Source of the DNA: a virus
Reading direction: 5' to 3' (one strand)
DNA: 64,000 bases
IMG/VR virus record: IMGVR_UViG_3300024265_000045
Coordinates: 8,577-72,576 of that record
The notes under the pieces are model-generated. The model searched no databases. It saw nothing but the letters and a program-made list of their open reading frames with translations, and was not told where the DNA came from. The translations under genes and the position numbers were made by a program. How positions within the stretch are numbered: position 1 is the first letter of the stretch; every line of letters starts with the position of its first letter. This document shows, piece after piece, positions 1 to 64,000 of this stretch.

Positions 1-388
1 TTACTATTCCATCTATATAACCAATAACTGGAATTCCAGCTATGTCAATTTCAAATTTAAACTCTGTTTTTTCCACTGTAAAGCTATCGTTATCTCTAGC
101 CCAGTCGAAATATCGCGGTAGAACAACTTGTAACAAATCCCACTCCTTGTCCAAGGATGAATCCAAAGTCATCTCTGCATCAGTCAAATGATCCATAGCT
201 ATCCGCATAGCTTCTTTATCATCTGCCGTTCTGTACCATTCATCCATTGCTTTATGGCAAGCAGAACCTTTAATTAGACCAACTCCAGCAACGGGAACAT
301 AATTTTTTACATATTTCCAAAAATATCTTTGCTTACATCTGCGCCAAGTTGACATACTTGTATGTGAAAATCTACGTGGTTTCGTCAT
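1..388 (-). CDS. PD-(D/E)XK nuclease, RecB/Cas4-like exonuclease (3' end outside window)
   Basis: Hand translation from ATG at 388: MTKPRRFSHTSMSTWRRCKQRYFWKYV...GSACHKAMDEW...EKTEFKFEIDIAGIPVIGYIDGIV. The S-S-W-C-Y, G-H and E...G-ID pattern is typical of PDDEXK_1. Not in the supplied ORF track. Confidence 0.8.
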   Translation of the reverse strand, partial: MTKPRRFSHTSMSTWRRCKQRYFWKYVKNYVPVAGVGLIKGSACHKAMDEWYRTADDKEAMRIAMDHLTDAEMTLDSSLDKEWDLLQVVLPRYFDWARDNDSFTVEKTEFKFEIDIAGIPVIGYIDGIV

Positions 389-719
389 CTATTTCTCCTA
401 CTCGAATTTTAATAAATGAATATTCTTTATTCTTATACACTCCCATATTTATTTCAGTATCTGGAAATAATTTGCCTAAAACTATTCCAATAATGAAATT
501 CATAAATGTTTTTCCAGCTGGGAGAAAAGCATCTTTTTCAGGATTGAATTCAGCAAAAGACTCAGCAATAATTTTGATAACAATATCTTGATCATCGAAT
601 CCAGAAGTTACATATTTTATTCTGGAGGTATGCTCAGATAAAGTTGAAAAATCATGTGATGGTTCACATACATAAATTGTATCAAACCAATCGCAATTTA
701 ATGAAGGAGCATCCATCAT
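372..719 (-). CDS. hypothetical protein (115 aa)
   Basis: Overlaps both neighbours, ATGA-coupled to the helicase stop. Confidence 0.6.
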   Translation of the reverse strand: MMDAPSLNCDWFDTIYVCEPSHDFSTLSEHTSRIKYVTSGFDDQDIVIKIIAESFAEFNPEKDAFLPAGKTFMNFIIGIVLGKLFPDTEINMGVYKNKEYSFIKIRVGEIDDETT

Positions 720-2578
720 TTATCCTCTGTGAAAAATTCTCGTAATTGTCCAGTTGTCAAAGCAAAACTGTTATTCTTTTTATACTCTAAAACTTTATGA
801 ATCACATGATCAATAGTCTGATTTCCGTCAAAAGTAACGGCAAGGGCGTGGAGTACATGGGGCGAGTGTTCTGTTCCAATACGTCTAATCCTGTGCAGGG
901 ATTGATAATAATCATCCCCATTGTACCCACGCTCTAAGTATAAGGCAGTTCTAGCAGCCGTCAGAGTAAATCCAAACTTCCCAACAGCTGGATGAGCTAT
1001 CAAAATATCAAGCTCTCCTGCCTGAAACTTCGTAACAATTTCTTGTCGTTGAATGGCTTTTGTTTTCCCCGTTAGACTTGCAACTCTAAACTTTTTCTTA
1101 GCTAAAATTTCTTCCAAGAAAACAGCAGTCTTGACAAAGTTAGTCCAAATAATCATCGGTAACTTCACATAACTTATAATCTCAGGAACCGCTTTCCACT
1201 TTGCTCCATCGTCCCTGCCGTCTACGAGTAATGGATTTGAAGCTATTTGAACTAATCGTAATAGTTGAGTTAATACATTTGGAGCAAGTACAACCTCCCC
1301 ATCAGGTAGAGTAGCTAAAAACTCAGTTTCCATTTGCAGATACATTTTAGTCTGAGATTTAGACATTGATATTTCCATATCCTCAATAATCCAATCTGGT
1401 AAATCCAAAACTTGATCTTGAGTTCTAGCCAAATAAATGTCTCTAAGATCGTTTAGTAAGTTTTTATTTGCTCCGGGTTTATTTCCAGTTATTTGATAAC
1501 CCCATTGATTCTGCAAAACATAACAATATCTGCCAGTAAATTTCCAGTATGAAGAAAATCTACGTAAGTCTAGTAAATTTAATTGTGACCAAAAGTCATC
1601 TATAAATTTACTAGATGGAGATCCAGACAATAGCCATACTCTGGATATATGTTTCGCTAAAAGTTTTAGTTTCTTGACTCGTTTAGTTTTCCTATTCTTA
1701 CAAAGTATAGACTCGTCAATAATCATAACATCCCAGTCGTATGATAAATATGAGTCTACATGCCTAACTGCCGTATCATAATTAGTTATTATCCAACGTT
1801 CGTCTCTAGTATCCCAAGTTGTTCTATGCCAGATTTCAGAATCTTCGTTAGTCCATTTTCTTATTTCATTTTGCCATGTACGAACTAGAGATAAAGGACA
1901 AATTATCAAAACACTCTTTGCGTTGACGGCAAGGGCTGCATCGATGGCGCAGCGAGATTTTCCAAGTCCAGGAGCAAGTCCAAGAAGAACTCTATTTCGT
2001 TTTACTAGAAAATTTACAGCTTCTGGCTGAAAATCCAAAAGAGTTGATGAATATTCATCAACTATTTCATTTTTTGCTTCATCTTCTTGTAGCCAAAATT
2101 CTACAGACTCACCTAGTGTAATTTCGTCAAAATTATCCAGAAGAGCATTTAATGAACCTCGATTCATTTTAGCTGTCCAGCAAAATTCTCCTTCTTGCCT
2201 TGTACCCCTAAATCCATATTCTTTGAGAAATGTAGTTGGATATATTTTTGGGAAAAATATCAACTCAGAACCTGATACTATTGCAAGTCCATCAGTCTTT
2301 TTCTTTGGAACAAATTCCCTGAGTTCGGGAATAATTACTTGATAATAATTTTCAAACTGACCATGATATTTCGGAAGAATTCGTTTAGCTATGTCATATT
2401 GTTTTGACGAAAGGTCTAATTGTTTCTCCAAAATTTGTTTAGCAAACGAAGTCATAATTGGAGCATCGATAGTATTAAATCCACGACCATTATCTTCTAT
2501 GGTTGTGCTGTTTAGTTGCTCTGTAGATGTTTGTTGATCGTATAAAAAAAGTATCTTTTGTAGAATTTCTCTATCCAT
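716..2578 (-). CDS. SNF2-family (SF2) helicase
   Basis: LLDFQ Q-motif, LAPGLGKS Walker A, IIDES Walker B, LSGSP motif III, GKFGFTLTAA and QSLHRIRRIG C-terminal motifs. Confidence 0.9.
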   Translation of the reverse strand: MDREILQKILFLYDQQTSTEQLNSTTIEDNGRGFNTIDAPIMTSFAKQILEKQLDLSSKQYDIAKRILPKYHGQFENYYQVIIPELREFVPKKKTDGLAIVSGSELIFFPKIYPTTFLKEYGFRGTRQEGEFCWTAKMNRGSLNALLDNFDEITLGESVEFWLQEDEAKNEIVDEYSSTLLDFQPEAVNFLVKRNRVLLGLAPGLGKSRCAIDAALAVNAKSVLIICPLSLVRTWQNEIRKWTNEDSEIWHRTTWDTRDERWIITNYDTAVRHVDSYLSYDWDVMIIDESILCKNRKTKRVKKLKLLAKHISRVWLLSGSPSSKFIDDFWSQLNLLDLRRFSSYWKFTGRYCYVLQNQWGYQITGNKPGANKNLLNDLRDIYLARTQDQVLDLPDWIIEDMEISMSKSQTKMYLQMETEFLATLPDGEVVLAPNVLTQLLRLVQIASNPLLVDGRDDGAKWKAVPEIISYVKLPMIIWTNFVKTAVFLEEILAKKKFRVASLTGKTKAIQRQEIVTKFQAGELDILIAHPAVGKFGFTLTAARTALYLERGYNGDDYYQSLHRIRRIGTEHSPHVLHALAVTFDGNQTIDHVIHKVLEYKKNNSFALTTGQLREFFTEDK

Positions 2579-2622
2579 TTTGGTCTCCGTGCATTAGGTC
2601 ATTCCAACACTACTGCTACTTT

Positions 2623-2667
2623 ATTATAACCCACTATGCGGTCGTTAACCTGTAAAAAATGTGTAAA
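2623..2667 (-). promoter_or_regulatory. TTTAC-box promoter of the helicase/nuclease operon
   Basis: Minus strand reads TTTACA-cattt-TTTACA-N22-TATAAT, the same architecture as eight plus-strand promoters. Confidence 0.75.
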
Positions 2668-2690
2668 AGGTGCGTCTAAATAATCTCGTA

Positions 2691-2730
2691 GGTGCGGGCT
2701 GCACCCCTATTAAATGTAGCAACCCGCACC
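2691..2730 (-). terminator. GC-rich hairpin closing the late operon
   Basis: ggtgcggg...cccgcacc stem directly after the holin-like gene; weak U-tract. Confidence 0.45.
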
Positions 2731-2742
2731 CCAAAGGGGAAG

Positions 2743-3018
2743 CTATTCGAGCTTTGCTAACAGCTCATGAACAACCTTAGTTCCTCTAGAAATTACAATT
2801 CCTGTAAGCACCGAGCCGATATATGGAATACTGAACGGCAGGTCCACTAGCTCAAACAGGTCAACGGGCAAGAATACGGCGACAGTGACTGACAGAAGGA
2901 TGGAAATAATGAGTGGAACATTAACTTCCCTTGTTGTTGTGTCATAAATCAGCTTGACGGTATTGATAACTGCCTCCAACAAAATACAAAGTATTAAAAT
3001 CAACGCAAACGAATTCAT
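2743..3018 (-). CDS. putative holin
   Basis: 91 aa, three hydrophobic segments, C-terminal GSVLTGIVISRG...VHELL motif, last gene of the tail module. Confidence 0.65.
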   Translation of the reverse strand: MNSFALILILCILLEAVINTVKLIYDTTTREVNVPLIISILLSVTVAVFLPVDLFELVDLPFSIPYIGSVLTGIVISRGTKVVHELLAKLE

Positions 3019-3030
3019 AATAAATCTCCT

Positions 3031-3345
3031 TTAATTTATGAATATATAATAAGCTGTAGAAATCACCAATGTGACTATTGCAGCTATGACAATCCATGCG
3101 AATTTATCCCATCTATTCAATGTCTTATTCACATACTTTATAATGGAGATAACTCCTTCTTCTCCATTTCCATACAGAGTCGTATTGTGCTTCTCTGCTA
3201 ATTCTACACCTTTTTCTAACAATTTCATTCTTCCATCCATTTCAGCATGTTCAACTTTATTCTGTGTTCCATCTCTACTCAGCTTATCTACTCCTATTTG
3301 AAGAACTGCCATAAGAGATTTTAATTCAGCATTTGTAGTCATCAT
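3031..3345 (-). CDS. membrane-anchored coiled-coil protein (XhlA/holin-like lysis accessory)
   Basis: Coiled N-terminus, LYGNG motif, single C-terminal TM helix, next to the holin. Confidence 0.5.
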   Translation of the reverse strand: MMTTNAELKSLMAVLQIGVDKLSRDGTQNKVEHAEMDGRMKLLEKGVELAEKHNTTLYGNGEEGVISIIKYVNKTLNRWDKFAWIVIAAIVTLVISTAYYIFIN

Positions 3346-3356
3346 ACTATCCTTAG

Positions 3357-3746
3357 TTATTTGAGGCTATCAGCTCTAATGTGTGGAAATCTGCTATTTC
3401 GTAATGCAATAACAATTGAAGCCATAGCTTTGAAGAAGTCAATTTCAGCTTTATCGGTAGAACTAAAATTTTTGTCAATTTGATTATGCGCTTCTTCTTC
3501 AGAGCATGTTCCCCAAAATTCGACAGCTTCGATAGTTTCATCTGCCGACTTTTTAATCTCAACAACAGTTTGCTCTTTATCCTGAGTATATTCTTTAAGA
3601 AATCGCTCACAAGCAGATTTTTGCTTTCGAGTCCAAGGCTTTTCTTTTGGATCAAGAATAATTTCCGGAGGATCACCACTTCTAACAGTAAGATAAGGTA
3701 TTTCTGCTTTATCTAATTGATCAGCTAACCATCCAATACTACTCAT
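3357..3746 (-). CDS. hypothetical protein (possible fibre assembly chaperone)
   Basis: Directly downstream of the tail fibre gene. Confidence 0.45.
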   Translation of the reverse strand: MSSIGWLADQLDKAEIPYLTVRSGDPPEIILDPKEKPWTRKQKSACERFLKEYTQDKEQTVVEIKKSADETIEAVEFWGTCSEEEAHNQIDKNFSSTDKAEIDFFKAMASIVIALRNSRFPHIRADSLK

Positions 3747-3747
3747 T

Positions 3748-5340
3748 TTACACCTCTATCCAACCTGACATGTTTGTTGCATACGGATCATCTATAGGAG
3801 CTCCTGGAGAATCTGCATAAATCGTTGCATTATTTCCTGCAGAAGTCCTACCGACCATTCGAGCATTATGATATCCTTGTCCAGGAAAATTTCTTCCGCT
3901 AACACTAAAAGATTTCATGTTTACACCAGAAAATGCAAATTGAGCATATCTCGGAAGAGTAATTCCATCAAAACCAATACCTGCATAAAAATCATCAGTT
4001 GCTTGTTCCCACGTTACATCCAATTGAAGTGAAACAAACCAGTTTTGAAATGGAGCTAGATAATGTAATTTATTGTCCGTACCTCCATTAAAATCAACAT
4101 ACGGAACACTACCTAAAACATATGATGTACTTGCTCCGTCTTTATTAAATGCTGGACATACAAACAATCTTTTTAAAATTCGATTGTACATATTGACAAC
4201 ATATCTGTAAACCTCAGTATCGATTATCTGACCTAGAGTAGATGTTGTACGAATAGATCCGAGATATCTCCGTGAGGGACTTCCGCTCTTCAAAAGAACC
4301 CCATCGTAAGCTCCAGTTCGAATGACCTCTGTTGTTCTTAGAGTAGAATGTGCCCAAGAAGCTACTTCCAAAACTTTATCTTCAGTAATAAATACGTCAA
4401 AATTTGTACCTGCTGCAAAAAGAGTTATGTCCAACATAAGAGCATCATCAGGAACTCTTAATCTATTCCAGCCATATTGAGTATCCTTGACATCTACTCC
4501 ATCTCCATTATATCTAGTATAGTATATAGCTCCAGAATATAAAGTGTTAGGTTCAATATTACCGGTAAGATTAACTTTATTCAAGTTCCGTTTAGCGTCT
4601 GATAAATTATTATGGAACGAATAGGTGAGATTATCAGCAGTTCTAACATAATAAATTTGATTTTGAGTCAATCCATTTCCTGTAGCTGAAACTTGAATAG
4701 CCTGACCAGTATTGTATAATCTAGCCACAGCGAAAGTAACTGTATCAGTCACAGCATGGTCAGTACTGGCAGGAGCAACAGCGTCAAGATCATCTCTTGT
4801 ATCGGGATTATCCCATAAAAGAGATAATCTACCTTGAGCTAGTCCAATTGAATTTAGTGGAGAAGTCACAAAATTATAGTCATCATATAGAGTGATATTT
4901 CCTGCCACATCAATATATACCTGCCAAAGTGGATCCTCCCAGTTTGCTAAATCAGTTTGATCCAGGGCAGGTGCAACAGGAACTGCTGCCTCAGCTCCTG
5001 GTGAACGCACAAGTCTAACAGTTTGAGTGGTTGGATTTTTAAGTAAAACAATCCTGTCCATTCTTGGATTACCAATAGGATTTGGAATAACTATATTTTC
5101 CGAAGCATCACTTTCATGTATTGTCCCATCAACTAATGATGCTCCAGTATCAATTGCAATTGGTGAAGTTGTATTTGTTGCTGCAAATTGATTCAAAAAT
5201 CCACGAATAGGTCCTCCCTTCTCTCTATTCGCAGATAACAAATATCTGTAAATCTTAGACTGCCATTCAGCCGAAGAATATGGAGCTTCAGTAGCATCTC
5301 CAAGAACTTGCCCATCCCAAGGATATGATCTTTGAGCCAT
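3748..5340 (-). CDS. tail fibre / receptor-binding baseplate protein
   Basis: N-terminal baseplate-anchor motif (GASLVDG...NPRMDRIVL...PLWQVYI), GRLSL...IYYTRYNG and RRYLGSIRT segments seen in phage fibres; synteny. Confidence 0.7.
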   Translation of the reverse strand: MAQRSYPWDGQVLGDATEAPYSSAEWQSKIYRYLLSANREKGGPIRGFLNQFAATNTTSPIAIDTGASLVDGTIHESDASENIVIPNPIGNPRMDRIVLLKNPTTQTVRLVRSPGAEAAVPVAPALDQTDLANWEDPLWQVYIDVAGNITLYDDYNFVTSPLNSIGLAQGRLSLLWDNPDTRDDLDAVAPASTDHAVTDTVTFAVARLYNTGQAIQVSATGNGLTQNQIYYVRTADNLTYSFHNNLSDAKRNLNKVNLTGNIEPNTLYSGAIYYTRYNGDGVDVKDTQYGWNRLRVPDDALMLDITLFAAGTNFDVFITEDKVLEVASWAHSTLRTTEVIRTGAYDGVLLKSGSPSRRYLGSIRTTSTLGQIIDTEVYRYVVNMYNRILKRLFVCPAFNKDGASTSYVLGSVPYVDFNGGTDNKLHYLAPFQNWFVSLQLDVTWEQATDDFYAGIGFDGITLPRYAQFAFSGVNMKSFSVSGRNFPGQGYHNARMVGRTSAGNNATIYADSPGAPIDDPYATNMSGWIEV

Positions 5341-5349
5341 AATAATCTC

Positions 5350-5811
5350 CTATACAAAATAACCAAAAATATCAACACTAACTGTAGCGACTGCTCCTTG
5401 AACTATCGCACATTTTAATCCTAAATTGCCTCCGCCAACTCCAACTAAAGCTGCATCATGTTCATCTACATAAATATTCGTGTAAAGTGTCGGTCCTGTA
5501 AGTTCAGCGTGAACGGCAGAAGGCATTACGTCGTTAGCGAGAGCATTATATCCGAATCCAAAAGAAGCTGTATCCATGTTGATAGAAGCATTGCGAACAA
5601 TTATTTGAGTTATAATACAATTAGCTGACAAGGGTACTAAAAATAAAGTCTGTTTCGTAACTATATTTAGATTTACATCGTCTGTAGACGATAGTAAAAT
5701 CTCCTGTAAAACTCCTTGATTAGTATCATGTTCCAATTGAGATAATCTTAAGGAAAGTTCAATGGTAGCTTGAACAACTTCCATAATACTTCTATGTATA
5801 TCGTTGCTCAT
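5350..5811 (-). CDS. minor tail protein
   Basis: Beta-rich ORF between hub and fibre genes. Confidence 0.5.
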   Translation of the reverse strand: MSNDIHRSIMEVVQATIELSLRLSQLEHDTNQGVLQEILLSSTDDVNLNIVTKQTLFLVPLSANCIITQIIVRNASINMDTASFGFGYNALANDVMPSAVHAELTGPTLYTNIYVDEHDAALVGVGGGNLGLKCAIVQGAVATVSVDIFGYFV

Positions 5812-7004
5812 AAGTCAGCAAATGCAAGAGCTAGGGCTTCTCCATCTTCATCGATAGTTCCACTAGCTCCAACTATCCTTTTATTTTTTGATAGTATTCC
5901 AGCCTTACCAGTTATTTTATCACCAAACCAAAAGTCATAACCGTATACACTGGACCTCTGTAACAGAGGAATAAAATCCATTCCTTCTTTAGCAGAATTC
6001 TCCGCTAGAATGACATCTCCGGCTGTCTCCATTTCTGAAGTATATCCATTTTTATTTCGTGATGATTCCATTCGATTCCATGGAGAGTCAGCTCTAGCAG
6101 ATATATCCGTTCGAGAAATAACCTTTTTTGTAGCTCCTTTGCCTTGACCTAAAATGAAAATCGTATTTATTTCTTTTGCTCTACGTTTGTAATAAGTCAT
6201 TGAGCGTATATTTGCATAACCGACAGAAAATATGACAGGAGCATTTCCAGCAGCATTGAGACCAGTAGTAGAATCCAAACCTACTATAGTTCTATCTTCG
6301 CCAAGTTGATCTATATATGTATTGAATACAAAATTAGCTCCATCAAATGTGACGTCAAAATCGATGGTTGCAAATATGGCAATATCAAATAAAACATCTA
6401 ATAATCTACTGTATCCTTCTTCTCCAGTCCAAATAACTCCTGCTCCAGTGGAAGCTGTAATAGTAAAATTAGGTAGAATACCCTCCTCTTTCCTACCATT
6501 GGCAATCGTAGCTTGATCTCCACAATTTTCAATCACATATTCTTTCATTGCTGTTTCTGATACATCTGATTTATATGCTTGAATTGTTCCATCCGGATAA
6601 GCAATTTTTGTTCTACCGAGTAAATGATTTAGGCAAAGACCCGATGAAATATATACAGTGTCTCCAGTTTCATCGGTGTCAATGTCGAAATCTCTATGTA
6701 GTCCTACAAACTCTGTATACCAGGAGTTTGATCTAGATCTGACACGTCTTCGTAATACAATCATACTATCCAGTTCAAAATCTTCAACATAAGTATCTTG
6801 ATAGTTTATTATGAGAACATAATCTCCTTGACCATCCAATACTTTCTTATATGTAAATAGTCTAAATGATGTAAATATATGGATAGGCTCGAAATTTTGA
6901 TTGTAAACAATTATCATATGCTCCGGTAAAGATACCGTCGGTGCAAATGCTTCAGGACCATAATAATCTAAACCGTATTCATCAACGCCATATCCACGGG
7001 ACAT
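5808..7004 (-). CDS. baseplate hub / Tal-like protein (ReqiPepy6 gp37-like)
   Basis: Follows Dit; ILGQGKG and YGYDFWFGDKIT motifs typical of this family. Confidence 0.75.
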   Translation of the reverse strand: MSRGYGVDEYGLDYYGPEAFAPTVSLPEHMIIVYNQNFEPIHIFTSFRLFTYKKVLDGQGDYVLIINYQDTYVEDFELDSMIVLRRRVRSRSNSWYTEFVGLHRDFDIDTDETGDTVYISSGLCLNHLLGRTKIAYPDGTIQAYKSDVSETAMKEYVIENCGDQATIANGRKEEGILPNFTITASTGAGVIWTGEEGYSRLLDVLFDIAIFATIDFDVTFDGANFVFNTYIDQLGEDRTIVGLDSTTGLNAAGNAPVIFSVGYANIRSMTYYKRRAKEINTIFILGQGKGATKKVISRTDISARADSPWNRMESSRNKNGYTSEMETAGDVILAENSAKEGMDFIPLLQRSSVYGYDFWFGDKITGKAGILSKNKRIVGASGTIDEDGEALALAFADL

Positions 7005-7013
7005 TTTTACATC

Positions 7014-7949
7014 CTAAAACCCATAGAATCTAGGATAGAAAGATAATGAAATAGATGTAACTCCAGCTACAGCTCCTGATGCAGTAACATTAATCACATT
7101 ATCTCCATCAGCGACGGCGGGGGCTACTTCGATACGGAACGTGGCTAGATCGCTTTCATCAAGATCTACTGTCCCTAACAAGTTGACTGAGAGTTGATTG
7201 TACACAAGTTTTTCTTCCGGAGTTAATTCTATAGTTACTGTTTCTCCAGTAGAAACAGCATAGTTTAATTTTATAGACTCATCTATATCTTGATTAGTAA
7301 TCAGAGGTGAATTACACGGTCCTTGCATGACTATTTTAGGATAACTTTCCCAAGTTCCAGGATTTCGAACTGTTATATCAGAATTAATTATAGTGGATCC
7401 AAAAATAATAGGAAATGTAATTGGAAATATTAGGTCATCAGTTGGAGTTAGAACCCACGTAGATGTATTTAGAGTAGGAGATAATGCAATAGGATCATCA
7501 GCTCTATATCTTATCGTATCCGTAAATCCAAATTCATCCCATTTGCGTGGATCTCTAGGAGCGAAAGCTGGTCCTTGCTCCACAAAAACTGCCAGATCAT
7601 ATACTACTCCTCCTGGAAGTCTTTTCCTTAGCGTAGCTGGTAGAACTTGCCCAGCCGGATGTCTGTTTGGACGAATAGCATCGAGAAGCTCCGCTCGTTT
7701 AGTCCAATAATCTTCTCTATCGCAAGCATCATATCTAACAATTTGCTGTATAATTCTAGGTCTGAGTCTATAATCTAATACAGTATCTCCGTGTTGTAAA
7801 GGTCCGCTCTGAGTTATAAACTCAATTGGAGGAGCTCCAAACCCTGTTTCCGAAACAACAAACTTGTACCAGTCATCAAATTTATATACTGTTCCATCAG
7901 CCCCTATGAGCTCAGTATAATCCTCAAAATAACTTTGCTTCTTACCCAT
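7014..7949 (-). CDS. distal tail protein (Dit)
   Basis: Immediately after the tape measure; GFGAPP, ADDP, IFPITFPIIFG, NPGTWESYPKI...GP motifs. Confidence 0.8.
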   Translation of the reverse strand: MGKKQSYFEDYTELIGADGTVYKFDDWYKFVVSETGFGAPPIEFITQSGPLQHGDTVLDYRLRPRIIQQIVRYDACDREDYWTKRAELLDAIRPNRHPAGQVLPATLRKRLPGGVVYDLAVFVEQGPAFAPRDPRKWDEFGFTDTIRYRADDPIALSPTLNTSTWVLTPTDDLIFPITFPIIFGSTIINSDITVRNPGTWESYPKIVMQGPCNSPLITNQDIDESIKLNYAVSTGETVTIELTPEEKLVYNQLSVNLLGTVDLDESDLATFRIEVAPAVADGDNVINVTASGAVAGVTSISLSFYPRFYGF

Positions 7950-10900
7950 TATTTTCTCACAGCAGCTAGGGCAGCTTGAACATCATAGTATATACTTGCA
8001 GAAGACTGTACATTTTTATATGTTGGATTTATTTCGAGTTGAGTGCGCTGATCAAAGGTTTGGGTAGTCTGACTTTGATCAAGATCCAGTCTTGGAGACG
8101 GTGGGAGAAATCCTGGTGCTGAAATTTGAGGAGCGGCTTGAGCAAATACAGGCTGACTGATCTGAGTACTCAAAGCATCTTCGGCTAAGAATAGCATAGA
8201 CCTCATTGTCTGCCGTATCATAGTTTCTAATAGAGGAGCTGTTTTCTCCATTCCTTGAACCATACCTGTGATCCAGTCAGATGATAGAGTAGCAAATTTC
8301 TTAGACGGAGATCTTGAACCAGTAATTTGAGCGACAAGATCAAGAGCTTGAAATATAAGCTCCCGAAGAAAATCCAAAATTAGATAGGCTTTATCGTATA
8401 TACCTTGAAGAATGCCAAGCATAAGATTCCTACCCATCTGCTTGAAGGTTTCTTGATATTCTCCAAATATTTTTATGAGACGATCGATAAACATGATGAA
8501 TTCCCATAACTGTTCTCCAGCAAAATTAAGGATTGCTCTGCCAATCTGTTGAATTAATGAACCTGTTACATCATACATTTTAGGTTCATTATTACTTATC
8601 CCGTCAATCCAAACTTGCATCCAGTCATCAAACCATTCTCCTAATGCGAACATTCCTTCTATAAAAGATCGTAATAATTCTTTAGCAAACTCTGTAAAAA
8701 GATCTAGTATAGAGTCTAATCCATCAGAGATAATTTCAATTAATGATCCAAGTATATCAGGATATTCGTCTAACCTTTTCAATTGTTTCTCAAAATTTTT
8801 CATGGCAAGTCCAACAAGAATAAATGGAGTCAATAGGAAGAACATAGCTGTTGCTACTGAACCAATCGCAGTTGTCAAGAGAGGAGATACTGTAAAGGCT
8901 TTTCGAAGTAAGAAAATAGCTCCAACAACTTTTAAAATTGTTGGAAGATTTTCTAAAAGTATCGTAATGAACTTCTCGAATAATTCTCCACCGTCAGTCT
9001 CAAGCCAGTCTGTAAAATCATTCAATGCAGGTATTATATCTTCTGTCAAAGTTTCACTAAAGTCTTCCAGGAATGAAATTATATTAGGTCCACTTGCTAA
9101 AAGTTTTTCAGATAAACCAACTATTAGCTCTCCTACAATATCCAACAAAGAACCTGTTGTATCAACACCAACTCCTAATAAAGCTTCAGAGGCAATTCCA
9201 GCTATTTCCTTCAGTAATCTTGTAATGTCAGGTCCATACAGCTCCCAAAATTCCAACAAATTTCCCCAAGCTTCTTTCAAATCTTCTACAAATTCATCCC
9301 ATGCTCCAGAAATTTTTGTATACCAGTCTGACTCAACGATATCAGCTACTAACTCATCTATGTTACCAAATAAATCAAGCTTCTCAATGTCTTCACCGAA
9401 TTTATTCCAATCTTCAAAAAAAGTTCCAAATAATTCTTCAAAAGACGGCAAGGAGGCTGTAAATTCCGCCCACATATCATCCATTTCTCTACCGATAATT
9501 TCGGACAGTCCTACAATAGTTTCTTGTAACGATGCGTCTAAATCAGCCCCCAGATCGTCGAAAGATGATGGATCAAACTCAAATCCCATAAATTCTAAGT
9601 CAGTTTTTTCTCCCTCAATTGTTCTAATCATTTGTTTTCGTATTTCATTCTGAGCTATAAGTATGTCAAGTAAAGATTTCTCACCAGTAACTCTTGAGCT
9701 AAGAATATCTTGTTCAGTTTTAGCAATAGAAAGAGCAGCATTCTTCAAAGCCATTTGTTCATCTTTAGCAGCTTTTAGCTTATTTTTCGCAGAGGCTATA
9801 GCCACGCCCCGCTCTACTTTTGTCTGCCGTATCTGTCTCTGAAGTATAATGTCACGTTTTTCTAACTCAAGAGTTGTTCGTTCTTCATCTGTAAGTCTTA
9901 AAGTAGTTAGAGCTTGCTCTATTTCTTGAAGTCTGGTATTTTCTTCAAAAACCTTCCTGTTATCGCCTAATTGATTTTCTAAACTCTGTAAAATATCATC
10001 ATAATACCGAGTTGTATCATTCAATTCATCCTGAGCTTTCGTCACTTGTCCAGTGATTATAGCGTAATCTCTCATAATGGGTAGAAGTCTAGAATTAAAT
10101 CTTTCTGAAACATCTATCAGGTTCTGAACGTTTTGAATAGCTTCTCCAAAAACAACTACAGTCTGTTCTCCAGTAAAGCTCAATGCTCTTTGAACCATAG
10201 TCAGAGTATTAGTCGCTTTAGTGAGTAATACTGTATTTCTTGTATATCGAGCAAATAAATTGGAAGCTTCTCCAATCTTATCAGATAAGTCTTCAAACGC
10301 ATCTTTAGCTACATCTCCAGTTTCTCCAAAAGCAATTATGACTACTTTTAATTGTTCTAAACTGGCAATGGCTATATCTCCAGAGGCAGCTAACGCAATC
10401 TCATCTATAGCTGTTGATCGTAAGAAAGATCTAAATGTTCCAATTAATGCTTCAAGTGGTCCAAAATCAACTCCAACCCATCCATCTAAATATACTTGAG
10501 CTGCTGCTTGACCCCATGCTGCAAGTTCTGGAAGAAACTTTGGAGGACTTCCAGGCTTTAACCATTCAGTCAATACTCTAGTCAAAAAGGATAGAGCAGA
10601 AATAACCCCGGAAGCTCCTGTCACAATTCCTTGTGCGAAAGACATAGTAAAGTCTATGCCCCACCCGAAAGTCTTACTAGACAATATTTTGAAGAAATTT
10701 TCAAATGTTTTATCCGGAGCAAGAAATTCCTGAAAAGCTGTAATACCTCGAGCTAAAAATTGAATTAGATTACGAACAAAGTGAACTACAGTAAGAACGG
10801 CTCTGGCAACATCTAAAGTCGTCGGTGCTGCAAGTCCCAAATAAGTTAGAAAAATTTGCATTGCTGGTATCAAATCATTTATTAAAGCCTGATAAATTTC

Positions 10901-11983
10901 ATCAAAAGCAATGGCTATTGTATGTCCAGCGGCGGAAAATACTCTAAGCATTTCTGGTTGGAATAATTTATCTAAAGCTTCTGAAAATTTTACTCCTAAC
11001 TTATCTACTAAAGGACCAAGTAACTCTAAACCAAAAGCTGTGGATATAAAGTCCTTTATATTCTGTATAACTCCAGGAAGAGTTCTAGACATTCTCTCCA
11101 TAGATTCTGGAAAGTCTTTATCTGCCATTTGTGAGAAAGTATTAATGAAGTCCATACCAGTCACGATACCTTCTTCCATTTGTTTCCGTACTTCAGAAAA
11201 CGACACACCCGCCGTGTCAGCCAATTTTTGAATGATTGTATTGACAGGTACAAATGAAGTTGCAAGGTCTCGTAAGTCCCTGCCCATGATACGAGTGGAT
11301 GAAATCATTTGACCAAAGTTATAAATAATTCTAGTTAAATGGTCGTCAGTGAGTCCCATCCCTGCTGTAAAGTTACCAACAGAAACAATCAACTTTTTCA
11401 ATTTAGTTGTTGTAAATCCATACGAGTTAGCCATAGAAACTGCATTAGCTAGAGACTGAACACTGAATGGAGTGGTAACGGCGAGCCGACGGATCCAGTT
11501 CATCAGTGATCTGACTTGACCTTCAACCGAGGACATTGCGTCAGCGACTGAACCTCCAAATGCTCTAGCAAAGTCTCTACCAACAAGACCCTCTAAACGT
11601 ATCTGCAGAGTTTGGAACTGACCAGCAGCTTCCCACGCTAATTCCCCTACTTCTCGTAGCCCCCGCTTGAAAGCTCTAAATACATCAGCCACAAAAACTG
11701 CTCGAATAACCCAAAGCATACTTTGAAATTCTCCGAGTAATTTTTGTAACGAAGTTTTAGCCAGAGTCTGTACGGCTCCAACTAATTTAGCGACGGCAGC
11801 TTGGACTTGAGTTGAGATCGTTTTCCCCATATTACCGACTGACTTCTCGATCTTCTCTAAATTAGCGTTGTTCAAGTCAGCTATTGATTTATTGATAGCA
11901 AACAATCCACCGACCAATATTTTCACATAAGGAGTGAATTCAGCTAAGTTTAGAACCGCAGCTATTCCAACAGGAACGGGCAT
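7949..11983 (-). CDS. tape measure protein
   Basis: 1344 aa helical protein with tape-measure domain signature (LAVTTPFSVQSL...YNFGQM...RDL). Confidence 0.92.
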   Translation of the reverse strand: MPVPVGIAAVLNLAEFTPYVKILVGGLFAINKSIADLNNANLEKIEKSVGNMGKTISTQVQAAVAKLVGAVQTLAKTSLQKLLGEFQSMLWVIRAVFVADVFRAFKRGLREVGELAWEAAGQFQTLQIRLEGLVGRDFARAFGGSVADAMSSVEGQVRSLMNWIRRLAVTTPFSVQSLANAVSMANSYGFTTTKLKKLIVSVGNFTAGMGLTDDHLTRIIYNFGQMISSTRIMGRDLRDLATSFVPVNTIIQKLADTAGVSFSEVRKQMEEGIVTGMDFINTFSQMADKDFPESMERMSRTLPGVIQNIKDFISTAFGLELLGPLVDKLGVKFSEALDKLFQPEMLRVFSAAGHTIAIAFDEIYQALINDLIPAMQIFLTYLGLAAPTTLDVARAVLTVVHFVRNLIQFLARGITAFQEFLAPDKTFENFFKILSSKTFGWGIDFTMSFAQGIVTGASGVISALSFLTRVLTEWLKPGSPPKFLPELAAWGQAAAQVYLDGWVGVDFGPLEALIGTFRSFLRSTAIDEIALAASGDIAIASLEQLKVVIIAFGETGDVAKDAFEDLSDKIGEASNLFARYTRNTVLLTKATNTLTMVQRALSFTGEQTVVVFGEAIQNVQNLIDVSERFNSRLLPIMRDYAIITGQVTKAQDELNDTTRYYDDILQSLENQLGDNRKVFEENTRLQEIEQALTTLRLTDEERTTLELEKRDIILQRQIRQTKVERGVAIASAKNKLKAAKDEQMALKNAALSIAKTEQDILSSRVTGEKSLLDILIAQNEIRKQMIRTIEGEKTDLEFMGFEFDPSSFDDLGADLDASLQETIVGLSEIIGREMDDMWAEFTASLPSFEELFGTFFEDWNKFGEDIEKLDLFGNIDELVADIVESDWYTKISGAWDEFVEDLKEAWGNLLEFWELYGPDITRLLKEIAGIASEALLGVGVDTTGSLLDIVGELIVGLSEKLLASGPNIISFLEDFSETLTEDIIPALNDFTDWLETDGGELFEKFITILLENLPTILKVVGAIFLLRKAFTVSPLLTTAIGSVATAMFFLLTPFILVGLAMKNFEKQLKRLDEYPDILGSLIEIISDGLDSILDLFTEFAKELLRSFIEGMFALGEWFDDWMQVWIDGISNNEPKMYDVTGSLIQQIGRAILNFAGEQLWEFIMFIDRLIKIFGEYQETFKQMGRNLMLGILQGIYDKAYLILDFLRELIFQALDLVAQITGSRSPSKKFATLSSDWITGMVQGMEKTAPLLETMIRQTMRSMLFLAEDALSTQISQPVFAQAAPQISAPGFLPPSPRLDLDQSQTTQTFDQRTQLEINPTYKNVQSSASIYYDVQAALAAVRK

Positions 11984-12797
11984 TTATTTGATATCCTTAT
12001 TCTCGAACGCCATCATCTCACTTTTTGCTATCACGAATGCTATCATTGCAGCTCTAGTTGAGGACGGCAAGTCCCAATAATCGTCGAGATTCATATTCCA
12101 TTCATTCGCAGTAAGTACATCTCTATAAATTGAACCGACTTCCCAGTTCCCCAATGGAATTTTAAGTTTCTGTAGTGGTATCCCCTCGTCCGTCTGATGC
12201 GTCGGGTTCCACTTGATCTGGAAAGGATTCCTTTGCTTCGTCTAGGACCTCCTTGGAAACTCCAGTCAGCTCCATAACTAGTTCAAGTAAATTGGTAGCA
12301 TCAGTTGAATGCTTTACAACATAAGCTGTTTTGAAAGCCAGTTCCACAGAATCTGCGTCATCATTACCATTCTCATCTTTAGGAAATTCTACCCCCTTAA
12401 GCTTCTGCCTGGATATCCATCTAGACATTGGTATGGGAAGTTCTTCTGGCAAAGTAACTCCATCCAAAAGAACAGTGTTGATAACTTTTTCTGTAACCAG
12501 AATCCCAGCTTCGGTTTGTTTTTCTTCATACGCTGCCCATAATTTTTCAGCTTCAGGATCGCCTTTTATGGACTCCTCATCATGATATAGAGTTTCAATT
12601 CCTCCTCCAGCCAACTCTGCATCGTACGTGGGTTTCTCAGGTTGTTCAACAGAATTTATCACTGCCTGGATATCGAGAGGAGCCAATCCACCTAAAATAA
12701 CTGTAAATCCATCTGAATTTGTAAATTCAATTTCTTCAAATTCATTTTCATCACGTACATCAAACTTACGACGTTTCTTACTTTTTCTTTTTGCCAT
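11984..12797 (-). CDS. frameshifted tail assembly chaperone (long form, about 270 aa)
   Basis: The +1 frame is open from TCC TTT C (12219-12227) to a TAA abutting the tape measure ATG and encodes QIKWNPTH...YWDLPSSTRAAMIAFVIAKSEMMAFENKDIK. Confidence 0.65.
12162..12797 (-). CDS. tail assembly chaperone (short form)
   Basis: Acidic protein between tail tube and tape measure genes. Confidence 0.75.
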   Translation of the reverse strand: MAKRKSKKRRKFDVRDENEFEEIEFTNSDGFTVILGGLAPLDIQAVINSVEQPEKPTYDAELAGGGIETLYHDEESIKGDPEAEKLWAAYEEKQTEAGILVTEKVINTVLLDGVTLPEELPIPMSRWISRQKLKGVEFPKDENGNDDADSVELAFKTAYVVKHSTDATNLLELVMELTGVSKEVLDEAKESFPDQVEPDASDGRGDTTTET

Positions 12798-12810
12798 TAC
12801 AGTACTCCCT

Positions 12811-12868
12811 GTGTCCTAGACTCGATGTTGGCAGGGAGTTACCAATCCCCCCCATCAAGTCTAGGACA
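12811..12868. other. long intergenic hairpin between tail tube and chaperone genes
   Basis: gtgtcctagactcgatg ... catcaagtctaggaca arms. Confidence 0.55.
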
Positions 12869-12893
12869 ACATATAAAATCTGCACTCCCAGAA

Positions 12894-14351
12894 TTACGCA
12901 ACAGGTGAAATCAAAGCCATCATGCCAGATGTACCACTAGCGTTTCCAACAACATAGGAACGTTTCGGACTGACAATTCTGACATCGTTATAGCCAGCAT
13001 TTGTGATTATTGGTATAGCATTCCAGTCATATCCACCATTGATTGTTATATAAATGTTACCGGAAGCAGCAGAACCAACAGCAATACCGAACAAACCATC
13101 CTTCCAAAATTCAACTGCTCCAATAACAGAAGCATTGCGAACTTCCCAGGTTAGTCCACCATCATGGGTATATTCCATCCCATCTCCAACTGCCCAACCG
13201 AAGTATGCCGTGATCATATAGATATCTCGTGCGGCTGCAAGAGTAGTTGAAGTTACAGCACTCCAGGTTGTTCCACCATCAGTTGTATTGGCGACCTCTC
13301 CAGCAGTCCAAATAGCAAAACCAGTTGTACTGGAAACAAAGTCGATACCCATGATGTCAGAAGCAGAAATTCCAGCATCTTCTTGAATGGTCCAAGTAAG
13401 ACCACCATCACTGGAGAAGTAAATCCGTCCACCGTCTGTCCCGAGCCATATATTGTACTGGTCAAGAGCAAATAGAGCATGATTACTGGCGACATACGCA
13501 CCATTCGCAGCTCCATAATCAACATTTGTCCAGGTTACTCCACCATCATCACTGTAAGCTATTTCACCTTCAACACCAGCATCTGTTGTTCCACGAGCAA
13601 CAAGTATTCTTGTTACAGTCCTACTAAGCTGAAAACAAACAATACCCTGAACATCTTCTCCGGCAGCAAAAGGATCTCCGACTGTTCCTGCCCACACAGC
13701 TTCATTTTGTGATGTCAAAATATTGGCTACATTAGCTGCGGACGCAGCTAAATGTTTCGTAGCTGCATACAAAGAATCCCAAGGATTAGTAGTAGGACCA
13801 CAATCTCCAGCACAAACTTCTTCACCGCAGATAGCAAATCCAGTTATATCCTCAGTTTCAGTCAAAGTAATACGATTGGCTTCAAGACTGAAGTACCTGG
13901 ATAAAGTCTCTGCAGACATATCAAAACTTTGCGTAGATTCATTTTCATCCGCAGGTTGCCTGGAAGCTGTGTTACCCAAAGTTCTCTGAGTAACTTTTGT
14001 TCTCGCCATAGCAAATGAACGATCGTAATTAGCGAAAACATCTCTTCGACCGCACAGAACTTTATGGATATAAACTGGAACTAAACAAGTTTCAAGTTCT
14101 TCCAAGAAATCTGCGGTAGTGTGCATCACGGATTCGATAGTAGTTGTAGGAACTCCAGGGTCTCCGGAATAGCTGTTCTTCACTTCATACTTACCAGACG
14201 CTGCTTTGTCTGCACAATAAGTCAGAGTCAAATCACCTTTTGGCTCGGTCAGATCACCAATACTGTGACAACCAAGATATTCTGGTTTGGTATTGGGTCC
14301 GTTAGGCTGAACCCAGATAGATGCTTGACCTGCAAGTAACGGACTAGACAT
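12894..14351 (-). CDS. major tail (tube) protein with C-terminal BNR/YCF48-type beta-propeller
   Basis: Position before chaperone and tape measure; repeated Asp-box motifs SDDGGVTW, SSDGGLTW, TTDGGTTW, THDGGLTW, TINGGYDW. Confidence 0.75.
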   Translation of the reverse strand: MSSPLLAGQASIWVQPNGPNTKPEYLGCHSIGDLTEPKGDLTLTYCADKAASGKYEVKNSYSGDPGVPTTTIESVMHTTADFLEELETCLVPVYIHKVLCGRRDVFANYDRSFAMARTKVTQRTLGNTASRQPADENESTQSFDMSAETLSRYFSLEANRITLTETEDITGFAICGEEVCAGDCGPTTNPWDSLYAATKHLAASAANVANILTSQNEAVWAGTVGDPFAAGEDVQGIVCFQLSRTVTRILVARGTTDAGVEGEIAYSDDGGVTWTNVDYGAANGAYVASNHALFALDQYNIWLGTDGGRIYFSSDGGLTWTIQEDAGISASDIMGIDFVSSTTGFAIWTAGEVANTTDGGTTWSAVTSTTLAAARDIYMITAYFGWAVGDGMEYTHDGGLTWEVRNASVIGAVEFWKDGLFGIAVGSAASGNIYITINGGYDWNAIPIITNAGYNDVRIVSPKRSYVVGNASGTSGMMALISPVA

Positions 14352-14353
14352 AT

Positions 14354-14731
14354 TTATACCTCCTTTGCCGATTTGGCAATTGATACAATATCACGGGCAC
14401 AAATTCCAATAGCCTCCGCTAAAGCACTTTGGATAGCTCCTGGCTTACTTTGTATATCTGCGTATGTCCATAGTCCAACTTTTCGCAAACATCCCGCTAA
14501 ACACTCTGCGGTAATCTCCCTATTCGGTAGGGCGATTTCCCAAGGAATACCATAAGGCTGACCACGTTCTAGCTCATTCAAGGTCATTTCAATGAGCTTG
14601 GTATGAGGTATCTCTTCCGGCATTGCATCTGCAGGAAGAATCACCCTATTAGGAATACCTTCAACATTATATTCAAGTAAAAAAGCCATGTTCTTATGCC
14701 TAATAACTTTTACTTCAATTTTTTTATCCAT
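14354..14731 (-). CDS. hypothetical neck/tail completion-region protein
   Basis: Synteny, strong RBS. Confidence 0.5.
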   Translation of the reverse strand: MDKKIEVKVIRHKNMAFLLEYNVEGIPNRVILPADAMPEEIPHTKLIEMTLNELERGQPYGIPWEIALPNREITAECLAGCLRKVGLWTYADIQSKPGAIQSALAEAIGICARDIVSIAKSAKEV

Positions 14732-14740
14732 ACGCCTCCT

Positions 14741-15280
14741 TTACAGCGACTGCCTCATGGACAGAGCTTCAGTAAAAATTTCAACTAGAATATCTTCAAA
14801 CATTTCTTCAATTTCATCTTCTCTATTTTCGGCAGTGACTTGATCCCAATTTCTAGCCCTTACTCCCCAATTCAGAACAATTTTAGCATGAACATTTCCT
14901 TCCCCGTCAATTCGTTCTGCATTAGCGGTCAGCGCATTAGGGTCAGTTTTAGACTGTCTAAATTCATCAAATACAAGATATTCTGTTTTCTCAGGATCTT
15001 TAGGTTCTATTACGTATTTCCCTTTTTCAACTCCCTTGCAAATGACATTATATAAAAAATCTTCTGTCCATACAGTAAATCCAATATTGACTTTATTGAA
15101 TATTTTATTAGCTTCTATTTTTGGACGTTTATCCCAAGTAAGTGTAGGAGCTTGCAAATCTTTCTTTATCAAAGCAATCATCTTACTCAATCTGGTCAAA
15201 ACTGTAAGTCTCCAAGAACCTTTACTTAGATTCCTGTAAGCTTCCAAATCAAAACCAGTTTTTGCAAAAGTTATTTCCAT
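14741..15280 (-). CDS. putative neck / tail completion protein
   Basis: Synteny; loose resemblance to HK97 gp10-like proteins. Confidence 0.5.
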   Translation of the reverse strand: MEITFAKTGFDLEAYRNLSKGSWRLTVLTRLSKMIALIKKDLQAPTLTWDKRPKIEANKIFNKVNIGFTVWTEDFLYNVICKGVEKGKYVIEPKDPEKTEYLVFDEFRQSKTDPNALTANAERIDGEGNVHAKIVLNWGVRARNWDQVTAENREDEIEEMFEDILVEIFTEALSMRQSL

Positions 15281-16338
15281 TATCTACCTGCAGGAAAAGC
15301 CATTGCGCCCATTTTATATTGAATAAGACTAGTTGCGAACTGCCATGCCATCCAAGCCCCATCAGACAATCCGAAGTTACATTCCAATCTAGCTCGGCTC
15401 AAGTTTTTAGGTATATTTCTATCAGATCTCCAACGCTGAACTAATGGATCACAACCACAAGGAGCAATACTCATAAGAGAATGAGCTAAACGTACAATCG
15501 CCATTTCCATTTTCCTTGTGACTACAGGAGCTCCAGCAGCATAATTAATAAACATCCTATAAGGACTACCACATATTGACGTATTTCTAGTCCAAACTCC
15601 GCCACTATAAGTCGCAACACTAATTTTTATACTTCCAGAATATCCTTTCCTTAAAAGTCCGCATATAGTAGCTGTAGAATGATCACATGGAGTAGAATCG
15701 CAACCACAGACATTATTAGTATAATGAATTTCTCCATGATCTGAAGTATTTGTATAAAATCTTTTGACATCTATAGTAGTCTGAAAATTAGCATTATCAC
15801 TATATAGCCAACCTTCTGTAGGATTATCCAACTGATCATAATCAACCATACGGCAGCGAGGGATCGAGATAACAAAGTTGGCTCCAACAATCTCAATTGA
15901 AGATGGTTCTATTCTATAGTCTACATCTGGGTAGAAAATAAAAATTTCTGACGTATCAGTAAGCCCTCCGGTAGGAACAGTAAATACAAGTGGATCAGTG
16001 GAAATATCAGCAACAGCAACATCGTCTCCAACACTTGCTTCACCCCTGGATCCTAGCTCAAGAACTTTTGACCAGTCAGTTGTAACCAAGCAAGAATATT
16101 TATGTTCCTCATCTTCGAACCATGATTTAGTTAGAGGATATCCAGCTTGATCTTCTATCATTTCTTGAGCTTCCAAAAGATAAAACATTAAATCTGAGCG
16201 TTGCTGTTCATTCCATAATTCACGGCAGGCGTAAACAGGGTTATCTTCATTGGACACACCAAAAAAAGCACATTCAAAATATCCGATCAATTTGGCATAT
16301 CGGGCTGGAGAAATAGCTCTGTAAGGAAGGTCTTCCAT
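15280..16338 (-). CDS. putative head-tail adaptor (Cys-rich)
   Basis: LLEAQEMIEDQAGY N-terminal helix and INYAAG...MEMAIVRLA C-terminal motif typical of adaptors. Confidence 0.6.
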   Translation of the reverse strand: MEDLPYRAISPARYAKLIGYFECAFFGVSNEDNPVYACRELWNEQQRSDLMFYLLEAQEMIEDQAGYPLTKSWFEDEEHKYSCLVTTDWSKVLELGSRGEASVGDDVAVADISTDPLVFTVPTGGLTDTSEIFIFYPDVDYRIEPSSIEIVGANFVISIPRCRMVDYDQLDNPTEGWLYSDNANFQTTIDVKRFYTNTSDHGEIHYTNNVCGCDSTPCDHSTATICGLLRKGYSGSIKISVATYSGGVWTRNTSICGSPYRMFINYAAGAPVVTRKMEMAIVRLAHSLMSIAPCGCDPLVQRWRSDRNIPKNLSRARLECNFGLSDGAWMAWQFATSLIQYKMGAMAFPAGR

Positions 16339-16378
16339 ATTTTTGCCTTATTATGTACTAATGTAAGTTCGTTTTACT

Positions 16379-16439
16379 AAACAGCACTTCTAAATACGTC
16401 TAAAACATATCCAATTTACGTAACTGGTAGTTTACTACC
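16379..16439. repeat. dispersed intergenic element, copy 1 (partner at 59246-59308)
   Basis: aaacagcacttctaaatacgtctaaa-N20-tggtagtttactacc. Confidence 0.7.
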
Positions 16440-16447
16440 AGCCTATT

Positions 16448-16792
16448 TTATCGATTATTCCGTGGATGTAATTTATCGATACCTGACTGAATTATATCTT
16501 GCACTCCACTAATTCCAAAAACCAAGACTATATACTCTGACCAATGAGGTGCTAAACTCCAAACATAAACAAGTAATCCTGAAAGCCATATACCGATACA
16601 AAAAGGACAATTGACAAACTCAGCTAAACTGAGGGTAAAAATATTTCTCTTATTTGCAGCTAATTTTTGTATCCAAAATCTGAAACTTTTAATAAGTCCC
16701 ACAGGTCCATCTTCATCTGCTATCACTCGAGCTATGCGATAACAAGCCAAAGAGTAAATTACGAACCTTAGAAACTCATTCAGAATAATCAA
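16448..16792 (-). CDS. DUF1360-like membrane protein
   Basis: LACYRIARVIADEDGP and CPFCIGIW motifs with TM helices. Confidence 0.75.
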   Translation of the reverse strand: MIILNEFLRFVIYSLACYRIARVIADEDGPVGLIKSFRFWIQKLAANKRNIFTLSLAEFVNCPFCIGIWLSGLLVYVWSLAPHWSEYIVLVFGISGVQDIIQSGIDKLHPRNNR

Positions 16793-17312
16793 AAGAGTCC
16801 TCTACTAAAGCAGGAACTTTGTCGAGTGTTATGTTTAATAGCTCAGCCAAGTTTTCCTCAGGAGTATCTCTAAATTGCTCAAAAGTATGAATCCCTGCTT
16901 TCCGCAAGGTTTGAGCTTTTGATTTTCCAACACCTTTCAGTTGAGTGAAGTCATCAAATAACTCAGGTACGATGTCTGAGGCAGGTTCTACTTCCACCAC
17001 CTTTTCTGCTGGAGCAGGAACAGGTTCTTGAACTTGCTTCTGAATAAAAACCTGTTTACCCCTATCATGAAGCTGTAGTAGACCTTGCTTATTCTCCGTC
17101 CATACATCTCTTTTGTCAACGAAGCCCTGCCGTCGTTTTGCACTGAATCTATACGCAACACCAGTCACAGGTCCGAAATATGTTTCTGAGCCAAAATTAC
17201 CGCCTTGATATTCTATTAAAATCATACCACTAGCTCCTACTAATTGTTCTGAACCAACACCTTTTACGGAAGGTGTTGCCATTGCTCTGTTACGACCTCC
17301 ACAGCAAGCCAT
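16776..17312 (-). CDS. nested in-frame product (178 aa, MACCGG...HhH)
   Basis: Internal GGAGG-N7-ATG exactly at the GT2 domain boundary. Confidence 0.55.
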   Translation of the reverse strand: MACCGGRNRAMATPSVKGVGSEQLVGASGMILIEYQGGNFGSETYFGPVTGVAYRFSAKRRQGFVDKRDVWTENKQGLLQLHDRGKQVFIQKQVQEPVPAPAEKVVEVEPASDIVPELFDDFTQLKGVGKSKAQTLRKAGIHTFEQFRDTPEENLAELLNITLDKVPALVEDSFDYSE

Positions 17313-18056
17313 ATAATCGCCTCCATATAAGTCAGGAAAAACTTTTTCCATCTGTTTAGCATATTTCATCTGCCATTCAGAAGAGTTATTTTTTAAAGAT
17401 CTATTTTGCCCAAATCTTCTGTAGATATATCCAGGATAATCAATCTTTACTCCTGGAATATTATTCAAACCTAATGCTACATTGAAAGCCCAGTCGTCTC
17501 GACCATTTGCCATTTCATCTGGATATCCCTTGCATTTTACCCAAGAGGTTTTCCAAAACATAATTCCAGAATGAATTGTATTTTTGCATTTAAGTTTATA
17601 AAAATCATATTCAGCTAATTCCCAGATTTTATCTTGCAGACCATTTGGAGTTAGAAGTCTAATATTATCATAAACAAATACTTCTTCATGTTCGAGCAAT
17701 TCTCTATACATTCTTTCAAATGATTCTTCAGCTCGCATATCGTCTGCATCAATTCTGGTTATAACTTCATATTTTGCCTTATCTATTGCTATGTTACAAG
17801 AAATTGCTGTTCCGAATGTTCGTAAATTCTTGATATAATGAACTTTTAAACTTTCTTCCTCATTATATAATTGACTTTGTTCTTTGATAATGTTAGCTGT
17901 ATTGTCATCTGAATTATCATCAACTATTATAACCTCAGCGGGAAGTAACGTTTGAGGTTTTAAAACTCCAAGACTAGACTCACCACCATATATAGAACTG
18001 AGTAAATCTGGAATATATTTTCCATGATTATAACATGGAACTATAACTGAAATCAT
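16776..18056 (-). CDS. GT2 glycosyltransferase fused to a C-terminal helix-hairpin-helix-containing protein
   Basis: ISVIVPCYNHG, IIVDDNSDD, RIDADD, GRDDW; C-terminal DFTQLKGVGKSKAQTLRKAGI HhH. Confidence 0.85.
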   Translation of the reverse strand: MISVIVPCYNHGKYIPDLLSSIYGGESSLGVLKPQTLLPAEVIIVDDNSDDNTANIIKEQSQLYNEEESLKVHYIKNLRTFGTAISCNIAIDKAKYEVITRIDADDMRAEESFERMYRELLEHEEVFVYDNIRLLTPNGLQDKIWELAEYDFYKLKCKNTIHSGIMFWKTSWVKCKGYPDEMANGRDDWAFNVALGLNNIPGVKIDYPGYIYRRFGQNRSLKNNSSEWQMKYAKQMEKVFPDLYGGDYMACCGGRNRAMATPSVKGVGSEQLVGASGMILIEYQGGNFGSETYFGPVTGVAYRFSAKRRQGFVDKRDVWTENKQGLLQLHDRGKQVFIQKQVQEPVPAPAEKVVEVEPASDIVPELFDDFTQLKGVGKSKAQTLRKAGIHTFEQFRDTPEENLAELLNITLDKVPALVEDSFDYSE

Positions 18057-18064
18057 AATTACAG

Positions 18065-18095
18065 GGGAGGTGGGCGAAAACGAAACCCACCTCCC
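18065..18095 (-). terminator. hairpin after the major capsid gene
   Basis: gggaggtggg / cccacctccc 10-bp stem; canonical location, weak U-tract on the minus strand. Confidence 0.55.
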
Positions 18096-18119
18096 AAAAT
18101 AAGGAGAACTAAATCGAGC

Positions 18120-19430
18120 TTACGGACAAGCAGGAATACAGAAGCTTGATTCAGGGAAGAAGCTCGTTTCCCAAGGATCAGGACTGAGAACGCCTCCAGG
18201 GGTATTGCATTCAATATCTTGGAATCTTGCTTGCGCCCATGGAGCCCACATCAGAAGACGTGGTTGAAACTCCACTTCACGCTGCATACAAGTCTGATCC
18301 TGATTTGACCAGGTCAGCAACCGTCCGCCGTCAGTATATGAATATGTAGCTTTCGGATACGTCGGAGGAACTTTACGCATATCAAGCATCTGTCCAGATA
18401 TCATCTGCACCGAACCAACCTTTCCAGTTAGTAGATACGCATCAGCGTCGCCGGTAACATTGTTGGTCAGTGACCAGTTGTAAGCTAACATGGGAATCTC
18501 AAAACCATCTATGAAAATCTTGCCCATGTTGAATAGACCGCCATCTAAGCCACGCCGGAAAGTCCTGGCTTCATATGACTGAATTGCTACTTCATTATAC
18601 TGACTACCTTCACAAACACTCCAGCAAGTATAATGGTCGAGCAAACAACGAATAACATGAGTCGGAGCAACAAAAACCATATCTCCGGGTAGCATAGGCT
18701 GTGAAGCAAGGGGCGGAGCCATGTCAATGCGATCTTTAATCCGCCGAACAACAGCTTGCAAAACATCAACGAAATTGTACGTCGCTGCGATTGCTGCACC
18801 GTTCCAAGTCATCCCAGCTCCACCAGCCATTTGATTACTGTTCCAATCAATGACAATACTGTCCATAATGTCACAATTATAGCCGGTTGAATCTGTATAA
18901 CCTGTTTTAACAAGACGCTGAAGCCCATCGAACTGACCTGCTGTTGTAGCGTTGCCAGTTATGATAGCACGTTTCAAGTCTTGGACAATAGCCTCAGTAG
19001 CGACACGCATATCATATTCATCGTCATTGACAATACGACTACCGTCGAGTCGATACATAGGCTGTTGTTCACAATATTTAGTATTTATTCTGGTAGCATC
19101 ACGAACAGGTCCGTGTCTACGATATCTTCCCCAATCTTCCAGGACAAAGTCACACTTTCCCCATTCTGCACCGTTGGACTCACCACAAGGGTCTGATATG
19201 TATCCAGGAGTTGCAACTCCCTGAGTACGTTCTGCACGAACATACGTGATGAAATTTTTCTTGATCAGACACACACTGGTAAGTTCCCATCCGATCCAGT
19301 CGAGAAACTTGTTAGCTCCCTCCATGGAAAGAGACATAAGGTCGTTGTCAGTACACATGTCAAACAATCCACAACAACCGTAGATTGTAGCAACATCACT
19401 GACTTCAAACCGTTCAACTTGTTTAAGCAT
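18120..19430 (-). CDS. major capsid protein
   Basis: Follows protease/scaffold; AIITGNATTAGQFDGL motif of HK97-fold capsids; strong RBS; downstream hairpin. Confidence 0.8.
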   Translation of the reverse strand: MLKQVERFEVSDVATIYGCCGLFDMCTDNDLMSLSMEGANKFLDWIGWELTSVCLIKKNFITYVRAERTQGVATPGYISDPCGESNGAEWGKCDFVLEDWGRYRRHGPVRDATRINTKYCEQQPMYRLDGSRIVNDDEYDMRVATEAIVQDLKRAIITGNATTAGQFDGLQRLVKTGYTDSTGYNCDIMDSIVIDWNSNQMAGGAGMTWNGAAIAATYNFVDVLQAVVRRIKDRIDMAPPLASQPMLPGDMVFVAPTHVIRCLLDHYTCWSVCEGSQYNEVAIQSYEARTFRRGLDGGLFNMGKIFIDGFEIPMLAYNWSLTNNVTGDADAYLLTGKVGSVQMISGQMLDMRKVPPTYPKATYSYTDGGRLLTWSNQDQTCMQREVEFQPRLLMWAPWAQARFQDIECNTPGGVLSPDPWETSFFPESSFCIPACP

Positions 19431-19445
19431 ATTTATACTCCTTCT

Positions 19446-20114
19446 TTAGTATCCTCGAATGATATTGGAAGCAGTCTCTTCAGCTATCTCACTGAAGGAG
19501 GGCTCACCGTCAGGAGTTTCCTCCTGTTCACTCGGTCTGAAAATAAATCTTGTTCGCTGGTCATTGCGAGAGAGATCATTTGACCAATCCTCATGCTTTT
19601 CAGTATCTTCCTTAACCAGCTCTGACACACTTGCCTGTAGATTCCGAATCTGATCAAATTGAGTTCGATATTTCTCGTTATAATCAGTCTGAATTGTTTC
19701 CACTGTTTGAACAATTTCTGTGACAGCTTCCTGCACAGAGTCAACAAGTCCATCCAAGTGTCCACCCTTCACGATGGCATTTGATATAGCTGAGATCGCC
19801 GACTCATCAAGAACGAATTCACGATCAGATGTATCTTCCTCATCGTTTTCTTCCTCTCTGTCAGACATCTCAGTATTTTCGTCAGTAGGATCTTCCTGAT
19901 CAGTAGAAGTTTCTTCCTGATCTTCCTGGTCTTCCTGTTCTTCATCATCTTCGGAAGTATCGGCAACAGTTTCAGAGCCATCTGCTTCCCTGGAAATTAA
20001 GTCTTCCTCTTTGATCTGACGATTAACACCATCTACGGCATCTACGAATTTCTGGGCAAGCTCTTCATCATCCTCGGCAAGCCGAAGAAGTTCTTTCTTT
20101 GTTCTTTCGTCCAT
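19446..20114 (-). CDS. nested scaffold protein (222 aa)
   Basis: Internal AGGAGGT-N7-ATG (MDERTKKELL) right after the protease domain. Confidence 0.65.
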   Translation of the reverse strand: MDERTKKELLRLAEDDEELAQKFVDAVDGVNRQIKEEDLISREADGSETVADTSEDDEEQEDQEDQEETSTDQEDPTDENTEMSDREEENDEEDTSDREFVLDESAISAISNAIVKGGHLDGLVDSVQEAVTEIVQTVETIQTDYNEKYRTQFDQIRNLQASVSELVKEDTEKHEDWSNDLSRNDQRTRFIFRPSEQEETPDGEPSFSEIAEETASNIIRGY

Positions 20115-20864
20115 ATTTTGAACCTCCTGAACTCGTAAATTAGTAAATAATGAGCAAGCAATTTCTTCAGCTAACACTGAAATTTCCACAAGAGTCCCAT
20201 CTGTGTAGACAGGTATAGAAATTCCGGAAATAACTTCAAGTGACTCTGGTTCTGCCAATTCTCTGAAACTAATTGAAAGACCCCAATCAACAGAACCGCT
20301 CTCGAATGTCCGGAGTAATGCTTCTGTAAATATATTCTCTGCCAGCACTCCCGAGGCTAACAGTGTTTTTTCTTCTCGAACCAAATAATCAACCGTACCC
20401 ATCAAACCCTCTTCTTGAATATGAAGATAAGTAAGATATGGGTATCCAGATTTATCGGCTCGTTTGATAAAATTATCAAACAATTGCGTGGAATCGATTT
20501 GAGCCGTTCTGTTCAAAACAGAAGTAGCTGCGATACCAAACCAACGGACACTTCCATCTTTCTGTCTGGAAATGAAAAAAGATGATCTTGCTGTTGAAGA
20601 AAGATCAATCTTTTCAGGTTCTCCAAGAGTAATTTCTTCATCCTCCATAGAGACGGCAACTCTGTAGAGATATCCAGAATTCGAGACAACAGCAAAAATG
20701 GAATTATCCGATTCCTTAATATAAAAATCAATTATCCAAACATAAGAATCAAATGTAGAGTATAATTGATCATAAACAGAAATATATAATTTCTCAAACG
20801 GAATTTCCCGAGATATAGAAAATCGTTTGAAAAGTTTTCTCAAAATTTTAAACGAAATAGGCAT
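19446..20864 (-). CDS. prohead protease-scaffold fusion
   Basis: Protease-like LH...G.V, WGLSISF, LVEISVL motifs followed by an acidic low-complexity/coiled tail. Confidence 0.75.
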   Translation of the reverse strand: MPISFKILRKLFKRFSISREIPFEKLYISVYDQLYSTFDSYVWIIDFYIKESDNSIFAVVSNSGYLYRVAVSMEDEEITLGEPEKIDLSSTARSSFFISRQKDGSVRWFGIAATSVLNRTAQIDSTQLFDNFIKRADKSGYPYLTYLHIQEEGLMGTVDYLVREEKTLLASGVLAENIFTEALLRTFESGSVDWGLSISFRELAEPESLEVISGISIPVYTDGTLVEISVLAEEIACSLFTNLRVQEVQNMDERTKKELLRLAEDDEELAQKFVDAVDGVNRQIKEEDLISREADGSETVADTSEDDEEQEDQEDQEETSTDQEDPTDENTEMSDREEENDEEDTSDREFVLDESAISAISNAIVKGGHLDGLVDSVQEAVTEIVQTVETIQTDYNEKYRTQFDQIRNLQASVSELVKEDTEKHEDWSNDLSRNDQRTRFIFRPSEQEETPDGEPSFSEIAEETASNIIRGY

Positions 20865-20918
20865 TTATGACTCCTTATGCTAATATTACCATAGTTTTCT
20901 TCTATTACCAAGTTGAAT

Positions 20919-21458
20919 TTAACATGGAGGATATGGATGTCCTCCCCAATAAAATCCAATTGTAGCATTATCTGTAGCATTTTTAGCTTGAACCCACATT
21001 TTAATTCCTACTGTATGTTTACCAGCTTGAACTTTAAATGGAATTCCAGCACTTTGTTGTGGATTTAGAGCATCAAACTTTACCATTTCTTCAGAATATT
21101 GTTCTGCTATAATTGCATTTGCCATTGTTCCAGTACCGTAAACAAATCGAAGCTTAAATTCAGTATTCACGGAAACGGCAACAATGAGTAGTTGATGAAG
21201 ATCAAAATGGGTATCTCCAATGATCCAGGGAGTATCGGCAGAGCCGACTATTTTGGCTTCATCGTCAGCATCAGCTCCATAAACTCCATTTCCGGATATT
21301 GCTTGAAACGGAGTTAAAGTATCTGCTGCCCAATCGTTCCCACTCTGATCAGCAGACTTACCAAACCATCGACCATCGCTATGCAAATGAATCTCAGTTT
21401 CTGTAGTTAAGTGTTTTATTTCTTCTAAAGTATCAATTCCATTTAGTACAAGACCCAT
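20919..21458 (-). CDS. hypothetical virion-associated protein
   Basis: Beta-rich ORF with RBS in the head module. Confidence 0.5.
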   Translation of the reverse strand: MGLVLNGIDTLEEIKHLTTETEIHLHSDGRWFGKSADQSGNDWAADTLTPFQAISGNGVYGADADDEAKIVGSADTPWIIGDTHFDLHQLLIVAVSVNTEFKLRFVYGTGTMANAIIAEQYSEEMVKFDALNPQQSAGIPFKVQAGKHTVGIKMWVQAKNATDNATIGFYWGGHPYPPC

Positions 21459-21472
21459 GCTAATCTCCTAAA

Positions 21473-21754
21473 TTATGTATCTGAAGCTCTTAATACATGC
21501 TGAACTTCAGCTCGTACAAGTGTAGATCCGTCGCCAACTTGAACGGAAACTGTAACGGCGACGTTCATTATATTATAGCGGTCGTTTAACTCTCGTAACT
21601 CTTTCCTGTAATTGTCAAACAACTCCTGTTGAGATACAGTCATCTGTTGATTTGGAACAACTTGTAATTCCTTCTGTTCCTGACCATTATCTTTTTTTTC
21701 TGCTACTCTTTTTGCTGCTGCCCTCTTTTGAGCTGCTGTTCTTTTTGCTGTCAT
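21473..21754 (-). CDS. hypothetical protein
   Basis: Coupled ORF (ATGA overlap). Confidence 0.5.
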   Translation of the reverse strand: MTAKRTAAQKRAAAKRVAEKKDNGQEQKELQVVPNQQMTVSQQELFDNYRKELRELNDRYNIMNVAVTVSVQVGDGSTLVRAEVQHVLRASDT

Positions 21755-22035
21755 GATATTGAAAACTCCTCTCTCACTAATTCGAATGCCTCTCGCGCAG
21801 ATTGACTAGCTTGTTTCACATAATTTGCTTTATAAGCTGCAATTTCTCCTGTCGCTATCCTTGCCTTGAGATAATCCAGCTTGCTTTGAGGATTAGGTAC
21901 TTCCACTTGCTCATCATCTACCATTTTGTATATCATTTCTGGATAGTTCCGCTCCTGAGCAACTCCATTTACAAACTGTTCTTCAGTAATTTCCTCGGGT
22001 GTTGTAATGGTTATTTCAAAAATTATTGTTGGCAT
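21751..22035 (-). CDS. hypothetical protein (VPNPQSK motif, fibre-associated type)
   Basis: Coupled ORF downstream of the fibre-like gene. Confidence 0.5.
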   Translation of the reverse strand: MPTIIFEITITTPEEITEEQFVNGVAQERNYPEMIYKMVDDEQVEVPNPQSKLDYLKARIATGEIAAYKANYVKQASQSAREAFELVREEFSIS

Positions 22036-22241
22036 TTTTCCATCCTTTCAATTTTTTCTAATTTATCTATAAACCACATCCAAAATTCGTTCCAATCTAC
22101 AAATTCTCTTCCACATGTCTTTACAATTCCCTCCATATCTAAAACTAATAAGTCTTCTCCAGTATTTTTCACAACACTAAATAAATTCTCTATTTTAACA
22201 TCCCCTATTTTTATGGGATCAGTTATTTCTGTGCAATCCAT
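22023..22241 (-). CDS. hypothetical protein
   Basis: ORF with RBS. Confidence 0.4.
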   Translation of the reverse strand: MDCTEITDPIKIGDVKIENLFSVVKNTGEDLLVLDMEGIVKTCGREFVDWNEFWMWFIDKLEKIERMEKCQQ

Positions 22242-22250
22242 TTTTCTTTC

Positions 22251-24185
22251 CTAACTTGTAGGTGCATCGTAATAAGGCATCCAAAAGAAAGCACCGTTGA
22301 TACCTACTCTAACGAATCCTTGAATTGTATTTCCAGTTGTCCAAGTTGTTATTGGATTAACGACGCTTGCTGCTGAAACTCCAATATAATCAACAAAATC
22401 TTCAGATACATCTCCTTGATCAAGTTTCAACACAGCGATTGCTCCTGAAGCATCTGCTTGATCAATATGTACTTGACCACCGACTGGAGTAATCCCGATA
22501 CCTACTTGTCCATTGGAGTCAATGATTACTCTTGCTGACCCTGTAGTTGTTACAGTATCAGCAGCAGTATACAACGTTATTCTGGTTGCAGCATTTCCTG
22601 TCGCAGTGCCACCTCCAATATTCACATTATTAGTAGCTACTACGTTAGAGCAATAAATAGCCCATACAGGCTCTTCATCTGTATCAAAATGAGTTGCTCC
22701 AAATCTTAATAGCTTATCTGTATCATCTACTTTGGAGTCAGTCATTGTCAACATTCCATTAGTAACTGTAAGATTAGCTCTCCCACCGCTAAGATCGAAG
22801 ACCATATTCGAAGCAGAACCAGTTCTACTTATTTTCAAAGCATCTGCTGCCCCGGCTGCCATAACTTCAAGCCGTGCATCAGGATCAGAGACACCTATAC
22901 CAACATTCCCAACAAATGTAGATTGTCCACCACTTGGAGTTATACTAAGATAACCATCTGTATCTACTGCAAATGTAACGTTGTCTACATTATCAAATAC
23001 GAGCTTAAGCTGAGTAGTTGGACTACGATAAGTTAAAATTCCTGAATCAACATAGAGAAATCCACCTCCCGCTGGATCACCAGTAGGAGCTGTGGTCATA
23101 TTTCCAATAAACAATCCCCTGTCCATTGTCTGCCAGTTTGGGGCGGCGGCTGCGAGGAGGGCTATATTTTCAGTTGTTGGAGTTGCGTCTGTAAAAAATA
23201 AATGACTTATAGAGCCACCTTCAACTTGAAAATCTATGTCATTACTATTATTTTCATTAATAAGGAAATTGCCATTGATTACGGAAAATATCAATAAATT
23301 AGCGCCAGAAAGCAGCGCACGAAATTGCAATGCTCCCGATTCGGAGCCAGCAACATTAGACCGTATTTGCCCTCTTATAGTTCCATACGTAGTTACTGCT
23401 CCTGCATCATTATCTGCTTCAAATACCAATCCTATTGAATCGAAATTGGTATTGGTATCCCTATGTATTCTCAGCACATTTCCCTCTGTGCTTGAGATAC
23501 GTACCTGCCCATCAGCTTCGACTACGAACCAATCGTAGCCGTCACTTGCTTCTCCTACGATTAAATCCGCCGTCTGTCCTGCAACGCCCTGTACAGCAAA
23601 CTGGATGCGGTCACGCTGACCGTCTATGCCGAGGTAGGCGAGGTTTTCGAGGGAGCCGATAGTGATTGCGTTGTTTCCGGCGTCCGCATAGAAGAGGCTG
23701 GTATCAGTGTCACCCCGGATAAAAGTATTCGTGTCTAATAGTCCTGGGTTTATAACTATAGCTGGTGCGCTTATCGTCAAAAAACTTGTCACGGTTGCAC
23801 CAAAGAAATTGGCGTGAATTTGTATTTCCCCTTGTTCTCCACCGTCTATACTGTTTACTATTCTGTTTACAATCGCACCGTATGTATGTACATTTCCTAC
23901 ACTATCATCAGCCTGGAATAACAGATCAATTGTGTCTGTATTGGTATTCGTATCCCTATGCAGCTCCAGCACAGTCTGTGAAGTAGTTGAAATTCCAGTC
24001 GGTGCTGTAGCATTATCGTTGAAAATCCCTAGCCGAACAACATTAGCAAGATCAACTCCCAAAGCTGTCTCAATAGCAACAACCTCATCTTGAAGTGAAT
24101 TGACATGTTCTGCCCAGATCCACTGACCTGGACCGTCAACTTTCGGAGTAAATACTTTTACTGCTCCTGGATATGAAGCTGCCAT
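22251..24185 (-). CDS. fibre/spike-like virion protein in the head module
   Basis: N-terminal AEHVNSLQDEVVAIETALG anchor, GNVGIG..P and GQVGIG.P shaft motifs, internal duplication. Confidence 0.65.
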   Translation of the reverse strand: MAASYPGAVKVFTPKVDGPGQWIWAEHVNSLQDEVVAIETALGVDLANVVRLGIFNDNATAPTGISTTSQTVLELHRDTNTNTDTIDLLFQADDSVGNVHTYGAIVNRIVNSIDGGEQGEIQIHANFFGATVTSFLTISAPAIVINPGLLDTNTFIRGDTDTSLFYADAGNNAITIGSLENLAYLGIDGQRDRIQFAVQGVAGQTADLIVGEASDGYDWFVVEADGQVRISSTEGNVLRIHRDTNTNFDSIGLVFEADNDAGAVTTYGTIRGQIRSNVAGSESGALQFRALLSGANLLIFSVINGNFLINENNSNDIDFQVEGGSISHLFFTDATPTTENIALLAAAAPNWQTMDRGLFIGNMTTAPTGDPAGGGFLYVDSGILTYRSPTTQLKLVFDNVDNVTFAVDTDGYLSITPSGGQSTFVGNVGIGVSDPDARLEVMAAGAADALKISRTGSASNMVFDLSGGRANLTVTNGMLTMTDSKVDDTDKLLRFGATHFDTDEEPVWAIYCSNVVATNNVNIGGGTATGNAATRITLYTAADTVTTTGSARVIIDSNGQVGIGITPVGGQVHIDQADASGAIAVLKLDQGDVSEDFVDYIGVSAASVVNPITTWTTGNTIQGFVRVGINGAFFWMPYYDAPTS

Positions 24186-24187
24186 AA

Positions 24188-24559
24188 TTAGTGTACCTCT
24201 TCTAGAGTAACCTCAAGACCATATCGGATAGTGTCAGCATTAGTGTATGTAATCAAGAGAGCATCTCCGGGGAAAAGCCAATATTTTTCATCCGGAAACC
24301 ATACTAGATCAACAACACTGAGCGCAGACAAATCTTGTCTAAGCAAAACAGTGTCGTAGCCTGAATCCAATCTTGAATTTAAGGTCACCAAAAAGTCTTG
24401 AGATGTAGTTGGAATTGCTGCCAAATGTAAAGTAAGACTGGATATTAAAGTCAATTTTATAATCGGAACAGCAAAAGCCATCAATACTGCTGCATTCTCA
24501 AAATCTTTCCGTATTACTTTTTGTCCATCCTTTATATCATAACGTGCAATTGCCATCAT
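24188..24559 (-). CDS. hypothetical beta-sandwich virion protein
   Basis: Coupled ORF in the head module. Confidence 0.5.
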   Translation of the reverse strand: MMAIARYDIKDGQKVIRKDFENAAVLMAFAVPIIKLTLISSLTLHLAAIPTTSQDFLVTLNSRLDSGYDTVLLRQDLSALSVVDLVWFPDEKYWLFPGDALLITYTNADTIRYGLEVTLEEVH

Positions 24560-26229
24560 AACTCCTTAGGTAACATCTTAACTAACTGCTTGACACGACT
24601 ATGAAACGAATGATACTTATGCACAAAGTCCTGTCCAGCTTTCGCTATAATTTCTCGCTCTTCAGGATGATCAAGCCAGTATATAATTTTTCTTTTCAAA
24701 TCATCAAGTCCATCCCATTGGACAAAATGTTTTCCATCTACAAAACCCATATATTTTTCTACTTCAGGTATTTGTTCCTGCAACAAAAATGTTCCAGCAT
24801 GTAATACTTGAAATAATCTATTAGACACATATGCAATTGAAGTTTTGTATTGATTGTCACTAATAGCAATCTTACCAGAACGATACAATTGCGCTCCCTT
24901 AGCAAAATCATACAGAGTAAAACCATCTGCCTTTACTTTCCTCCGCCACGTACCAAACAGCCCTGTTTTAAATGGTAGGGAACGAAGAAAATAGCCTAAC
25001 TCGATTCTCGCAGAAGTATATCCACTACCTTGAAATATAATGTCATATGTATCTGGATAAGGCTCCAACCATTCATGTTCTTCAAATGAAACTTGCCAAT
25101 ACATCGAGTTTAAACTTCTTTGACGATAATAATTTACTACGTCTCCGGACACAAAAGTAATAAGATCAAACATTTCAAGTATTCTTTGATATCTAGGAGA
25201 GTATAATGACTGTCCATAGTCTCCATTCCAATTTACAAATGTAGCATCTGGAAATTCTCCCTTAAGAGCTTTCAAAACTTGTACACTCTCCTCAGAAGCA
25301 TCCTGAAATTGAAATAAAAATACATGTGGTCTAAATAACAGAGATGTATACCAAAGATCTTCAATACTTTTTCTATAATCTACTTCAGTAACTGAAAAAT
25401 TAAGCTTCAAAGCATCTCTTAATCCATACTTACTTTTCTTCTGAATAGCAGCATATTTCTGCTCATAAATTGGAGCGTAGACCATACGAATATTTGTTCC
25501 AATTGGATTTTTCACAGTAGGTATATCAATAACATGTGGACCAAGTCTATCTTTATTATCAGTCCACTTCTTCACCCAAGCTATGCTGTCAGGATGACCT
25601 TTCTTACCATTAGGATTATTAATTTCTCTCAATTCATCTGCACAAACTTTATCATTAATACAAGCGTATGGTATAGGTTCAACAGTATAACCCAGCTCAT
25701 AAACATTACAGCTCAACTCATTATCGCCACCATATGTATGAAGATAATTTCCCCACCACCCAACCTTATCTCCTAACCATCTAGGAACCATACATATTTG
25801 ACCATAATATTTAGATGCTTTCTTGCCTTTGATAACAACAGGCATCTCAGCTACCGTATAATCATCATTATATCTATTTTGGGCAAAACATCCAATTCCT
25901 ATATGTGGATTATCCTGCATAAAAGCGAAACCAGCTTGAATACCCTCATATAGAAATTCAATGTCATCATTGGCTAAAATAACATAAAGACCAGCAGAAA
26001 CCTCACATCCAGCATTAAAAGCCTTAACCGCTCCTAAAAGCTCACCTTGTTCAATAAGAATTACATCTTCCTGTTTTCTACACCAAGTAAGAGTTCCATC
26101 CGTACTTCCACCATCAACAATGATAAACTCATAATCTAACCCTACACCCGCTGAACGTCTAGCACTATCTATCATTTCGATTAGCAAATCTTTTCGATTA
26201 TAAGTACCGGAAACTATTGATACATCCAT
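24556..26229 (-). CDS. bifunctional glycosyltransferase: GT2 plus GT-B (CgeB/Glyco_trans_1_2-like)
   Basis: SIVSGTYNR, IIVDGGSTDGT, ANDD, YGGDNE; C-terminal SNRLFQ...G.FLL...FVDGKH...REIIAKAG...HSF..RV. Confidence 0.88.
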   Translation of the reverse strand: MDVSIVSGTYNRKDLLIEMIDSARRSAGVGLDYEFIIVDGGSTDGTLTWCRKQEDVILIEQGELLGAVKAFNAGCEVSAGLYVILANDDIEFLYEGIQAGFAFMQDNPHIGIGCFAQNRYNDDYTVAEMPVVIKGKKASKYYGQICMVPRWLGDKVGWWGNYLHTYGGDNELSCNVYELGYTVEPIPYACINDKVCADELREINNPNGKKGHPDSIAWVKKWTDNKDRLGPHVIDIPTVKNPIGTNIRMVYAPIYEQKYAAIQKKSKYGLRDALKLNFSVTEVDYRKSIEDLWYTSLLFRPHVFLFQFQDASEESVQVLKALKGEFPDATFVNWNGDYGQSLYSPRYQRILEMFDLITFVSGDVVNYYRQRSLNSMYWQVSFEEHEWLEPYPDTYDIIFQGSGYTSARIELGYFLRSLPFKTGLFGTWRRKVKADGFTLYDFAKGAQLYRSGKIAISDNQYKTSIAYVSNRLFQVLHAGTFLLQEQIPEVEKYMGFVDGKHFVQWDGLDDLKRKIIYWLDHPEEREIIAKAGQDFVHKYHSFHSRVKQLVKMLPKEL

Positions 26230-26237
26230 ATATTATG

Positions 26238-26780
26238 TCACTTTGCCATGATTATATCATTAGGATAGCTAATACTATCATGAATGGTTATTTCCAATTC
26301 GGGTATCTTCAACAATTTCTCCAACACTTTTTCCTTGGATACATCTTCCCAATTCCCGCTACCCATCAACCTACAATCATCAACAAGAATTATTGAACCA
26401 GGAACGAAATATTTTGCAACTACGTCAATCTCCGAGAGGAGAGGTACAAGTTCGGAACCATTGGTTGGAGCATTTCCAGCATGAGCGTCGAGCCAAAAGG
26501 TCATAGGAGAAGTCAGTGTAGGTAAAAGGCGACTCAACATAGCTGTAGATTCTCCATGATAAAGATATATGTAATCTAAGTCTGAGAACATCTTGCAGCA
26601 ATTCTCATAACATCCTCTATCAACTTCAACAGAATGAATCTCAGGAAATCCTGTGTCAACGGCGAGCTGGATGCCTCCGCCGTCCCACGAGCCTGTCTCG
26701 ACAAATATGAATGTGAGACAGTCAGCTAGAAGATCAACAGGAAGAGTACTCACAAGTTGTATCCTTACATACCTCGCCAA
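26238..26780 (-). CDS. class I SAM-dependent methyltransferase-like protein
   Basis: FVETGSWDGGG motif I, HSVEVD, YHGES, FWLDAH, ILVDD. Confidence 0.7.
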   Translation of the reverse strand: MARYVRIQLVSTLPVDLLADCLTFIFVETGSWDGGGIQLAVDTGFPEIHSVEVDRGCYENCCKMFSDLDYIYLYHGESTAMLSRLLPTLTSPMTFWLDAHAGNAPTNGSELVPLLSEIDVVAKYFVPGSIILVDDCRLMGSGNWEDVSKEKVLEKLLKIPELEITIHDSISYPNDIIMAK

Positions 26781-28354
26781 ACTTTAGGAGCATAAACTTC
26801 ATCTGCACGCTCCCAAAGAACAATCAGTCTATTATCAGGAAAAGAATATTGTATGATAGGCTCTGCAGGAAACCGCATTGCAGCGTGATGAATGGAAGCA
26901 GTCTCTCGAAGTTCTGCCCTGTATTTATCCAAAGAAGATTTGATATCATAATTTCGTTCACTTACTACTTCAACTTCAGCAGTATCCTCTGTTTCCAATT
27001 CTTCTGCAGCTTCAGCTTCAGACTCAATATCCGTAGCACTCGACACATCTACTTCAGGAACCCACTCATGAGGAATAACTTCATGCCTAGCTAACAATGC
27101 TCTAGCTTCTTCTCTAGATATCAAAGACTCATATTCTTTACCTTCTCTAGCTATAGCTGGTTTTGCTTCATAGAGAGATATAGCTACGTTCGCCCATGCT
27201 TGATCAACCGAAGCACTTACAAGATCACCTTGCTCGTCACGTTGATCAAAAACAAAGCTAAGTGATGTGGGAAGAAATTCCTGAAGTTGTTCTTGAAAAC
27301 CAAGTGCAAACTCAAGACGACCTTTACCGGTAGCTTTTTCATGTTGAATTTCTACTTCCGAGCCTCTACCTAAAGCACCATATTGAACAGGATAAAATTC
27401 CGAAGCATCATATCCAAAGCACAAAGCATATGTATACATCAACATATCTGACCATACTTTAGCATCAAACCCAGCAGGTAGTTGAGATAGAGCGATTAAC
27501 TTTGCGTCAATAGGAGCTCCAGAAGAAGCCAGAACGGCAAGTGCGCCGTAGTATTCATAACCGATGGCATCCAAATTTTCTTCCCTAGAACCCATTGCAT
27601 CGAGCCATTGTTTCTCCCGTATCCCCTGGAGTAATAACAACCCTCTTGGAGCTCTTGCATCAAGCTGCTCTTGATCATGTGCAGCCATAGCTATGAACAA
27701 TTTAGCAACATCGACACAACGACTAACGGCAGAGAGACCAAGTCCGTTGAACTTACGAATGATTGAGGGCATAGACATGACTCGAATATAATCTTTCGGT
27801 CTCCAGTTTATCTTTTTCCCATTTATAGTATAGTAAGTCAAAGGTTTAGCAGAATTTCCAGTAAGAATACATTCAGTTGGATCAACACAATATAACTTCC
27901 GTATTGGTCCATTTCTTCCTTCCCTGCCAAGCTCGGTAACTGACCCCATATCAGTTCCCCAAAATGATGTTGAGGACATAGAAATTGCAGGTCTCCACCC
28001 ATACACTCCCGGAGCAGCCTCAAAATTATGAAGCATATTTGAATACCGAAGCACTTGATTCCTACCCCCTACTAATCTCCAACCACGATTCTTATCAATA
28101 CTAACGGCAGAGCTAAGGATTCCACTGAGGTGTGGCTCTTTATGAACTAGCTCCTGCAGCCACTTATCTCGCTCCCTACTACTAGGACTGTATACGGGTT
28201 CATTATCTTCAGCATCTGTAGTCCAATTCATTATCTGTACAAAGAAATCCTGTGGAGAGACATTGACTTTAAATCTATCCTGATCCGAATAGTTTTTAGT
28301 GTCTCTAGTACGCTCTACAGGTTTCGTTTCAATTGCAAAATCATCAAATCCCAT
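26765..28354 (-). CDS. portal protein
   Basis: Directly after TerL; ELGREG, LYCVDP, GLGLSAV, PRGLL motifs. Confidence 0.82.
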   Translation of the reverse strand: MGFDDFAIETKPVERTRDTKNYSDQDRFKVNVSPQDFFVQIMNWTTDAEDNEPVYSPSSRERDKWLQELVHKEPHLSGILSSAVSIDKNRGWRLVGGRNQVLRYSNMLHNFEAAPGVYGWRPAISMSSTSFWGTDMGSVTELGREGRNGPIRKLYCVDPTECILTGNSAKPLTYYTINGKKINWRPKDYIRVMSMPSIIRKFNGLGLSAVSRCVDVAKLFIAMAAHDQEQLDARAPRGLLLLQGIREKQWLDAMGSREENLDAIGYEYYGALAVLASSGAPIDAKLIALSQLPAGFDAKVWSDMLMYTYALCFGYDASEFYPVQYGALGRGSEVEIQHEKATGKGRLEFALGFQEQLQEFLPTSLSFVFDQRDEQGDLVSASVDQAWANVAISLYEAKPAIAREGKEYESLISREEARALLARHEVIPHEWVPEVDVSSATDIESEAEAAEELETEDTAEVEVVSERNYDIKSSLDKYRAELRETASIHHAAMRFPAEPIIQYSFPDNRLIVLWERADEVYAPKVWRGM

Positions 28355-28364
28355 AACTCATCTC

Positions 28365-29711
28365 CTATCGTGCTGCTCCCATTGCCCATCCACCACGTGA
28401 GAAATCAAGCCAGTTGCAGAAATATCTAGCAGTATCCATGCCATGATCATTTGCCTTCAAAGGCTGTTCTTTCAGTTTATGGTCTTTCCAAATATATCCA
28501 TCATATTCTTGTTCACTACAAACTGGAAGAGATGCTTCTGCTAATTCTGGATCTACATTTAAAACACTGTCTCTAATATAGACTATCTCTGGAGCTGTAT
28601 TTTTTCCTTTAGGTTTTAGTCGAACTTTAACTTGCTCAATACCATCCAAAACATTCTTGATAGCAGCTTCAGTACCCATTTTCAAATGTCTTTCTAATGT
28701 AGCTCGTCCCTCTGCATCCCAATCACAAATTATTGTACTCGGAGTAGGTTCATGATTGGCTTCCTTCCAAGATAAAATCTGTCGAGCTGCATCTTCTACT
28801 AATAGCTGTGTTTGATAAATCTCAGCTATCCTATAAGCTACGTCATTCGGAGAAATCGCCCAACATTGCCAGACGAATGGGTTTATAAATCCAAAGTCTA
28901 CTACCCATACCCTCTCCCAATCTGACCTAACTTGTACTTCATTACGATTTAGCAAATGAAGAGTTGGATCCCACTCATTATAAATTAATCCCTCTGCTGC
29001 TGCCCAAATTCCCTTGTACAGTCTCAGTTTTCTTACCCCCGTGAGTCTCTGTAGTTTCAACATATACTGGTTCCCTTTTTCTGTCCACTCTTTTGTTACC
29101 TGATCAAACAGAACTGGATTATGTTGATGTTTTGAATAAATCATTTTCAAAAACCCTTTGTTCTCTCTGGCTTTAATCCAATGCCAAGGAACATCGGGGT
29201 TGCAGCAGCCGACTACCTGATTATATGATACTCGTCCGAAACGGCAGCGAGTCGTAAGTGCTTCCCAATCAGTCTCTGTCAACTCAGTAGCCTCCATAGC
29301 GTAGATTAAATCATACTCTGTTGACATGATTTTGCTCCACTTATCCATCCCTGCTACAACTATTTTACTTCCATTTACATATCTGAATTCCTGTTCTGCT
29401 GTCCGCCACTTTACAGTCTCATCTACCGGTAGTACAAATTCTCTAAAAGTTACCAGCCCTGATTGAGTAAGAGATTCTCTTGTCTTACGGATTAACAATG
29501 ACCGCATTCCATCATACTTTGAACTCATGAGGTGCATTTTTTCTAGCCATGATCTAGATTTCCCAGTACCACTAGGTCCCTCCACCATGACTTCTGGTTC
29601 TCTATTATAGAAAGCTTCAAGAGCAGAACCATAAGGCTGATAAGGTCTGCATCTTTTATCAATCTCAGCGAGATTTATGTTCTCAGTTAATACTTCAACT
29701 TGACCGGTCAT
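28365..29711 (-). CDS. terL: terminase large subunit (PBSX-like)
   Basis: EGPSGTGKS Walker A, YAMEATE, CNP, VVDFGFINP, NDHGMDTARY nuclease motifs. Confidence 0.95.
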   Translation of the reverse strand: MTGQVEVLTENINLAEIDKRCRPYQPYGSALEAFYNREPEVMVEGPSGTGKSRSWLEKMHLMSSKYDGMRSLLIRKTRESLTQSGLVTFREFVLPVDETVKWRTAEQEFRYVNGSKIVVAGMDKWSKIMSTEYDLIYAMEATELTETDWEALTTRCRFGRVSYNQVVGCCNPDVPWHWIKARENKGFLKMIYSKHQHNPVLFDQVTKEWTEKGNQYMLKLQRLTGVRKLRLYKGIWAAAEGLIYNEWDPTLHLLNRNEVQVRSDWERVWVVDFGFINPFVWQCWAISPNDVAYRIAEIYQTQLLVEDAARQILSWKEANHEPTPSTIICDWDAEGRATLERHLKMGTEAAIKNVLDGIEQVKVRLKPKGKNTAPEIVYIRDSVLNVDPELAEASLPVCSEQEYDGYIWKDHKLKEQPLKANDHGMDTARYFCNWLDFSRGGWAMGAAR

Positions 29712-30076
29712 TATATCATTTCTTGATCAAATCCTGCATACACTTTGACAATATTAATTTGACCAAAGTTAGTAAGCTCATTTTGAGCTCCTCCATCAAT
29801 GTGATGACCCATAAACTTCACTACTTCAAGCCATTGTTTGACATTTCCTTCTTCTATCATTAATTTTGTCCCATCAGCGAAGTAAGCTTCTCCTCCGGTG
29901 ACTAAATCCCATAACATAATAGCAAGATACTCACTGAACAGCATCTTTTTCCCGCCCATTGCATCAACGTAAATTTCCTTCTCATGTCCAACATCTCTGA
30001 TGTGCTTCGCTATGAGACGTCGGGGAGATTCGGTTTTGACTTTTGTGGGAACAGGAATAATTTCAACGTTGTTCAT
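29711..30076 (-). CDS. putative terminase small subunit
   Basis: Immediately upstream of and coupled to TerL. Confidence 0.6.
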   Translation of the reverse strand: MNNVEIIPVPTKVKTESPRRLIAKHIRDVGHEKEIYVDAMGGKKMLFSEYLAIMLWDLVTGGEAYFADGTKLMIEEGNVKQWLEVVKFMGHHIDGGAQNELTNFGQINIVKVYAGFDQEMI

Positions 30077-30091
30077 ATTTATATTATACCA
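30077..30091 (-). promoter_or_regulatory. extended -10 promoter giving a leaderless late transcript
   Basis: Minus strand TGGTATAAT-ataaat-ATG, no RBS. Confidence 0.6.
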
Positions 30092-30234
30092 TAGAATGGG
30101 TCGGGTCGCTAAGTTGGTGAGAGGGCGTGAGAGATCTTGACAATGAGGACATAGGCAATGTGCGTCAGAAGGCTGTGCAAATTCGTCCAGAATTTTCGGG
30201 GTGGAGGCTCTGCATCCCCGGGGGCTGTAGCCTG

Positions 30235-30300
30235 TTTACGCCAATTTTACGTAACGTTTACGCTGAGTTTACGGTATTGCGTATTGCAATTTGTTACACT
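30235..30300 (+). promoter_or_regulatory. TTTAC-box promoter with four boxes
   Basis: TTTACG at 30235, 30246, 30257, 30268 (exact 11-bp period), then N21 and TGt-TACACT. Confidence 0.75.
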
Positions 30301-30448
30301 GTTATTGTGTGTTGCACGTTAACAATTTAGCGCAAGCCCATGTACATGTGGTTAGGGTATTGTAGGCAAGTTAGGGAGATGCTTACTGGCTGTAATCGTA
30401 GGGTCGTGTACAAAGTTTGCCCTAATACAAACTATAGGAGTAAACAAA

Positions 30449-31114
30449 GTGACCACAAGTAAAAGTAAGACAGCAACAAGGCTTGAGAAAGCCACAGCAG
30501 AGGTACAGGGAATTAAGTATGTTGCAATCAAAGAGTATGCAAGTGTACTAACACCTGAACAGCTTGTACAGGTAGACACCATTAAAGCAATGGGTAACGT
30601 TCCCAGTGTTGTCAAGTGTATAAGGTGTGGTAAGTTCACTGTACGTGACAGCGCACGGGCACGCTTGACCGGTGATCTGTGCCATGCACATCTGCTGAAA
30701 GGCAGGGGTAAAGACGCAACCGCCGCACACAAGGCGGAGATGACAAGGGAACGTGTAGCAGACAGTGTGCTGATACCCACAATGCATAATGTATGCTTGC
30801 GACTACAAATACCAGTAGGCGCAATGGTGCGTGCTACTGGTGGGGATGGTTTATTCGACCCTCCTGCAACTAGCAAGTTGCAAACGTATTTCGGAACAAA
30901 GCCAAAAACCCGCCATGTTGTAAACGGGAAATTTGCTACCAGTGCGCAGGGCTTGTTAGCTATAAGCCAATGTGCAAAGCGCACAATAACCCGCTCCCCA
31001 AGTGTGCAAAAAGATTGGGACAACGTGCAGACAGGCAAGGCTGTAGTCAAGATAGCAGGGGAAGGGCGCAAGGCTGTAATCACAGTAGTACCAGTGAAAG
31101 CTAATGCCAAGTAA
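30449..31114 (+). CDS. DUF6011-like zinc-finger protein, paralog of 49789-50292
   Basis: AGGAG RBS with GTG start; CIRCGK...GDLC and IPVGAMVRATGGD..DPP. Confidence 0.7.
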   Translation: MTTSKSKTATRLEKATAEVQGIKYVAIKEYASVLTPEQLVQVDTIKAMGNVPSVVKCIRCGKFTVRDSARARLTGDLCHAHLLKGRGKDATAAHKAEMTRERVADSVLIPTMHNVCLRLQIPVGAMVRATGGDGLFDPPATSKLQTYFGTKPKTRHVVNGKFATSAQGLLAISQCAKRTITRSPSVQKDWDNVQTGKAVVKIAGEGRKAVITVVPVKANAK

Positions 31115-31280
31115 GCAAATATTGTACCAGTTCGACAACCTGTTGGGCAAGCTTGAACACTACGAGTACATGTTAGCATGGGCAAAAAAGTATAGTGACT
31201 ACCAAACACAATACACTTACGCTTTACAAATTGCCCAAACTTGGGCAAGCATACGCCAAACAGCAAGCAGGATAAGATAA
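31104..31280 (+). CDS. hypothetical protein (58 aa)
   Basis: Hand translation MPSKQILYQFDNLLGKLEHYEYMLAWAKK...; overlaps the upstream stop and is followed by a hairpin. Confidence 0.5.
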   Translation: MPSKQILYQFDNLLGKLEHYEYMLAWAKKYSDYQTQYTYALQIAQTWASIRQTASRIR

Positions 31281-31300
31281 CCTACAACGTGCAACATACA

Positions 31301-31330
31301 AGGCAACCCACTGGCAACAGTGGGTTGTTT
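31301..31330 (+). terminator. intrinsic terminator-like hairpin
   Basis: aggcaacccactg-GCAA-cagtgggttgttt. Confidence 0.6.
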
Positions 31331-31520
31331 GCGTTATACAACCCAAGCAAGCCCTAGACCCACCCTAGTTTATGACGCAAACCAGTTTACGACCCCAACC
31401 AAATGGGTCTGCAAACTGGTTTATCTTCCAAACTGGTTTGTCTCGCAAACTAGTCTATCTCGCCAACAAGTCGTGTTTCAACCTTCCATCTCGCAGCCAA
31501 CAAATCGCCAAATAAATACT

Positions 31521-31769
31521 CTCGCGTATGATTTGTCGTTTCAAAATAAATAAACTCGCGTACGATTAACTAAATAACTCGCGTACGATCTACCCATCTC
31601 AAAATAAATCTCCGCGTACGACTAATAAAAATTCTCGCGTACGACTTATCATTTTAAAATAAATAAGTTCATGTACGATTTATTATTTTAAAATAAATAA
31701 GTTCATGTATGACTAATAAAAATTCTCGCGTATGATTAGGCATATCATTTAAGAAATCCTTGCGTATCA
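31521..31769. repeat. phased array of nine TCRYRTAYGA quasi-palindromes separated by A-tracts
   Basis: Copies near 31522, 31556, 31579, 31612, 31635, 31669, 31703, 31726, 31760; spacings 34,23,33,23,34,34,23,34. Confidence 0.85.
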
Positions 31770-31777
31770 TCAAAACG

Positions 31778-31821
31778 TTTACGTAGGATTTATTACCCCA
31801 GGACTTAGTTTGGGGTATACT
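31778..31821 (+). promoter_or_regulatory. TTTAC-box promoter
   Basis: TTTACG-tagga-TTTATT-N21-TATACT. Confidence 0.8.
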
Positions 31822-31879
31822 ATAGTTAGGAAATAAATTAGTTTTATGAAATGGGTAAAATGCCCGAAAGGTAAAAATT

Positions 31880-32140
31880 ATGGAAACACTTTATGTAGCA
31901 AGTCCTAGTAAATGGGTTGCCGAAATTACGGCGGTTACAAAACGCGAACTTGTAAACCACTACGGCGAAAACCCTGCCACCCTAAACAACGCCGAAGTTG
32001 CCTTATGCTTATACGACAACCCCAACCACAATTGGGACACGGTACTAGGCTTTATCCAAGAAGACCCTGCCAAATACAAAGTTTTCACAATTGGTTTTCT
32101 CGGGTTAGTATGGTTGTCATTTATGGCAGCTTGGTCGTAA
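31880..32140 (+). CDS. hypothetical early protein
   Basis: GAAAGGT RBS, first gene after the promoter. Confidence 0.65.
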   Translation: METLYVASPSKWVAEITAVTKRELVNHYGENPATLNNAEVALCLYDNPNHNWDTVLGFIQEDPAKYKVFTIGFLGLVWLSFMAAWS

Positions 32141-32206
32141 AACCAACCAACGGCAGGGTTTACGAAATGTAAGCCCTGCCCAATAATTTCTTAGAGGAGA
32201 TGCAAA

Positions 32207-32278
32207 ATGCAAGCTGAAATGGCTTTTCTCGTAAGTGTAGTGTATATTTCATATATGCTGCTACAATTCATAGGGTAA
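32207..32278 (+). CDS. 23-aa hydrophobic peptide MQAEMAFLVSVVYISYMLLQFIG
   Basis: GAGGAG RBS after an intergenic hairpin; hand translated. Confidence 0.45.
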   Translation: MQAEMAFLVSVVYISYMLLQFIG

Positions 32279-32281
32279 ATC

Positions 32282-32407
32282 ATGATTGAAATACACATAA
32301 ATGGTATCACGTTTTGGTTCAACAATGAAAATTGGCTACCAGTATCGTTTATACGTATCTGGTTAAACAGGGCTGACGACACCCCACAATTTCCTCCACG
32401 AAACTAA
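32282..32407 (+). CDS. 41-aa hypothetical protein
   Basis: MIEIHINGITFWFNNENWLPVSFIRIWLNR...; ends just before a terminator. Confidence 0.45.
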   Translation: MIEIHINGITFWFNNENWLPVSFIRIWLNRADDTPQFPPRN

Positions 32408-32418
32408 GCCCCAATCTC

Positions 32419-32455
32419 AGGCAAGCCACTCAGGAAATGGCTTGCCTCTCTTTTT
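32419..32455 (+). terminator. intrinsic terminator
   Basis: aggcaagcca-loop-tggcttgcct followed by ctcttttt. Confidence 0.75.
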
Positions 32456-32466
32456 GCCTACCAGTT

Positions 32467-32688
32467 TCGTGAATGACCACTGAGGGTAATTCATGAATGA
32501 CTAAATTCCTCACGTACGATTTTCCAAATCTACTTTGAAATAAATTCTCACGTATGATCAACAATTCACGTACGATCAAACATTCGTGTACGATTAAAAG
32601 TTCACGTACGACTGAAAATTTTACAAAAAAAATCTTCGCGTATGACTGGCATTCATATATGATTAGGAACTCATATACGAGCGTACGA
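32467..32688. repeat. second TCRYRTAYGA array (10-11 copies)
   Basis: Copies at 32467, 32491, 32510, 32548, 32566, 32584, 32602, 32636, 32653, 32671; mostly 17-19-bp period. Confidence 0.85.
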
Positions 32689-32700
32689 CTCGTCCAGGCT

Positions 32701-32744
32701 TTTACGTAGGATTTATTACTACAGGACCCAATAGGGGCTATAAT
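32701..32744 (+). promoter_or_regulatory. TTTAC-box promoter
   Basis: TTTACG-tagga-TTTATT-N21-TATAAT. Confidence 0.8.
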
Positions 32745-32801
32745 ATAAATAAGACTAAATTTATTTTATGAGTTGGGCAAAAAAGCCCGAAAGGTAAAAA
32801 A

Positions 32802-33143
32802 ATGTATCACGAAGTACACGCATGTTTCAACAAAGGTAGCAAAATCGCGTTAGTACAAGTTATTCTCACAAATAACAAATACATTCGCGAACAGCAGTGG
32901 CATCTCGAGAAGCCCATTAAAATCACAACAGAAATGGTAAAAGACGACCTGTACAATTGCGCAGGGTCGCACAGCTGGCAGGTCTTTGAAAAATTCATAT
33001 ATGACTTCACAGCCCCGTACCCTTTCAACAAGCCTTACGACCCCAAAAGCAAGTGGATCATAAAGCTACTTGGTATTTTCGGGCTATGGGTTTCAATTGT
33101 GTTGGTCACCGACGACGCCACACAGTACGAACCCATAAAGTAA
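32802..33143 (+). CDS. hypothetical early protein
   Basis: GAAAGGT RBS, ends at hairpin A. Confidence 0.65.
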   Translation: MYHEVHACFNKGSKIALVQVILTNNKYIREQQWHLEKPIKITTEMVKDDLYNCAGSHSWQVFEKFIYDFTAPYPFNKPYDPKSKWIIKLLGIFGLWVSIVLVTDDATQYEPIK

Positions 33144-33202
33144 GTCTTGGTAGGGGGTACAAGCCAATTTCGCGGAAGTTGGTTTGTAGGGTCTACCAAG
33201 AC
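33144..33202 (+). repeat. intergenic hairpin element A
   Basis: gtcttggtagg-ggg-14 bp stem-ggg-tctaccaagac. Confidence 0.85.
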
Positions 33203-33227
33203 CACAAAATCATAAAGGAGTTCAAAA

Positions 33228-33653
33228 ATGAACGGCAAGGTCATAAAAATACAGTTCGGTGATTGGCTCGAGGACGTGCTAAACAGCAATCTCGAAGCCA
33301 ATTGTGTCAAGGTGGGGCATACGTCCCACACAGGCACAAACGAACTCTACGTTGAGTTTGGGTTAAGTGACCCTAACTACATGAAGTTTGTAGCAAAAGG
33401 TTCGTGGGACGAAATACGTGTACAGCTCGCAGAGGAATTCGGCTACGAATTCACTGGTGTTCAGGACTGGGTACTACCCAATCTTGAGGTTTACATTGAA
33501 ACTGGCGTACAGGTAAACGTCACAGTAAACTGGCATGGTACGAAGCATGTACACCGTGGTCAGGAAACGTACAACTACGAGATCATGGTAAACGAAGGCT
33601 ACGGGGTCCACTACTGTAACAAGCTCAACGACTGGGCAACAATTCGCAAATAA
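33228..33653 (+). CDS. hypothetical early protein
   Basis: AAGGAG RBS, bracketed by hairpins A and B. Confidence 0.7.
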   Translation: MNGKVIKIQFGDWLEDVLNSNLEANCVKVGHTSHTGTNELYVEFGLSDPNYMKFVAKGSWDEIRVQLAEEFGYEFTGVQDWVLPNLEVYIETGVQVNVTVNWHGTKHVHRGQETYNYEIMVNEGYGVHYCNKLNDWATIRK

Positions 33654-33654
33654 A

Positions 33655-33714
33655 GTCTTGAAAGGGGGTACAAGCCCAGGTCGTGAGAGCTGGTCTTGTG
33701 TAGCCTTTCAAGGC
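33655..33714 (+). repeat. intergenic hairpin element B
   Basis: gtcttgaaagg-ggg-tacaag...cttgtg-tag-cctttcaaggc. Confidence 0.85.
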
Positions 33715-33740
33715 TAAAATCAAATATGAAGGAGTAAATC

Positions 33741-33947
33741 ATGTTAGCCCAACTCAAACGTGAAATTAAGTACGGGGTCGGTGCAAAAATTCGGTGCTGG
33801 CTGCTCAGTCATGACTGGCGTCTCGATGACTACTGGGACGAAGGCATGTTCAATCACATGTGCGCTCGCTGCGAAAAGTCAGCATACTTTGAATCGCAGC
33901 AAGACGACCCAGGTCCGGGATACAAACGCTGGTACGAAGGTATGTAA
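33741..33947 (+). CDS. small Cys/His zinc-binding protein
   Basis: AAGGAG RBS; C...HDW...CARC motif; bracketed by hairpins B and C. Confidence 0.65.
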   Translation: MLAQLKREIKYGVGAKIRCWLLSHDWRLDDYWDEGMFNHMCARCEKSAYFESQQDDPGPGYKRWYEGM

Positions 33948-34008
33948 GGTCTTGAAGGGGGGTACAAGGTAATTTCATTGAAGTTATCTTGTATAGCCTT
34001 TCAAGGTT
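33948..34008 (+). repeat. intergenic hairpin element C
   Basis: ggtcttgaaggg-ggg-tacaaggtaatttc-att-gaagttatcttgta-tag-cctttcaaggtt. Confidence 0.85.
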
Positions 34009-34031
34009 AAATAATCTAAAAGGAGATTATC

Positions 34032-34178
34032 ATGAAATGCCCACGTACAAAATTCTGTAACGGAAACGGCAAGCACATAACCACGCTCACAACTGATTAC
34101 AACTTAGTGACAAAATTGTACAGGTGTGAGAACTGCAAGTTCCGCTTTGCCAAGTCCTCGTACCCCGAACGCTCGTAG
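34032..34178 (+). CDS. 48-aa zinc-ribbon protein
   Basis: AAGGAG RBS; MKCPRTKFC...YRCENCKFRF; below the ORF-track cutoff. Confidence 0.65.
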   Translation: MKCPRTKFCNGNGKHITTLTTDYNLVTKLYRCENCKFRFAKSSYPERS

Positions 34179-34198
34179 CACATGAGCTCGTACCCTTA

Positions 34199-34242
34199 TT
34201 AACTCACAGTTTATTGTGGTACGAACCTATATGGGGTATACT
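34199..34242 (+). promoter_or_regulatory. TTTAC-box promoter (variant)
   Basis: TTAACT-cacag-TTTATT-N21-TATACT; downstream sequence nearly identical to the 31778 promoter. Confidence 0.7.
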
Positions 34243-34300
34243 ATAGTTAGGAAGTTAATTAGTTTAGGAAATGCCCAAAATGGGCGAAGGAGTAAACGAA

Positions 34301-34801
34301 ATGTCTAAGCAAGACCCCCTATACACTCTGGATATGGGTATGGCAAGTGATGCAACAGGCGATGCAATGCACCCTGTCATCTACCTGTACCCACACGAAG
34401 ACCCCCACAGAATCCAAGTTGAAGCCAAGCTGTGGGAAGGCACAGGGCTATACCACCAAGACGAAAAGGTGTTCGCCCTACTGCTGGTAAGTCAAGAAAG
34501 GTTGGAGATCGCAAAGTTTGCTTGCCGTAATATTCTCCGTATAATACACTTCTATGCGGAAAATGGCGTATTCGTAGAACCCAAAAATTTCACAGCAATT
34601 GTGAACTTTGGTTCACGACAAGGGTACGAGGTCAACGATTTCGCGGATTTTGTACTCCTCACCATAATGCTTTTCACCCAACACCCCGACGCTTGCAAAG
34701 CTAATGTTCACGAGGCAGTTGGCAAGGCGACCTTATTATGGGAAACCCGCATATGCGATCCTTGTGCAAGTTTTGAGAAGTTAGGCACAGCGAGCTTCTA
34801 A
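34301..34801 (+). CDS. hypothetical early protein
   Basis: Start moved to the ATG after the GAAGGAG RBS. Confidence 0.65.
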   Translation: MSKQDPLYTLDMGMASDATGDAMHPVIYLYPHEDPHRIQVEAKLWEGTGLYHQDEKVFALLLVSQERLEIAKFACRNILRIIHFYAENGVFVEPKNFTAIVNFGSRQGYEVNDFADFVLLTIMLFTQHPDACKANVHEAVGKATLLWETRICDPCASFEKLGTASF

Positions 34802-34802
34802 A

Positions 34803-34860
34803 TCTTGAAGGGGGGTACAAGGCAATCTCGTAGAGGTTGTCTTGTATAGCCTTTCAAGGC
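34803..34860 (+). repeat. intergenic hairpin element D
   Basis: tcttgaaggg-ggg-tacaaggcaatctc-gta-gaggttgtcttgta-tag-cctttcaaggc. Confidence 0.85.
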
Positions 34861-34885
34861 TAAAACTAAAATAAGGAGAATTACA

Positions 34886-35356
34886 ATGTCAGAACAAGAA
34901 ATACCCCCGTACCAAATCCCAGACTACCTTGCCAAGTGGGTCGGAAATGACCCTGTCCATGAAATTGTTAGCGAAAAAGCAACTATGAAATACTATTGTG
35001 AAGACGGGCAAATTTTGGACGACTCAGGCTATCAGTCTGGTGGTCTCATAGTAGTACAGTTACCTAACCAGACTCCAGGTGGCTATTTCTACTGCCGGTA
35101 TCCTGAAACAGCAGTTTCATGGATGCTTACCCATAAGCTCGTGGATAACCACGACATTTGCTTTTACCACGCCGACGACCCGTATGATTTCAGCTTATTA
35201 GGCGACGACGGTATTAGTGGAAAAGCCTACATAGTCTTAAGCCACCTTCACGATGGGATTTCATCAATGTTGTGGCACGACCACTTACGGGAGGCACACC
35301 TAACTTCCGAACAGGCAAAGTTCATTAGCGAGTGGGTAGGGTATCAATACGCATAA
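34886..35356 (+). CDS. hypothetical early protein
   Basis: AAGGAG RBS, bracketed by hairpins D and E. Confidence 0.7.
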   Translation: MSEQEIPPYQIPDYLAKWVGNDPVHEIVSEKATMKYYCEDGQILDDSGYQSGGLIVVQLPNQTPGGYFYCRYPETAVSWMLTHKLVDNHDICFYHADDPYDFSLLGDDGISGKAYIVLSHLHDGISSMLWHDHLREAHLTSEQAKFISEWVGYQYA

Positions 35357-35415
35357 GTCTTGAAAGGGGGTACAGGCAAAGATCACAGATCTTTTCCTGT
35401 ATAGCCTTTCAAGGC
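35357..35415 (+). repeat. intergenic hairpin element E
   Basis: gtcttgaaagg-ggg-tacaggcaaagatc-aca-gatcttttcctgta-tag-cctttcaaggc. Confidence 0.85.
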
Positions 35416-35441
35416 AAAAACTAGAAAGGAGGTATCAAACA

Positions 35442-35657
35442 ATGGAATCGCAAAAACCCAAAGAAGTTACACTCGACGAAGCCCTGGCAAAAGCCGAGGC
35501 GAACCAGCCGGTATATCTCATTAAAAACCCGATGAAGATACGGCAAGAACCCACAGCAGATCTCGGTAGCCATGTCGAAAGCGAAGCTATCCAGAAAGCC
35601 AAAAAGAAGAAGCGCAAAGTCGCGAAGAAATCTCGTAAGAAGAATCGGCGTAAGTAA
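35442..35657 (+). CDS. small protein with very basic C-terminal tail
   Basis: AAGGAGG RBS; KAKKKKRKVAKKSRKKNRRK. Confidence 0.7.
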   Translation: MESQKPKEVTLDEALAKAEANQPVYLIKNPMKIRQEPTADLGSHVESEAIQKAKKKKRKVAKKSRKKNRRK

Positions 35658-35675
35658 TCAACAACGGAGGATCAA

Positions 35676-35960
35676 ATGACAGCAATTTATAACATTCCGA
35701 CACATGGCGGGGAAGGACACACAACCTACGAAGAAAGCCCCATGTGTCAGACCTGCCTATTGAGTTTCGTAGGCGGAGACGAAGATAAGCTCGTAGCCTG
35801 GTGGGTTCGTGACACAAACGAGCCTTGCATAAATGAAGATAAACCTACTTGTAAGGACTATGATGCTGACCGCAGATTACGAGAAAGTGGGGCTTACACA
35901 ATCAATAGAGGAGGTTGTCAAGTACGCAAGAGACGTAAAGGTCCTCCCTGTAAGTTATAA
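35676..35960 (+). CDS. hypothetical Cys-containing protein
   Basis: GGAGG RBS; CQTC. Confidence 0.55.
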   Translation: MTAIYNIPTHGGEGHTTYEESPMCQTCLLSFVGGDEDKLVAWWVRDTNEPCINEDKPTCKDYDADRRLRESGAYTINRGGCQVRKRRKGPPCKL

Positions 35961-36054
35961 ATCATGCAGAGAGCTCGTACGGTATGATCACTCGTACGGT
36001 TACAGGCTCGTATGACCTCTCGCATGACGGAACATAAACTCACTCGTACAAATG

Positions 36055-36098
36055 TTTACGTAGGATTTATAGTTCTAAGATCCGAACTAAGGTATAAT
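36055..36098 (+). promoter_or_regulatory. TTTAC-box promoter
   Basis: TTTACG-tagga-TTTATA-N21-TATAAT, preceded by CTCGTA repeats. Confidence 0.8.
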
Positions 36099-36133
36099 GT
36101 AATCAGAATAAACTATAGCAAAAGGAGAATATA

Positions 36134-36427
36134 ATGTCAGGACCAATTAATTTCACACCTGGAAATCAAGAGGCTCACATTGAGCAATTTCCGACAGGAA
36201 AGCCCGACGAACCTGCAATCGCAGCTTTTGGAGCTTTCAAAGGTCGCCCATATTTCGAAGTACACAAGCTCTACAGCAGGGATGACGGCAGCGTCCATTA
36301 CGGCAAACAACTTTGTCGAGTGGACGTGTCCTGCGCCCGCAAGATGGCAGAGGCAATCCTGCGTAGCGTTGAGAGCTGGGAAGAGGCTATCCAACCCGTT
36401 CCAGAACCATTTGATTCAAGCAAGTAA
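36134..36427 (+). CDS. PC4/YdbC-like ssDNA-binding protein
   Basis: FKGRPYFEVHKLY..DDG....K pattern followed by an amphipathic helix. Confidence 0.6.
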   Translation: MSGPINFTPGNQEAHIEQFPTGKPDEPAIAAFGAFKGRPYFEVHKLYSRDDGSVHYGKQLCRVDVSCARKMAEAILRSVESWEEAIQPVPEPFDSSK

Positions 36428-36507
36428 TTTGAAAAGCATGGGGGGATTTAGCTGAAAGTCTATGAATAATCGTGGGCTTTTAACTAAATAACAAAAGGAG
36501 AAAATAA

Positions 36508-36657
36508 ATGAAACAAAACATTATAATCAAAATATCCAGGAAGCTTCGTATGAAAAATCTGAAAATACGATGTTCTGGATGTGGGAAATATAGGTCTCGA
36601 GAGCAATTGGCAATACGCTCGTACGGTTTTATCTGTGGAGACTGCTGGTACGCATGA
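36508..36657 (+). CDS. 49-aa zinc-finger protein
   Basis: AAGGAG RBS; RCSGCGK...ICGDCW; hand translated. Confidence 0.6.
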   Translation: MKQNIIIKISRKLRMKNLKIRCSGCGKYRSREQLAIRSYGFICGDCWYA

Positions 36658-36919
36658 CGCCTTAAAATAGGTCCGTGAGCCGTTACTACTGTTTACTACT
36701 TTTTAAATACTGTGTTTTTAGGGTCAAGTTTATGATATACTACTATGATACTGCCCAGCCTAGTCAAGGGGTAAAAGCGATACGGCTTACGGTACTAGGT
36801 TATAGCGTCATGCAACCATGTAAATGACGCCATAAAGTGGTCCTGTGCTCCCTATAAAACACAGTATTTAAAAACAGGTAAACACTACTAACGGCTCACG
36901 GACCTAGCTTATGGCGTCA
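36655..36919. repeat. large imperfect inverted repeat (about 70-bp arms)
   Basis: tgacgc..taggtccgtgagccgtta..tgtttac..tttttaaatactgtgtttt mirrored at 36846-36919; inner hairpin near 36800-36836. Confidence 0.85.
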
Positions 36920-37050
36920 CCCAACATTACGCTTATGAAGACCTTTTCCACCACCATTCCCATACAGACGTCCCCATACCCCACCGCTTCGCGGGAGGCA
37001 TTTCCAAATCTCTCAACTACCTTACAATCACCACCTATAGGAGAAACATT

Positions 37051-37263
37051 ATGTCAGATGAACACAGAATATCTTTAGAGGACCTCAGTAGAAAATTGGC
37101 AAGAAAAAAAGGAACCATTGGGCTCGTAGGAAAAATATTGGAGACACAAAACAGTACGATTAAGCTACTTCTAGTTGTGCAGGAAGCAAATGTCGCTTCA
37201 ATTAAAGAATTAGAAGAAAGGATTACGTTTATCGAGAAAACCTCGTTCCCGTACGTGCCGTAA
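37051..37263 (+). CDS. small coiled-coil protein
   Basis: ataggagaaacattATG leader. Confidence 0.65.
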   Translation: MSDEHRISLEDLSRKLARKKGTIGLVGKILETQNSTIKLLLVVQEANVASIKELEERITFIEKTSFPYVP

Positions 37264-37286
37264 GTTCCCACCCATAGGAGAAACAT

Positions 37287-37475
37287 ATGCTAAAAGAATA
37301 TAAAAGAAGGAAGCAGGCACTTCTCGGCGACATTATCAATTTGGAGGATCGGATTAAGGAGAAAAGGACTAATCTGATTGCGCTTGAGGTTTTAATCAAA
37401 CACTATACGAAAAGAAAAACTGCTAAGGAACCTCACACTTGCCGTACCTGTGGAGAACGTTGTGATTATTGTTAG
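37287..37475 (+). CDS. coiled-coil plus zinc-finger miniprotein
   Basis: Same leader; C-terminal CRTCGERCDYC. Confidence 0.65.
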   Translation: MLKEYKRRKQALLGDIINLEDRIKEKRTNLIALEVLIKHYTKRKTAKEPHTCRTCGERCDYC

Positions 37476-37535
37476 CAGAAATATCCTCGACCCTCGCTCT
37501 GCGAGTCTTAAGATCACCATCCATAGGAGAACAAT

Positions 37536-37730
37536 ATGTCTGAACTAGAAAGAAAAATAGAAGAGACGCAAACTAAAATTTCAAGGCTGAATAGAGATAT
37601 ATCTGGGGCTTTGGGGACATTACATAGGCTCATGTGTACAAAGGATACACTTACTCTGAAAATGTATAAGTTGAAGAGTCAAAGAGAGTGGATGCCTGGA
37701 TGTAATAGACCATACCCTACCTCAACCTGA
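37536..37730 (+). CDS. small coiled-coil protein
   Basis: Same leader. Confidence 0.65.
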   Translation: MSELERKIEETQTKISRLNRDISGALGTLHRLMCTKDTLTLKMYKLKSQREWMPGCNRPYPTST

Positions 37731-37800
37731 GCCTTACCCACTCACTCCCTAGCATTTGGAGCCACAAGATCACTACTGTTCGTACCCTATAGGAGATAAA

Positions 37801-37974
37801 ATGAAGATACAATTTATAACTGATGCAGGAACTATTGTTCAAGAGATGGAAGATATACAGGACTGGGAACTGTCCAAAAGTATAGCTCGAGCGTTCTTTA
37901 CATCTGAGGTCGAAGAAGCGATTGCAAAGACGCTCAAAGAAGAGCAGATTGAGAAAGAGCAAGGAATTGTTTGA
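37801..37974 (+). CDS. hypothetical protein
   Basis: Start reassigned to the ATG after ataggag. Confidence 0.6.
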   Translation: MKIQFITDAGTIVQEMEDIQDWELSKSIARAFFTSEVEEAIAKTLKEEQIEKEQGIV

Positions 37975-38005
37975 AATATACTCGTATCCCCAAAAGGAGA
38001 ATATT

Positions 38006-38179
38006 ATGTCAGAACAGCTGATTCAGATTCAATTAGACATACTGGAGAAAGCTATCGAGGAAAAGCAGGAACGATTAGATGAAATAGATGTTGAGATGTG
38101 GGACATGCTCTTGGAAAAGACTAAGATTAAAAGTGATTTGATCACGCTTTGCCGTAAGCACGAAGAAATACGTAAGTAA
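38006..38179 (+). CDS. 57-aa coiled-coil protein, paralog of 38427-38621
   Basis: MSEQLIQIQLDILEKAIEEK...KSDLITLCRKHEEIRK. Confidence 0.7.
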   Translation: MSEQLIQIQLDILEKAIEEKQERLDEIDVEMWDMLLEKTKIKSDLITLCRKHEEIRK

Positions 38180-38363
38180 GGAGTTTCAAATGATAGTACA
38201 TAGACTTTGGATAACAGATGTTAAGGTCAGACAAACCAAGCTCGGTAACAGGAAGAAGACTGAGTGGACTGGTTGGTTCTGTTTGGATTTATTCCTCTGT
38301 TCATTAAGACTATTAGCGTCGAGTACAGGTACTTGTAGTTCGTATCGTTCCAAAATGAGATCC

Positions 38364-38392
38364 TTGCATAATGAATTGATCTATGGTATAAT
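38364..38392 (+). promoter_or_regulatory. sigma70-type promoter (copy 1)
   Basis: TTGCAT-N17-TATAAT with TG extension. Confidence 0.75.
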
Positions 38393-38426
38393 AGTAGTGG
38401 AAAAATAAAAAGTAAAGGAGAGTAAT

Positions 38427-38621
38427 ATGTCCGAACAAGATATACAAGTTCTGTTAGATGTACTTGAGAAAGCTATTGAAGACAAGCGGAAGCGTCTTTT
38501 ACGAGTAAATCAACGTCTTTTCCAAATAGATCAAGAAGTGTTCGATCTACTGATTGAACAGACGACGTTGAAGAGCGATCTGACAACGCTCCGTCGCAAG
38601 CACGAGGAATTACGTAGATAA
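38427..38621 (+). CDS. 64-aa coiled-coil protein
   Basis: MSEQDIQVLLDVLEKAIEDK...KSDLTTLRRKHEELRR. Confidence 0.7.
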   Translation: MSEQDIQVLLDVLEKAIEDKRKRLLRVNQRLFQIDQEVFDLLIEQTTLKSDLTTLRRKHEELRR

Positions 38622-38631
38622 GGAGAGTAAT

Positions 38632-38883
38632 ATGTCATTGGCAAAGCAATTAGAGCTAACCACTAACAGACGACGTCAGCAAGAATTACGTAAAGAAATA
38701 CAGATGCTTGAGCTGATAATTAAGAAGTTATGTTATCAGTCTAATGCTGCTAACTGCGAGCTTGATGTTGTGATCGAGTTGAATCTTAAAATTCAAGCTC
38801 AGAGAAAGCTGATAAGTCGAAAAGACAAAATGATACGGAGGTTAGTTAGTCGAGAAGGAATTCTTCTGAGGATGAAGGTATGA
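38632..38883 (+). CDS. coiled-coil hypothetical protein
   Basis: AAGGAG RBS. Confidence 0.6.
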   Translation: MSLAKQLELTTNRRRQQELRKEIQMLELIIKKLCYQSNAANCELDVVIELNLKIQAQRKLISRKDKMIRRLVSREGILLRMKV

Positions 38884-39167
38884 GGATTCATTTAGAAAAA
38901 TCTGACTATGCAAAAAGTGTAGCAGAGATAGAAATGGAGATTATTTTAATTCTAAATCGAAATAACGTAATTTGTCCTCGCTGCCATACCTTTGATCATG
39001 GGGGTTGGTCAATTATTATTAGGGATGAACTATTAGCTTCGGAGGATATCCTTCAAAGTAAAGGATATTGGTTAGTTTGGTGTAGATGCTTCCATGTATT
39101 TAGATATAGTCCACAAGCAAATCTTACTTTAAGAATATCCGGAGGAAAGATATGTACAAATCTGTGA
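38880..39167 (+). CDS. zinc-ribbon hypothetical protein
   Basis: CPRC...CRCFH; ATGA coupling. Confidence 0.55.
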   Translation: MRIHLEKSDYAKSVAEIEMEIILILNRNNVICPRCHTFDHGGWSIIIRDELLASEDILQSKGYWLVWCRCFHVFRYSPQANLTLRISGGKICTNL

Positions 39168-39172
39168 AGCAC

Positions 39173-39201
39173 TTGCATAATGACTTGATCTATGGTATAA
39201 T
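39173..39201 (+). promoter_or_regulatory. sigma70-type promoter (copy 2)
   Basis: Near-identical to 38364-38392. Confidence 0.75.
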
Positions 39202-39234
39202 AGTATTAGAAGAATAAAAGCAAAGGAGAACAAT

Positions 39235-42200
39235 ATGGAGAACAAAATAATTTTGGAACCAGTTGAATGCACGAATGGTTTATACTCCGTTCAGGTTGTG
39301 GAGTATCGAGACCAGTACAGGGAGAGACCGTATAATGTTCAGTGTTTATCTTCTTCGAATAATAAGATAGTATCATATAGTTGGGAGCTGTCTTTGCAGG
39401 ACGCGGTTGAGAAGTTCAACAAACTCGTTCATAGACCAGCTACACCGCAATCAATAGTTATGCTTGCCGTTCGGGATGAAAATGCAGTTTGAAATTTGGG
39501 ACGAGTCAGAAGAATTTACTCGAGAGATATGGAACAAACTAATAGATAGGGTAAGAAAAAAGGAGAAACAAATGTCAGATATAAAATATGTAAAGGATTT
39601 CCCAATTAAGCTGGAATCAAAGAATCAAGCAATTTACTATGATACGGTAAAATTACTCAAAGTTTGTATCCGTCACACAGCCCATATGTTCCCTGATAGT
39701 TATGTAGCTCATTTTAACTCTCTGGAAAAGTTGGAAGATAATGTTGCTGACAATCTTAACGGTTCGGGATATGAACTGCATGGAGAGCTAACTTTGTATA
39801 GACAATGCACAAAATGTGAGGAATGGAATTTGATTGAGTGGCTCTATTGGTTTGCTTCTGGGGAACTTTGTAACGATTGTGTTGATGCCTGATTCCGCCC
39901 TTACCCAACTCGAGCATGACCTTGCCCAATGTCTCCAATCTATCAAAGAGACTCAGCTTCTAATAACTTATGGTCGCAGCTTGCAGACATATTCGGGTTT
40001 GAAGACTCGACTGCAAGATCTACACAAAGTCAGAGTTGCCATTTTGGATAGATTAAATAAGGAGAAACATGTATAATATGAAGATTCCGCTTATGGAAGA
40101 TACGCATAGAGAGCAATCGGACAGACTTATTACGGAGAAACTTACTGAAATAGTTTTTGATTTGACTAAGAAATATACGGAAGTCCTTCGAAAGTATCGT
40201 ATTGCAGGATTCAAGTGTAGTTGTTCCAAAGAAGAGTGGGCTGAAGTACTGAACGACAAAATTGTTCTTGAAGATGCTATAATATATTTCAAAGCTACTC
40301 TACGATATATGCAAAGATCAGTAAACAGGATTGACCCAGCTGAAGGAGACTAAATAGTATGACTCCAACAAAGAATGTTTTTGAGCTGGGAGAACCTCAC
40401 GGAAAAGCTCAATTAAAAGCGATAAAGGATTCAGTTGAGTTCTTATATGAACTTATGGATGATTGCGCTAAAAATATCGACTATTTGGTAGCGAAACTTG
40501 CAGATAATTCAATGATAGTTCCAGAACGAGTAATATTACTCAAATTTCTGCTTAATAGACGGTTGATGCAAGAAGCTTTAGTGGACGGAGCAAAGCAGTC
40601 TTTAAAAGTATATCGAAGAATGCTAAAAAGAAATGAACTATTGAAACGTTCGGAGGAAGAATAGTATGTATGATAAAATGAAACAAAGAGATGAACTTAT
40701 AGACCTTCTAGATCAAACTATTAGGAATATAGGCATTCAGAAATTCCTTTTGAGTATATGCTCAAAGGACGATTGCTCAAATTGTTCAAGTGGTGAAGAA
40801 AAAAACCTGGAAGACTTTCTGGAAGACTACCTAGAATTAGCTCAAAGATTGACAAATGAGATAGAAGAAATTGATAAACTAGTTAAGTGTAACTGATGTA
40901 TGGGATTACTAATTCTCAAAAGTTAGCTTTGATTCAGCGTATTAAAGTTCGCATACGAATGCTTATAGATTTAGATGGAGAGCATTTGAATTCGTGTTTT
41001 ACAAGTGATGATAATGGCAGAAATATAAATCTTTGGCTTGAAGCTAAAGATATAGACTTAAGGAAAGGAGATATTGTAACTCTAGCAGGTATTGGCTTCT
41101 ATGGAGAATACGAAGTTCTAAGTAAAGACTTAGGTGACGGAATTAATTTGAAATTACGTAAGATCATTTTATAAAAGATAAAGGAGAAAATTGATGTCTA
41201 TAGTGAATTTTTATACAGCAACGGAAGTAAAGCCTGACACCGTATTTGTCTCAACTATAACTTGCCACATAAACCACGTAGATTATGAAACCAGTACGGT
41301 CTGGATACGTTTGTATCGCTGCCCTTATCCCAATCCACAAATAAGTAGTGATGGAGTACCTCAAGGTGACCATTGCGGAAATGATGTTGAAGTTGCCAAA
41401 ACACTCTATCCTATTCTACGTAATTTTGAAAATATCAAGGTTATGTAAAGGAGAACAAAATGAACGATAAGAATTTATGGCTTGATGATCCAGGAGTTTT
41501 GGCGAAGAAATATCTTAAGACATGTATCCCTAAACTCCAAGAGCAAATGGTAGTTTTAGAAACTATACAGAATGAAATAAAAGCTAATTATGCGGAAGAG
41601 ATTGGATATTTAAGGTGGACTATCGGACTTAATCATACTCTACTAGAATGTCTAATAAATATCCTAAGAGTAAAAATCTCTAACCCTACCGTTGCTGAGC
41701 TACGAGAGCATCTAATGGATCTACACACTCAACTAAATCTCTCGGACACAGTTTATGATACACGAATACGGATTCGAGCACATATTGCAAGACATGTTAG
41801 GGACTTGAACAAGCTAACAGAGTTGGATCACGAAGGAACGGAAGTAGAACCAGGTCTTTTGGACAGTCTGGTCGAGGAAGGTATTTTAGAAGAAGGTTGG
41901 GACGAAGAACCTGATTTCTTGGATGGTACATAATGACTGACTGGACTCGAGCTGACTGGAAAAGAGTAGCACAAATACGATTGTCGAGAATTTCAGAGCT
42001 TGAAAAAGAAAAGTCTGAGCTACTCGAGAAATTAGATGAGGCGGAGGCAAGGATCAGGATAGAACTTGAACCTAGAATAGAAAGAGAAGAGAAAATGTAC
42101 GACATTGATGCTCTAGAAGGTTTTGGGGATCCTTGTTTCAAACATGGAATGGCTGGAAATTGCGGACCAGACTGTGAAGCTTACGGAGATAAAGAGGAGT

Positions 42201-42428
42201 GTAAAAATGGAGAAGAATAATGAAGGTTTACATGATATTTGTAAGAAGTGTGGTTTCTACGAAACTTGTGAAGCAGAAGGATGTTTCATTATTGATCATA
42301 TAAACAGCCTGGAGCAAAAGGTTGAGTGGTTGAAGAGTGAACTGGAAAGTTACAAACTTCAAAATAACATGCTACAAAGTCTTGTTCGAGCAACCTCTTC
42401 TGATCTGACCGAAAAACAGGAAAAATAA
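39235..42428 (+). other. run of about 11 small co-oriented hypothetical genes
   Basis: ORFs at 39235, 39464, 39834, 40069, 40359, 40666, 40896, 41191, 41460, 41933 and 42207, mostly with AAGGAG RBS or stop/start coupling; no recognisable family. Confidence 0.6.
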
Positions 42429-42440
42429 TTCGTCCAGCCT

Positions 42441-42484
42441 TTTACACAAACTTTACGTACATATGACCTTGTATATGGTAGAAT
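42441..42484 (+). promoter_or_regulatory. TTTAC-box promoter
   Basis: TTTACA-caaac-TTTACG-N21-(TGg)TAGAAT. Confidence 0.8.
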
Positions 42485-42524
42485 AAATTAAGTGGAAAAA
42501 TTCCACTGGAAGGAATTATCCGAA

Positions 42525-44234
42525 ATGGAAACAGAACATATTACAGTCACGGCAAGTCCAGAATTATTAAAACTGATGAGCCGTACCCTGTACTCAATGG
42601 ATCACCCAACAATTTGGGTGCGAGAAATTGGGCTGCAGAATGCCGTAGATGCGGCGAAAGCTGCTGGCAGAGAGCCAAAGATCAGGATAAAAATAGAGCG
42701 TGTAGAAGATACATTGTTTATGGAGGTTCAGGATAATGGTTGCGGGATGGATATCCCAACTCTTCGCGACGCTTATTTCTGTCTAGGGGCTACAGCTAAA
42801 GGAGAGCTTGACGACTCCGGGGGTTTTGGAGTCGCTGCTGCCGTTGAGCTATCTGGTAATGATTGGAGTGTACGAACAAATGATCTATACTACACTCGAG
42901 CTATGATGGAGAAAGGCAAGCCTGTTGAGCAAGTTGAGCTCCAGAAAGGAACGACAGTAACTTGTGTTACAGACTCATTTGACAAATGGAGCTGGGAAGA
43001 TCAAATTATCAGATTGATATATTCCAGTGAAGTAGATATCCATCTTATTCTTATTGGTGGGGATGGAACGATATTACTGGATGATCCACATGCAGGAACG
43101 GGAAGATTTCCTAAGCTATCCCGTACCCCCCTGCTCGCTACTGAGAATGGTAAGGATGAGAATGGTAATCTTTGGGAAGCTTCTGGTTCACAGAAGATGA
43201 CAGCTCCTTTGAGCAATAGTCTTACTGGATATGCTTTCTTTCGTCTTAATGGTCTTACTCAATTCTGGAAATATTCCAGTGTTAGAACTACGGTACTTTG
43301 GTTTGATATAACAGCTAAGAATCGTCCAGGAGAGGATTATCCTTTTACCATGCCTCGAGAATCGTTGCAAGGCTCAATGAAAGATTTCCTCACCAAAGTT
43401 CTTGAACGACATACAATTGATCACAAAACAAGTGAACGACATATTGTGAGTCCTCATAAACCTTCAAAAGAAGTTCGAGCAGGAGCGTTTCTTCGCTCAA
43501 AGCGACACCATGAGGGAAGATTATATAATAATGATCCAGACCTTCAAAACTTTGGTATTGAGTTAGATAAAGATGAAATAATTGAGCAAGTTAAGGAGAT
43601 GATGGAGCAATTCCCCAAGCACAATCAAGATAAAGCCTCAGAGGTTATTCACAGAAAGATCATTGATAATCCTGAAACCGAAGAGCCTGAAAATATTCCT
43701 GATGCTCCCCCTACCACACTCGATGGTCTAGCCCAGGTTCTCGTGCATGCTCCTGCAAAACAAGTTGAAACTATTCGTGACGAACTTGTTGATGCTCTAA
43801 CAGAATATATGATTTTCTTAGACTGTTACGACACGGACAATCAAGCAGAGCTGGCTTTCGATGCAGAAGTACTCGATCTGTGGAAAGAGCTCATGTGGAT
43901 TACGGCAGAGCCAGAGGAAATCTTTGGTGTTGGTCTCGTGCATAAGTACGGGGTTACAGCCACCAGAGGTTACGAAATGAATACTCCGGTTTATCAGCTC
44001 AATCCTGAAGTATTTCGGAGAATAATGCCTGGAACGGCAATGGGAGTAATCCTGACCATGTGGTCAATGGCTTGCCACGAAGCTGCACATTTTCGAAGCA
44101 GTACTCATGATGAAGCTTTCTCGGATGCAGAGTTCATAGCTAACTGTGAATCTGCCCATCTGTTAGAGTTGAATTGGAAATTATTGATACAAATTGCAAA
44201 AAAGATTGTACGTTTAGAAAAGAAAATTGTATAG
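42525..44234 (+). CDS. GHKL (Hsp90/MORC-like) ATPase with C-terminal HExxH metallopeptidase-like motif
   Basis: REIGLQNAVDA, VQDNGCGMD, GGFGVA, KGTTVT; C-terminal CHEAAHFRSSTHDEAF. Start moved to the ATG after GGAAGGA. Confidence 0.8.
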   Translation: METEHITVTASPELLKLMSRTLYSMDHPTIWVREIGLQNAVDAAKAAGREPKIRIKIERVEDTLFMEVQDNGCGMDIPTLRDAYFCLGATAKGELDDSGGFGVAAAVELSGNDWSVRTNDLYYTRAMMEKGKPVEQVELQKGTTVTCVTDSFDKWSWEDQIIRLIYSSEVDIHLILIGGDGTILLDDPHAGTGRFPKLSRTPLLATENGKDENGNLWEASGSQKMTAPLSNSLTGYAFFRLNGLTQFWKYSSVRTTVLWFDITAKNRPGEDYPFTMPRESLQGSMKDFLTKVLERHTIDHKTSERHIVSPHKPSKEVRAGAFLRSKRHHEGRLYNNDPDLQNFGIELDKDEIIEQVKEMMEQFPKHNQDKASEVIHRKIIDNPETEEPENIPDAPPTTLDGLAQVLVHAPAKQVETIRDELVDALTEYMIFLDCYDTDNQAELAFDAEVLDLWKELMWITAEPEEIFGVGLVHKYGVTATRGYEMNTPVYQLNPEVFRRIMPGTAMGVILTMWSMACHEAAHFRSSTHDEAFSDAEFIANCESAHLLELNWKLLIQIAKKIVRLEKKIV

Positions 44235-44398
44235 GAAAATAATTGGAGAGGTAATGAAAATCATAAATAGATTATTATGTAGATTTGGGATACACTCGTA
44301 TACAAAATGGGATAACTGTTTCATTACAATGCAAGTACGATTCTGTATTCGATGTAATATTCGTAGAATTCGGTCAGTTAGTTTTAGAGGAGAACAAA

Positions 44399-47300
44399 AT
44401 GAGTAGCATAGATCTAGAAGAAGCAATTAAAGATATTGAAGCTGGGGATCAAGTAATACGAGAGCATGAGGAAAGTCCTGGGGATTACTATCAACGCTCT
44501 ATAGCTTGTTCCCTCGCCGTCATCGCCGAGGAGTTGAGGATTATGAATCAGAACTCCGCCAGTACCCTTGTCGAACCTGAGCCTACTACTCACATTGCGT
44601 CCATAATGGACGACGCTGATGAAGTAGCTAAGGATTTATTGGATGAGAGCTACGCAGATTTGACTCCTGAGGGACAACGTAGAGTACGAGAAAGAATGTA
44701 TGAGCTAGGATACGGAACTCGGAATATACCTCCTGTATTCGGTTTAGGAGAATAATCATGAGAATAGTTGAGGCAATAAAAGCTCAAATAAAAGCTCAAA
44801 TGGCTTGCTCAAAAGCAAAACGAATGGTCAGATTGAGCGAGCGAAAAGTGAAGGAGCTTCGAAAGCTACGAAGAAAAGTAGAAAGACCTGGACAGGGTTG
44901 GGGACCTTGGTCTCGGGAAATAAAAGCTGCAGAGTGGACTAAAATGTATTTTGAACGAGAATACATACAAGCTCAGAAAGAACTTAAAGAGAGGATATAT
45001 GGGAAAAATAGCTGATTTACGTTGTGATTTATTTGAATTGACCAGAAGAGTATCTTGTTTGGAGGATGAAGTAGAAAATTTATCTACAGGGAGTATCTCC
45101 GGTTTAAAATCAGCAATATCCGAATTGCAAAGTGCAAATGCAGACCTAGAAAGAAACTTGGAGTCAGTGACGAAAGAATTGGAGAAAGCAAAAGAAACTG
45201 TCTTATTCTCTCAAACATCTTTTGCTAAATTATTTCAAGCTGTTCTTGAAGATTTTCCTGACTGGAGTAAAAAATGGAGATTCGCTCCAGTAATAGAAAA
45301 AGATAGGCAAGAAGAACATACAGTCATATGTAGTTTATGTACTATGCAGTCAGAGATAAATTTTTCACATAAAATTGAGTCATATACATGGGAGACTGGT
45401 AAAGATCCTACGGCAAGAGAAGAGGGATGGACAGTGAGTCGTTTTTACAGGGATGCTTTTCCTGCTAAATGTCATATATGGGTATGTCCGAAGTGTACGG
45501 CGGTAGAAGCAAGTAGGCAGTAAATTATAAAGATAATAGTTGTAACCAGAAGGAGTTTGGAATGAGAACTAAAAAGAGATATGTGTGTGAAATTTGCGGT
45601 TACGAGTCTAGCGATGATGCTAGAGTTTTGGAATGTGAGGAAGCTCATATCCTACCCGTTAAGATTTTGGAAACTGAAGGCTATCAAGAAGGTATTCGTC
45701 ATGGTGATACACCTCCAGCTCAAGTGGTTGTGAAATTTTCAAATGAGTCAAAATATTACTATGCTCTAACTGATCGCAAATATGCTAGAACGGAAGAGCT
45801 GGATATGTTTCCGGACGATAAAGGGATAGATTAAAATGAAAGATAGACCCACCAAGGAAAATATCGAAAAAGAAATAGCTCAGAAGAAAAGTAAATTTTT
45901 AAAAGTAAGAGCCAAACGTGAGATAATGGATATAGAGCTGGCTAAAATGCTCGAACTGGAGCATTCTTTGGTAGACGATTTACAAGAGTTAGCTCTTGAA
46001 CTAGATAAATTGAACTATCCATTTAGCAAATCTGTATTGTATAGACAAGCTAGACGATCTCTTGAACGCTGTGGTTCATTTGTAATTACAGAAAGAGTTA
46101 TTAGAGAGATTTTTAGTGAACTCACAGTTCACAATGATTTTATAGCTCGAGTAATAGAAAGTCTAACTATTGCTTCATATAAGGTATATGTACGATATGA
46201 TAAAAATGCTAGAGAATTTGTAATGGAAATGGAGGAGAAAAAATGAAGGGAATAAAGAAAGCATTGAAAATGGCAGTAGATGTTGAAATAAATACTATTT
46301 TCACTTCAAAAGAGTCCAAGCAAATTTTGGATTATATTCTTCAACAAGAGAAAACTTCAGAGCTTCTGGAACAACATGCTCAGATTACAAAGCTCCTAGA
46401 TAACTCTAACTGTAAATTGGAACTTAAGGTTCATACAAAGTGTAAGACCACACCTTTCACACTTATTCCTGGAGGAGCATGGCAGAATTTGATTCACGTG
46501 GTCAGAGACGCTATGAACTATATCTTTGAGCAACTCGGAGAGCATGAAGATAATTGCGAATGCGATGAATGTACCCTGTACGATCGTGTAGATTTCATTT
46601 ACCATATGGTAGTAGATCGTTCTGACGAGCTTTGTGATGGCAGATAGAGACGATCTAAGCGATAGACAGCTTGTAGTTGATCTTGAGGGTTTGAAGGAGA
46701 AGACTGAATTTGGTATTGAAGCATGTAGTCTTCACATACGTCTTGGTTTTACACTGCTGTCGAGATTATCCATGGAGCTTCCTTGGATGTATCACGAATG
46801 GAAAGAATGGATGGAATCTTGTGAAGAAAAGAAACGATTGGAAGCTTTGCTTGAAATTATTGAAGATTTGATTAGGAGATTAAATATGGATAGAAAAAGA
46901 CCAATGAAGAAGCAGCAATGTGAAAATGGAAAATGTCAGAATGTGTTCAGACATGAATTTATCCAAATCGGTATGGATTTATTCTGTATCAATTGTTCTG
47001 AACGATATATACTAAAATTGCATAAAAAAATTAAAGGTCTTACAGAGCAGATACGTAGATTGAATGCTCTTCGAGAGGAATTTCCACCTCCGACTTCTAT
47101 GCAAGGAAATAATAATGGATGAAAAAGAATTTAAGTTTCGTGCAGAATCAGAGCAAATGGAGTCTGTAGTGGCTGTAGTAGCTGATATTGTATCTGCATA
47201 TTATATGGCTTTACGAATGAATAAAGTATCTGAAGAACTTTCACAGAAACTTGTCATTGATTATGCACATATAATGTGGGTCAATGCTATGGGTACTCCT

Positions 47301-49072
47301 AAGACTTACGATGATAAAGAAAAAGAATAATGGATAAGACATTTAAAATTGTTAGAGCAACTATAGATAGTGACGATAAATTTGTAAGTTTCTTTTCTGG
47401 ACCTCATAAGTTAATTTATTCTACAGAATTTTACACATTTCCTAAAATTGGATACGTTTTTACTTTTTCCTCCAGAGACTTTGCTGTTCAATTTTTGAAA
47501 GAGCAAGTACCTTTACCAGAAATAGGCTCTCTTTATTCGATATGGTTGTGTCAAGGAACTAAAGTAGAGGATTGCTCTGTGTTCCAAAGAGCTATATCTA
47601 GAGTAGATTACGAGATATTTTGGGAAGACTTTGCTCAAGGAGTTCTGCAGAAAGATGTACGTGTCAATTTCGATTTTGCTCCACTTGGAACAGAGTGGTT
47701 CAAAAATTTAAAATTGCTTGAGAGGATTGAATGAAAAAGAAAAATGTAATTGTGTATAATGAAGAAGTTATTGTTTGTGATAATCATGAAGTATACGGTA
47801 ATATTCTGGATGATAGAGATAAGGTAATTTTCTTGGAGATGGCTGTTCTTCAAGATTGGTTGAATTCTCGCCTTCCCAATACCTTTGCTCTCTCTGACAT
47901 TGCCATGTTGGGAGAAGTTCAAATTTATGCGAAAATATTGGCAGAGTCTTATCCAACTTATCAAGTTGCAATTATTTGGAATTGTTCTGTTGAACAGTCA
48001 GCTTTATACAAAGATGATTGGGGTGAAGCTATAGATCAAATTGACTGTGAATTTTCTAGAACTTTCGTAGAAAGAATTCCAAGAATGATAGAGTTGGAAC
48101 AACTTGTGGAGAAAGAATAATGACTGATAAAAAAGGTTTATACGAAAAATATGAAGTTTTCAAAAATAGAAAACCTGTCAAAGGAGCATTTGTGCTTCTT
48201 CCAGAGAAAGACATTCATGCTTTATTTGCTTTACGGATGTATGCTGTGGAAGTCAGACATAGTAATCCTATTCTTGCCTCAGATATAGAAGACTGGATAG
48301 GTAGATTAATTGCGGAGGAAATTCGTGACAGTAGTGATGAGGTGTAATAAATGTAGACGAGAGTCTTTAAATGGAGCTAAACTAGGAAACGATTGGATTG
48401 AAATAAAAGTAACAATCAATCACTGGCATGATCAGGGTAAAGACTACCATGAAAATGAAACCTGGAATGAGCTTGAAGTAATAACGAGACATCTATGTTT
48501 GGATTGCGCTGTTGAGATAAGCGGTCCATTGCAAGCTCTTTGGGATGCTGTATATTGTCGAAAAGGAGGTGAATAGAATTACAGACTTTTGAATTAAGTT
48601 CATAATTATATAAGGAGAACATATAATGAAAAGAACAAAAGTAAAAATCATTTTATCTATACTCATAATATTGGTAGTATTGACAATGACGGCTTCAAGT
48701 TGTCAACCATCCTCAGATCAGATCGTTAATTGGGTAGCTCTTCACACCTGGTTTTTCATTGATAGTACCGAAACTGCCATCAATGGATTTGCTCTGCTTG
48801 GTCCGTATGGGATGTCGGCGCAGATATCTGTCATCGGAGCTCAAGTTCATGTTAGTCTAACTCAAATGACTCCGGAACATATATTCGGGAATACCTTATG
48901 GTACACTCAGCAAGGGTGGGCTAGATTTACGTATTGGGGTCTTCCGCTTGCCGTTCAGGAAGCTTTAATTACGGAGATTACATTTTCTATCCCTCTTTAT
49001 GCTGAAGGAATTTGGTTCATTCCCTATTTTGAGGGAATGCTTGATTTTGGTCCGGTAGTAACTGACGTGTAA
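44399..49072 (+). other. run of about 12 small co-oriented hypothetical genes, several with CxxC pairs or coiled coils
   Basis: ORFs at 44399, 44758, 44999, 45562, 45836, 46243, 46634, 47115, 47330, 47731, 48120, 48310 and 48626 (the last with a signal/lipoprotein-like N-terminus). Confidence 0.6.
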
Positions 49073-49115
49073 GTACCATTTGAGCTGCTAATTTCGGTTA
49101 GCAGTTCAGATGGAG

Positions 49116-49159
49116 TTTACACAAAGTTTATGTGTCCAAGACTAGATATTTGTTATAAT
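49116..49159 (+). promoter_or_regulatory. TTTAC-box promoter
   Basis: TTTACA-caaag-TTTATG-N21-(TGt)TATAAT, directly after a 17-bp UUCG hairpin. Confidence 0.75.
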
Positions 49160-49218
49160 AAGTTAGATGGAGTTATAAATGGTAATTCAAGTCAAATGGT
49201 TTACAATTGAGGTGAAAG

Positions 49219-49425
49219 ATGACTAAATTAATGATCATTAATTTTGCTATTCAACAATGTCCGAGTTGTGGCAAGAGACTAATGTATGATAGAGCGGAAT
49301 ATATTAATCATACGAGTCATTCTTGTGATTGTGGTGTTCGCTTTATTTATGCTGAAAAGGAAGCGATGCTTAAATTGGCTGACAGTATAGAAAGTGATAT
49401 GAGACATTATGAGGAAAAAGTTTAA
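49219..49425 (+). CDS. zinc-ribbon protein
   Basis: CPSCG...CDCG. Confidence 0.6.
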   Translation: MTKLMIINFAIQQCPSCGKRLMYDRAEYINHTSHSCDCGVRFIYAEKEAMLKLADSIESDMRHYEEKV

Positions 49426-49427
49426 TT

Positions 49428-49691
49428 ATGAAGACAATATCAATAGATGATAAATGGATTGCTCTTATTGATGAACCTAATCCGTGGGGATCTATAACTA
49501 ATATGCGTTCTAAGAAAACATATGCTTGGAAGGCTTATCAACATAAAACTGAAGCGGGAGTTATTTGGATGGAAATCCTGGATGAAAAATTAGAAAAAGC
49601 TGGATTATCTGAAAATATAGTGATAAAACTTCTTGAGATTGCTAAAAATTGTTTCAAAACTATGGAGGGAGGTGATGGAACTTTTACGTAA
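49428..49691 (+). CDS. hypothetical protein
   Basis: Coupled ORF. Confidence 0.5.
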   Translation: MKTISIDDKWIALIDEPNPWGSITNMRSKKTYAWKAYQHKTEAGVIWMEILDEKLEKAGLSENIVIKLLEIAKNCFKTMEGGDGTFT

Positions 49692-49727
49692 AGTTTACGG
49701 TAATTTGAAGCAGAACCGTGGTATACT
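49683..49727 (+). promoter_or_regulatory. TTTAC-box promoter
   Basis: TTTACG-taaag-TTTACG-N22-(TGg)TATACT. Confidence 0.8.
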
Positions 49728-49788
49728 ATAAATATCCAAAGATGGATTAATTACCAAGATATATTCAAAATGAAAAGGAGATTTAAAA

Positions 49789-50292
49789 ATGGCAACATTG
49801 AACAGACTCAAGAATGAGTCAACGAAAGAACCAAAATCTAAGAAAGAACCAAAGCCCAAGAAAGATCTGGGACCCTGCTGCAAGATTTGTGGGAAGCCTA
49901 TTAGCGATCCGGTGTCTTTGAAAGCTGGCGTCGGTCCGCTCTGCCGGTCACGTAATATGACCAAAGAGCAACTCGCTGCAAAACGGCAGGAGCTAACAGT
50001 TGAGGAACCGCCCGCAGGGTGGATAACAGTTGCTGAGGCAAGCAACTGGTGTCGGAGTGAAGGTATTCCAGTATCCCGCCTGGTTCGTGCTTTTGGCGGA
50101 GATCGCTGTGACAAGCCTCCAGTCAATCCCGACTTCAAGTTAGTCTACTCTGGTCGTTCCCGCTGGATCAGCCCCACTTTCAAGAAATACCGCAATCTTC
50201 TGGAAGACCAGTATCTTGGTCAGCCTAAGCCTGAACGGAAGAAGAAAGCCAAGAAAGAGGGCGACGTTGCAAAAGTGAAGGTGAGTGCGTAA
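49789..50292 (+). CDS. DUF6011 zinc-finger protein with putative DNA-binding domain
   Basis: CKICGKPISDPVSLKAGVGPLC matches the DUF6011 pattern; WITVAEA...IPVSRLV HTH-like segment. Confidence 0.75.
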   Translation: MATLNRLKNESTKEPKSKKEPKPKKDLGPCCKICGKPISDPVSLKAGVGPLCRSRNMTKEQLAAKRQELTVEEPPAGWITVAEASNWCRSEGIPVSRLVRAFGGDRCDKPPVNPDFKLVYSGRSRWISPTFKKYRNLLEDQYLGQPKPERKKKAKKEGDVAKVKVSA

Positions 50293-50377
50293 GCTCATCT
50301 GATCCTCCGATAAAAGTGGGGGAGCTAGTTTGTGGTCATGCTGGCTTCCCCACTGATATAAAAACAAGGAGTTCAAA

Positions 50378-50611
50378 ATGAACTTCAGAGAAGAAGCAGA
50401 AACTGCTTTTAGAATAGTACAAGATAACACGGATTTTGATCTGAATAGACTAATTCGTGCAAAACAAATGATACTGAACAAAGTCGAGAGACCGTATAAA
50501 ACAACACTTGACTTTTGTTCTTGTTTAGACTTTTACCATAGGAAAGAAGTATGCAAGCATATCCTAGCTTTGACGATGTCCAACATTATGAAGTCTCGTC
50601 AGACTGTATGA
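50378..50611 (+). CDS. SWIM zinc-finger protein
   Basis: CSCLDF...CKHILA. Confidence 0.75.
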   Translation: MNFREEAETAFRIVQDNTDFDLNRLIRAKQMILNKVERPYKTTLDFCSCLDFYHRKEVCKHILALTMSNIMKSRQTV

Positions 50612-50837
50612 ATTGGCGAGAAATTTCATTTGTGGATACAATTGGATTATTCCTTCAAATGGCTAGTTCGTACGAAGGTCCTCCTGATGGACTAGCTTTC
50701 AAAATAATCCATATGGGAATTATCCTAAAATTATCAAGCAGGATTTTTGTCAGATGTTTGCTAAAATCTCCGGAGCAGGTATTGCCTCCGGAGATTCTAG
50801 CAGACATTTGTCTGACTAATTCAAAAAGGAGAATCAA

Positions 50838-52937
50838 ATGAGTACTCCCAAATTGACTTCACTGTATTGGGACTGTAATTGTACTGAAAATTATATACAT
50901 CTACAAGACGTGCGAAGATGTAAAAAGTGTGGAGCTATTGGAGGTCCAGACTCTCATGCTAAAGAAGTTGAGAGATTTATCAATCCAACCACTACGACTA
51001 ATGCGTTGAAAAAAGGAGTTCAAATTCAACGTAGAGATGGCTGTATGGTTAAGATGATGGACAATAAACGTGGAAATCTCAGGGTTATTAAAATTATGGA
51101 GCATCCAGCAAATGCAAACACGGTAGTTGGAGATATGGGTGCAAATTATGCTCATGATTTTATAAAAGCTCTGATCGAGAATGTCTGGCATACTATAGTT
51201 CTAACTGCTAAACAGCAAGATATTCGTAAAATTGTATCACAGGCTTTGGAGTGGTAATATGAAATTATCTCAAGATGAGCTACTTTTATTAATTGATGCT
51301 CTTGCTGCATTGCAGAGAACAAGTAGGGACGCTAGATCACTAAGAGATAAAATAATCCAGGAGACTGTAGAGTGTAAATTTGATTTGGATTCTACAGTAG
51401 ATAAAAGAGTGATCAATAGTACAAGATATGATGAGGAAACAACTTGTGCCAGAACTACTCTGCAGATACGGCAGAGCAATCTACCTGAAGAAATAGAGTT
51501 TCGCTCTATGTCAGATAAATTACTATTTACTCTTTATACTACTCACTATTTGGGACTGGATGGAATGATTAAAATTGTGATGGGAGATGAATTCTTTTTC
51601 TGTTACACGGATGGTGATTTGAATAAAAGTCAAAGAACAATGCCATTTCGGAGAGAAATTAATTCAGTTCCTTCTCCAAAACTAAACTTTAACTTTGACG
51701 TTAAATAATTATGAAAAAACCAATCGTTATTTATTTTATCATATGTGTCGGATTGATTTTACTAGCCTGCTCAAGTTCTGTAGCTGAAATAACCTTGACA
51801 AAAACGGTAACTCTAACAAAGACCAATACGCCGACACTGACAATGATGCCAACAGCAACGATGATATGTATAACGAAGACATTATCCTCTGAAGGAGCTT
51901 GGTTGAAAAATATGGCTGAGCAAGCATTGGACGAGGCAGTTATTCTTACTCCTGAATGGCATAGAGAATTTTATCTTGGGGCTACGGAACTACCAATTGA
52001 TTTGGTAGATCCGTTCTACACGATACGGTTAGGAATTGAATTTTTGGATAAGAAAACTATACTGGAAGGAATACAAATGTTGGAGGAACCAATATGCCAA
52101 TAGCTAAATCCAAAGAAGAATATTTCCATGATTTTTATCTTGTTCCAAACAAACCATTTTTGAAGTTTGGTAACTTATGTTTCACCGCTGTTCCTGGAAA
52201 AAGACTTCATTGTAGAACTACAATGGATACTTATGGACATGTCAAACATTTGACTATTATATTTGACGAAAATACTAAAATGGAGGAGTGCAATGCAAGT
52301 TGATTTTAAACTGTTCAGACAAATAAGGGTTAATGCGGAGCAAATAGATCCAGAAGATTTAGCTTATAATCGACATCTATTGACTGATGGAGTTTGTGGA
52401 GTAAAATGTGTTGAAGCTGGTCGGATAGATTTATTAACACCAGACCAAGCTGGAGAAGCTCAGAGTATGCTGGAGGAAATAATAATAAATGGAAATATTT
52501 TTCAAGGTTCTGTGGAAATATATGAAAATGGAGCAGTAAACATTTTCGTTCGGAGGCATGGTCTTGGTCATGCTATTGGAGTTATTAGATTACGAAAGGA
52601 GTAAAACTAAATGACGGATGAACTTGAACCTAAACTTAAATTTGAAATGGAGTTTACAGACGATGCGCCACCCATATCATTTCGTGGACACAATCCAGAT
52701 TACGATGTCATACGAGAAATGCTAGACAAACTTCCAGACGGTAAGTGGCTAAAAGTCGGAGTTGACAATACTACAGAAGATCGTACTCTTCGGAGTGTCG
52801 TAGAAAGTGTTAGAAATACAGCAAAATCCTGGTTGAAAAAGCAAGAGGAGTTGAAGGAAACTCACAAAATTCAATCAACATCTCAAACCGTAACCATGAC
52901 TACAGCTTTGATTTGGCTTTCTGTAATTCCGAAGTAA
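50838..52937 (+). other. six small hypothetical genes ending the plus-strand block
   Basis: ORFs at 50838 (WDCNC..CKKC), 51259, 51711 (lipobox LLACS, Thr-rich), 52094, 52293 and 52611. Confidence 0.6.
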
Positions 52938-52938
52938 G

Positions 52939-53451
52939 TTAAACCGGAAGATTATAAATTTCCGGCAACCATCTATGAAGACCTCTCCTTTTATGGAAGG
53001 TCTTCAATTTTTGTATATAGAGGGAAATAGTTCTGGGGGACAAATTAAGAGTTTCATCAATATCCCCCAAACCCTGTAGAAACTGTAAAGCTATCGGAGC
53101 ACAATTATGAACTTCACATGTACATGGTGGATAAGCTGAGATATCATTACTCCAACAAGTATTGTCACAGGGTTTACCTGATCTGAAATCTGTTAAAGCT
53201 GATACAATAACATGTAGAAGTATAGTACCGGCAGAGTCAATAGATGCCTCTGATAATAATTTTGACTTTTTATACGGAGAAATTACTTTATTCAAATACC
53301 ATTGGTCAGCACGAAGACAAATGGTAGTATATGAATTAGAAACAATGTTATTTTCATATAAAAATTTTATGATCTCCTCTTCCGGAAAAGTTGAGTTCAT
53401 ATAAAGTTCTACATAATCTAAGCGTATATATTTCTTATCCTGATTAGTCAT
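52939..53451 (-). CDS. hypothetical Cys-containing protein
   Basis: Convergent with the plus-strand block. Confidence 0.5.
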   Translation of the reverse strand: MTNQDKKYIRLDYVELYMNSTFPEEEIIKFLYENNIVSNSYTTICLRADQWYLNKVISPYKKSKLLSEASIDSAGTILLHVIVSALTDFRSGKPCDNTCWSNDISAYPPCTCEVHNCAPIALQFLQGLGDIDETLNLSPRTISLYIQKLKTFHKRRGLHRWLPEIYNLPV

Positions 53452-53490
53452 TTTTGCTCTGTACCAGTGTCTAAAAGTAAATTAGTGCTG

Positions 53491-53532
53491 TAGTACCTGG
53501 TTTGCCAATGCGTGTAAATTTGAGCAAGTTTA
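53491..53532. repeat. dispersed intergenic element (partner at 56230-56271)
   Basis: tagtacctggtttgccaatgcgtgtaaatttgagcaagttta. Confidence 0.6.
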
Positions 53533-53573
53533 GTGCCTTTTTGACCGTATTTTAGGGCTGTGGTGGTGTACAT

Positions 53574-54296
53574 TTACAATATGTCGTCTAACTTTACTCT
53601 TGGATACAATTCTAGCTTTCCGCCTACAGTAGCATTGAAAATCTTTATTCCAAGTTTTTCAGCCCAATAGATGGTTATTCTGTGAGCAGCTAGGAAGTTT
53701 TGAACAGCGACTTCAGGAGAAAATGGTATTGCCTGATAGCCAGGATCAAAATGGTTTGGATCAGGTTCATCAGAGGTATAATCGTGTGGAACAATATCTA
53801 TGTCTGTTCCAACTAGATATAATTTATAAAATCCCATATAGAATGCTATCTGGAAAACTGTAAGTATACTCGAAGCAAATTTTGAAACTCTACGAGAGAT
53901 ATCATTTGACCAACATTCAATCCCTGGAATTTCCTCGTACTCTGTAACATCTTTTCCATCACAGTTCATAGGAAACACATGATCATATGGATTGTCGGAC
54001 CAGTTAAGTTTATTGACAAATGAAATTGTTCCAGGATATAAGATCGCATCCATAAATACTTTTCTAGAGGTCACATCTTCAAACTCACTGGCAACGCAGA
54101 CATAGTAATTCGGTCTCCACGTAGTTTGAGAATAGATCAGAGATATTTTATTCATAGCAAAGGAACAATCACTAGTCAATTTTTCAAGCGGAGTCTTAAG
54201 TAAACTCTTGCCGTTCCCAACTATGAATGCTCTTTCTCCACGATGGACATTTCTAAATTTCTGAAGTCTAGGATATATCATAACGTATCTCCCCAA
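53574..54296 (-). CDS. DUF115 / Maf-like (MptE-like) transferase
   Basis: AFIVGNGKSL, FAMNKI, QIAFYMGFYKLYLVGTD, NHFDPGY, IFNATVGGKLELYPR. Confidence 0.8.
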   Translation of the reverse strand: MGRYVMIYPRLQKFRNVHRGERAFIVGNGKSLLKTPLEKLTSDCSFAMNKISLIYSQTTWRPNYYVCVASEFEDVTSRKVFMDAILYPGTISFVNKLNWSDNPYDHVFPMNCDGKDVTEYEEIPGIECWSNDISRRVSKFASSILTVFQIAFYMGFYKLYLVGTDIDIVPHDYTSDEPDPNHFDPGYQAIPFSPEVAVQNFLAAHRITIYWAEKLGIKIFNATVGGKLELYPRVKLDDIL

Positions 54297-54988
54297 TATT
54301 TACCACTAGCTATAATCGTAGCATGAGATGTCCAATCGTAACTGTCGTATGGTTCAACAGTCAAGTTCTCTCTATTTACAAGCAATACTTCGAAATCCCT
54401 TTGTAGAAAATGACGAATAATATCATCAGGATTACCTGCAGAAGGATGAATTTCTACTATCCAATATCTTACTTCACACATAGAGTTCAATGCTTCAGGA
54501 AATAATTCAAATTCTGTACCCTCAATGTCAATTTTGATGACATAGATAGGTTTCTCTGCAGCCCAAGAAATACTCTTGAGCCAAGACATCGTTCGAAATC
54601 TTCCTGGTTGTTCTCCACACCCCTGTAGTCGAGAAAGATGTTGCTTCTCCCCCTCGATGAAGCACTCCTGCATAAAATATGGTCTGCCGTATCTACGGAG
54701 ATTATCAGAGGTATACGTCAAAGCTATTTTATTACAATCTATCGCAAGTACGGTAGCTCCACACGAAGTGAATACAACAGAATAGTTACCTTGATGACAT
54801 CCTATATCAATAACCAATCTATCTTTCATATTGATATTATTTATAACCCATTCATACTCAAGTTTAGTATATGGTTTCAAAGGATAAAACCAGTCAATTG
54901 CTTCTTGCGTGAAATATTTATATATTATGTCTTTTCCGTCTCTATTGGTAATATCCAAAGATGCAATAAAAGGTAATTGTTCATTCAT
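54278..54988 (-). CDS. FkbM-family methyltransferase
   Basis: VIDIGCHQGNYS, IKIDIEGTE, IVEIH. Confidence 0.85.
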   Translation of the reverse strand: MNEQLPFIASLDITNRDGKDIIYKYFTQEAIDWFYPLKPYTKLEYEWVINNINMKDRLVIDIGCHQGNYSVVFTSCGATVLAIDCNKIALTYTSDNLRRYGRPYFMQECFIEGEKQHLSRLQGCGEQPGRFRTMSWLKSISWAAEKPIYVIKIDIEGTEFELFPEALNSMCEVRYWIVEIHPSAGNPDDIIRHFLQRDFEVLLVNRENLTVEPYDSYDWTSHATIIASGKYWGDTL

Positions 54989-55357
54989 CTTTTCCTATCC
55001 ATTGCTTGAGAAACATTAGCGAATAGCATAAGGAAAACGGCAACAAGCAGAAAAGCCCACCATGAAGATTTGTCATGGTAGGTAAGGAATCCTGCCCACA
55101 TAATACAGCAGATACTAGGAAGTAGTCGTATCGTCGTTTTTATTATCTCTTTCATCTTTATCTCCTTCGTCGTATATTGAGTCCATAATTTGAACAATAC
55201 GACTGATAACTAAGTTCATGAAATTTTGATCCATAGTAACATTGATCGGAATTCCTTCCATCCAATTTATACCTTCATATATTATTTTTAGATGTTCAAT
55301 CCCAGCAGCGTCTTTATACCTTACAGTCTCTACAGGATCAAAATTGTATGCTTTCAT
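54985..55357 (-). other. two small hypothetical genes, one with two TM helices (holin-like) next to the endolysin
   Basis: ORFs 55115-55357 and 54985-55197. Confidence 0.45.
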
Positions 55358-56166
55358 CTTAAAATCTCCTTATAAAATATATCGATATCTGAATTGATTG
55401 AAATTATTGTTCCAACAAGTTGTACTTCCGAGTCGGTTGAAGCAGGAGTAGTAGGTGTAGGAGTAGAAACTGTTGGATCAGAAAATGTAATAAGCTCTTC
55501 TAGCGAACCATTGAAATAATTCATATCAAGTTGCTTACTTTCCATACCATTCGCTATTCCGTCACCCTTGTCAGTATATTGCCAAAATGTCCAGTCCCAC
55601 CAGGGATTGTAATTAGGCTCTCTATTAATTGGATTATTATCTCGAAACATACTAAATGGAGGTTTTTTCTTTAACCAGTGAGCTACCCAAAGTGGAATGT
55701 CTAATAACCATGTAGGTACAGGAGACAATGTATACTTGATAGTTCCCCAATTCGTATAGATCATAGGTCTATATCCTTGTTTTTGAATATATTCTACTCC
55801 AGGATGTAACCAGTCTAATGCCTTATAGTGACTGGGAAAAGATCCATATCGCTTGAGATATTCAAAGTCCAGAGCGAACGGCAGTTCGGGCGGGTCATCT
55901 CGAAATAAATTCAGAAAACCCGCTACCTGGGGTATGATTGGACGACTGTAGTCTAAGAAGTGATATGCTCCACGAAGCAATCCAGCTCTCTTTGACTCTT
56001 CCCAGTTATACATTAGGTCAGGATCCACTCCTCCAGTACCCTGACCAGCTCTGACATAAACAAATCTCATTCCATTAGCTTGAGCTTTGACAAAATCAAT
56101 TTGCTCTGGAGTATTGTTATTATCCTGCCAGAACGATACATCCATACCATATGTTTTCGTACTCAT
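55354..56166 (-). CDS. GH25 muramidase (endolysin)
   Basis: GMDVSFWQ, GAYHF, LDFE, IYT, LWVAHW, WTFWQYT, LDMNYFNG. Confidence 0.92.
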   Translation of the reverse strand: MSTKTYGMDVSFWQDNNNTPEQIDFVKAQANGMRFVYVRAGQGTGGVDPDLMYNWEESKRAGLLRGAYHFLDYSRPIIPQVAGFLNLFRDDPPELPFALDFEYLKRYGSFPSHYKALDWLHPGVEYIQKQGYRPMIYTNWGTIKYTLSPVPTWLLDIPLWVAHWLKKKPPFSMFRDNNPINREPNYNPWWDWTFWQYTDKGDGIANGMESKQLDMNYFNGSLEELITFSDPTVSTPTPTTPASTDSEVQLVGTIISINSDIDIFYKEILR

Positions 56167-56277
56167 AGTTTCTCCTTTATAAATTATCTAATTTGCTCTT
56201 ATACAATATCATTTTTCAGGTTGGTAGTTTAGTACCTGGTTGGCAATTGCGTTTAAAAACGAGCCATTTTATACCTG

Positions 56278-56616
56278 TTATTTACTGTTTGACTCACTTT
56301 TGGGGGCTTTATTGGCTAAAGCATCTCGTAATATTGATACGTCTATTTCCATATCTTCAAGTTCATCTTCCGTGTATATAAATTCTATCCAATTACTGTC
56401 AGATAATTTTATCGTCAATGAATTTTTACCTTTGAGTATAATAAATTGAAACCATTGAATACGATTAATTGGAATATGAATTTCTGAATACTCTCCAGGA
56501 TATTCGGTTAGGATATTGAAGAACGAATCGTTGAATGTAAAAGTTCTTCTATTCTTCGGATTGGTAGAATTCATATCTGTAGGAAATAAGCTTCCGTCAT
56601 AGTGTTGATTAGTCAT
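56278..56616 (-). CDS. hypothetical protein
   Basis: GAGG RBS, coupled ORF. Confidence 0.5.
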   Translation of the reverse strand: MTNQHYDGSLFPTDMNSTNPKNRRTFTFNDSFFNILTEYPGEYSEIHIPINRIQWFQFIILKGKNSLTIKLSDSNWIEFIYTEDELEDMEIDVSILRDALANKAPKSESNSK

Positions 56617-56944
56617 CTTGAGCCTCCTCGAAACCTTCTATCTTAATGTGTTTGGACATTTTTCTAAGCATTGCCCATAAAGGATTTACTCCTTGAGTTA
56701 GTCCAGCTACCATGATCATTAATAATACATCGCCAAGCTCTTCTGCTAATTTCTCCTCCGAGAACGGCGGGTGGGCTTCCGGATTATTACGGGCAAAATT
56801 AAACTTAGCGAGCCAAACTTCGTATGTTTCTCCTACCTCAGTTTGCATCCAAGCCATAGCTTCAAAGAAGGTTGGAATTTTCAGATTTCTAGCTTTGAAG
56901 TATTCTTCTACATACTTAGCTAGTTGTGAGCTTATCTGTGTCAT
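56609..56944 (-). CDS. MazG-like nucleotide pyrophosphohydrolase
   Basis: TEVGETYE and LAEELGDVL motifs; start reassigned. Confidence 0.75.
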   Translation of the reverse strand: MTQISSQLAKYVEEYFKARNLKIPTFFEAMAWMQTEVGETYEVWLAKFNFARNNPEAHPPFSEEKLAEELGDVLLMIMVAGLTQGVNPLWAMLRKMSKHIKIEGFEEAQDD

Positions 56945-57441
56945 CGTCTTCTTCCCAAGGTGGGGTATCGTCTGCCAACCCTTGCTCAATATCTTTCACT
57001 TTTTCTCCCACAGATAGAATAGATTTTCCATTTAGTGTTAGGTCAGAAAGTGAAATTAAAGAATTCTGCATATACTCGTCACTTCCAAGTTCCATGTCTA
57101 GACTTTCAGCAAGAGTTTCAGTTACAGCCATCAAATATTCAGCCATTACCTGATTTCTCCCCCAATTGGTTTTGACGCTTAATCTTTCAAGAAAATTAAT
57201 CCTGAGTCTTTCCATCAGTTGTTTTGTGTTCATTCTCGTCTCCTTCTTCTAGTCTCTTCCATTCTGAAAGAATTAATTGAAGTAAATCGAAAGCTTCGGC
57301 GAATGTTTCGTTGCAAGAAACTGAAAGACAGTCCTGAAGAACATTATGAACTTGTTCAAGACTATTAAAATTACTCCAATCTTCAATTGCTAGAGCTTTC
57401 TTTTTAGCTTTATCAAATACAGCATTAACAATTAATTTCAT
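56916..57441 (-). other. two small hypothetical genes
   Basis: ORFs 56916-57233 and 57196-57441. Confidence 0.5.
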
Positions 57442-57905
57442 AAGTTTTCCTTCATATATTTTGCTAAACTAGGATCCAATAACGTTAATTGATCTAAGGT
57501 AATTCCAGACCGTTGTAGAAATGCTTCATGTTGTCGATGCTCCATTCGATAAATTTCTCTAAAAACAATACGTTTGATACCTACGTTTACTAGAGCTTTT
57601 GAGCATTCATAACATGGCAGATATGTCGTATAACATGTAGCTCCATAAATAGCAGTTCCAGATTTAGCTGCTTGAAGTATAGCATTTAGCTCAGCATGAA
57701 CTGTTCTGATACAATGTCCATCTACCATATCGTGTCCATTTTGATCACAATGTGGATGACCGGAAGGTGATCCGTTATATCCACTTGATACTATTTGTCC
57801 ATTTTGTACAAGAACTGCCCCTACTTGAGCTCTATCACAAGTGCTTCGTTGAGAAACTGCTTCAACAATTTGTAAAAAATACTCATCCCACGATATTCTC
57901 TTCAT
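57438..57905 (-). CDS. dCMP deaminase (ComEB-like)
   Basis: WDEYF, STC.R..VGA, GYNG, HAELNA, PCYEC. Confidence 0.93.
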   Translation of the reverse strand: MKRISWDEYFLQIVEAVSQRSTCDRAQVGAVLVQNGQIVSSGYNGSPSGHPHCDQNGHDMVDGHCIRTVHAELNAILQAAKSGTAIYGATCYTTYLPCYECSKALVNVGIKRIVFREIYRMEHRQHEAFLQRSGITLDQLTLLDPSLAKYMKENL

Positions 57906-58269
57906 TTTTATTCTCCTTGTTTGGTAAATCTTCTACAATTCCTGTCGTACAGATAGCAGCAAGACTCCACAGATACGGTAAATCGAGGTGGTCTAAAGTG
58001 CATCTACCATGAAGGCAGTCTGTATAAACACTCCAAATCTTAGAAACTTCATCATAATTAGTTGTGCAAAATTTCATCCAGTAAGTTTCTTTTACTGTCA
58101 GATAAATTTCATCCATATATTGTGTATAGAGAGGAACATTAGTTCGTACTTTTCGTTTAGATTTAGCATCTATAGTAAATACATCATCAACAAGTTCTCC
58201 CATAACATGAATAGCTACATAAGCATCTATCCATCTTTTGTCAGCTTCTAATAATTGATTGAATTTCAT
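57883..58269 (-). CDS. hypothetical protein
   Basis: GGAGG RBS. Confidence 0.55.
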   Translation of the reverse strand: MKFNQLLEADKRWIDAYVAIHVMGELVDDVFTIDAKSKRKVRTNVPLYTQYMDEIYLTVKETYWMKFCTTNYDEVSKIWSVYTDCLHGRCTLDHLDLPYLWSLAAICTTGIVEDLPNKENKNEENIVG

Positions 58270-58849
58270 CAGCTAATTCCTCCAATAATCCAAATTTTCC
58301 TCCTGATCTAGAGTAAAATGTGGTAGCTTCAAACATATAAGTCTTACCTTTATATTCTAATTTTCCTTTCTTCATACACGCATACTGGATTTGTCCTATC
58401 GGAAGTCCAAGTTCTTTAGCGGCTGAGCGCATAGATGGGAAAGATTTTCCCTGTATCTTTTCCTGAACCTCTATACGGCAGATACCATTAAATATAGGAA
58501 GAATAATTCCCTCAAAGATCTCAGATTTAGAGTCGAAAGGTTTGAACTCAAGTCTAAGAACTTTACGATGCGCTCTGCTACAATGCTTTCTATACTGAAA
58601 TATTCCGAACGTTTCGTATACTTTGGTTTTCGAAACAAGATGACGACTAAATGATTGAGGATACCATTTCCAATCTTCTCCATACATATCAAAAGCATAT
58701 GGAGTTATTGTCTTAAGAAAATCTGTAGCTCGCAAATCTTCAGGCTCAACAACTTCTTTTCTCCAAGCAAAATATGGTTGAAGAACCCATTCTATCAAAC
58801 CTGTATCCTTCCATTTGGATCGCCTAAAATACTGTTCACTTGTCGACAT
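58241..58849 (-). CDS. protein with C-terminal NUMOD1-like HTH
   Basis: FPSMRSAAKELGL...IQYAC. Confidence 0.55.
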   Translation of the reverse strand: MSTSEQYFRRSKWKDTGLIEWVLQPYFAWRKEVVEPEDLRATDFLKTITPYAFDMYGEDWKWYPQSFSRHLVSKTKVYETFGIFQYRKHCSRAHRKVLRLEFKPFDSKSEIFEGIILPIFNGICRIEVQEKIQGKSFPSMRSAAKELGLPIGQIQYACMKKGKLEYKGKTYMFEATTFYSRSGGKFGLLEELADEIQSIIRS

Positions 58850-59132
58850 TTTCTTGTGCCATTTTCTCGTATCTGTCCAACTTATCCTGCAAAAATCTTA
58901 GGGTAACAACAGGAGTCATTTGACTCATTTGGAGGTGTAGTAAAACTCGTTGACTAAATTCGGTTTCCAACCTCCATTTTCCATTGACGTCAACTAGCAA
59001 AGAAAATGATACATAATCAGTTACATCTTGCGGAAAATGGGTTATCAAACCAGCAGCTCGTAGCCTATAGTTACCGTTCAATAGCTGCTTTACAGTCTTA
59101 GGTTTTCTTTTCTTCCTAGCTCTGTTAGCCAT
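58836..59132 (-). CDS. hypothetical protein
   Basis: AAGGAG RBS. Confidence 0.55.
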   Translation of the reverse strand: MANRARKKRKPKTVKQLLNGNYRLRAAGLITHFPQDVTDYVSFSLLVDVNGKWRLETEFSQRVLLHLQMSQMTPVVTLRFLQDKLDRYEKMAQENVDK

Positions 59133-59245
59133 TTCAGCTCTCCTTGGGTCTTATTTAACTTATCTAAAATTTTTAGTTTTGAGGCTATTTCATAAATTTC
59201 AAGCCTATTTATGGGTAAAGTATACTACAAACCATTTCAAAAGTA

Positions 59246-59308
59246 AAACAGTACCTTCTAAATGCGTCTAAATAACTTCTAATTAAAGGGGTTGGTAGTA
59301 AAACTACC
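59246..59308. repeat. dispersed intergenic element, copy 2
   Basis: aaacagtaccttctaaatgcgtctaaa-N20-tggtagtaaaactacc. Confidence 0.7.
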
Positions 59309-59349
59309 TTGTGTTTTTTGCCCAAATTTAGTAGATATAATACTACAAG

Positions 59350-60087
59350 TCATAGAAGTAAACTCCCCAATTTTCCTCGCTTGAACACTTCTAGCTTACT
59401 TCCAGGAGTACAATTAATTATTTCACGCCCATCTTTCTCATATTCTTCCCTTGCTATTGTATAATATCTTTCAGACCCTACAAGGTCAGGAGCTTGCCAG
59501 ACAAATCCTTCCGGGAAATAGTCGGTTGTAAAATGATCCCGGTCCTCGCCGTGTTGGATTATTTCCTCGTGAGGAACTTTTCCTGCAACGTCTGGATAGT
59601 CATGGTCAATACCCAAAAGATATACAGTCTCAAATCCCATCCAGTGAGTCATCTGCAAAGCTGCATAAGTTACAGTACATCCTTCGCATATTCCCACGGT
59701 AGGATCTCTAGAAAATTCTGTCCAATCTTCCACTCCTGTGTTTACAAAAGTAAAATCTTCAGGAGGAACATACGGAAAACATGAGTTAGCTAAAAGTCTC
59801 ATGGCATCAATCTTCAGCATTTCTTCGAAACTTTGTTCGACTATGTATAGATTAATAGCCATATAAAAGTCTAAATTTAAATTCCACTTTTCCAAACCTA
59901 AGAATATTCTATTAGTTCCAAATACAAAAGTATCTTTCGTATTAAGTCTATTTAGATTAGATTCAGCTAAACTTGGTCCGTTCCCTAATAGAATACAGTT
60001 GTATCCCTCAAATGTATTTTGTAAGGTTGAAATAAATTCTTTTGACCGTTCTGTAGCTGAAACAAATGAATGAAAATCCATGTCCAT
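59350..60087 (-). CDS. DUF115 / Maf-like transferase (second paralog)
   Basis: ILLGNGPSL, FGTNRI, TVTYAALQ..WMGFETVYLLGIDH, DHF..DYF, IINCTPGSKLEVF. Confidence 0.8.
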   Translation of the reverse strand: MDMDFHSFVSATERSKEFISTLQNTFEGYNCILLGNGPSLAESNLNRLNTKDTFVFGTNRIFLGLEKWNLNLDFYMAINLYIVEQSFEEMLKIDAMRLLANSCFPYVPPEDFTFVNTGVEDWTEFSRDPTVGICEGCTVTYAALQMTHWMGFETVYLLGIDHDYPDVAGKVPHEEIIQHGEDRDHFTTDYFPEGFVWQAPDLVGSERYYTIAREEYEKDGREIINCTPGSKLEVFKRGKLGSLLL

Positions 60088-60088
60088 A

Positions 60089-60772
60089 TTATTTATCCGA
60101 AGGATGTTGCCATCTAACATGTGAAGCTTTCAACGCAGGAGTTTGAAAACGTTCTTCACAGATATCGCATTCATACGGTAGCTGTTCCGTATGACTTAGT
60201 TCATCATACGACCCTTGTTTTGCACCTGCCGTATGACTAAGTTCATCGTGCTTTTTTCGTTTGAAGCTTATTTTAGGTAGAGTAATTCCGGATGACTGTT
60301 CGGATGAGACATGTACTATGCCTTGTGTCTGACTGACAACTACACCGCCGATGAGAATATATGGAGCTAAATTTACGACAAATGCCCAAACCCATAAACC
60401 AAATGTACCTAAGACACTAAACATATCTCGTCCAGCAACTCTACTTACTGTGTAAGGAGTGAGAATCATAATTCCGGAGATAAACAAGGCAATGACCATT
60501 CCAGTCAAAGTTCTAAATCTAAACGACCAGTTAGCTCCTCGTTTAGGTAATGCTCTACGCCATCCATCAAAGATATATGCGGCTCCAAGAGTATCTAGGA
60601 TACCCATACCGAGTCCTGTTACGATCATACCATAACTTAATAATTCAGATAAGAATCCTTCAACTACTCCAGTATCTGAAGCCAAAAATGCTCCGGCATA
60701 TCTTATCGAAGTAACGGCAAGAGCTGCCCAAATGAGGAGTTGTGAATAGTCACGTCTTGTTTGTTTTGCCAT
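60089..60772 (-). CDS. multi-pass membrane protein with C-terminal C2H2 zinc finger
   Basis: Four hydrophobic segments; YECDICEERF...HVRWQH. Confidence 0.7.
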   Translation of the reverse strand: MAKQTRRDYSQLLIWAALAVTSIRYAGAFLASDTGVVEGFLSELLSYGMIVTGLGMGILDTLGAAYIFDGWRRALPKRGANWSFRFRTLTGMVIALFISGIMILTPYTVSRVAGRDMFSVLGTFGLWVWAFVVNLAPYILIGGVVVSQTQGIVHVSSEQSSGITLPKISFKRKKHDELSHTAGAKQGSYDELSHTEQLPYECDICEERFQTPALKASHVRWQHPSDK

Positions 60773-60783
60773 TTTATATCTCC

Positions 60784-61431
60784 TTATTTAACCCATTTAT
60801 AGTTGAAAAAATTTATGTCCTCAGCTAGAAAAATACTGGCTGCCTCGTACGCTTTATCGTCGTAGAAATCTATCCATGGTTTGTTGGGTTTTTGACTGTT
60901 CCGATTTACAATCTGAACTTTCTGACTAGGAAGTCCAGTATTTTCAAATATTTCTTGCATGTCTCTATCAGCATTTTCAAGCTTCCCAATAAAATCTATC
61001 ATAACCTCTCCGTGACTGTCAGTAACGAATTCGCGAAGGTTCAAAAATTTATTGGCTCCATATGGTTTTTCTACCTTATTGAGCTCGACATGATACCATC
61101 GAATAAATTCAGCTAGACCCATATTTCTAACTTGACTCTGGTATTTATGAGTATATGTTCGTATGTGGAAATAAGTTGACAGGATCCAGTCCATAGGATG
61201 ACGAACAAAAGCAAACTTGAATGACTGAGTCCAAAATTCTAGATCATTTATCTTCTGAAAATGCTTTCGAAGGTCTATGGCTTCGCAGTGAAATCCATGC
61301 AGTTCTGCATATCCTTCAACAGGATTGGGGAAATCCATACTTGGACCTCCTAAAGCTCTACGAATAGAATTGCCTCCGCACTTAAAAATATGGATAAAAA
61401 TAAAATTATGTTTCTTCGACACTAATGCCAT
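60784..61431 (-). CDS. sulfotransferase family 2 protein
   Basis: FIFIHIFKCGGNSI (5'-PSB-like), FAFVRHPMDWILSTY (3'-PB-like), DFIGKLEN, EDINFFNY. Confidence 0.88.
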   Translation of the reverse strand: MALVSKKHNFIFIHIFKCGGNSIRRALGGPSMDFPNPVEGYAELHGFHCEAIDLRKHFQKINDLEFWTQSFKFAFVRHPMDWILSTYFHIRTYTHKYQSQVRNMGLAEFIRWYHVELNKVEKPYGANKFLNLREFVTDSHGEVMIDFIGKLENADRDMQEIFENTGLPSQKVQIVNRNSQKPNKPWIDFYDDKAYEAASIFLAEDINFFNYKWVK

Positions 61432-62092
61432 AGAGTCCTTCTTCTGGAACAAAAATTGTATTTACAGTATCAGCAAAAATAATTTTATATTTTGCCAGAG
61501 CCATTATTTTATTTATCGCCTCATTCTGAAATTTATAATCTTCTCTTACGTTAAGAGCATGAGTTTCAATAATTGCCATTTGAGGTCTCCAATAATCCAG
61601 AGTGAATCCAGTCAATACATCTAGTTCGCTGCCTTCGGTATCTATACTTATAAATTCAAATCCTACAGGAATTTTGAATTTACCTAACTGAGTATTAAGT
61701 GTAGAACACATAACGGAGTCTATTGACGTATATTCCTCACCCCATAAGGCATTATCGGCTACATATTTATTAGTCGTGGCAAGAGCTCCTGCAGGATTGA
61801 CAATAAACAAATCTACTATTTTTTCTTCCGAACCTAAAGCCATTTTTCTAGTAGTAACTTTAGAATATTTTTTTAGGTATCTTTGCTCACATTTTTCGTA
61901 AAGTATACGCAGAGGTTCAAACATAAGTCCCGACCAGCCAGCTTCAACGAAGCAACTAGTATTACTGAAGGTTATTCCATCATAAGCTCCTACATCTACA
62001 AAGACACCCTCATCTAGGATACCAAAATATTTCTCGTAGATATTAGCTAGATCTGGTATCTGACATGACTTGCTGACATTGTAGAAACTCAT
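61406..62092 (-). CDS. FkbM-family methyltransferase
   Basis: FVDVGAYDGITFSNT, GWSGLMFEP, SIDTEGSE. Confidence 0.88.
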   Translation of the reverse strand: MSFYNVSKSCQIPDLANIYEKYFGILDEGVFVDVGAYDGITFSNTSCFVEAGWSGLMFEPLRILYEKCEQRYLKKYSKVTTRKMALGSEEKIVDLFIVNPAGALATTNKYVADNALWGEEYTSIDSVMCSTLNTQLGKFKIPVGFEFISIDTEGSELDVLTGFTLDYWRPQMAIIETHALNVREDYKFQNEAINKIMALAKYKIIFADTVNTIFVPEEGLYGISVEET

Positions 62093-62670
62093 GTTTGAAT
62101 TTCCAACTTGGAACATAATTCTAAGATCAAAAGTCTTGTGGCTTGTGCATCAGCTAAGGCTCTGTGGAATTTATCTGATATGTCTATTTCAAATATATCA
62201 ATAATTTCTCTAAGTTTGAACCATCTAGGAGTTCCATAGGGTCCAAGTTCATTAATAAACATTGACGCCAATTGCATTGCATCAATGGTAGTTACATAAG
62301 ATGTATAGAATTTTGAAACATTTTGGAGACTTGCAGTTTGAATGAGCATTCGCATATCAAAGCCAATATTGTATCCAACAACTGTTTTACCATTGAACAA
62401 TTTGGATATTGTAGACGCTTTATGACAAAATCTGGGTTGATTAACTAACATCTCTGGATAGATTTTGTGTACTTCAGCTGCTTCTCCAGATACCATCTTA
62501 TCTGGCTTTAATAAACTATCAAACAAAACTTTACCGTCAAAGTCAATGATTGATAATTCTACAATCTCATCATCAAAACCTAATCCTGTAGTTTCAGTAT
62601 CAAAAATTATAGCATTCGTGTGAATTATTATTTTTAGATATAGTTTAAGTAAATCTGTAAAATCGTTCAT
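62089..62670 (-). CDS. DEDDh 3'-5' exonuclease (DnaQ-like)
   Basis: FDTETTG, YNIGFD, HRALADA. Confidence 0.92.
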   Translation of the reverse strand: MNDFTDLLKLYLKIIIHTNAIIFDTETTGLGFDDEIVELSIIDFDGKVLFDSLLKPDKMVSGEAAEVHKIYPEMLVNQPRFCHKASTISKLFNGKTVVGYNIGFDMRMLIQTASLQNVSKFYTSYVTTIDAMQLASMFINELGPYGTPRWFKLREIIDIFEIDISDKFHRALADAQATRLLILELCSKLEIQT

Positions 62671-64000
62671 TTTTTAGGTTCCTCTGACTGAGTGTACATA
62701 GATGCAAATCTAATTTTTGTTACTTTACGTTTAGCTATCGGAGAAAATTCTTCTGAAAATTCTGCAGCAAAATCCAGCTCTAAACGTTTTCGTAATGTTG
62801 TTAAATGTCTAGCTAATCCTTGTGAATTTTTCCATTGAAATGTTATTCTTCTGGCATGAGCAATTTCGCTTAAGATTTTGTAAAGTTCAGTAAAAGATCG
62901 CCATTGAGAAGCTTCATCCGGACGTAATGAAATCCATTCCTCTATAAATCCTATGGCTTGAGAACTTTGCTTCAATTGACGCAATTGACTGTCTACCATA
63001 GATAACAATCCCAATGACAATTTCTCTCCATCAATTATATTTGTATCTTTTATTTTGTCGCAGAAAACTGTAAAATCTACCAATCGACTCTTGGTAGAAG
63101 GCGGAACAAATTTTTTAATTCGTAATGTACTAACAACATCATTTAATTTGTATAGTAAATTAGCCCAGATTGCTGCACCGTGTCGATGAATTGCTCCTTG
63201 CAAAATATGCTCAGGTTTTGGAGACTCTAATTGCTGCATCTCTAAAATTAACAATCTACTAAATAAAGTTTCATCGCTAAAAGGAACATTTACGGCAGTG
63301 ACACATACAAAACATCTGGGTTCGATCGTATACTTTTGATTTGTTTTATATAATTTTCGTAGTTCAATATTACTTCCGGTGGCTAATTTGTTGAGCATGT
63401 CAACCATCCATCTTGCTCCAGATTTTTCCAAGTTATCCATGACAAGTAATCTATGACTACTAATACTGGCTCTGAAAGCATCTGGCTTGTCTTGCTGAAT
63501 ATTTAAAACATCTGTAGTGGGAGATTCCAATATACGTAAAATTCGTCGTATAGCTGTAGTTTTTCCCGATCCGGGAACTCCGAGCAAAGATAAGATAGGT
63601 TTGGTAGGTAATAATTCTTGAAAGAAAAATCCTAGTATCCAAGCCTTTAGCAGTTCTTTTTGCTCCTCTGGACTGGCTAAAGCTTCAGAAGAAGTTGTAA
63701 AGGAAAGATCTTCAACTAAATGCTCCCAAGAATCTTGATCTTCTACTTCAAAATCCGGGGTAAAATAATCTTCATTGGGACTAGTCAAAAACATTTGTCC
63801 GCACTCGCCGTTCCAGCTTTGTTCTATAGTCTCGCCGTTCAGAATGTATACTTGAGGTCCTCCCAAATTTACGAATAATTTTTCTTTGTCAATATCCCAA
63901 TATGTTCTATTTCGTAATGGAATTATCGGAGCCTCTCGCACCATTCGGAGTCTTAATTCTACAGTTGTTACTCGACTAAAGTTATCCTGAGGAATTAAGA
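62667..64000 (-). CDS. primase-associated helicase/ATPase (5' end outside window)
   Basis: GVPGSGKTT Walker A, LVMDN Walker B, RKLYKTN, LFSR; frame remains open to the window edge. Confidence 0.75.
   Translation of the reverse strand, partial: LIPQDNFSRVTTVELRLRMVREAPIIPLRNRTYWDIDKEKLFVNLGGPQVYILNGETIEQSWNGECGQMFLTSPNEDYFTPDFEVEDQDSWEHLVEDLSFTTSSEALASPEEQKELLKAWILGFFFQELLPTKPILSLLGVPGSGKTTAIRRILRILESPTTDVLNIQQDKPDAFRASISSHRLLVMDNLEKSGARWMVDMLNKLATGSNIELRKLYKTNQKYTIEPRCFVCVTAVNVPFSDETLFSRLLILEMQQLESPKPEHILQGAIHRHGAAIWANLLYKLNDVVSTLRIKKFVPPSTKSRLVDFTVFCDKIKDTNIIDGEKLSLGLLSMVDSQLRQLKQSSQAIGFIEEWISLRPDEASQWRSFTELYKILSEIAHARRITFQWKNSQGLARHLTTLRKRLELDFAAEFSEEFSPIAKRKVTKIRFASMYTQSEEPKK

What the first reader, a model, noticed from the sequence alone, without database searches (positions are those of the whole stretch)
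33144..35415. Single-gene cassettes delimited by five covarying 59-60-nt hairpins of fixed geometry
Seen: elements at 33144, 33655, 33948, 34803 and 35357 each start within 0-2 nt of a TAA stop and end about 10-15 nt before the next AAGGAG RBS. All fold as an ~11-bp lower stem, a 3x3 internal loop (GGG opposite TAG or GGG), a 14-bp upper stem starting TACA, and a 3-4-nt loop. The apical sequence differs in every copy yet pairing and length are kept, with compensatory change (GGTA/TACC versus GAAA/TTTC) and G-U pairs on the plus strand. The flanked genes are unrelated to each other. Known: T7 early mRNA is cut at RNase III hairpins with internal loops; integron attC sites are single-strand hairpins that bound one-gene cassettes. 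Inference: a new structured element that either cuts the early transcript into monocistronic units or serves as a recombination site for shuffling accessory genes, possibly both.
Basis: partly seen in the sequence, partly recalled or inferred. Interest (0 to 1): 0.85.

Follow-up and report, generated by a model that had tools for sequence, protein, structure and literature searches.

The report
Phage early-operon RNA processing hairpins
Five near-identical 60-base RNA hairpins sit between the first small genes of an uncultured tailed phage and most likely mark where the early multi-gene message is cut and stabilised, as in phage T7, so the kind is known though this family is new.

Summary
Five copies of a two-tier hairpin lie on the + strand at 33144, 33654, 33950, 34803 and 35357. 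Each has a 10-12 bp lower stem, a G-rich 3x3 (or 2x2) internal loop, a 14-15 bp upper stem and a 3-4 nt loop. Each fills a fixed 84-87 nt spacer between a TAA stop and the next Shine-Dalgarno site. Pairing is kept by compensatory changes, and 15 G.U pairs make the sense-strand RNA 6-14.6 kcal/mol more stable than the antisense. There are exactly five copies in the 72.6 kb phage genome. I found none in Rfam, IMG/VR, metagenome or genome collections, or in the nearest relatives (TerL 57% identity or less).

They follow repeated host-type promoter modules and separate unrelated ORFan genes. None has a U-tract, a promoter, attC core sites or bulged bases. The genome has no detectable integrase, resolvase, RecT, ERF or RecA.

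The five T7 early intergenic hairpins, folded and aligned here, show the same pattern: a conserved core around an internal loop and a covarying apex.

Best reading (about 0.55): intercistronic RNase III-type processing and 3'-stabiliser signals. This is a new sequence family of a known kind. Cleavage is untested. The attC-like model is rejected. A PeSL-like role as recombination hot spots stays open.

The parts
33144..33202 (+). Hairpin H1, in the 84-nt spacer between the TAA of ORF 32802-33143 and the ATG at 33228
   Evidence: RNA MFE -35.5 kcal/mol, z -7.7. Antisense fold -25.3. CM R1 80.5 bits. Spacing.
33654..33715 (+). Hairpin H2, in the 87-nt spacer between ORF 33228-33653 and the ATG at 33741
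   Evidence: MFE -35.4, z -7.0. Antisense -24.6. CM 83.9 bits.
33950..34007 (+). Hairpin H3, in the 84-nt spacer between ORF 33741-33947 and the ATG at 34032
   Evidence: MFE -28.9, z -7.5. Antisense -14.9. CM 86.1 bits.
34803..34860 (+). Hairpin H4, in the 84-nt spacer between ORF 34301-34801 and the ATG at 34886
   Evidence: MFE -32.9, z -7.5. Antisense -18.3. CM 89.3 bits.
35357..35414 (+). Hairpin H5, in the 85-nt spacer between ORF 34886-35356 and the ATG at 35442
   Evidence: MFE -33.7, z -8.5. Antisense -27.7. CM 89.2 bits.
32802..35960 (+). Eight small early ORFs, each with an AAGGAG-type ribosome site: 32802-33143, 33228-33653, 33741-33947, 34032-34178, 34301-34801, 34886-35356, 35442-35657, 35676-35960. 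The first seven are the ones separated by the hairpins or by promoter P3.
   Evidence: ORFs and ribosome sites. Pfam gave no hit over the curated cut-off and PHROGs gave one weak hit of unknown function. No paralogy among them. For the two proteins searched, the only full-length hit in billions of proteins was the protein itself; one also had a single weak 27-residue match.
32690..32767 (+). Promoter module P2, which would drive the operon holding H1-H3. It is one of four repeated modules.
   Evidence: Repeat family D4. The alignment of the four modules shares a TTTACGTAGGATTTAT box and a TATAAT or TATACT box. Promoter activity is inferred.
34188..34265 (+). Promoter module P3, which would drive the operon holding H4-H5. 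It takes the place of a hairpin after ORF 34032-34178.
   Evidence: Inferred.
31767..31844 (+). Promoter module P1, the first + strand early unit, which has no hairpin of this family
36044..36117 (+). Promoter module P4, which marks the end of the hairpin-bearing block
   Evidence: (family D11).
32421..32455 (+). Ordinary terminator-like hairpin: a 9-bp G+C-rich stem followed by a T-run. It shows what a plain terminator looks like in this phage.
   Evidence: Read directly from the sequence. The consensus scan missed it because its loop is 9 nt.
36446..36489 (+). Unrelated intergenic hairpin that ends just before the next ribosome site
   Evidence: MFE -20.5 as sense against -6.9 as antisense.
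49067..49122 (+). Unrelated two-tier hairpin (7 bp, 2x2 loop, 17 bp) that starts in the stop codon of ORF 48626-49072
   Evidence: MFE -32.3 as sense against -22.6 as antisense.
50315..50354 (+). Unrelated hairpin between ORF 49789-50292 and the next ribosome site
   Evidence: The 85-nt spacer holding it folds at -34.5 as sense against -24.6 as antisense.
50749..50814 (+). Unrelated long hairpin just upstream of the ribosome site of ORF 50838-51257. It folds about equally on both strands.
   Evidence: MFE -42.4 against -44.0.

Best explanation
The five elements are RNA signals in the sense transcript of two early operons of an uncultured 72.6 kb tailed phage.

How it would work. Host RNA polymerase starts at the repeated promoter modules P2 (32690-32767) and P3 (34188-34265) and makes polycistronic early mRNAs. 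Each spacer between cistrons folds into a helix of about 25 bp, roughly two turns, interrupted by a conserved G-rich internal loop. That loop lies one turn (11 bp) above the base of the hairpin. A double-strand-specific endonuclease, most likely the host's RNase III, binds this helix and cuts at or beside the internal loop. The upstream cistron is then left with a stable 3' hairpin that blocks 3'-5' exonucleases. The downstream cistron starts with an unstructured A-rich leader about 25 nt long that carries its Shine-Dalgarno site. The early message therefore becomes a set of stable units that can be translated independently, as in T7.

Shown: the positions, the fold, the covariation, the sense-strand bias, the fixed module length, and the absence of terminator, promoter and recombinase features.

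Inferred: that the promoters fire, that one transcript spans the sites, that RNase III is the enzyme, and where it cuts.
For: 1. Position. Each hairpin starts 0-2 nt after a TAA and ends 13-15 nt before GGAG, in spacers of 84-87 nt. All lie inside two gene strings that follow repeated promoter modules.

2. It is an RNA feature of the sense strand. 15 of 125 pair cells are G.U. The sense folds are -28.9 to -35.5 kcal/mol and the antisense folds -14.9 to -27.7, and the sense strand is the more stable in 5 of 5 copies.

3. Structure is selected. 96.8% of cells pair, and 8 of 25 pairs carry double changes (0 of 500 shuffles reach this). Slid controls pair at 34-54%.

4. What is conserved. The invariant columns cluster at the top of the lower stem, in the internal loop and in the first four pairs of the upper stem. 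The apex and the stem base vary.

5. T7 control. Folding the five T7 early intergenic regions gives two-tier hairpins with upper stems of 9-13 bp; one example is 8 bp, a 4x5 loop and 10 bp. Aligned, they form a family with a conserved core around the loop and a variable apex.

6. Literature, read as passages. RNase III substrates typically have two helical turns. Internal loops limit cutting to one strand, and the resulting 3' hairpin protects the RNA. Five signals process the roughly 7000-nt T7 early precursor (PMC1540722; PMC3867540).

7. Not terminators. None of the five is among the 6 terminator-like sites of the scan. The 3' flanks are A-rich. A real stem-plus-T-run terminator exists at 32421-32455.

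8. The same phage has four further long intergenic hairpins of unrelated sequence in + strand operons. Three of the four fold 10-14 kcal/mol better as sense RNA. Structure rather than sequence is what recurs.
Against: - No RNA data exist. The only public run that holds the region is the DNA run it may have been assembled from.
- The host is unknown, so its RNase III and that enzyme's rules cannot be checked. The phage encodes no RNase III of its own.
- The upper stem (14-15 bp) is longer than the T7 ones. The 28-nt upper-stem product reported for the T7 R1.1 variant R1.1[WC] (PMC1540722) implies a cut about 12 bp from the loop. In these hairpins that point would fall 2-3 bp above the internal loop rather than in it.
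- The copies are more alike than structure alone needs: 85% mean column identity over the hairpin and 68-82% over whole modules. This could equally reflect recent duplication or a sequence-specific partner.
- The covariance model does not recognise the T7 sites (best score 12.2 bits), so the likeness is analogy and not homology.
- Relatives with 42-57% identical terminase show no such family, so it is not a conserved trait of the lineage.
Confidence: 0.55

Rival explanations
1. The hairpins are RNA elements that work without RNase III. They would be passive barriers to 3'-5' exonucleases, paired with RNase E-type cuts in the A/U-rich linker. Alternatively they would be insulators or attenuators that uncouple translation or reduce read-through from one cistron to the next.
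For: The evidence is the same as for the main reading: intercistronic position, sense-strand bias and covariation. An A-rich single-stranded stretch of 13-15 nt follows each hairpin. In T4-type PeSLs a stem-loop alone reduced downstream reporter expression about as strongly as a strong terminator (PMC2839356, passage; its supplementary figure was not seen).
Against: A plain exonuclease barrier needs neither a conserved internal loop one turn above the base nor a helix of about 25 bp. There is no U-tract. The most conserved part is the loop and its flanking pairs, which points to recognition of that spot.
Confidence: 0.2
2. The modules act mainly as DNA-level recombination modules, like PeSLs of T4-type phages. 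The repeated spacers of about 85 bp would serve as homology patches where general recombination inserts, deletes or swaps the ORFan genes between them. Any RNA role would be secondary.
For: The whole spacers are repeated in direct orientation at 68-82% identity, with exact runs of 10-20 nt. They flank unrelated ORFans. The block is richer in G+C (44-47%) than the + strand genes downstream of it, which are mostly 32-42% with some local peaks. PeSLs are repeated intergenic cassettes that flank ORFans and recombine without a dedicated recombinase (PMC2839356).
Against: Homology alone does not explain the compensatory changes, the G.U bias toward the sense strand or the hairpins of unrelated sequence elsewhere in the genome. 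The hairpin modules carry no promoter-like site on the + strand, unlike PeSLs. No RecT, ERF, RecA or YqaJ-type function was detected. No relative or variant was available to show shuffling.
Confidence: 0.1
3. The hairpins are binding sites for a phage-encoded protein. Candidates are a lambda-N-like antiterminator, a translational operator protein or a phage endoribonuclease. The protein would recognise the conserved GGG loop and UACA stem base.
For: Sequence conservation around the loop is higher than pairing requires. The gene right after H5 (35442-35657) ends in a strongly basic tail rich in lysine and arginine. Several neighbouring ORFs are small and cysteine-rich, like zinc ribbons.
Against: No ORF in the block matches any RNA-binding or nuclease family. 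Five sites per 2.3 kb is unlike known nut or put systems (recalled). This reading is not testable with these tools.
Confidence: 0.08
4. The hairpins are attC-like single-strand recombination sites that bound integron-type gene cassettes.
For: There is one gene per interval, all in one orientation, and a folded site with a central unpaired region at each 3' end.
Against: No Phage_integrase or Resolvase domain was found in the record, which CheckV rates 100% complete (the controls rang in 14 and 13 of the 14 control genomes). The internal loops are symmetric and there is no bulged base. The stem ends read GTCTTGR and YCAAGRC, which does not fit the attC core consensus as I recall it. Each downstream gene has its own ribosome site inside the module, and the modules have a fixed length, whereas attC sites vary widely in length (recalled).
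Confidence: 0.02
5. The hairpins are plain transcription terminators.
For: They are stable G+C-containing hairpins placed directly after stop codons.
Against: No T-run follows them on either strand. None of the five appears in the terminator scan. Only 24-27 nt lie between the hairpin and the next start codon, with no + strand promoter-like site there, so the downstream genes would go unexpressed. A conventional terminator in the same region, at 32421-32455, looks different.
Confidence: 0.05

Closest known systems
RNase III processing signals of the phage T7 early transcript (R0.3, R0.5, R1, R1.1, R1.3)
   Same: There are five sites between the cistrons of an early operon transcribed by host polymerase. 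Each is a two-tier hairpin with an internal loop. The sites form a sequence family with a conserved core around the loop and a covarying apex. Some begin at or in the upstream stop codon. The known outcome is a single-strand cut that leaves a protective 3' hairpin (PMC1540722 and PMC3867540, passages).
   Different: There is no sequence homology (best CM score 12.2 bits). Here the helices are longer (11 + 14-15 bp against about 8 + 9-13 bp). The internal loop is symmetric and G-rich (3x3 or 2x2) rather than asymmetric (4x5 in the one that folded cleanly). The copies are more alike (85% against 59% mean column identity). The phage has a tail tape-measure protein and no detected T7-type RNA polymerase (the control for rang in no genome). 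Naming the T7 regions as the R sites rests on my recall, because the record shown lists no RNase III features.
PeSL cassettes (promoter-early stem-loop) of T4-type phages
   Same: Both are repeated intergenic modules of about 100 bp. [quoted passage not shown] No dedicated recombinase is involved (PMC2839356).
   Different: A PeSL contains a strong sigma-70-type promoter, and its stem-loop acts as a terminator. The hairpin modules here have no promoter-like site and no T-run. In this phage the promoter sits in a separate repeated module. Recombination between copies is shown for PeSLs and untested here.
ESAS/SAS repeats of Cluster K mycobacteriophages
   Same: Both have imperfect inverted repeats with a short variable spacer placed directly upstream of a conserved repeat that contains the ribosome-binding site. 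Both occur in front of a subset of genes and in one orientation. The function of ESAS/SAS is stated to be unknown (PMC3203893, passages).
   Different: ESAS arms are 17 bp against about 28 nt here. ESAS/SAS occur in 11-19 copies spread across the genome and are conserved across a whole phage cluster. The sequences are unrelated by eye. No covariation or strand-bias analysis was reported in the passages I read.
Integron attC sites
   Same: Both are folded sites at the 3' end of single promoterless genes, with a central unpaired region.
   Different: Here there is no integrase, no bulged bases, no core-site match, a fixed length, and a ribosome site built into each module.

Membership tests
Phage early-mRNA RNase III processing signals (T7 type) | Lies between cistrons of a polycistronic early transcript made from host-type promoters | tested here: met
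   The hairpins fill 84-87 nt spacers between ORFs downstream of repeated promoter modules. The transcript itself is inferred.
Phage early-mRNA RNase III processing signals (T7 type) | About two turns of double helix interrupted by an internal loop or bulge | tested here: met
   11 + 14 pairs with a 3x3 loop, or 10 + 15 pairs with a 2x2 loop. The criterion comes from PMC1540722 and PMC3867540.
Phage early-mRNA RNase III processing signals (T7 type) | The structure is a property of the sense RNA and is maintained by selection | tested here: met
   8 pairs carry double changes, with 0 of 500 shuffles reaching that. The sense strand is 6.0-14.6 kcal/mol more stable in 5 of 5 copies.
Phage early-mRNA RNase III processing signals (T7 type) | Cleaved by RNase III at a defined phosphodiester in or next to the internal loop | not testable with these tools
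   No RNA run holds the region. This needs an enzyme assay or end mapping.
Phage early-mRNA RNase III processing signals (T7 type) | Sequence or profile homology to the T7 sites | tested here: not met
   CM R1 scores at most 12.2 bits on the T7 early region. I therefore treat the likeness as functional analogy, not common descent.
Integron attC | An integron-type tyrosine recombinase encoded nearby | tested here: not met
   PF00589 gives 0 matches in the complete record, while the control rang in 14 of 14 genomes. PF00239 also gives 0.
Integron attC | Extrahelical bases and conserved R''/R' core sites at the stem base (recalled definition) | tested here: not met
   The loops are symmetric and there are no single-base bulges. 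The stem ends read GTCTTGR and YCAAGRC.
PeSL (T4-type) | A sigma-70-like early promoter inside the repeated motif | tested here: not met
   None of the 22 promoter-like sites of the scan lies on the + strand within the five modules.
PeSL (T4-type) | Recombination between copies that reshuffles the flanked ORFans or makes mini-circles | not testable with these tools
   There are no close relatives. Only contigs of the probable source run could be laid.
Intrinsic terminator | A G+C-rich stem followed directly by a U-run | tested here: not met
   None of the five is among the 6 sites found. The flanks are A-rich.
Any Rfam family | A score at or above a family's gathering threshold | tested here: not met
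   0 matches in the whole window at gathering thresholds. Only 3 chance-level matches with E of 4.2 or more appear in 31200-36200.

The most novel reading that the evidence does not exclude
The 85-nt spacers are self-contained, portable 'stop-hairpin-leader-ribosome site' modules with two roles. As RNA they are cut so that each ORFan gets its own stable message. As DNA their direct repeats let the phage capture, lose and reorder host-takeover ORFans without any dedicated recombinase. That would be an integron-like cassette system built on an RNA processing signal. The conserved G-rich loop might be read by a phage early protein rather than, or in addition to, host RNase III.
Probability: 0.12. 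Interest if true: 0.6.

Novelty: new member of a known kind. Interest (0 to 1): 0.35.

Why it matters
If the reading is right, the T7 strategy of cutting an early multi-gene message into stable single-gene pieces at structured spacers has arisen independently. The phage here is an unrelated tailed phage from a subsurface community that depends on host polymerase.

It would also give a compact, well-defined module that could be tested as a genetic insulator between genes. And it would offer a structural signature for recognising early operons in uncultured phage genomes, namely long intercistronic hairpins that fold best as sense RNA and lack a U-tract.

It is not a new principle. The value lies in a clean, testable example and in a sequence family that no database holds.

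Tried and rejected
Searches for further copies or relatives all came back empty.
- blastn 'distant' of 32400-36200 against 50,697 phage records gave no match.
- The 14-base degenerate pattern in IMG/VR gave 85 single-hit stretches. I ran the covariance model on 80 of them (L006-L085) and found nothing better than 15 bits, E 0.44. I take these as chance hits.
- A strict two-arm pattern gave 0 hits in metagenome contigs and 0 in genome contigs. A looser pattern gave 0 in genome contigs and 0 in viral contigs.
- Terminase relatives: there were 7 loci in IMG/VR at 42-57% identity and 19 in metagenomes, with none closer. The covariance model with filters off on the 7 gave a best score of 17.3 bits, in an unrelated G+C-rich palindrome. 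With default filters on 16 of the 19 it gave 0 hits. The 3 I left out were L098, L099 and L105, which are the same contigs as L091, L092 and L094.
- A window fold scan and an inverted-repeat scan of the regions upstream of the terminase gene in L091 and L092 showed no repeated hairpin family.
- The cassette proteins had no tblastn hit in L091-L097 and no relatives in IMG/VR for the 3 proteins tried.
- The first 8.7 kb of the record, which lies outside the window, holds no copy.

Expression and variants. There is no RNA holder listed; one DNA run holds the region and may be its source. Laying its contigs showed one identical contig, no joints and no variants. Contigs drop rare forms, so this says nothing about excision.

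Rejected ideas.
- Terminator, attC and PeSL membership: see the membership table.
- CRISPR-like or anti-CRISPR repeat RNA: there is no Rfam hit, the units are 60 nt, and they are separated by genes.
- N4-type hairpin promoters: the stems are far longer and the longest ORF is a 1344-aa tape measure protein. This comparison is recalled.
- tRNA-like elements: none found.
- A host-derived REP or MITE: there is no copy in 185,579 species genomes by exact pattern. That search would miss diverged copies.

Limits.
The PeSL terminator and promoter assays cited in PMC2839356 are in supplementary figures that I did not see.
- The PF00940 search is uninformative because its control rang in no genome.

Full report
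**What the window is.**
The window is bases 8577-72576 of a 72,576-bp virus record that CheckV rates as complete.
- The minus strand of the left half carries structural and packaging genes, including a tape-measure protein at 7949-11983 and a large terminase at 28365-29711.
- From about 31.8 kb to 52.9 kb the plus strand carries some sixty small genes, most with AAGGAG-type ribosome sites.
- No tyrosine or serine recombinase, RNase III, RecT, ERF, RecA, YqaJ or sigma-70 domain was detected in the record.
- The search for a T7-type polymerase was uninformative because its control rang nowhere.

- The five elements are at the stated places.
- The 5' arm motif occurs 5 times, all on the plus strand, against 0.15 expected. 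A covariance model built from the five copies, run over the whole window with filters off, finds only these five at 80-89 bits. The next unrelated hit scores 15.5 bits. The 8.7 kb of the record outside the window holds none.
- Each copy folds at -28.9 to -35.5 kcal/mol, with z-scores of -7.0 to -8.5. They rank 2, 3, 4, 5 and 11 among all non-overlapping 66-nt windows of the plus strand.
- On the alignment the proposed structure pairs 121 of 125 cells. Eight of 25 pairs change on both sides, which no shuffle in 500 reaches. Sliding the partners by one to three columns lowers pairing to 34-54%.
- The geometry is an 11-pair lower helix, a 3x3 loop (GGG opposite UAG, or GGG in copy 1), a 14-pair upper helix and a 3-4 nt loop. 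In three copies the thermodynamic fold closes one more G.U pair, giving a 2x2 loop.

**Anatomy of the module.**
- The repeated unit is the whole spacer and not just the hairpin. The stop codon is always TAA. The hairpin begins 0-2 nt later, GGAG follows the hairpin by 13-15 nt, and the spacers measure 84, 87, 84, 84 and 85 nt. TAA ends 41 of 71 crude long ORFs in the window, so five of five is not remarkable.
- Whole modules are 68-82% identical to one another, and their longest shared exact runs are 10-20 nt.
- Similarity stops at the stop codon and at the start codon.
- The invariant columns cluster at the top of the lower stem, in the loop and in the first four pairs of the upper stem. The apex and the base of the stem vary.

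**Strand and molecule.**
- Fifteen of the 125 pair cells are G.U. These become A-C mismatches on the other strand.
- As a result the sense RNA folds at -35.5, -35.4, -28.9, -32.9 and -33.7 kcal/mol, and the antisense at -25.3, -24.6, -14.9, -18.3 and -27.7.
- A structure that is selected on the coding strand only, in a transcribed spacer, points to RNA rather than to duplex DNA or a cruciform.

**Context.**
- Four copies of a second repeated module lie at 31767, 32690, 34188 and 36044. Each has a TTTACGTAGGATTTAT box, a TATAAT or TATACT box and a short 5'-leader hairpin.
- The first two modules are preceded by arrays of a 10-nt motif: 13 of its 14 window matches fall in two plus-strand clusters, against 1.7 expected.
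- I read these modules as early promoters for host polymerase, which is an inference.
- Hairpins H1-H3 separate the four genes that follow the 32690 module. H4 and H5 separate the first three of the four genes that follow the 34188 module.
- Where a promoter module follows a gene (after 34178 and after 35960) there is no hairpin of this family.
- A conventional terminator-like stem with a T-run lies at 32421-32455. The five hairpins have A-rich 3' flanks, and none appears among the six terminator-like sites of the scan. No plus-strand promoter-like site lies within them.
- The flanked proteins are unrelated to each other. None passes a Pfam cut-off, and PHROGs gives only one weak hit of unknown function. 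For the two proteins searched, the only full-length hit in the large protein collections was the protein itself; one also had a single weak 27-residue match.
- The block is richer in G+C (44-47%) than the plus-strand genes after it, which are mostly 32-42% with some local peaks.

**Other hairpins in the same operons.**
Four further long hairpins of unrelated sequence sit in plus-strand spacers. They lie directly after a stop or before a ribosome site, at 36446-36489, 49067-49122, 50315-50354 and 50749-50814. Three of the four fold 10-14 kcal/mol better as sense RNA. One of them has the same two-tier plan (7 bp, 2x2 loop, 17 bp). What recurs in this phage is therefore structure in the message, not a particular DNA sequence.

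**Comparison with T7, done here.**
- I fetched the T7 early region and folded the five intergenic stretches that I recall as the RNase III sites. The record as shown lists no such features.
- They give two-tier hairpins with upper stems of 9-13 bp. One clean example has 8 bp, a 4x5 loop and 10 bp.
- Aligned, they form a family with a conserved core flanking the internal loop and a variable, compensating apex, at 59% mean column identity. This is the same pattern as here.
- My model does not recognise them, so the relation is analogy.
- Passages I read state the following. E. coli RNase III substrates typically have two helical turns. Internal loops limit cleavage to one phosphodiester. The resulting 3' hairpin protects against 3'-5' exonucleases (PMC1540722; PMC3867540). 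Five signals process the roughly 7000-nt T7 early precursor.

**Mechanism proposed.**
- Host polymerase transcribes each operon.
- The spacer RNA folds into a helix of about 25 bp whose internal loop lies one turn above the base.
- RNase III, or a like enzyme, cuts at or near that loop.
- The upstream message keeps a stable 3' hairpin, and the downstream message starts with an open A-rich leader and its ribosome site.
- The fold, the positions and the selection on structure are shown. The transcript, the enzyme and the cut site are inferred.
- Points against this reading: the upper stem is longer than in T7. A cut 12 bp from the loop, as implied by the 28-nt product of the T7 R1.1 variant R1.1[WC], would fall just above the loop rather than in it. 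The copies are also more alike than pairing requires.

**Rivals.**
- A passive exonuclease barrier or an attenuator would explain the position but not the conserved loop.
- A PeSL-like role as homology patches for shuffling ORFans (PMC2839356) is compatible with the direct repeats and the ORFan content. It does not explain the covariation or the strand bias, and the modules lack the promoter that defines a PeSL. It may coexist with the RNA role.
- The attC model fails on the integrase, on bulged bases and on the core sites.
- A phage protein that reads the loop is possible but has no support beyond the sequence conservation and a basic-tailed neighbour gene.
- ESAS/SAS repeats of Cluster K mycobacteriophages are another published case of inverted repeats placed just upstream of a conserved ribosome-site repeat, and their function is unknown (PMC3203893).

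**Relatives and data that could not be had.**
- No copy of the hairpin exists in Rfam, in the phage records searched, in IMG/VR, in the metagenome contigs by exact pattern or in the species genomes by exact pattern.
- The nearest terminase relatives are at most 57% identical and lack the family.
- The only sequencing run that holds the region is DNA and is probably its source.
- The questions of cleavage and of cassette shuffling therefore remain experimental.

**Verdict.**
The feature is real and statistically solid. It is a new sequence family, best read as intercistronic RNase III-type processing and stabilising hairpins of a phage early operon. That makes it a new member of a known kind. 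It is of moderate interest, and the tests that would settle it are clear and cheap.

Noticed in passing
window 31522-31735 and 32510-32645 (+): There are two arrays of a 10-nt motif (TCNYGTAYGA), 7 and 6 copies, all on the + strand. Each array lies just upstream of an early promoter module. 13 of the 14 window matches fall in these arrays, against 1.7 expected. They may be binding sites for a regulator or an upstream promoter element. Looser copies seem to precede the 36044 module.
   Followed up: partly
window 31767-31844, 32690-32767, 34188-34265, 36044-36117 (+): Four copies of a promoter-like module are present. Three of them carry a short 5'-leader hairpin just before the ribosome site, and its arms are swapped between copies (GGGC..GCCC against GCCC..GGGC). 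That suggests a conserved 5' stabiliser.
   Followed up: partly
window 36655-36919: A large inverted repeat lies in a 393-nt non-coding gap. Its arms are 64 nt, 88% complementary and 137 nt apart, and the gap folds at -131.7 kcal/mol. It could be a structured RNA or a replication or packaging site.
   Followed up: no
window 32800-36000 versus 37000-52000: The hairpin-bearing early block is 44-47% G+C, while most of the later + strand genes are 32-42%. A second G+C-rich island lies at 49600-50600 and also ends in a long hairpin.
   Followed up: no
window 38363-38410 and 39172-39219 (+): Two 92% identical copies of a textbook sigma-70-type promoter (TTGCAT, 17 nt, TG-TATAAT) are present. They may be middle promoters (family D16).
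   Followed up: no
window 37993-38073 and 38414-38494 (+): Neighbouring small genes share 74% identical 5' ends including the ribosome site, which points to a tandem duplication of a small early gene (family D10).
   Followed up: no
window 42492-44234 (+): A 580-aa protein has a weak N-terminal match to RIIA-type lysis inhibition or exclusion proteins (PHROG E 8.8e-09).
   Followed up: no
protein P0001: The cluster representative for the 156-aa cassette protein is 99% identical, not 100%, and sits on a 72,566-bp contig. A near-identical second assembly of this phage therefore exists in the protein collection.
   Followed up: no
L092 6727-6819; L091 about 4417-4482 and 6391-6456: Distant terminase relatives carry their own short repeated motifs upstream of the terminase gene (in L092, tandem copies of a unit of about 24 nt containing GGTATCGCG). 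The region may correspond to the control region here. They have no hairpin family like the one studied.
   Followed up: partly
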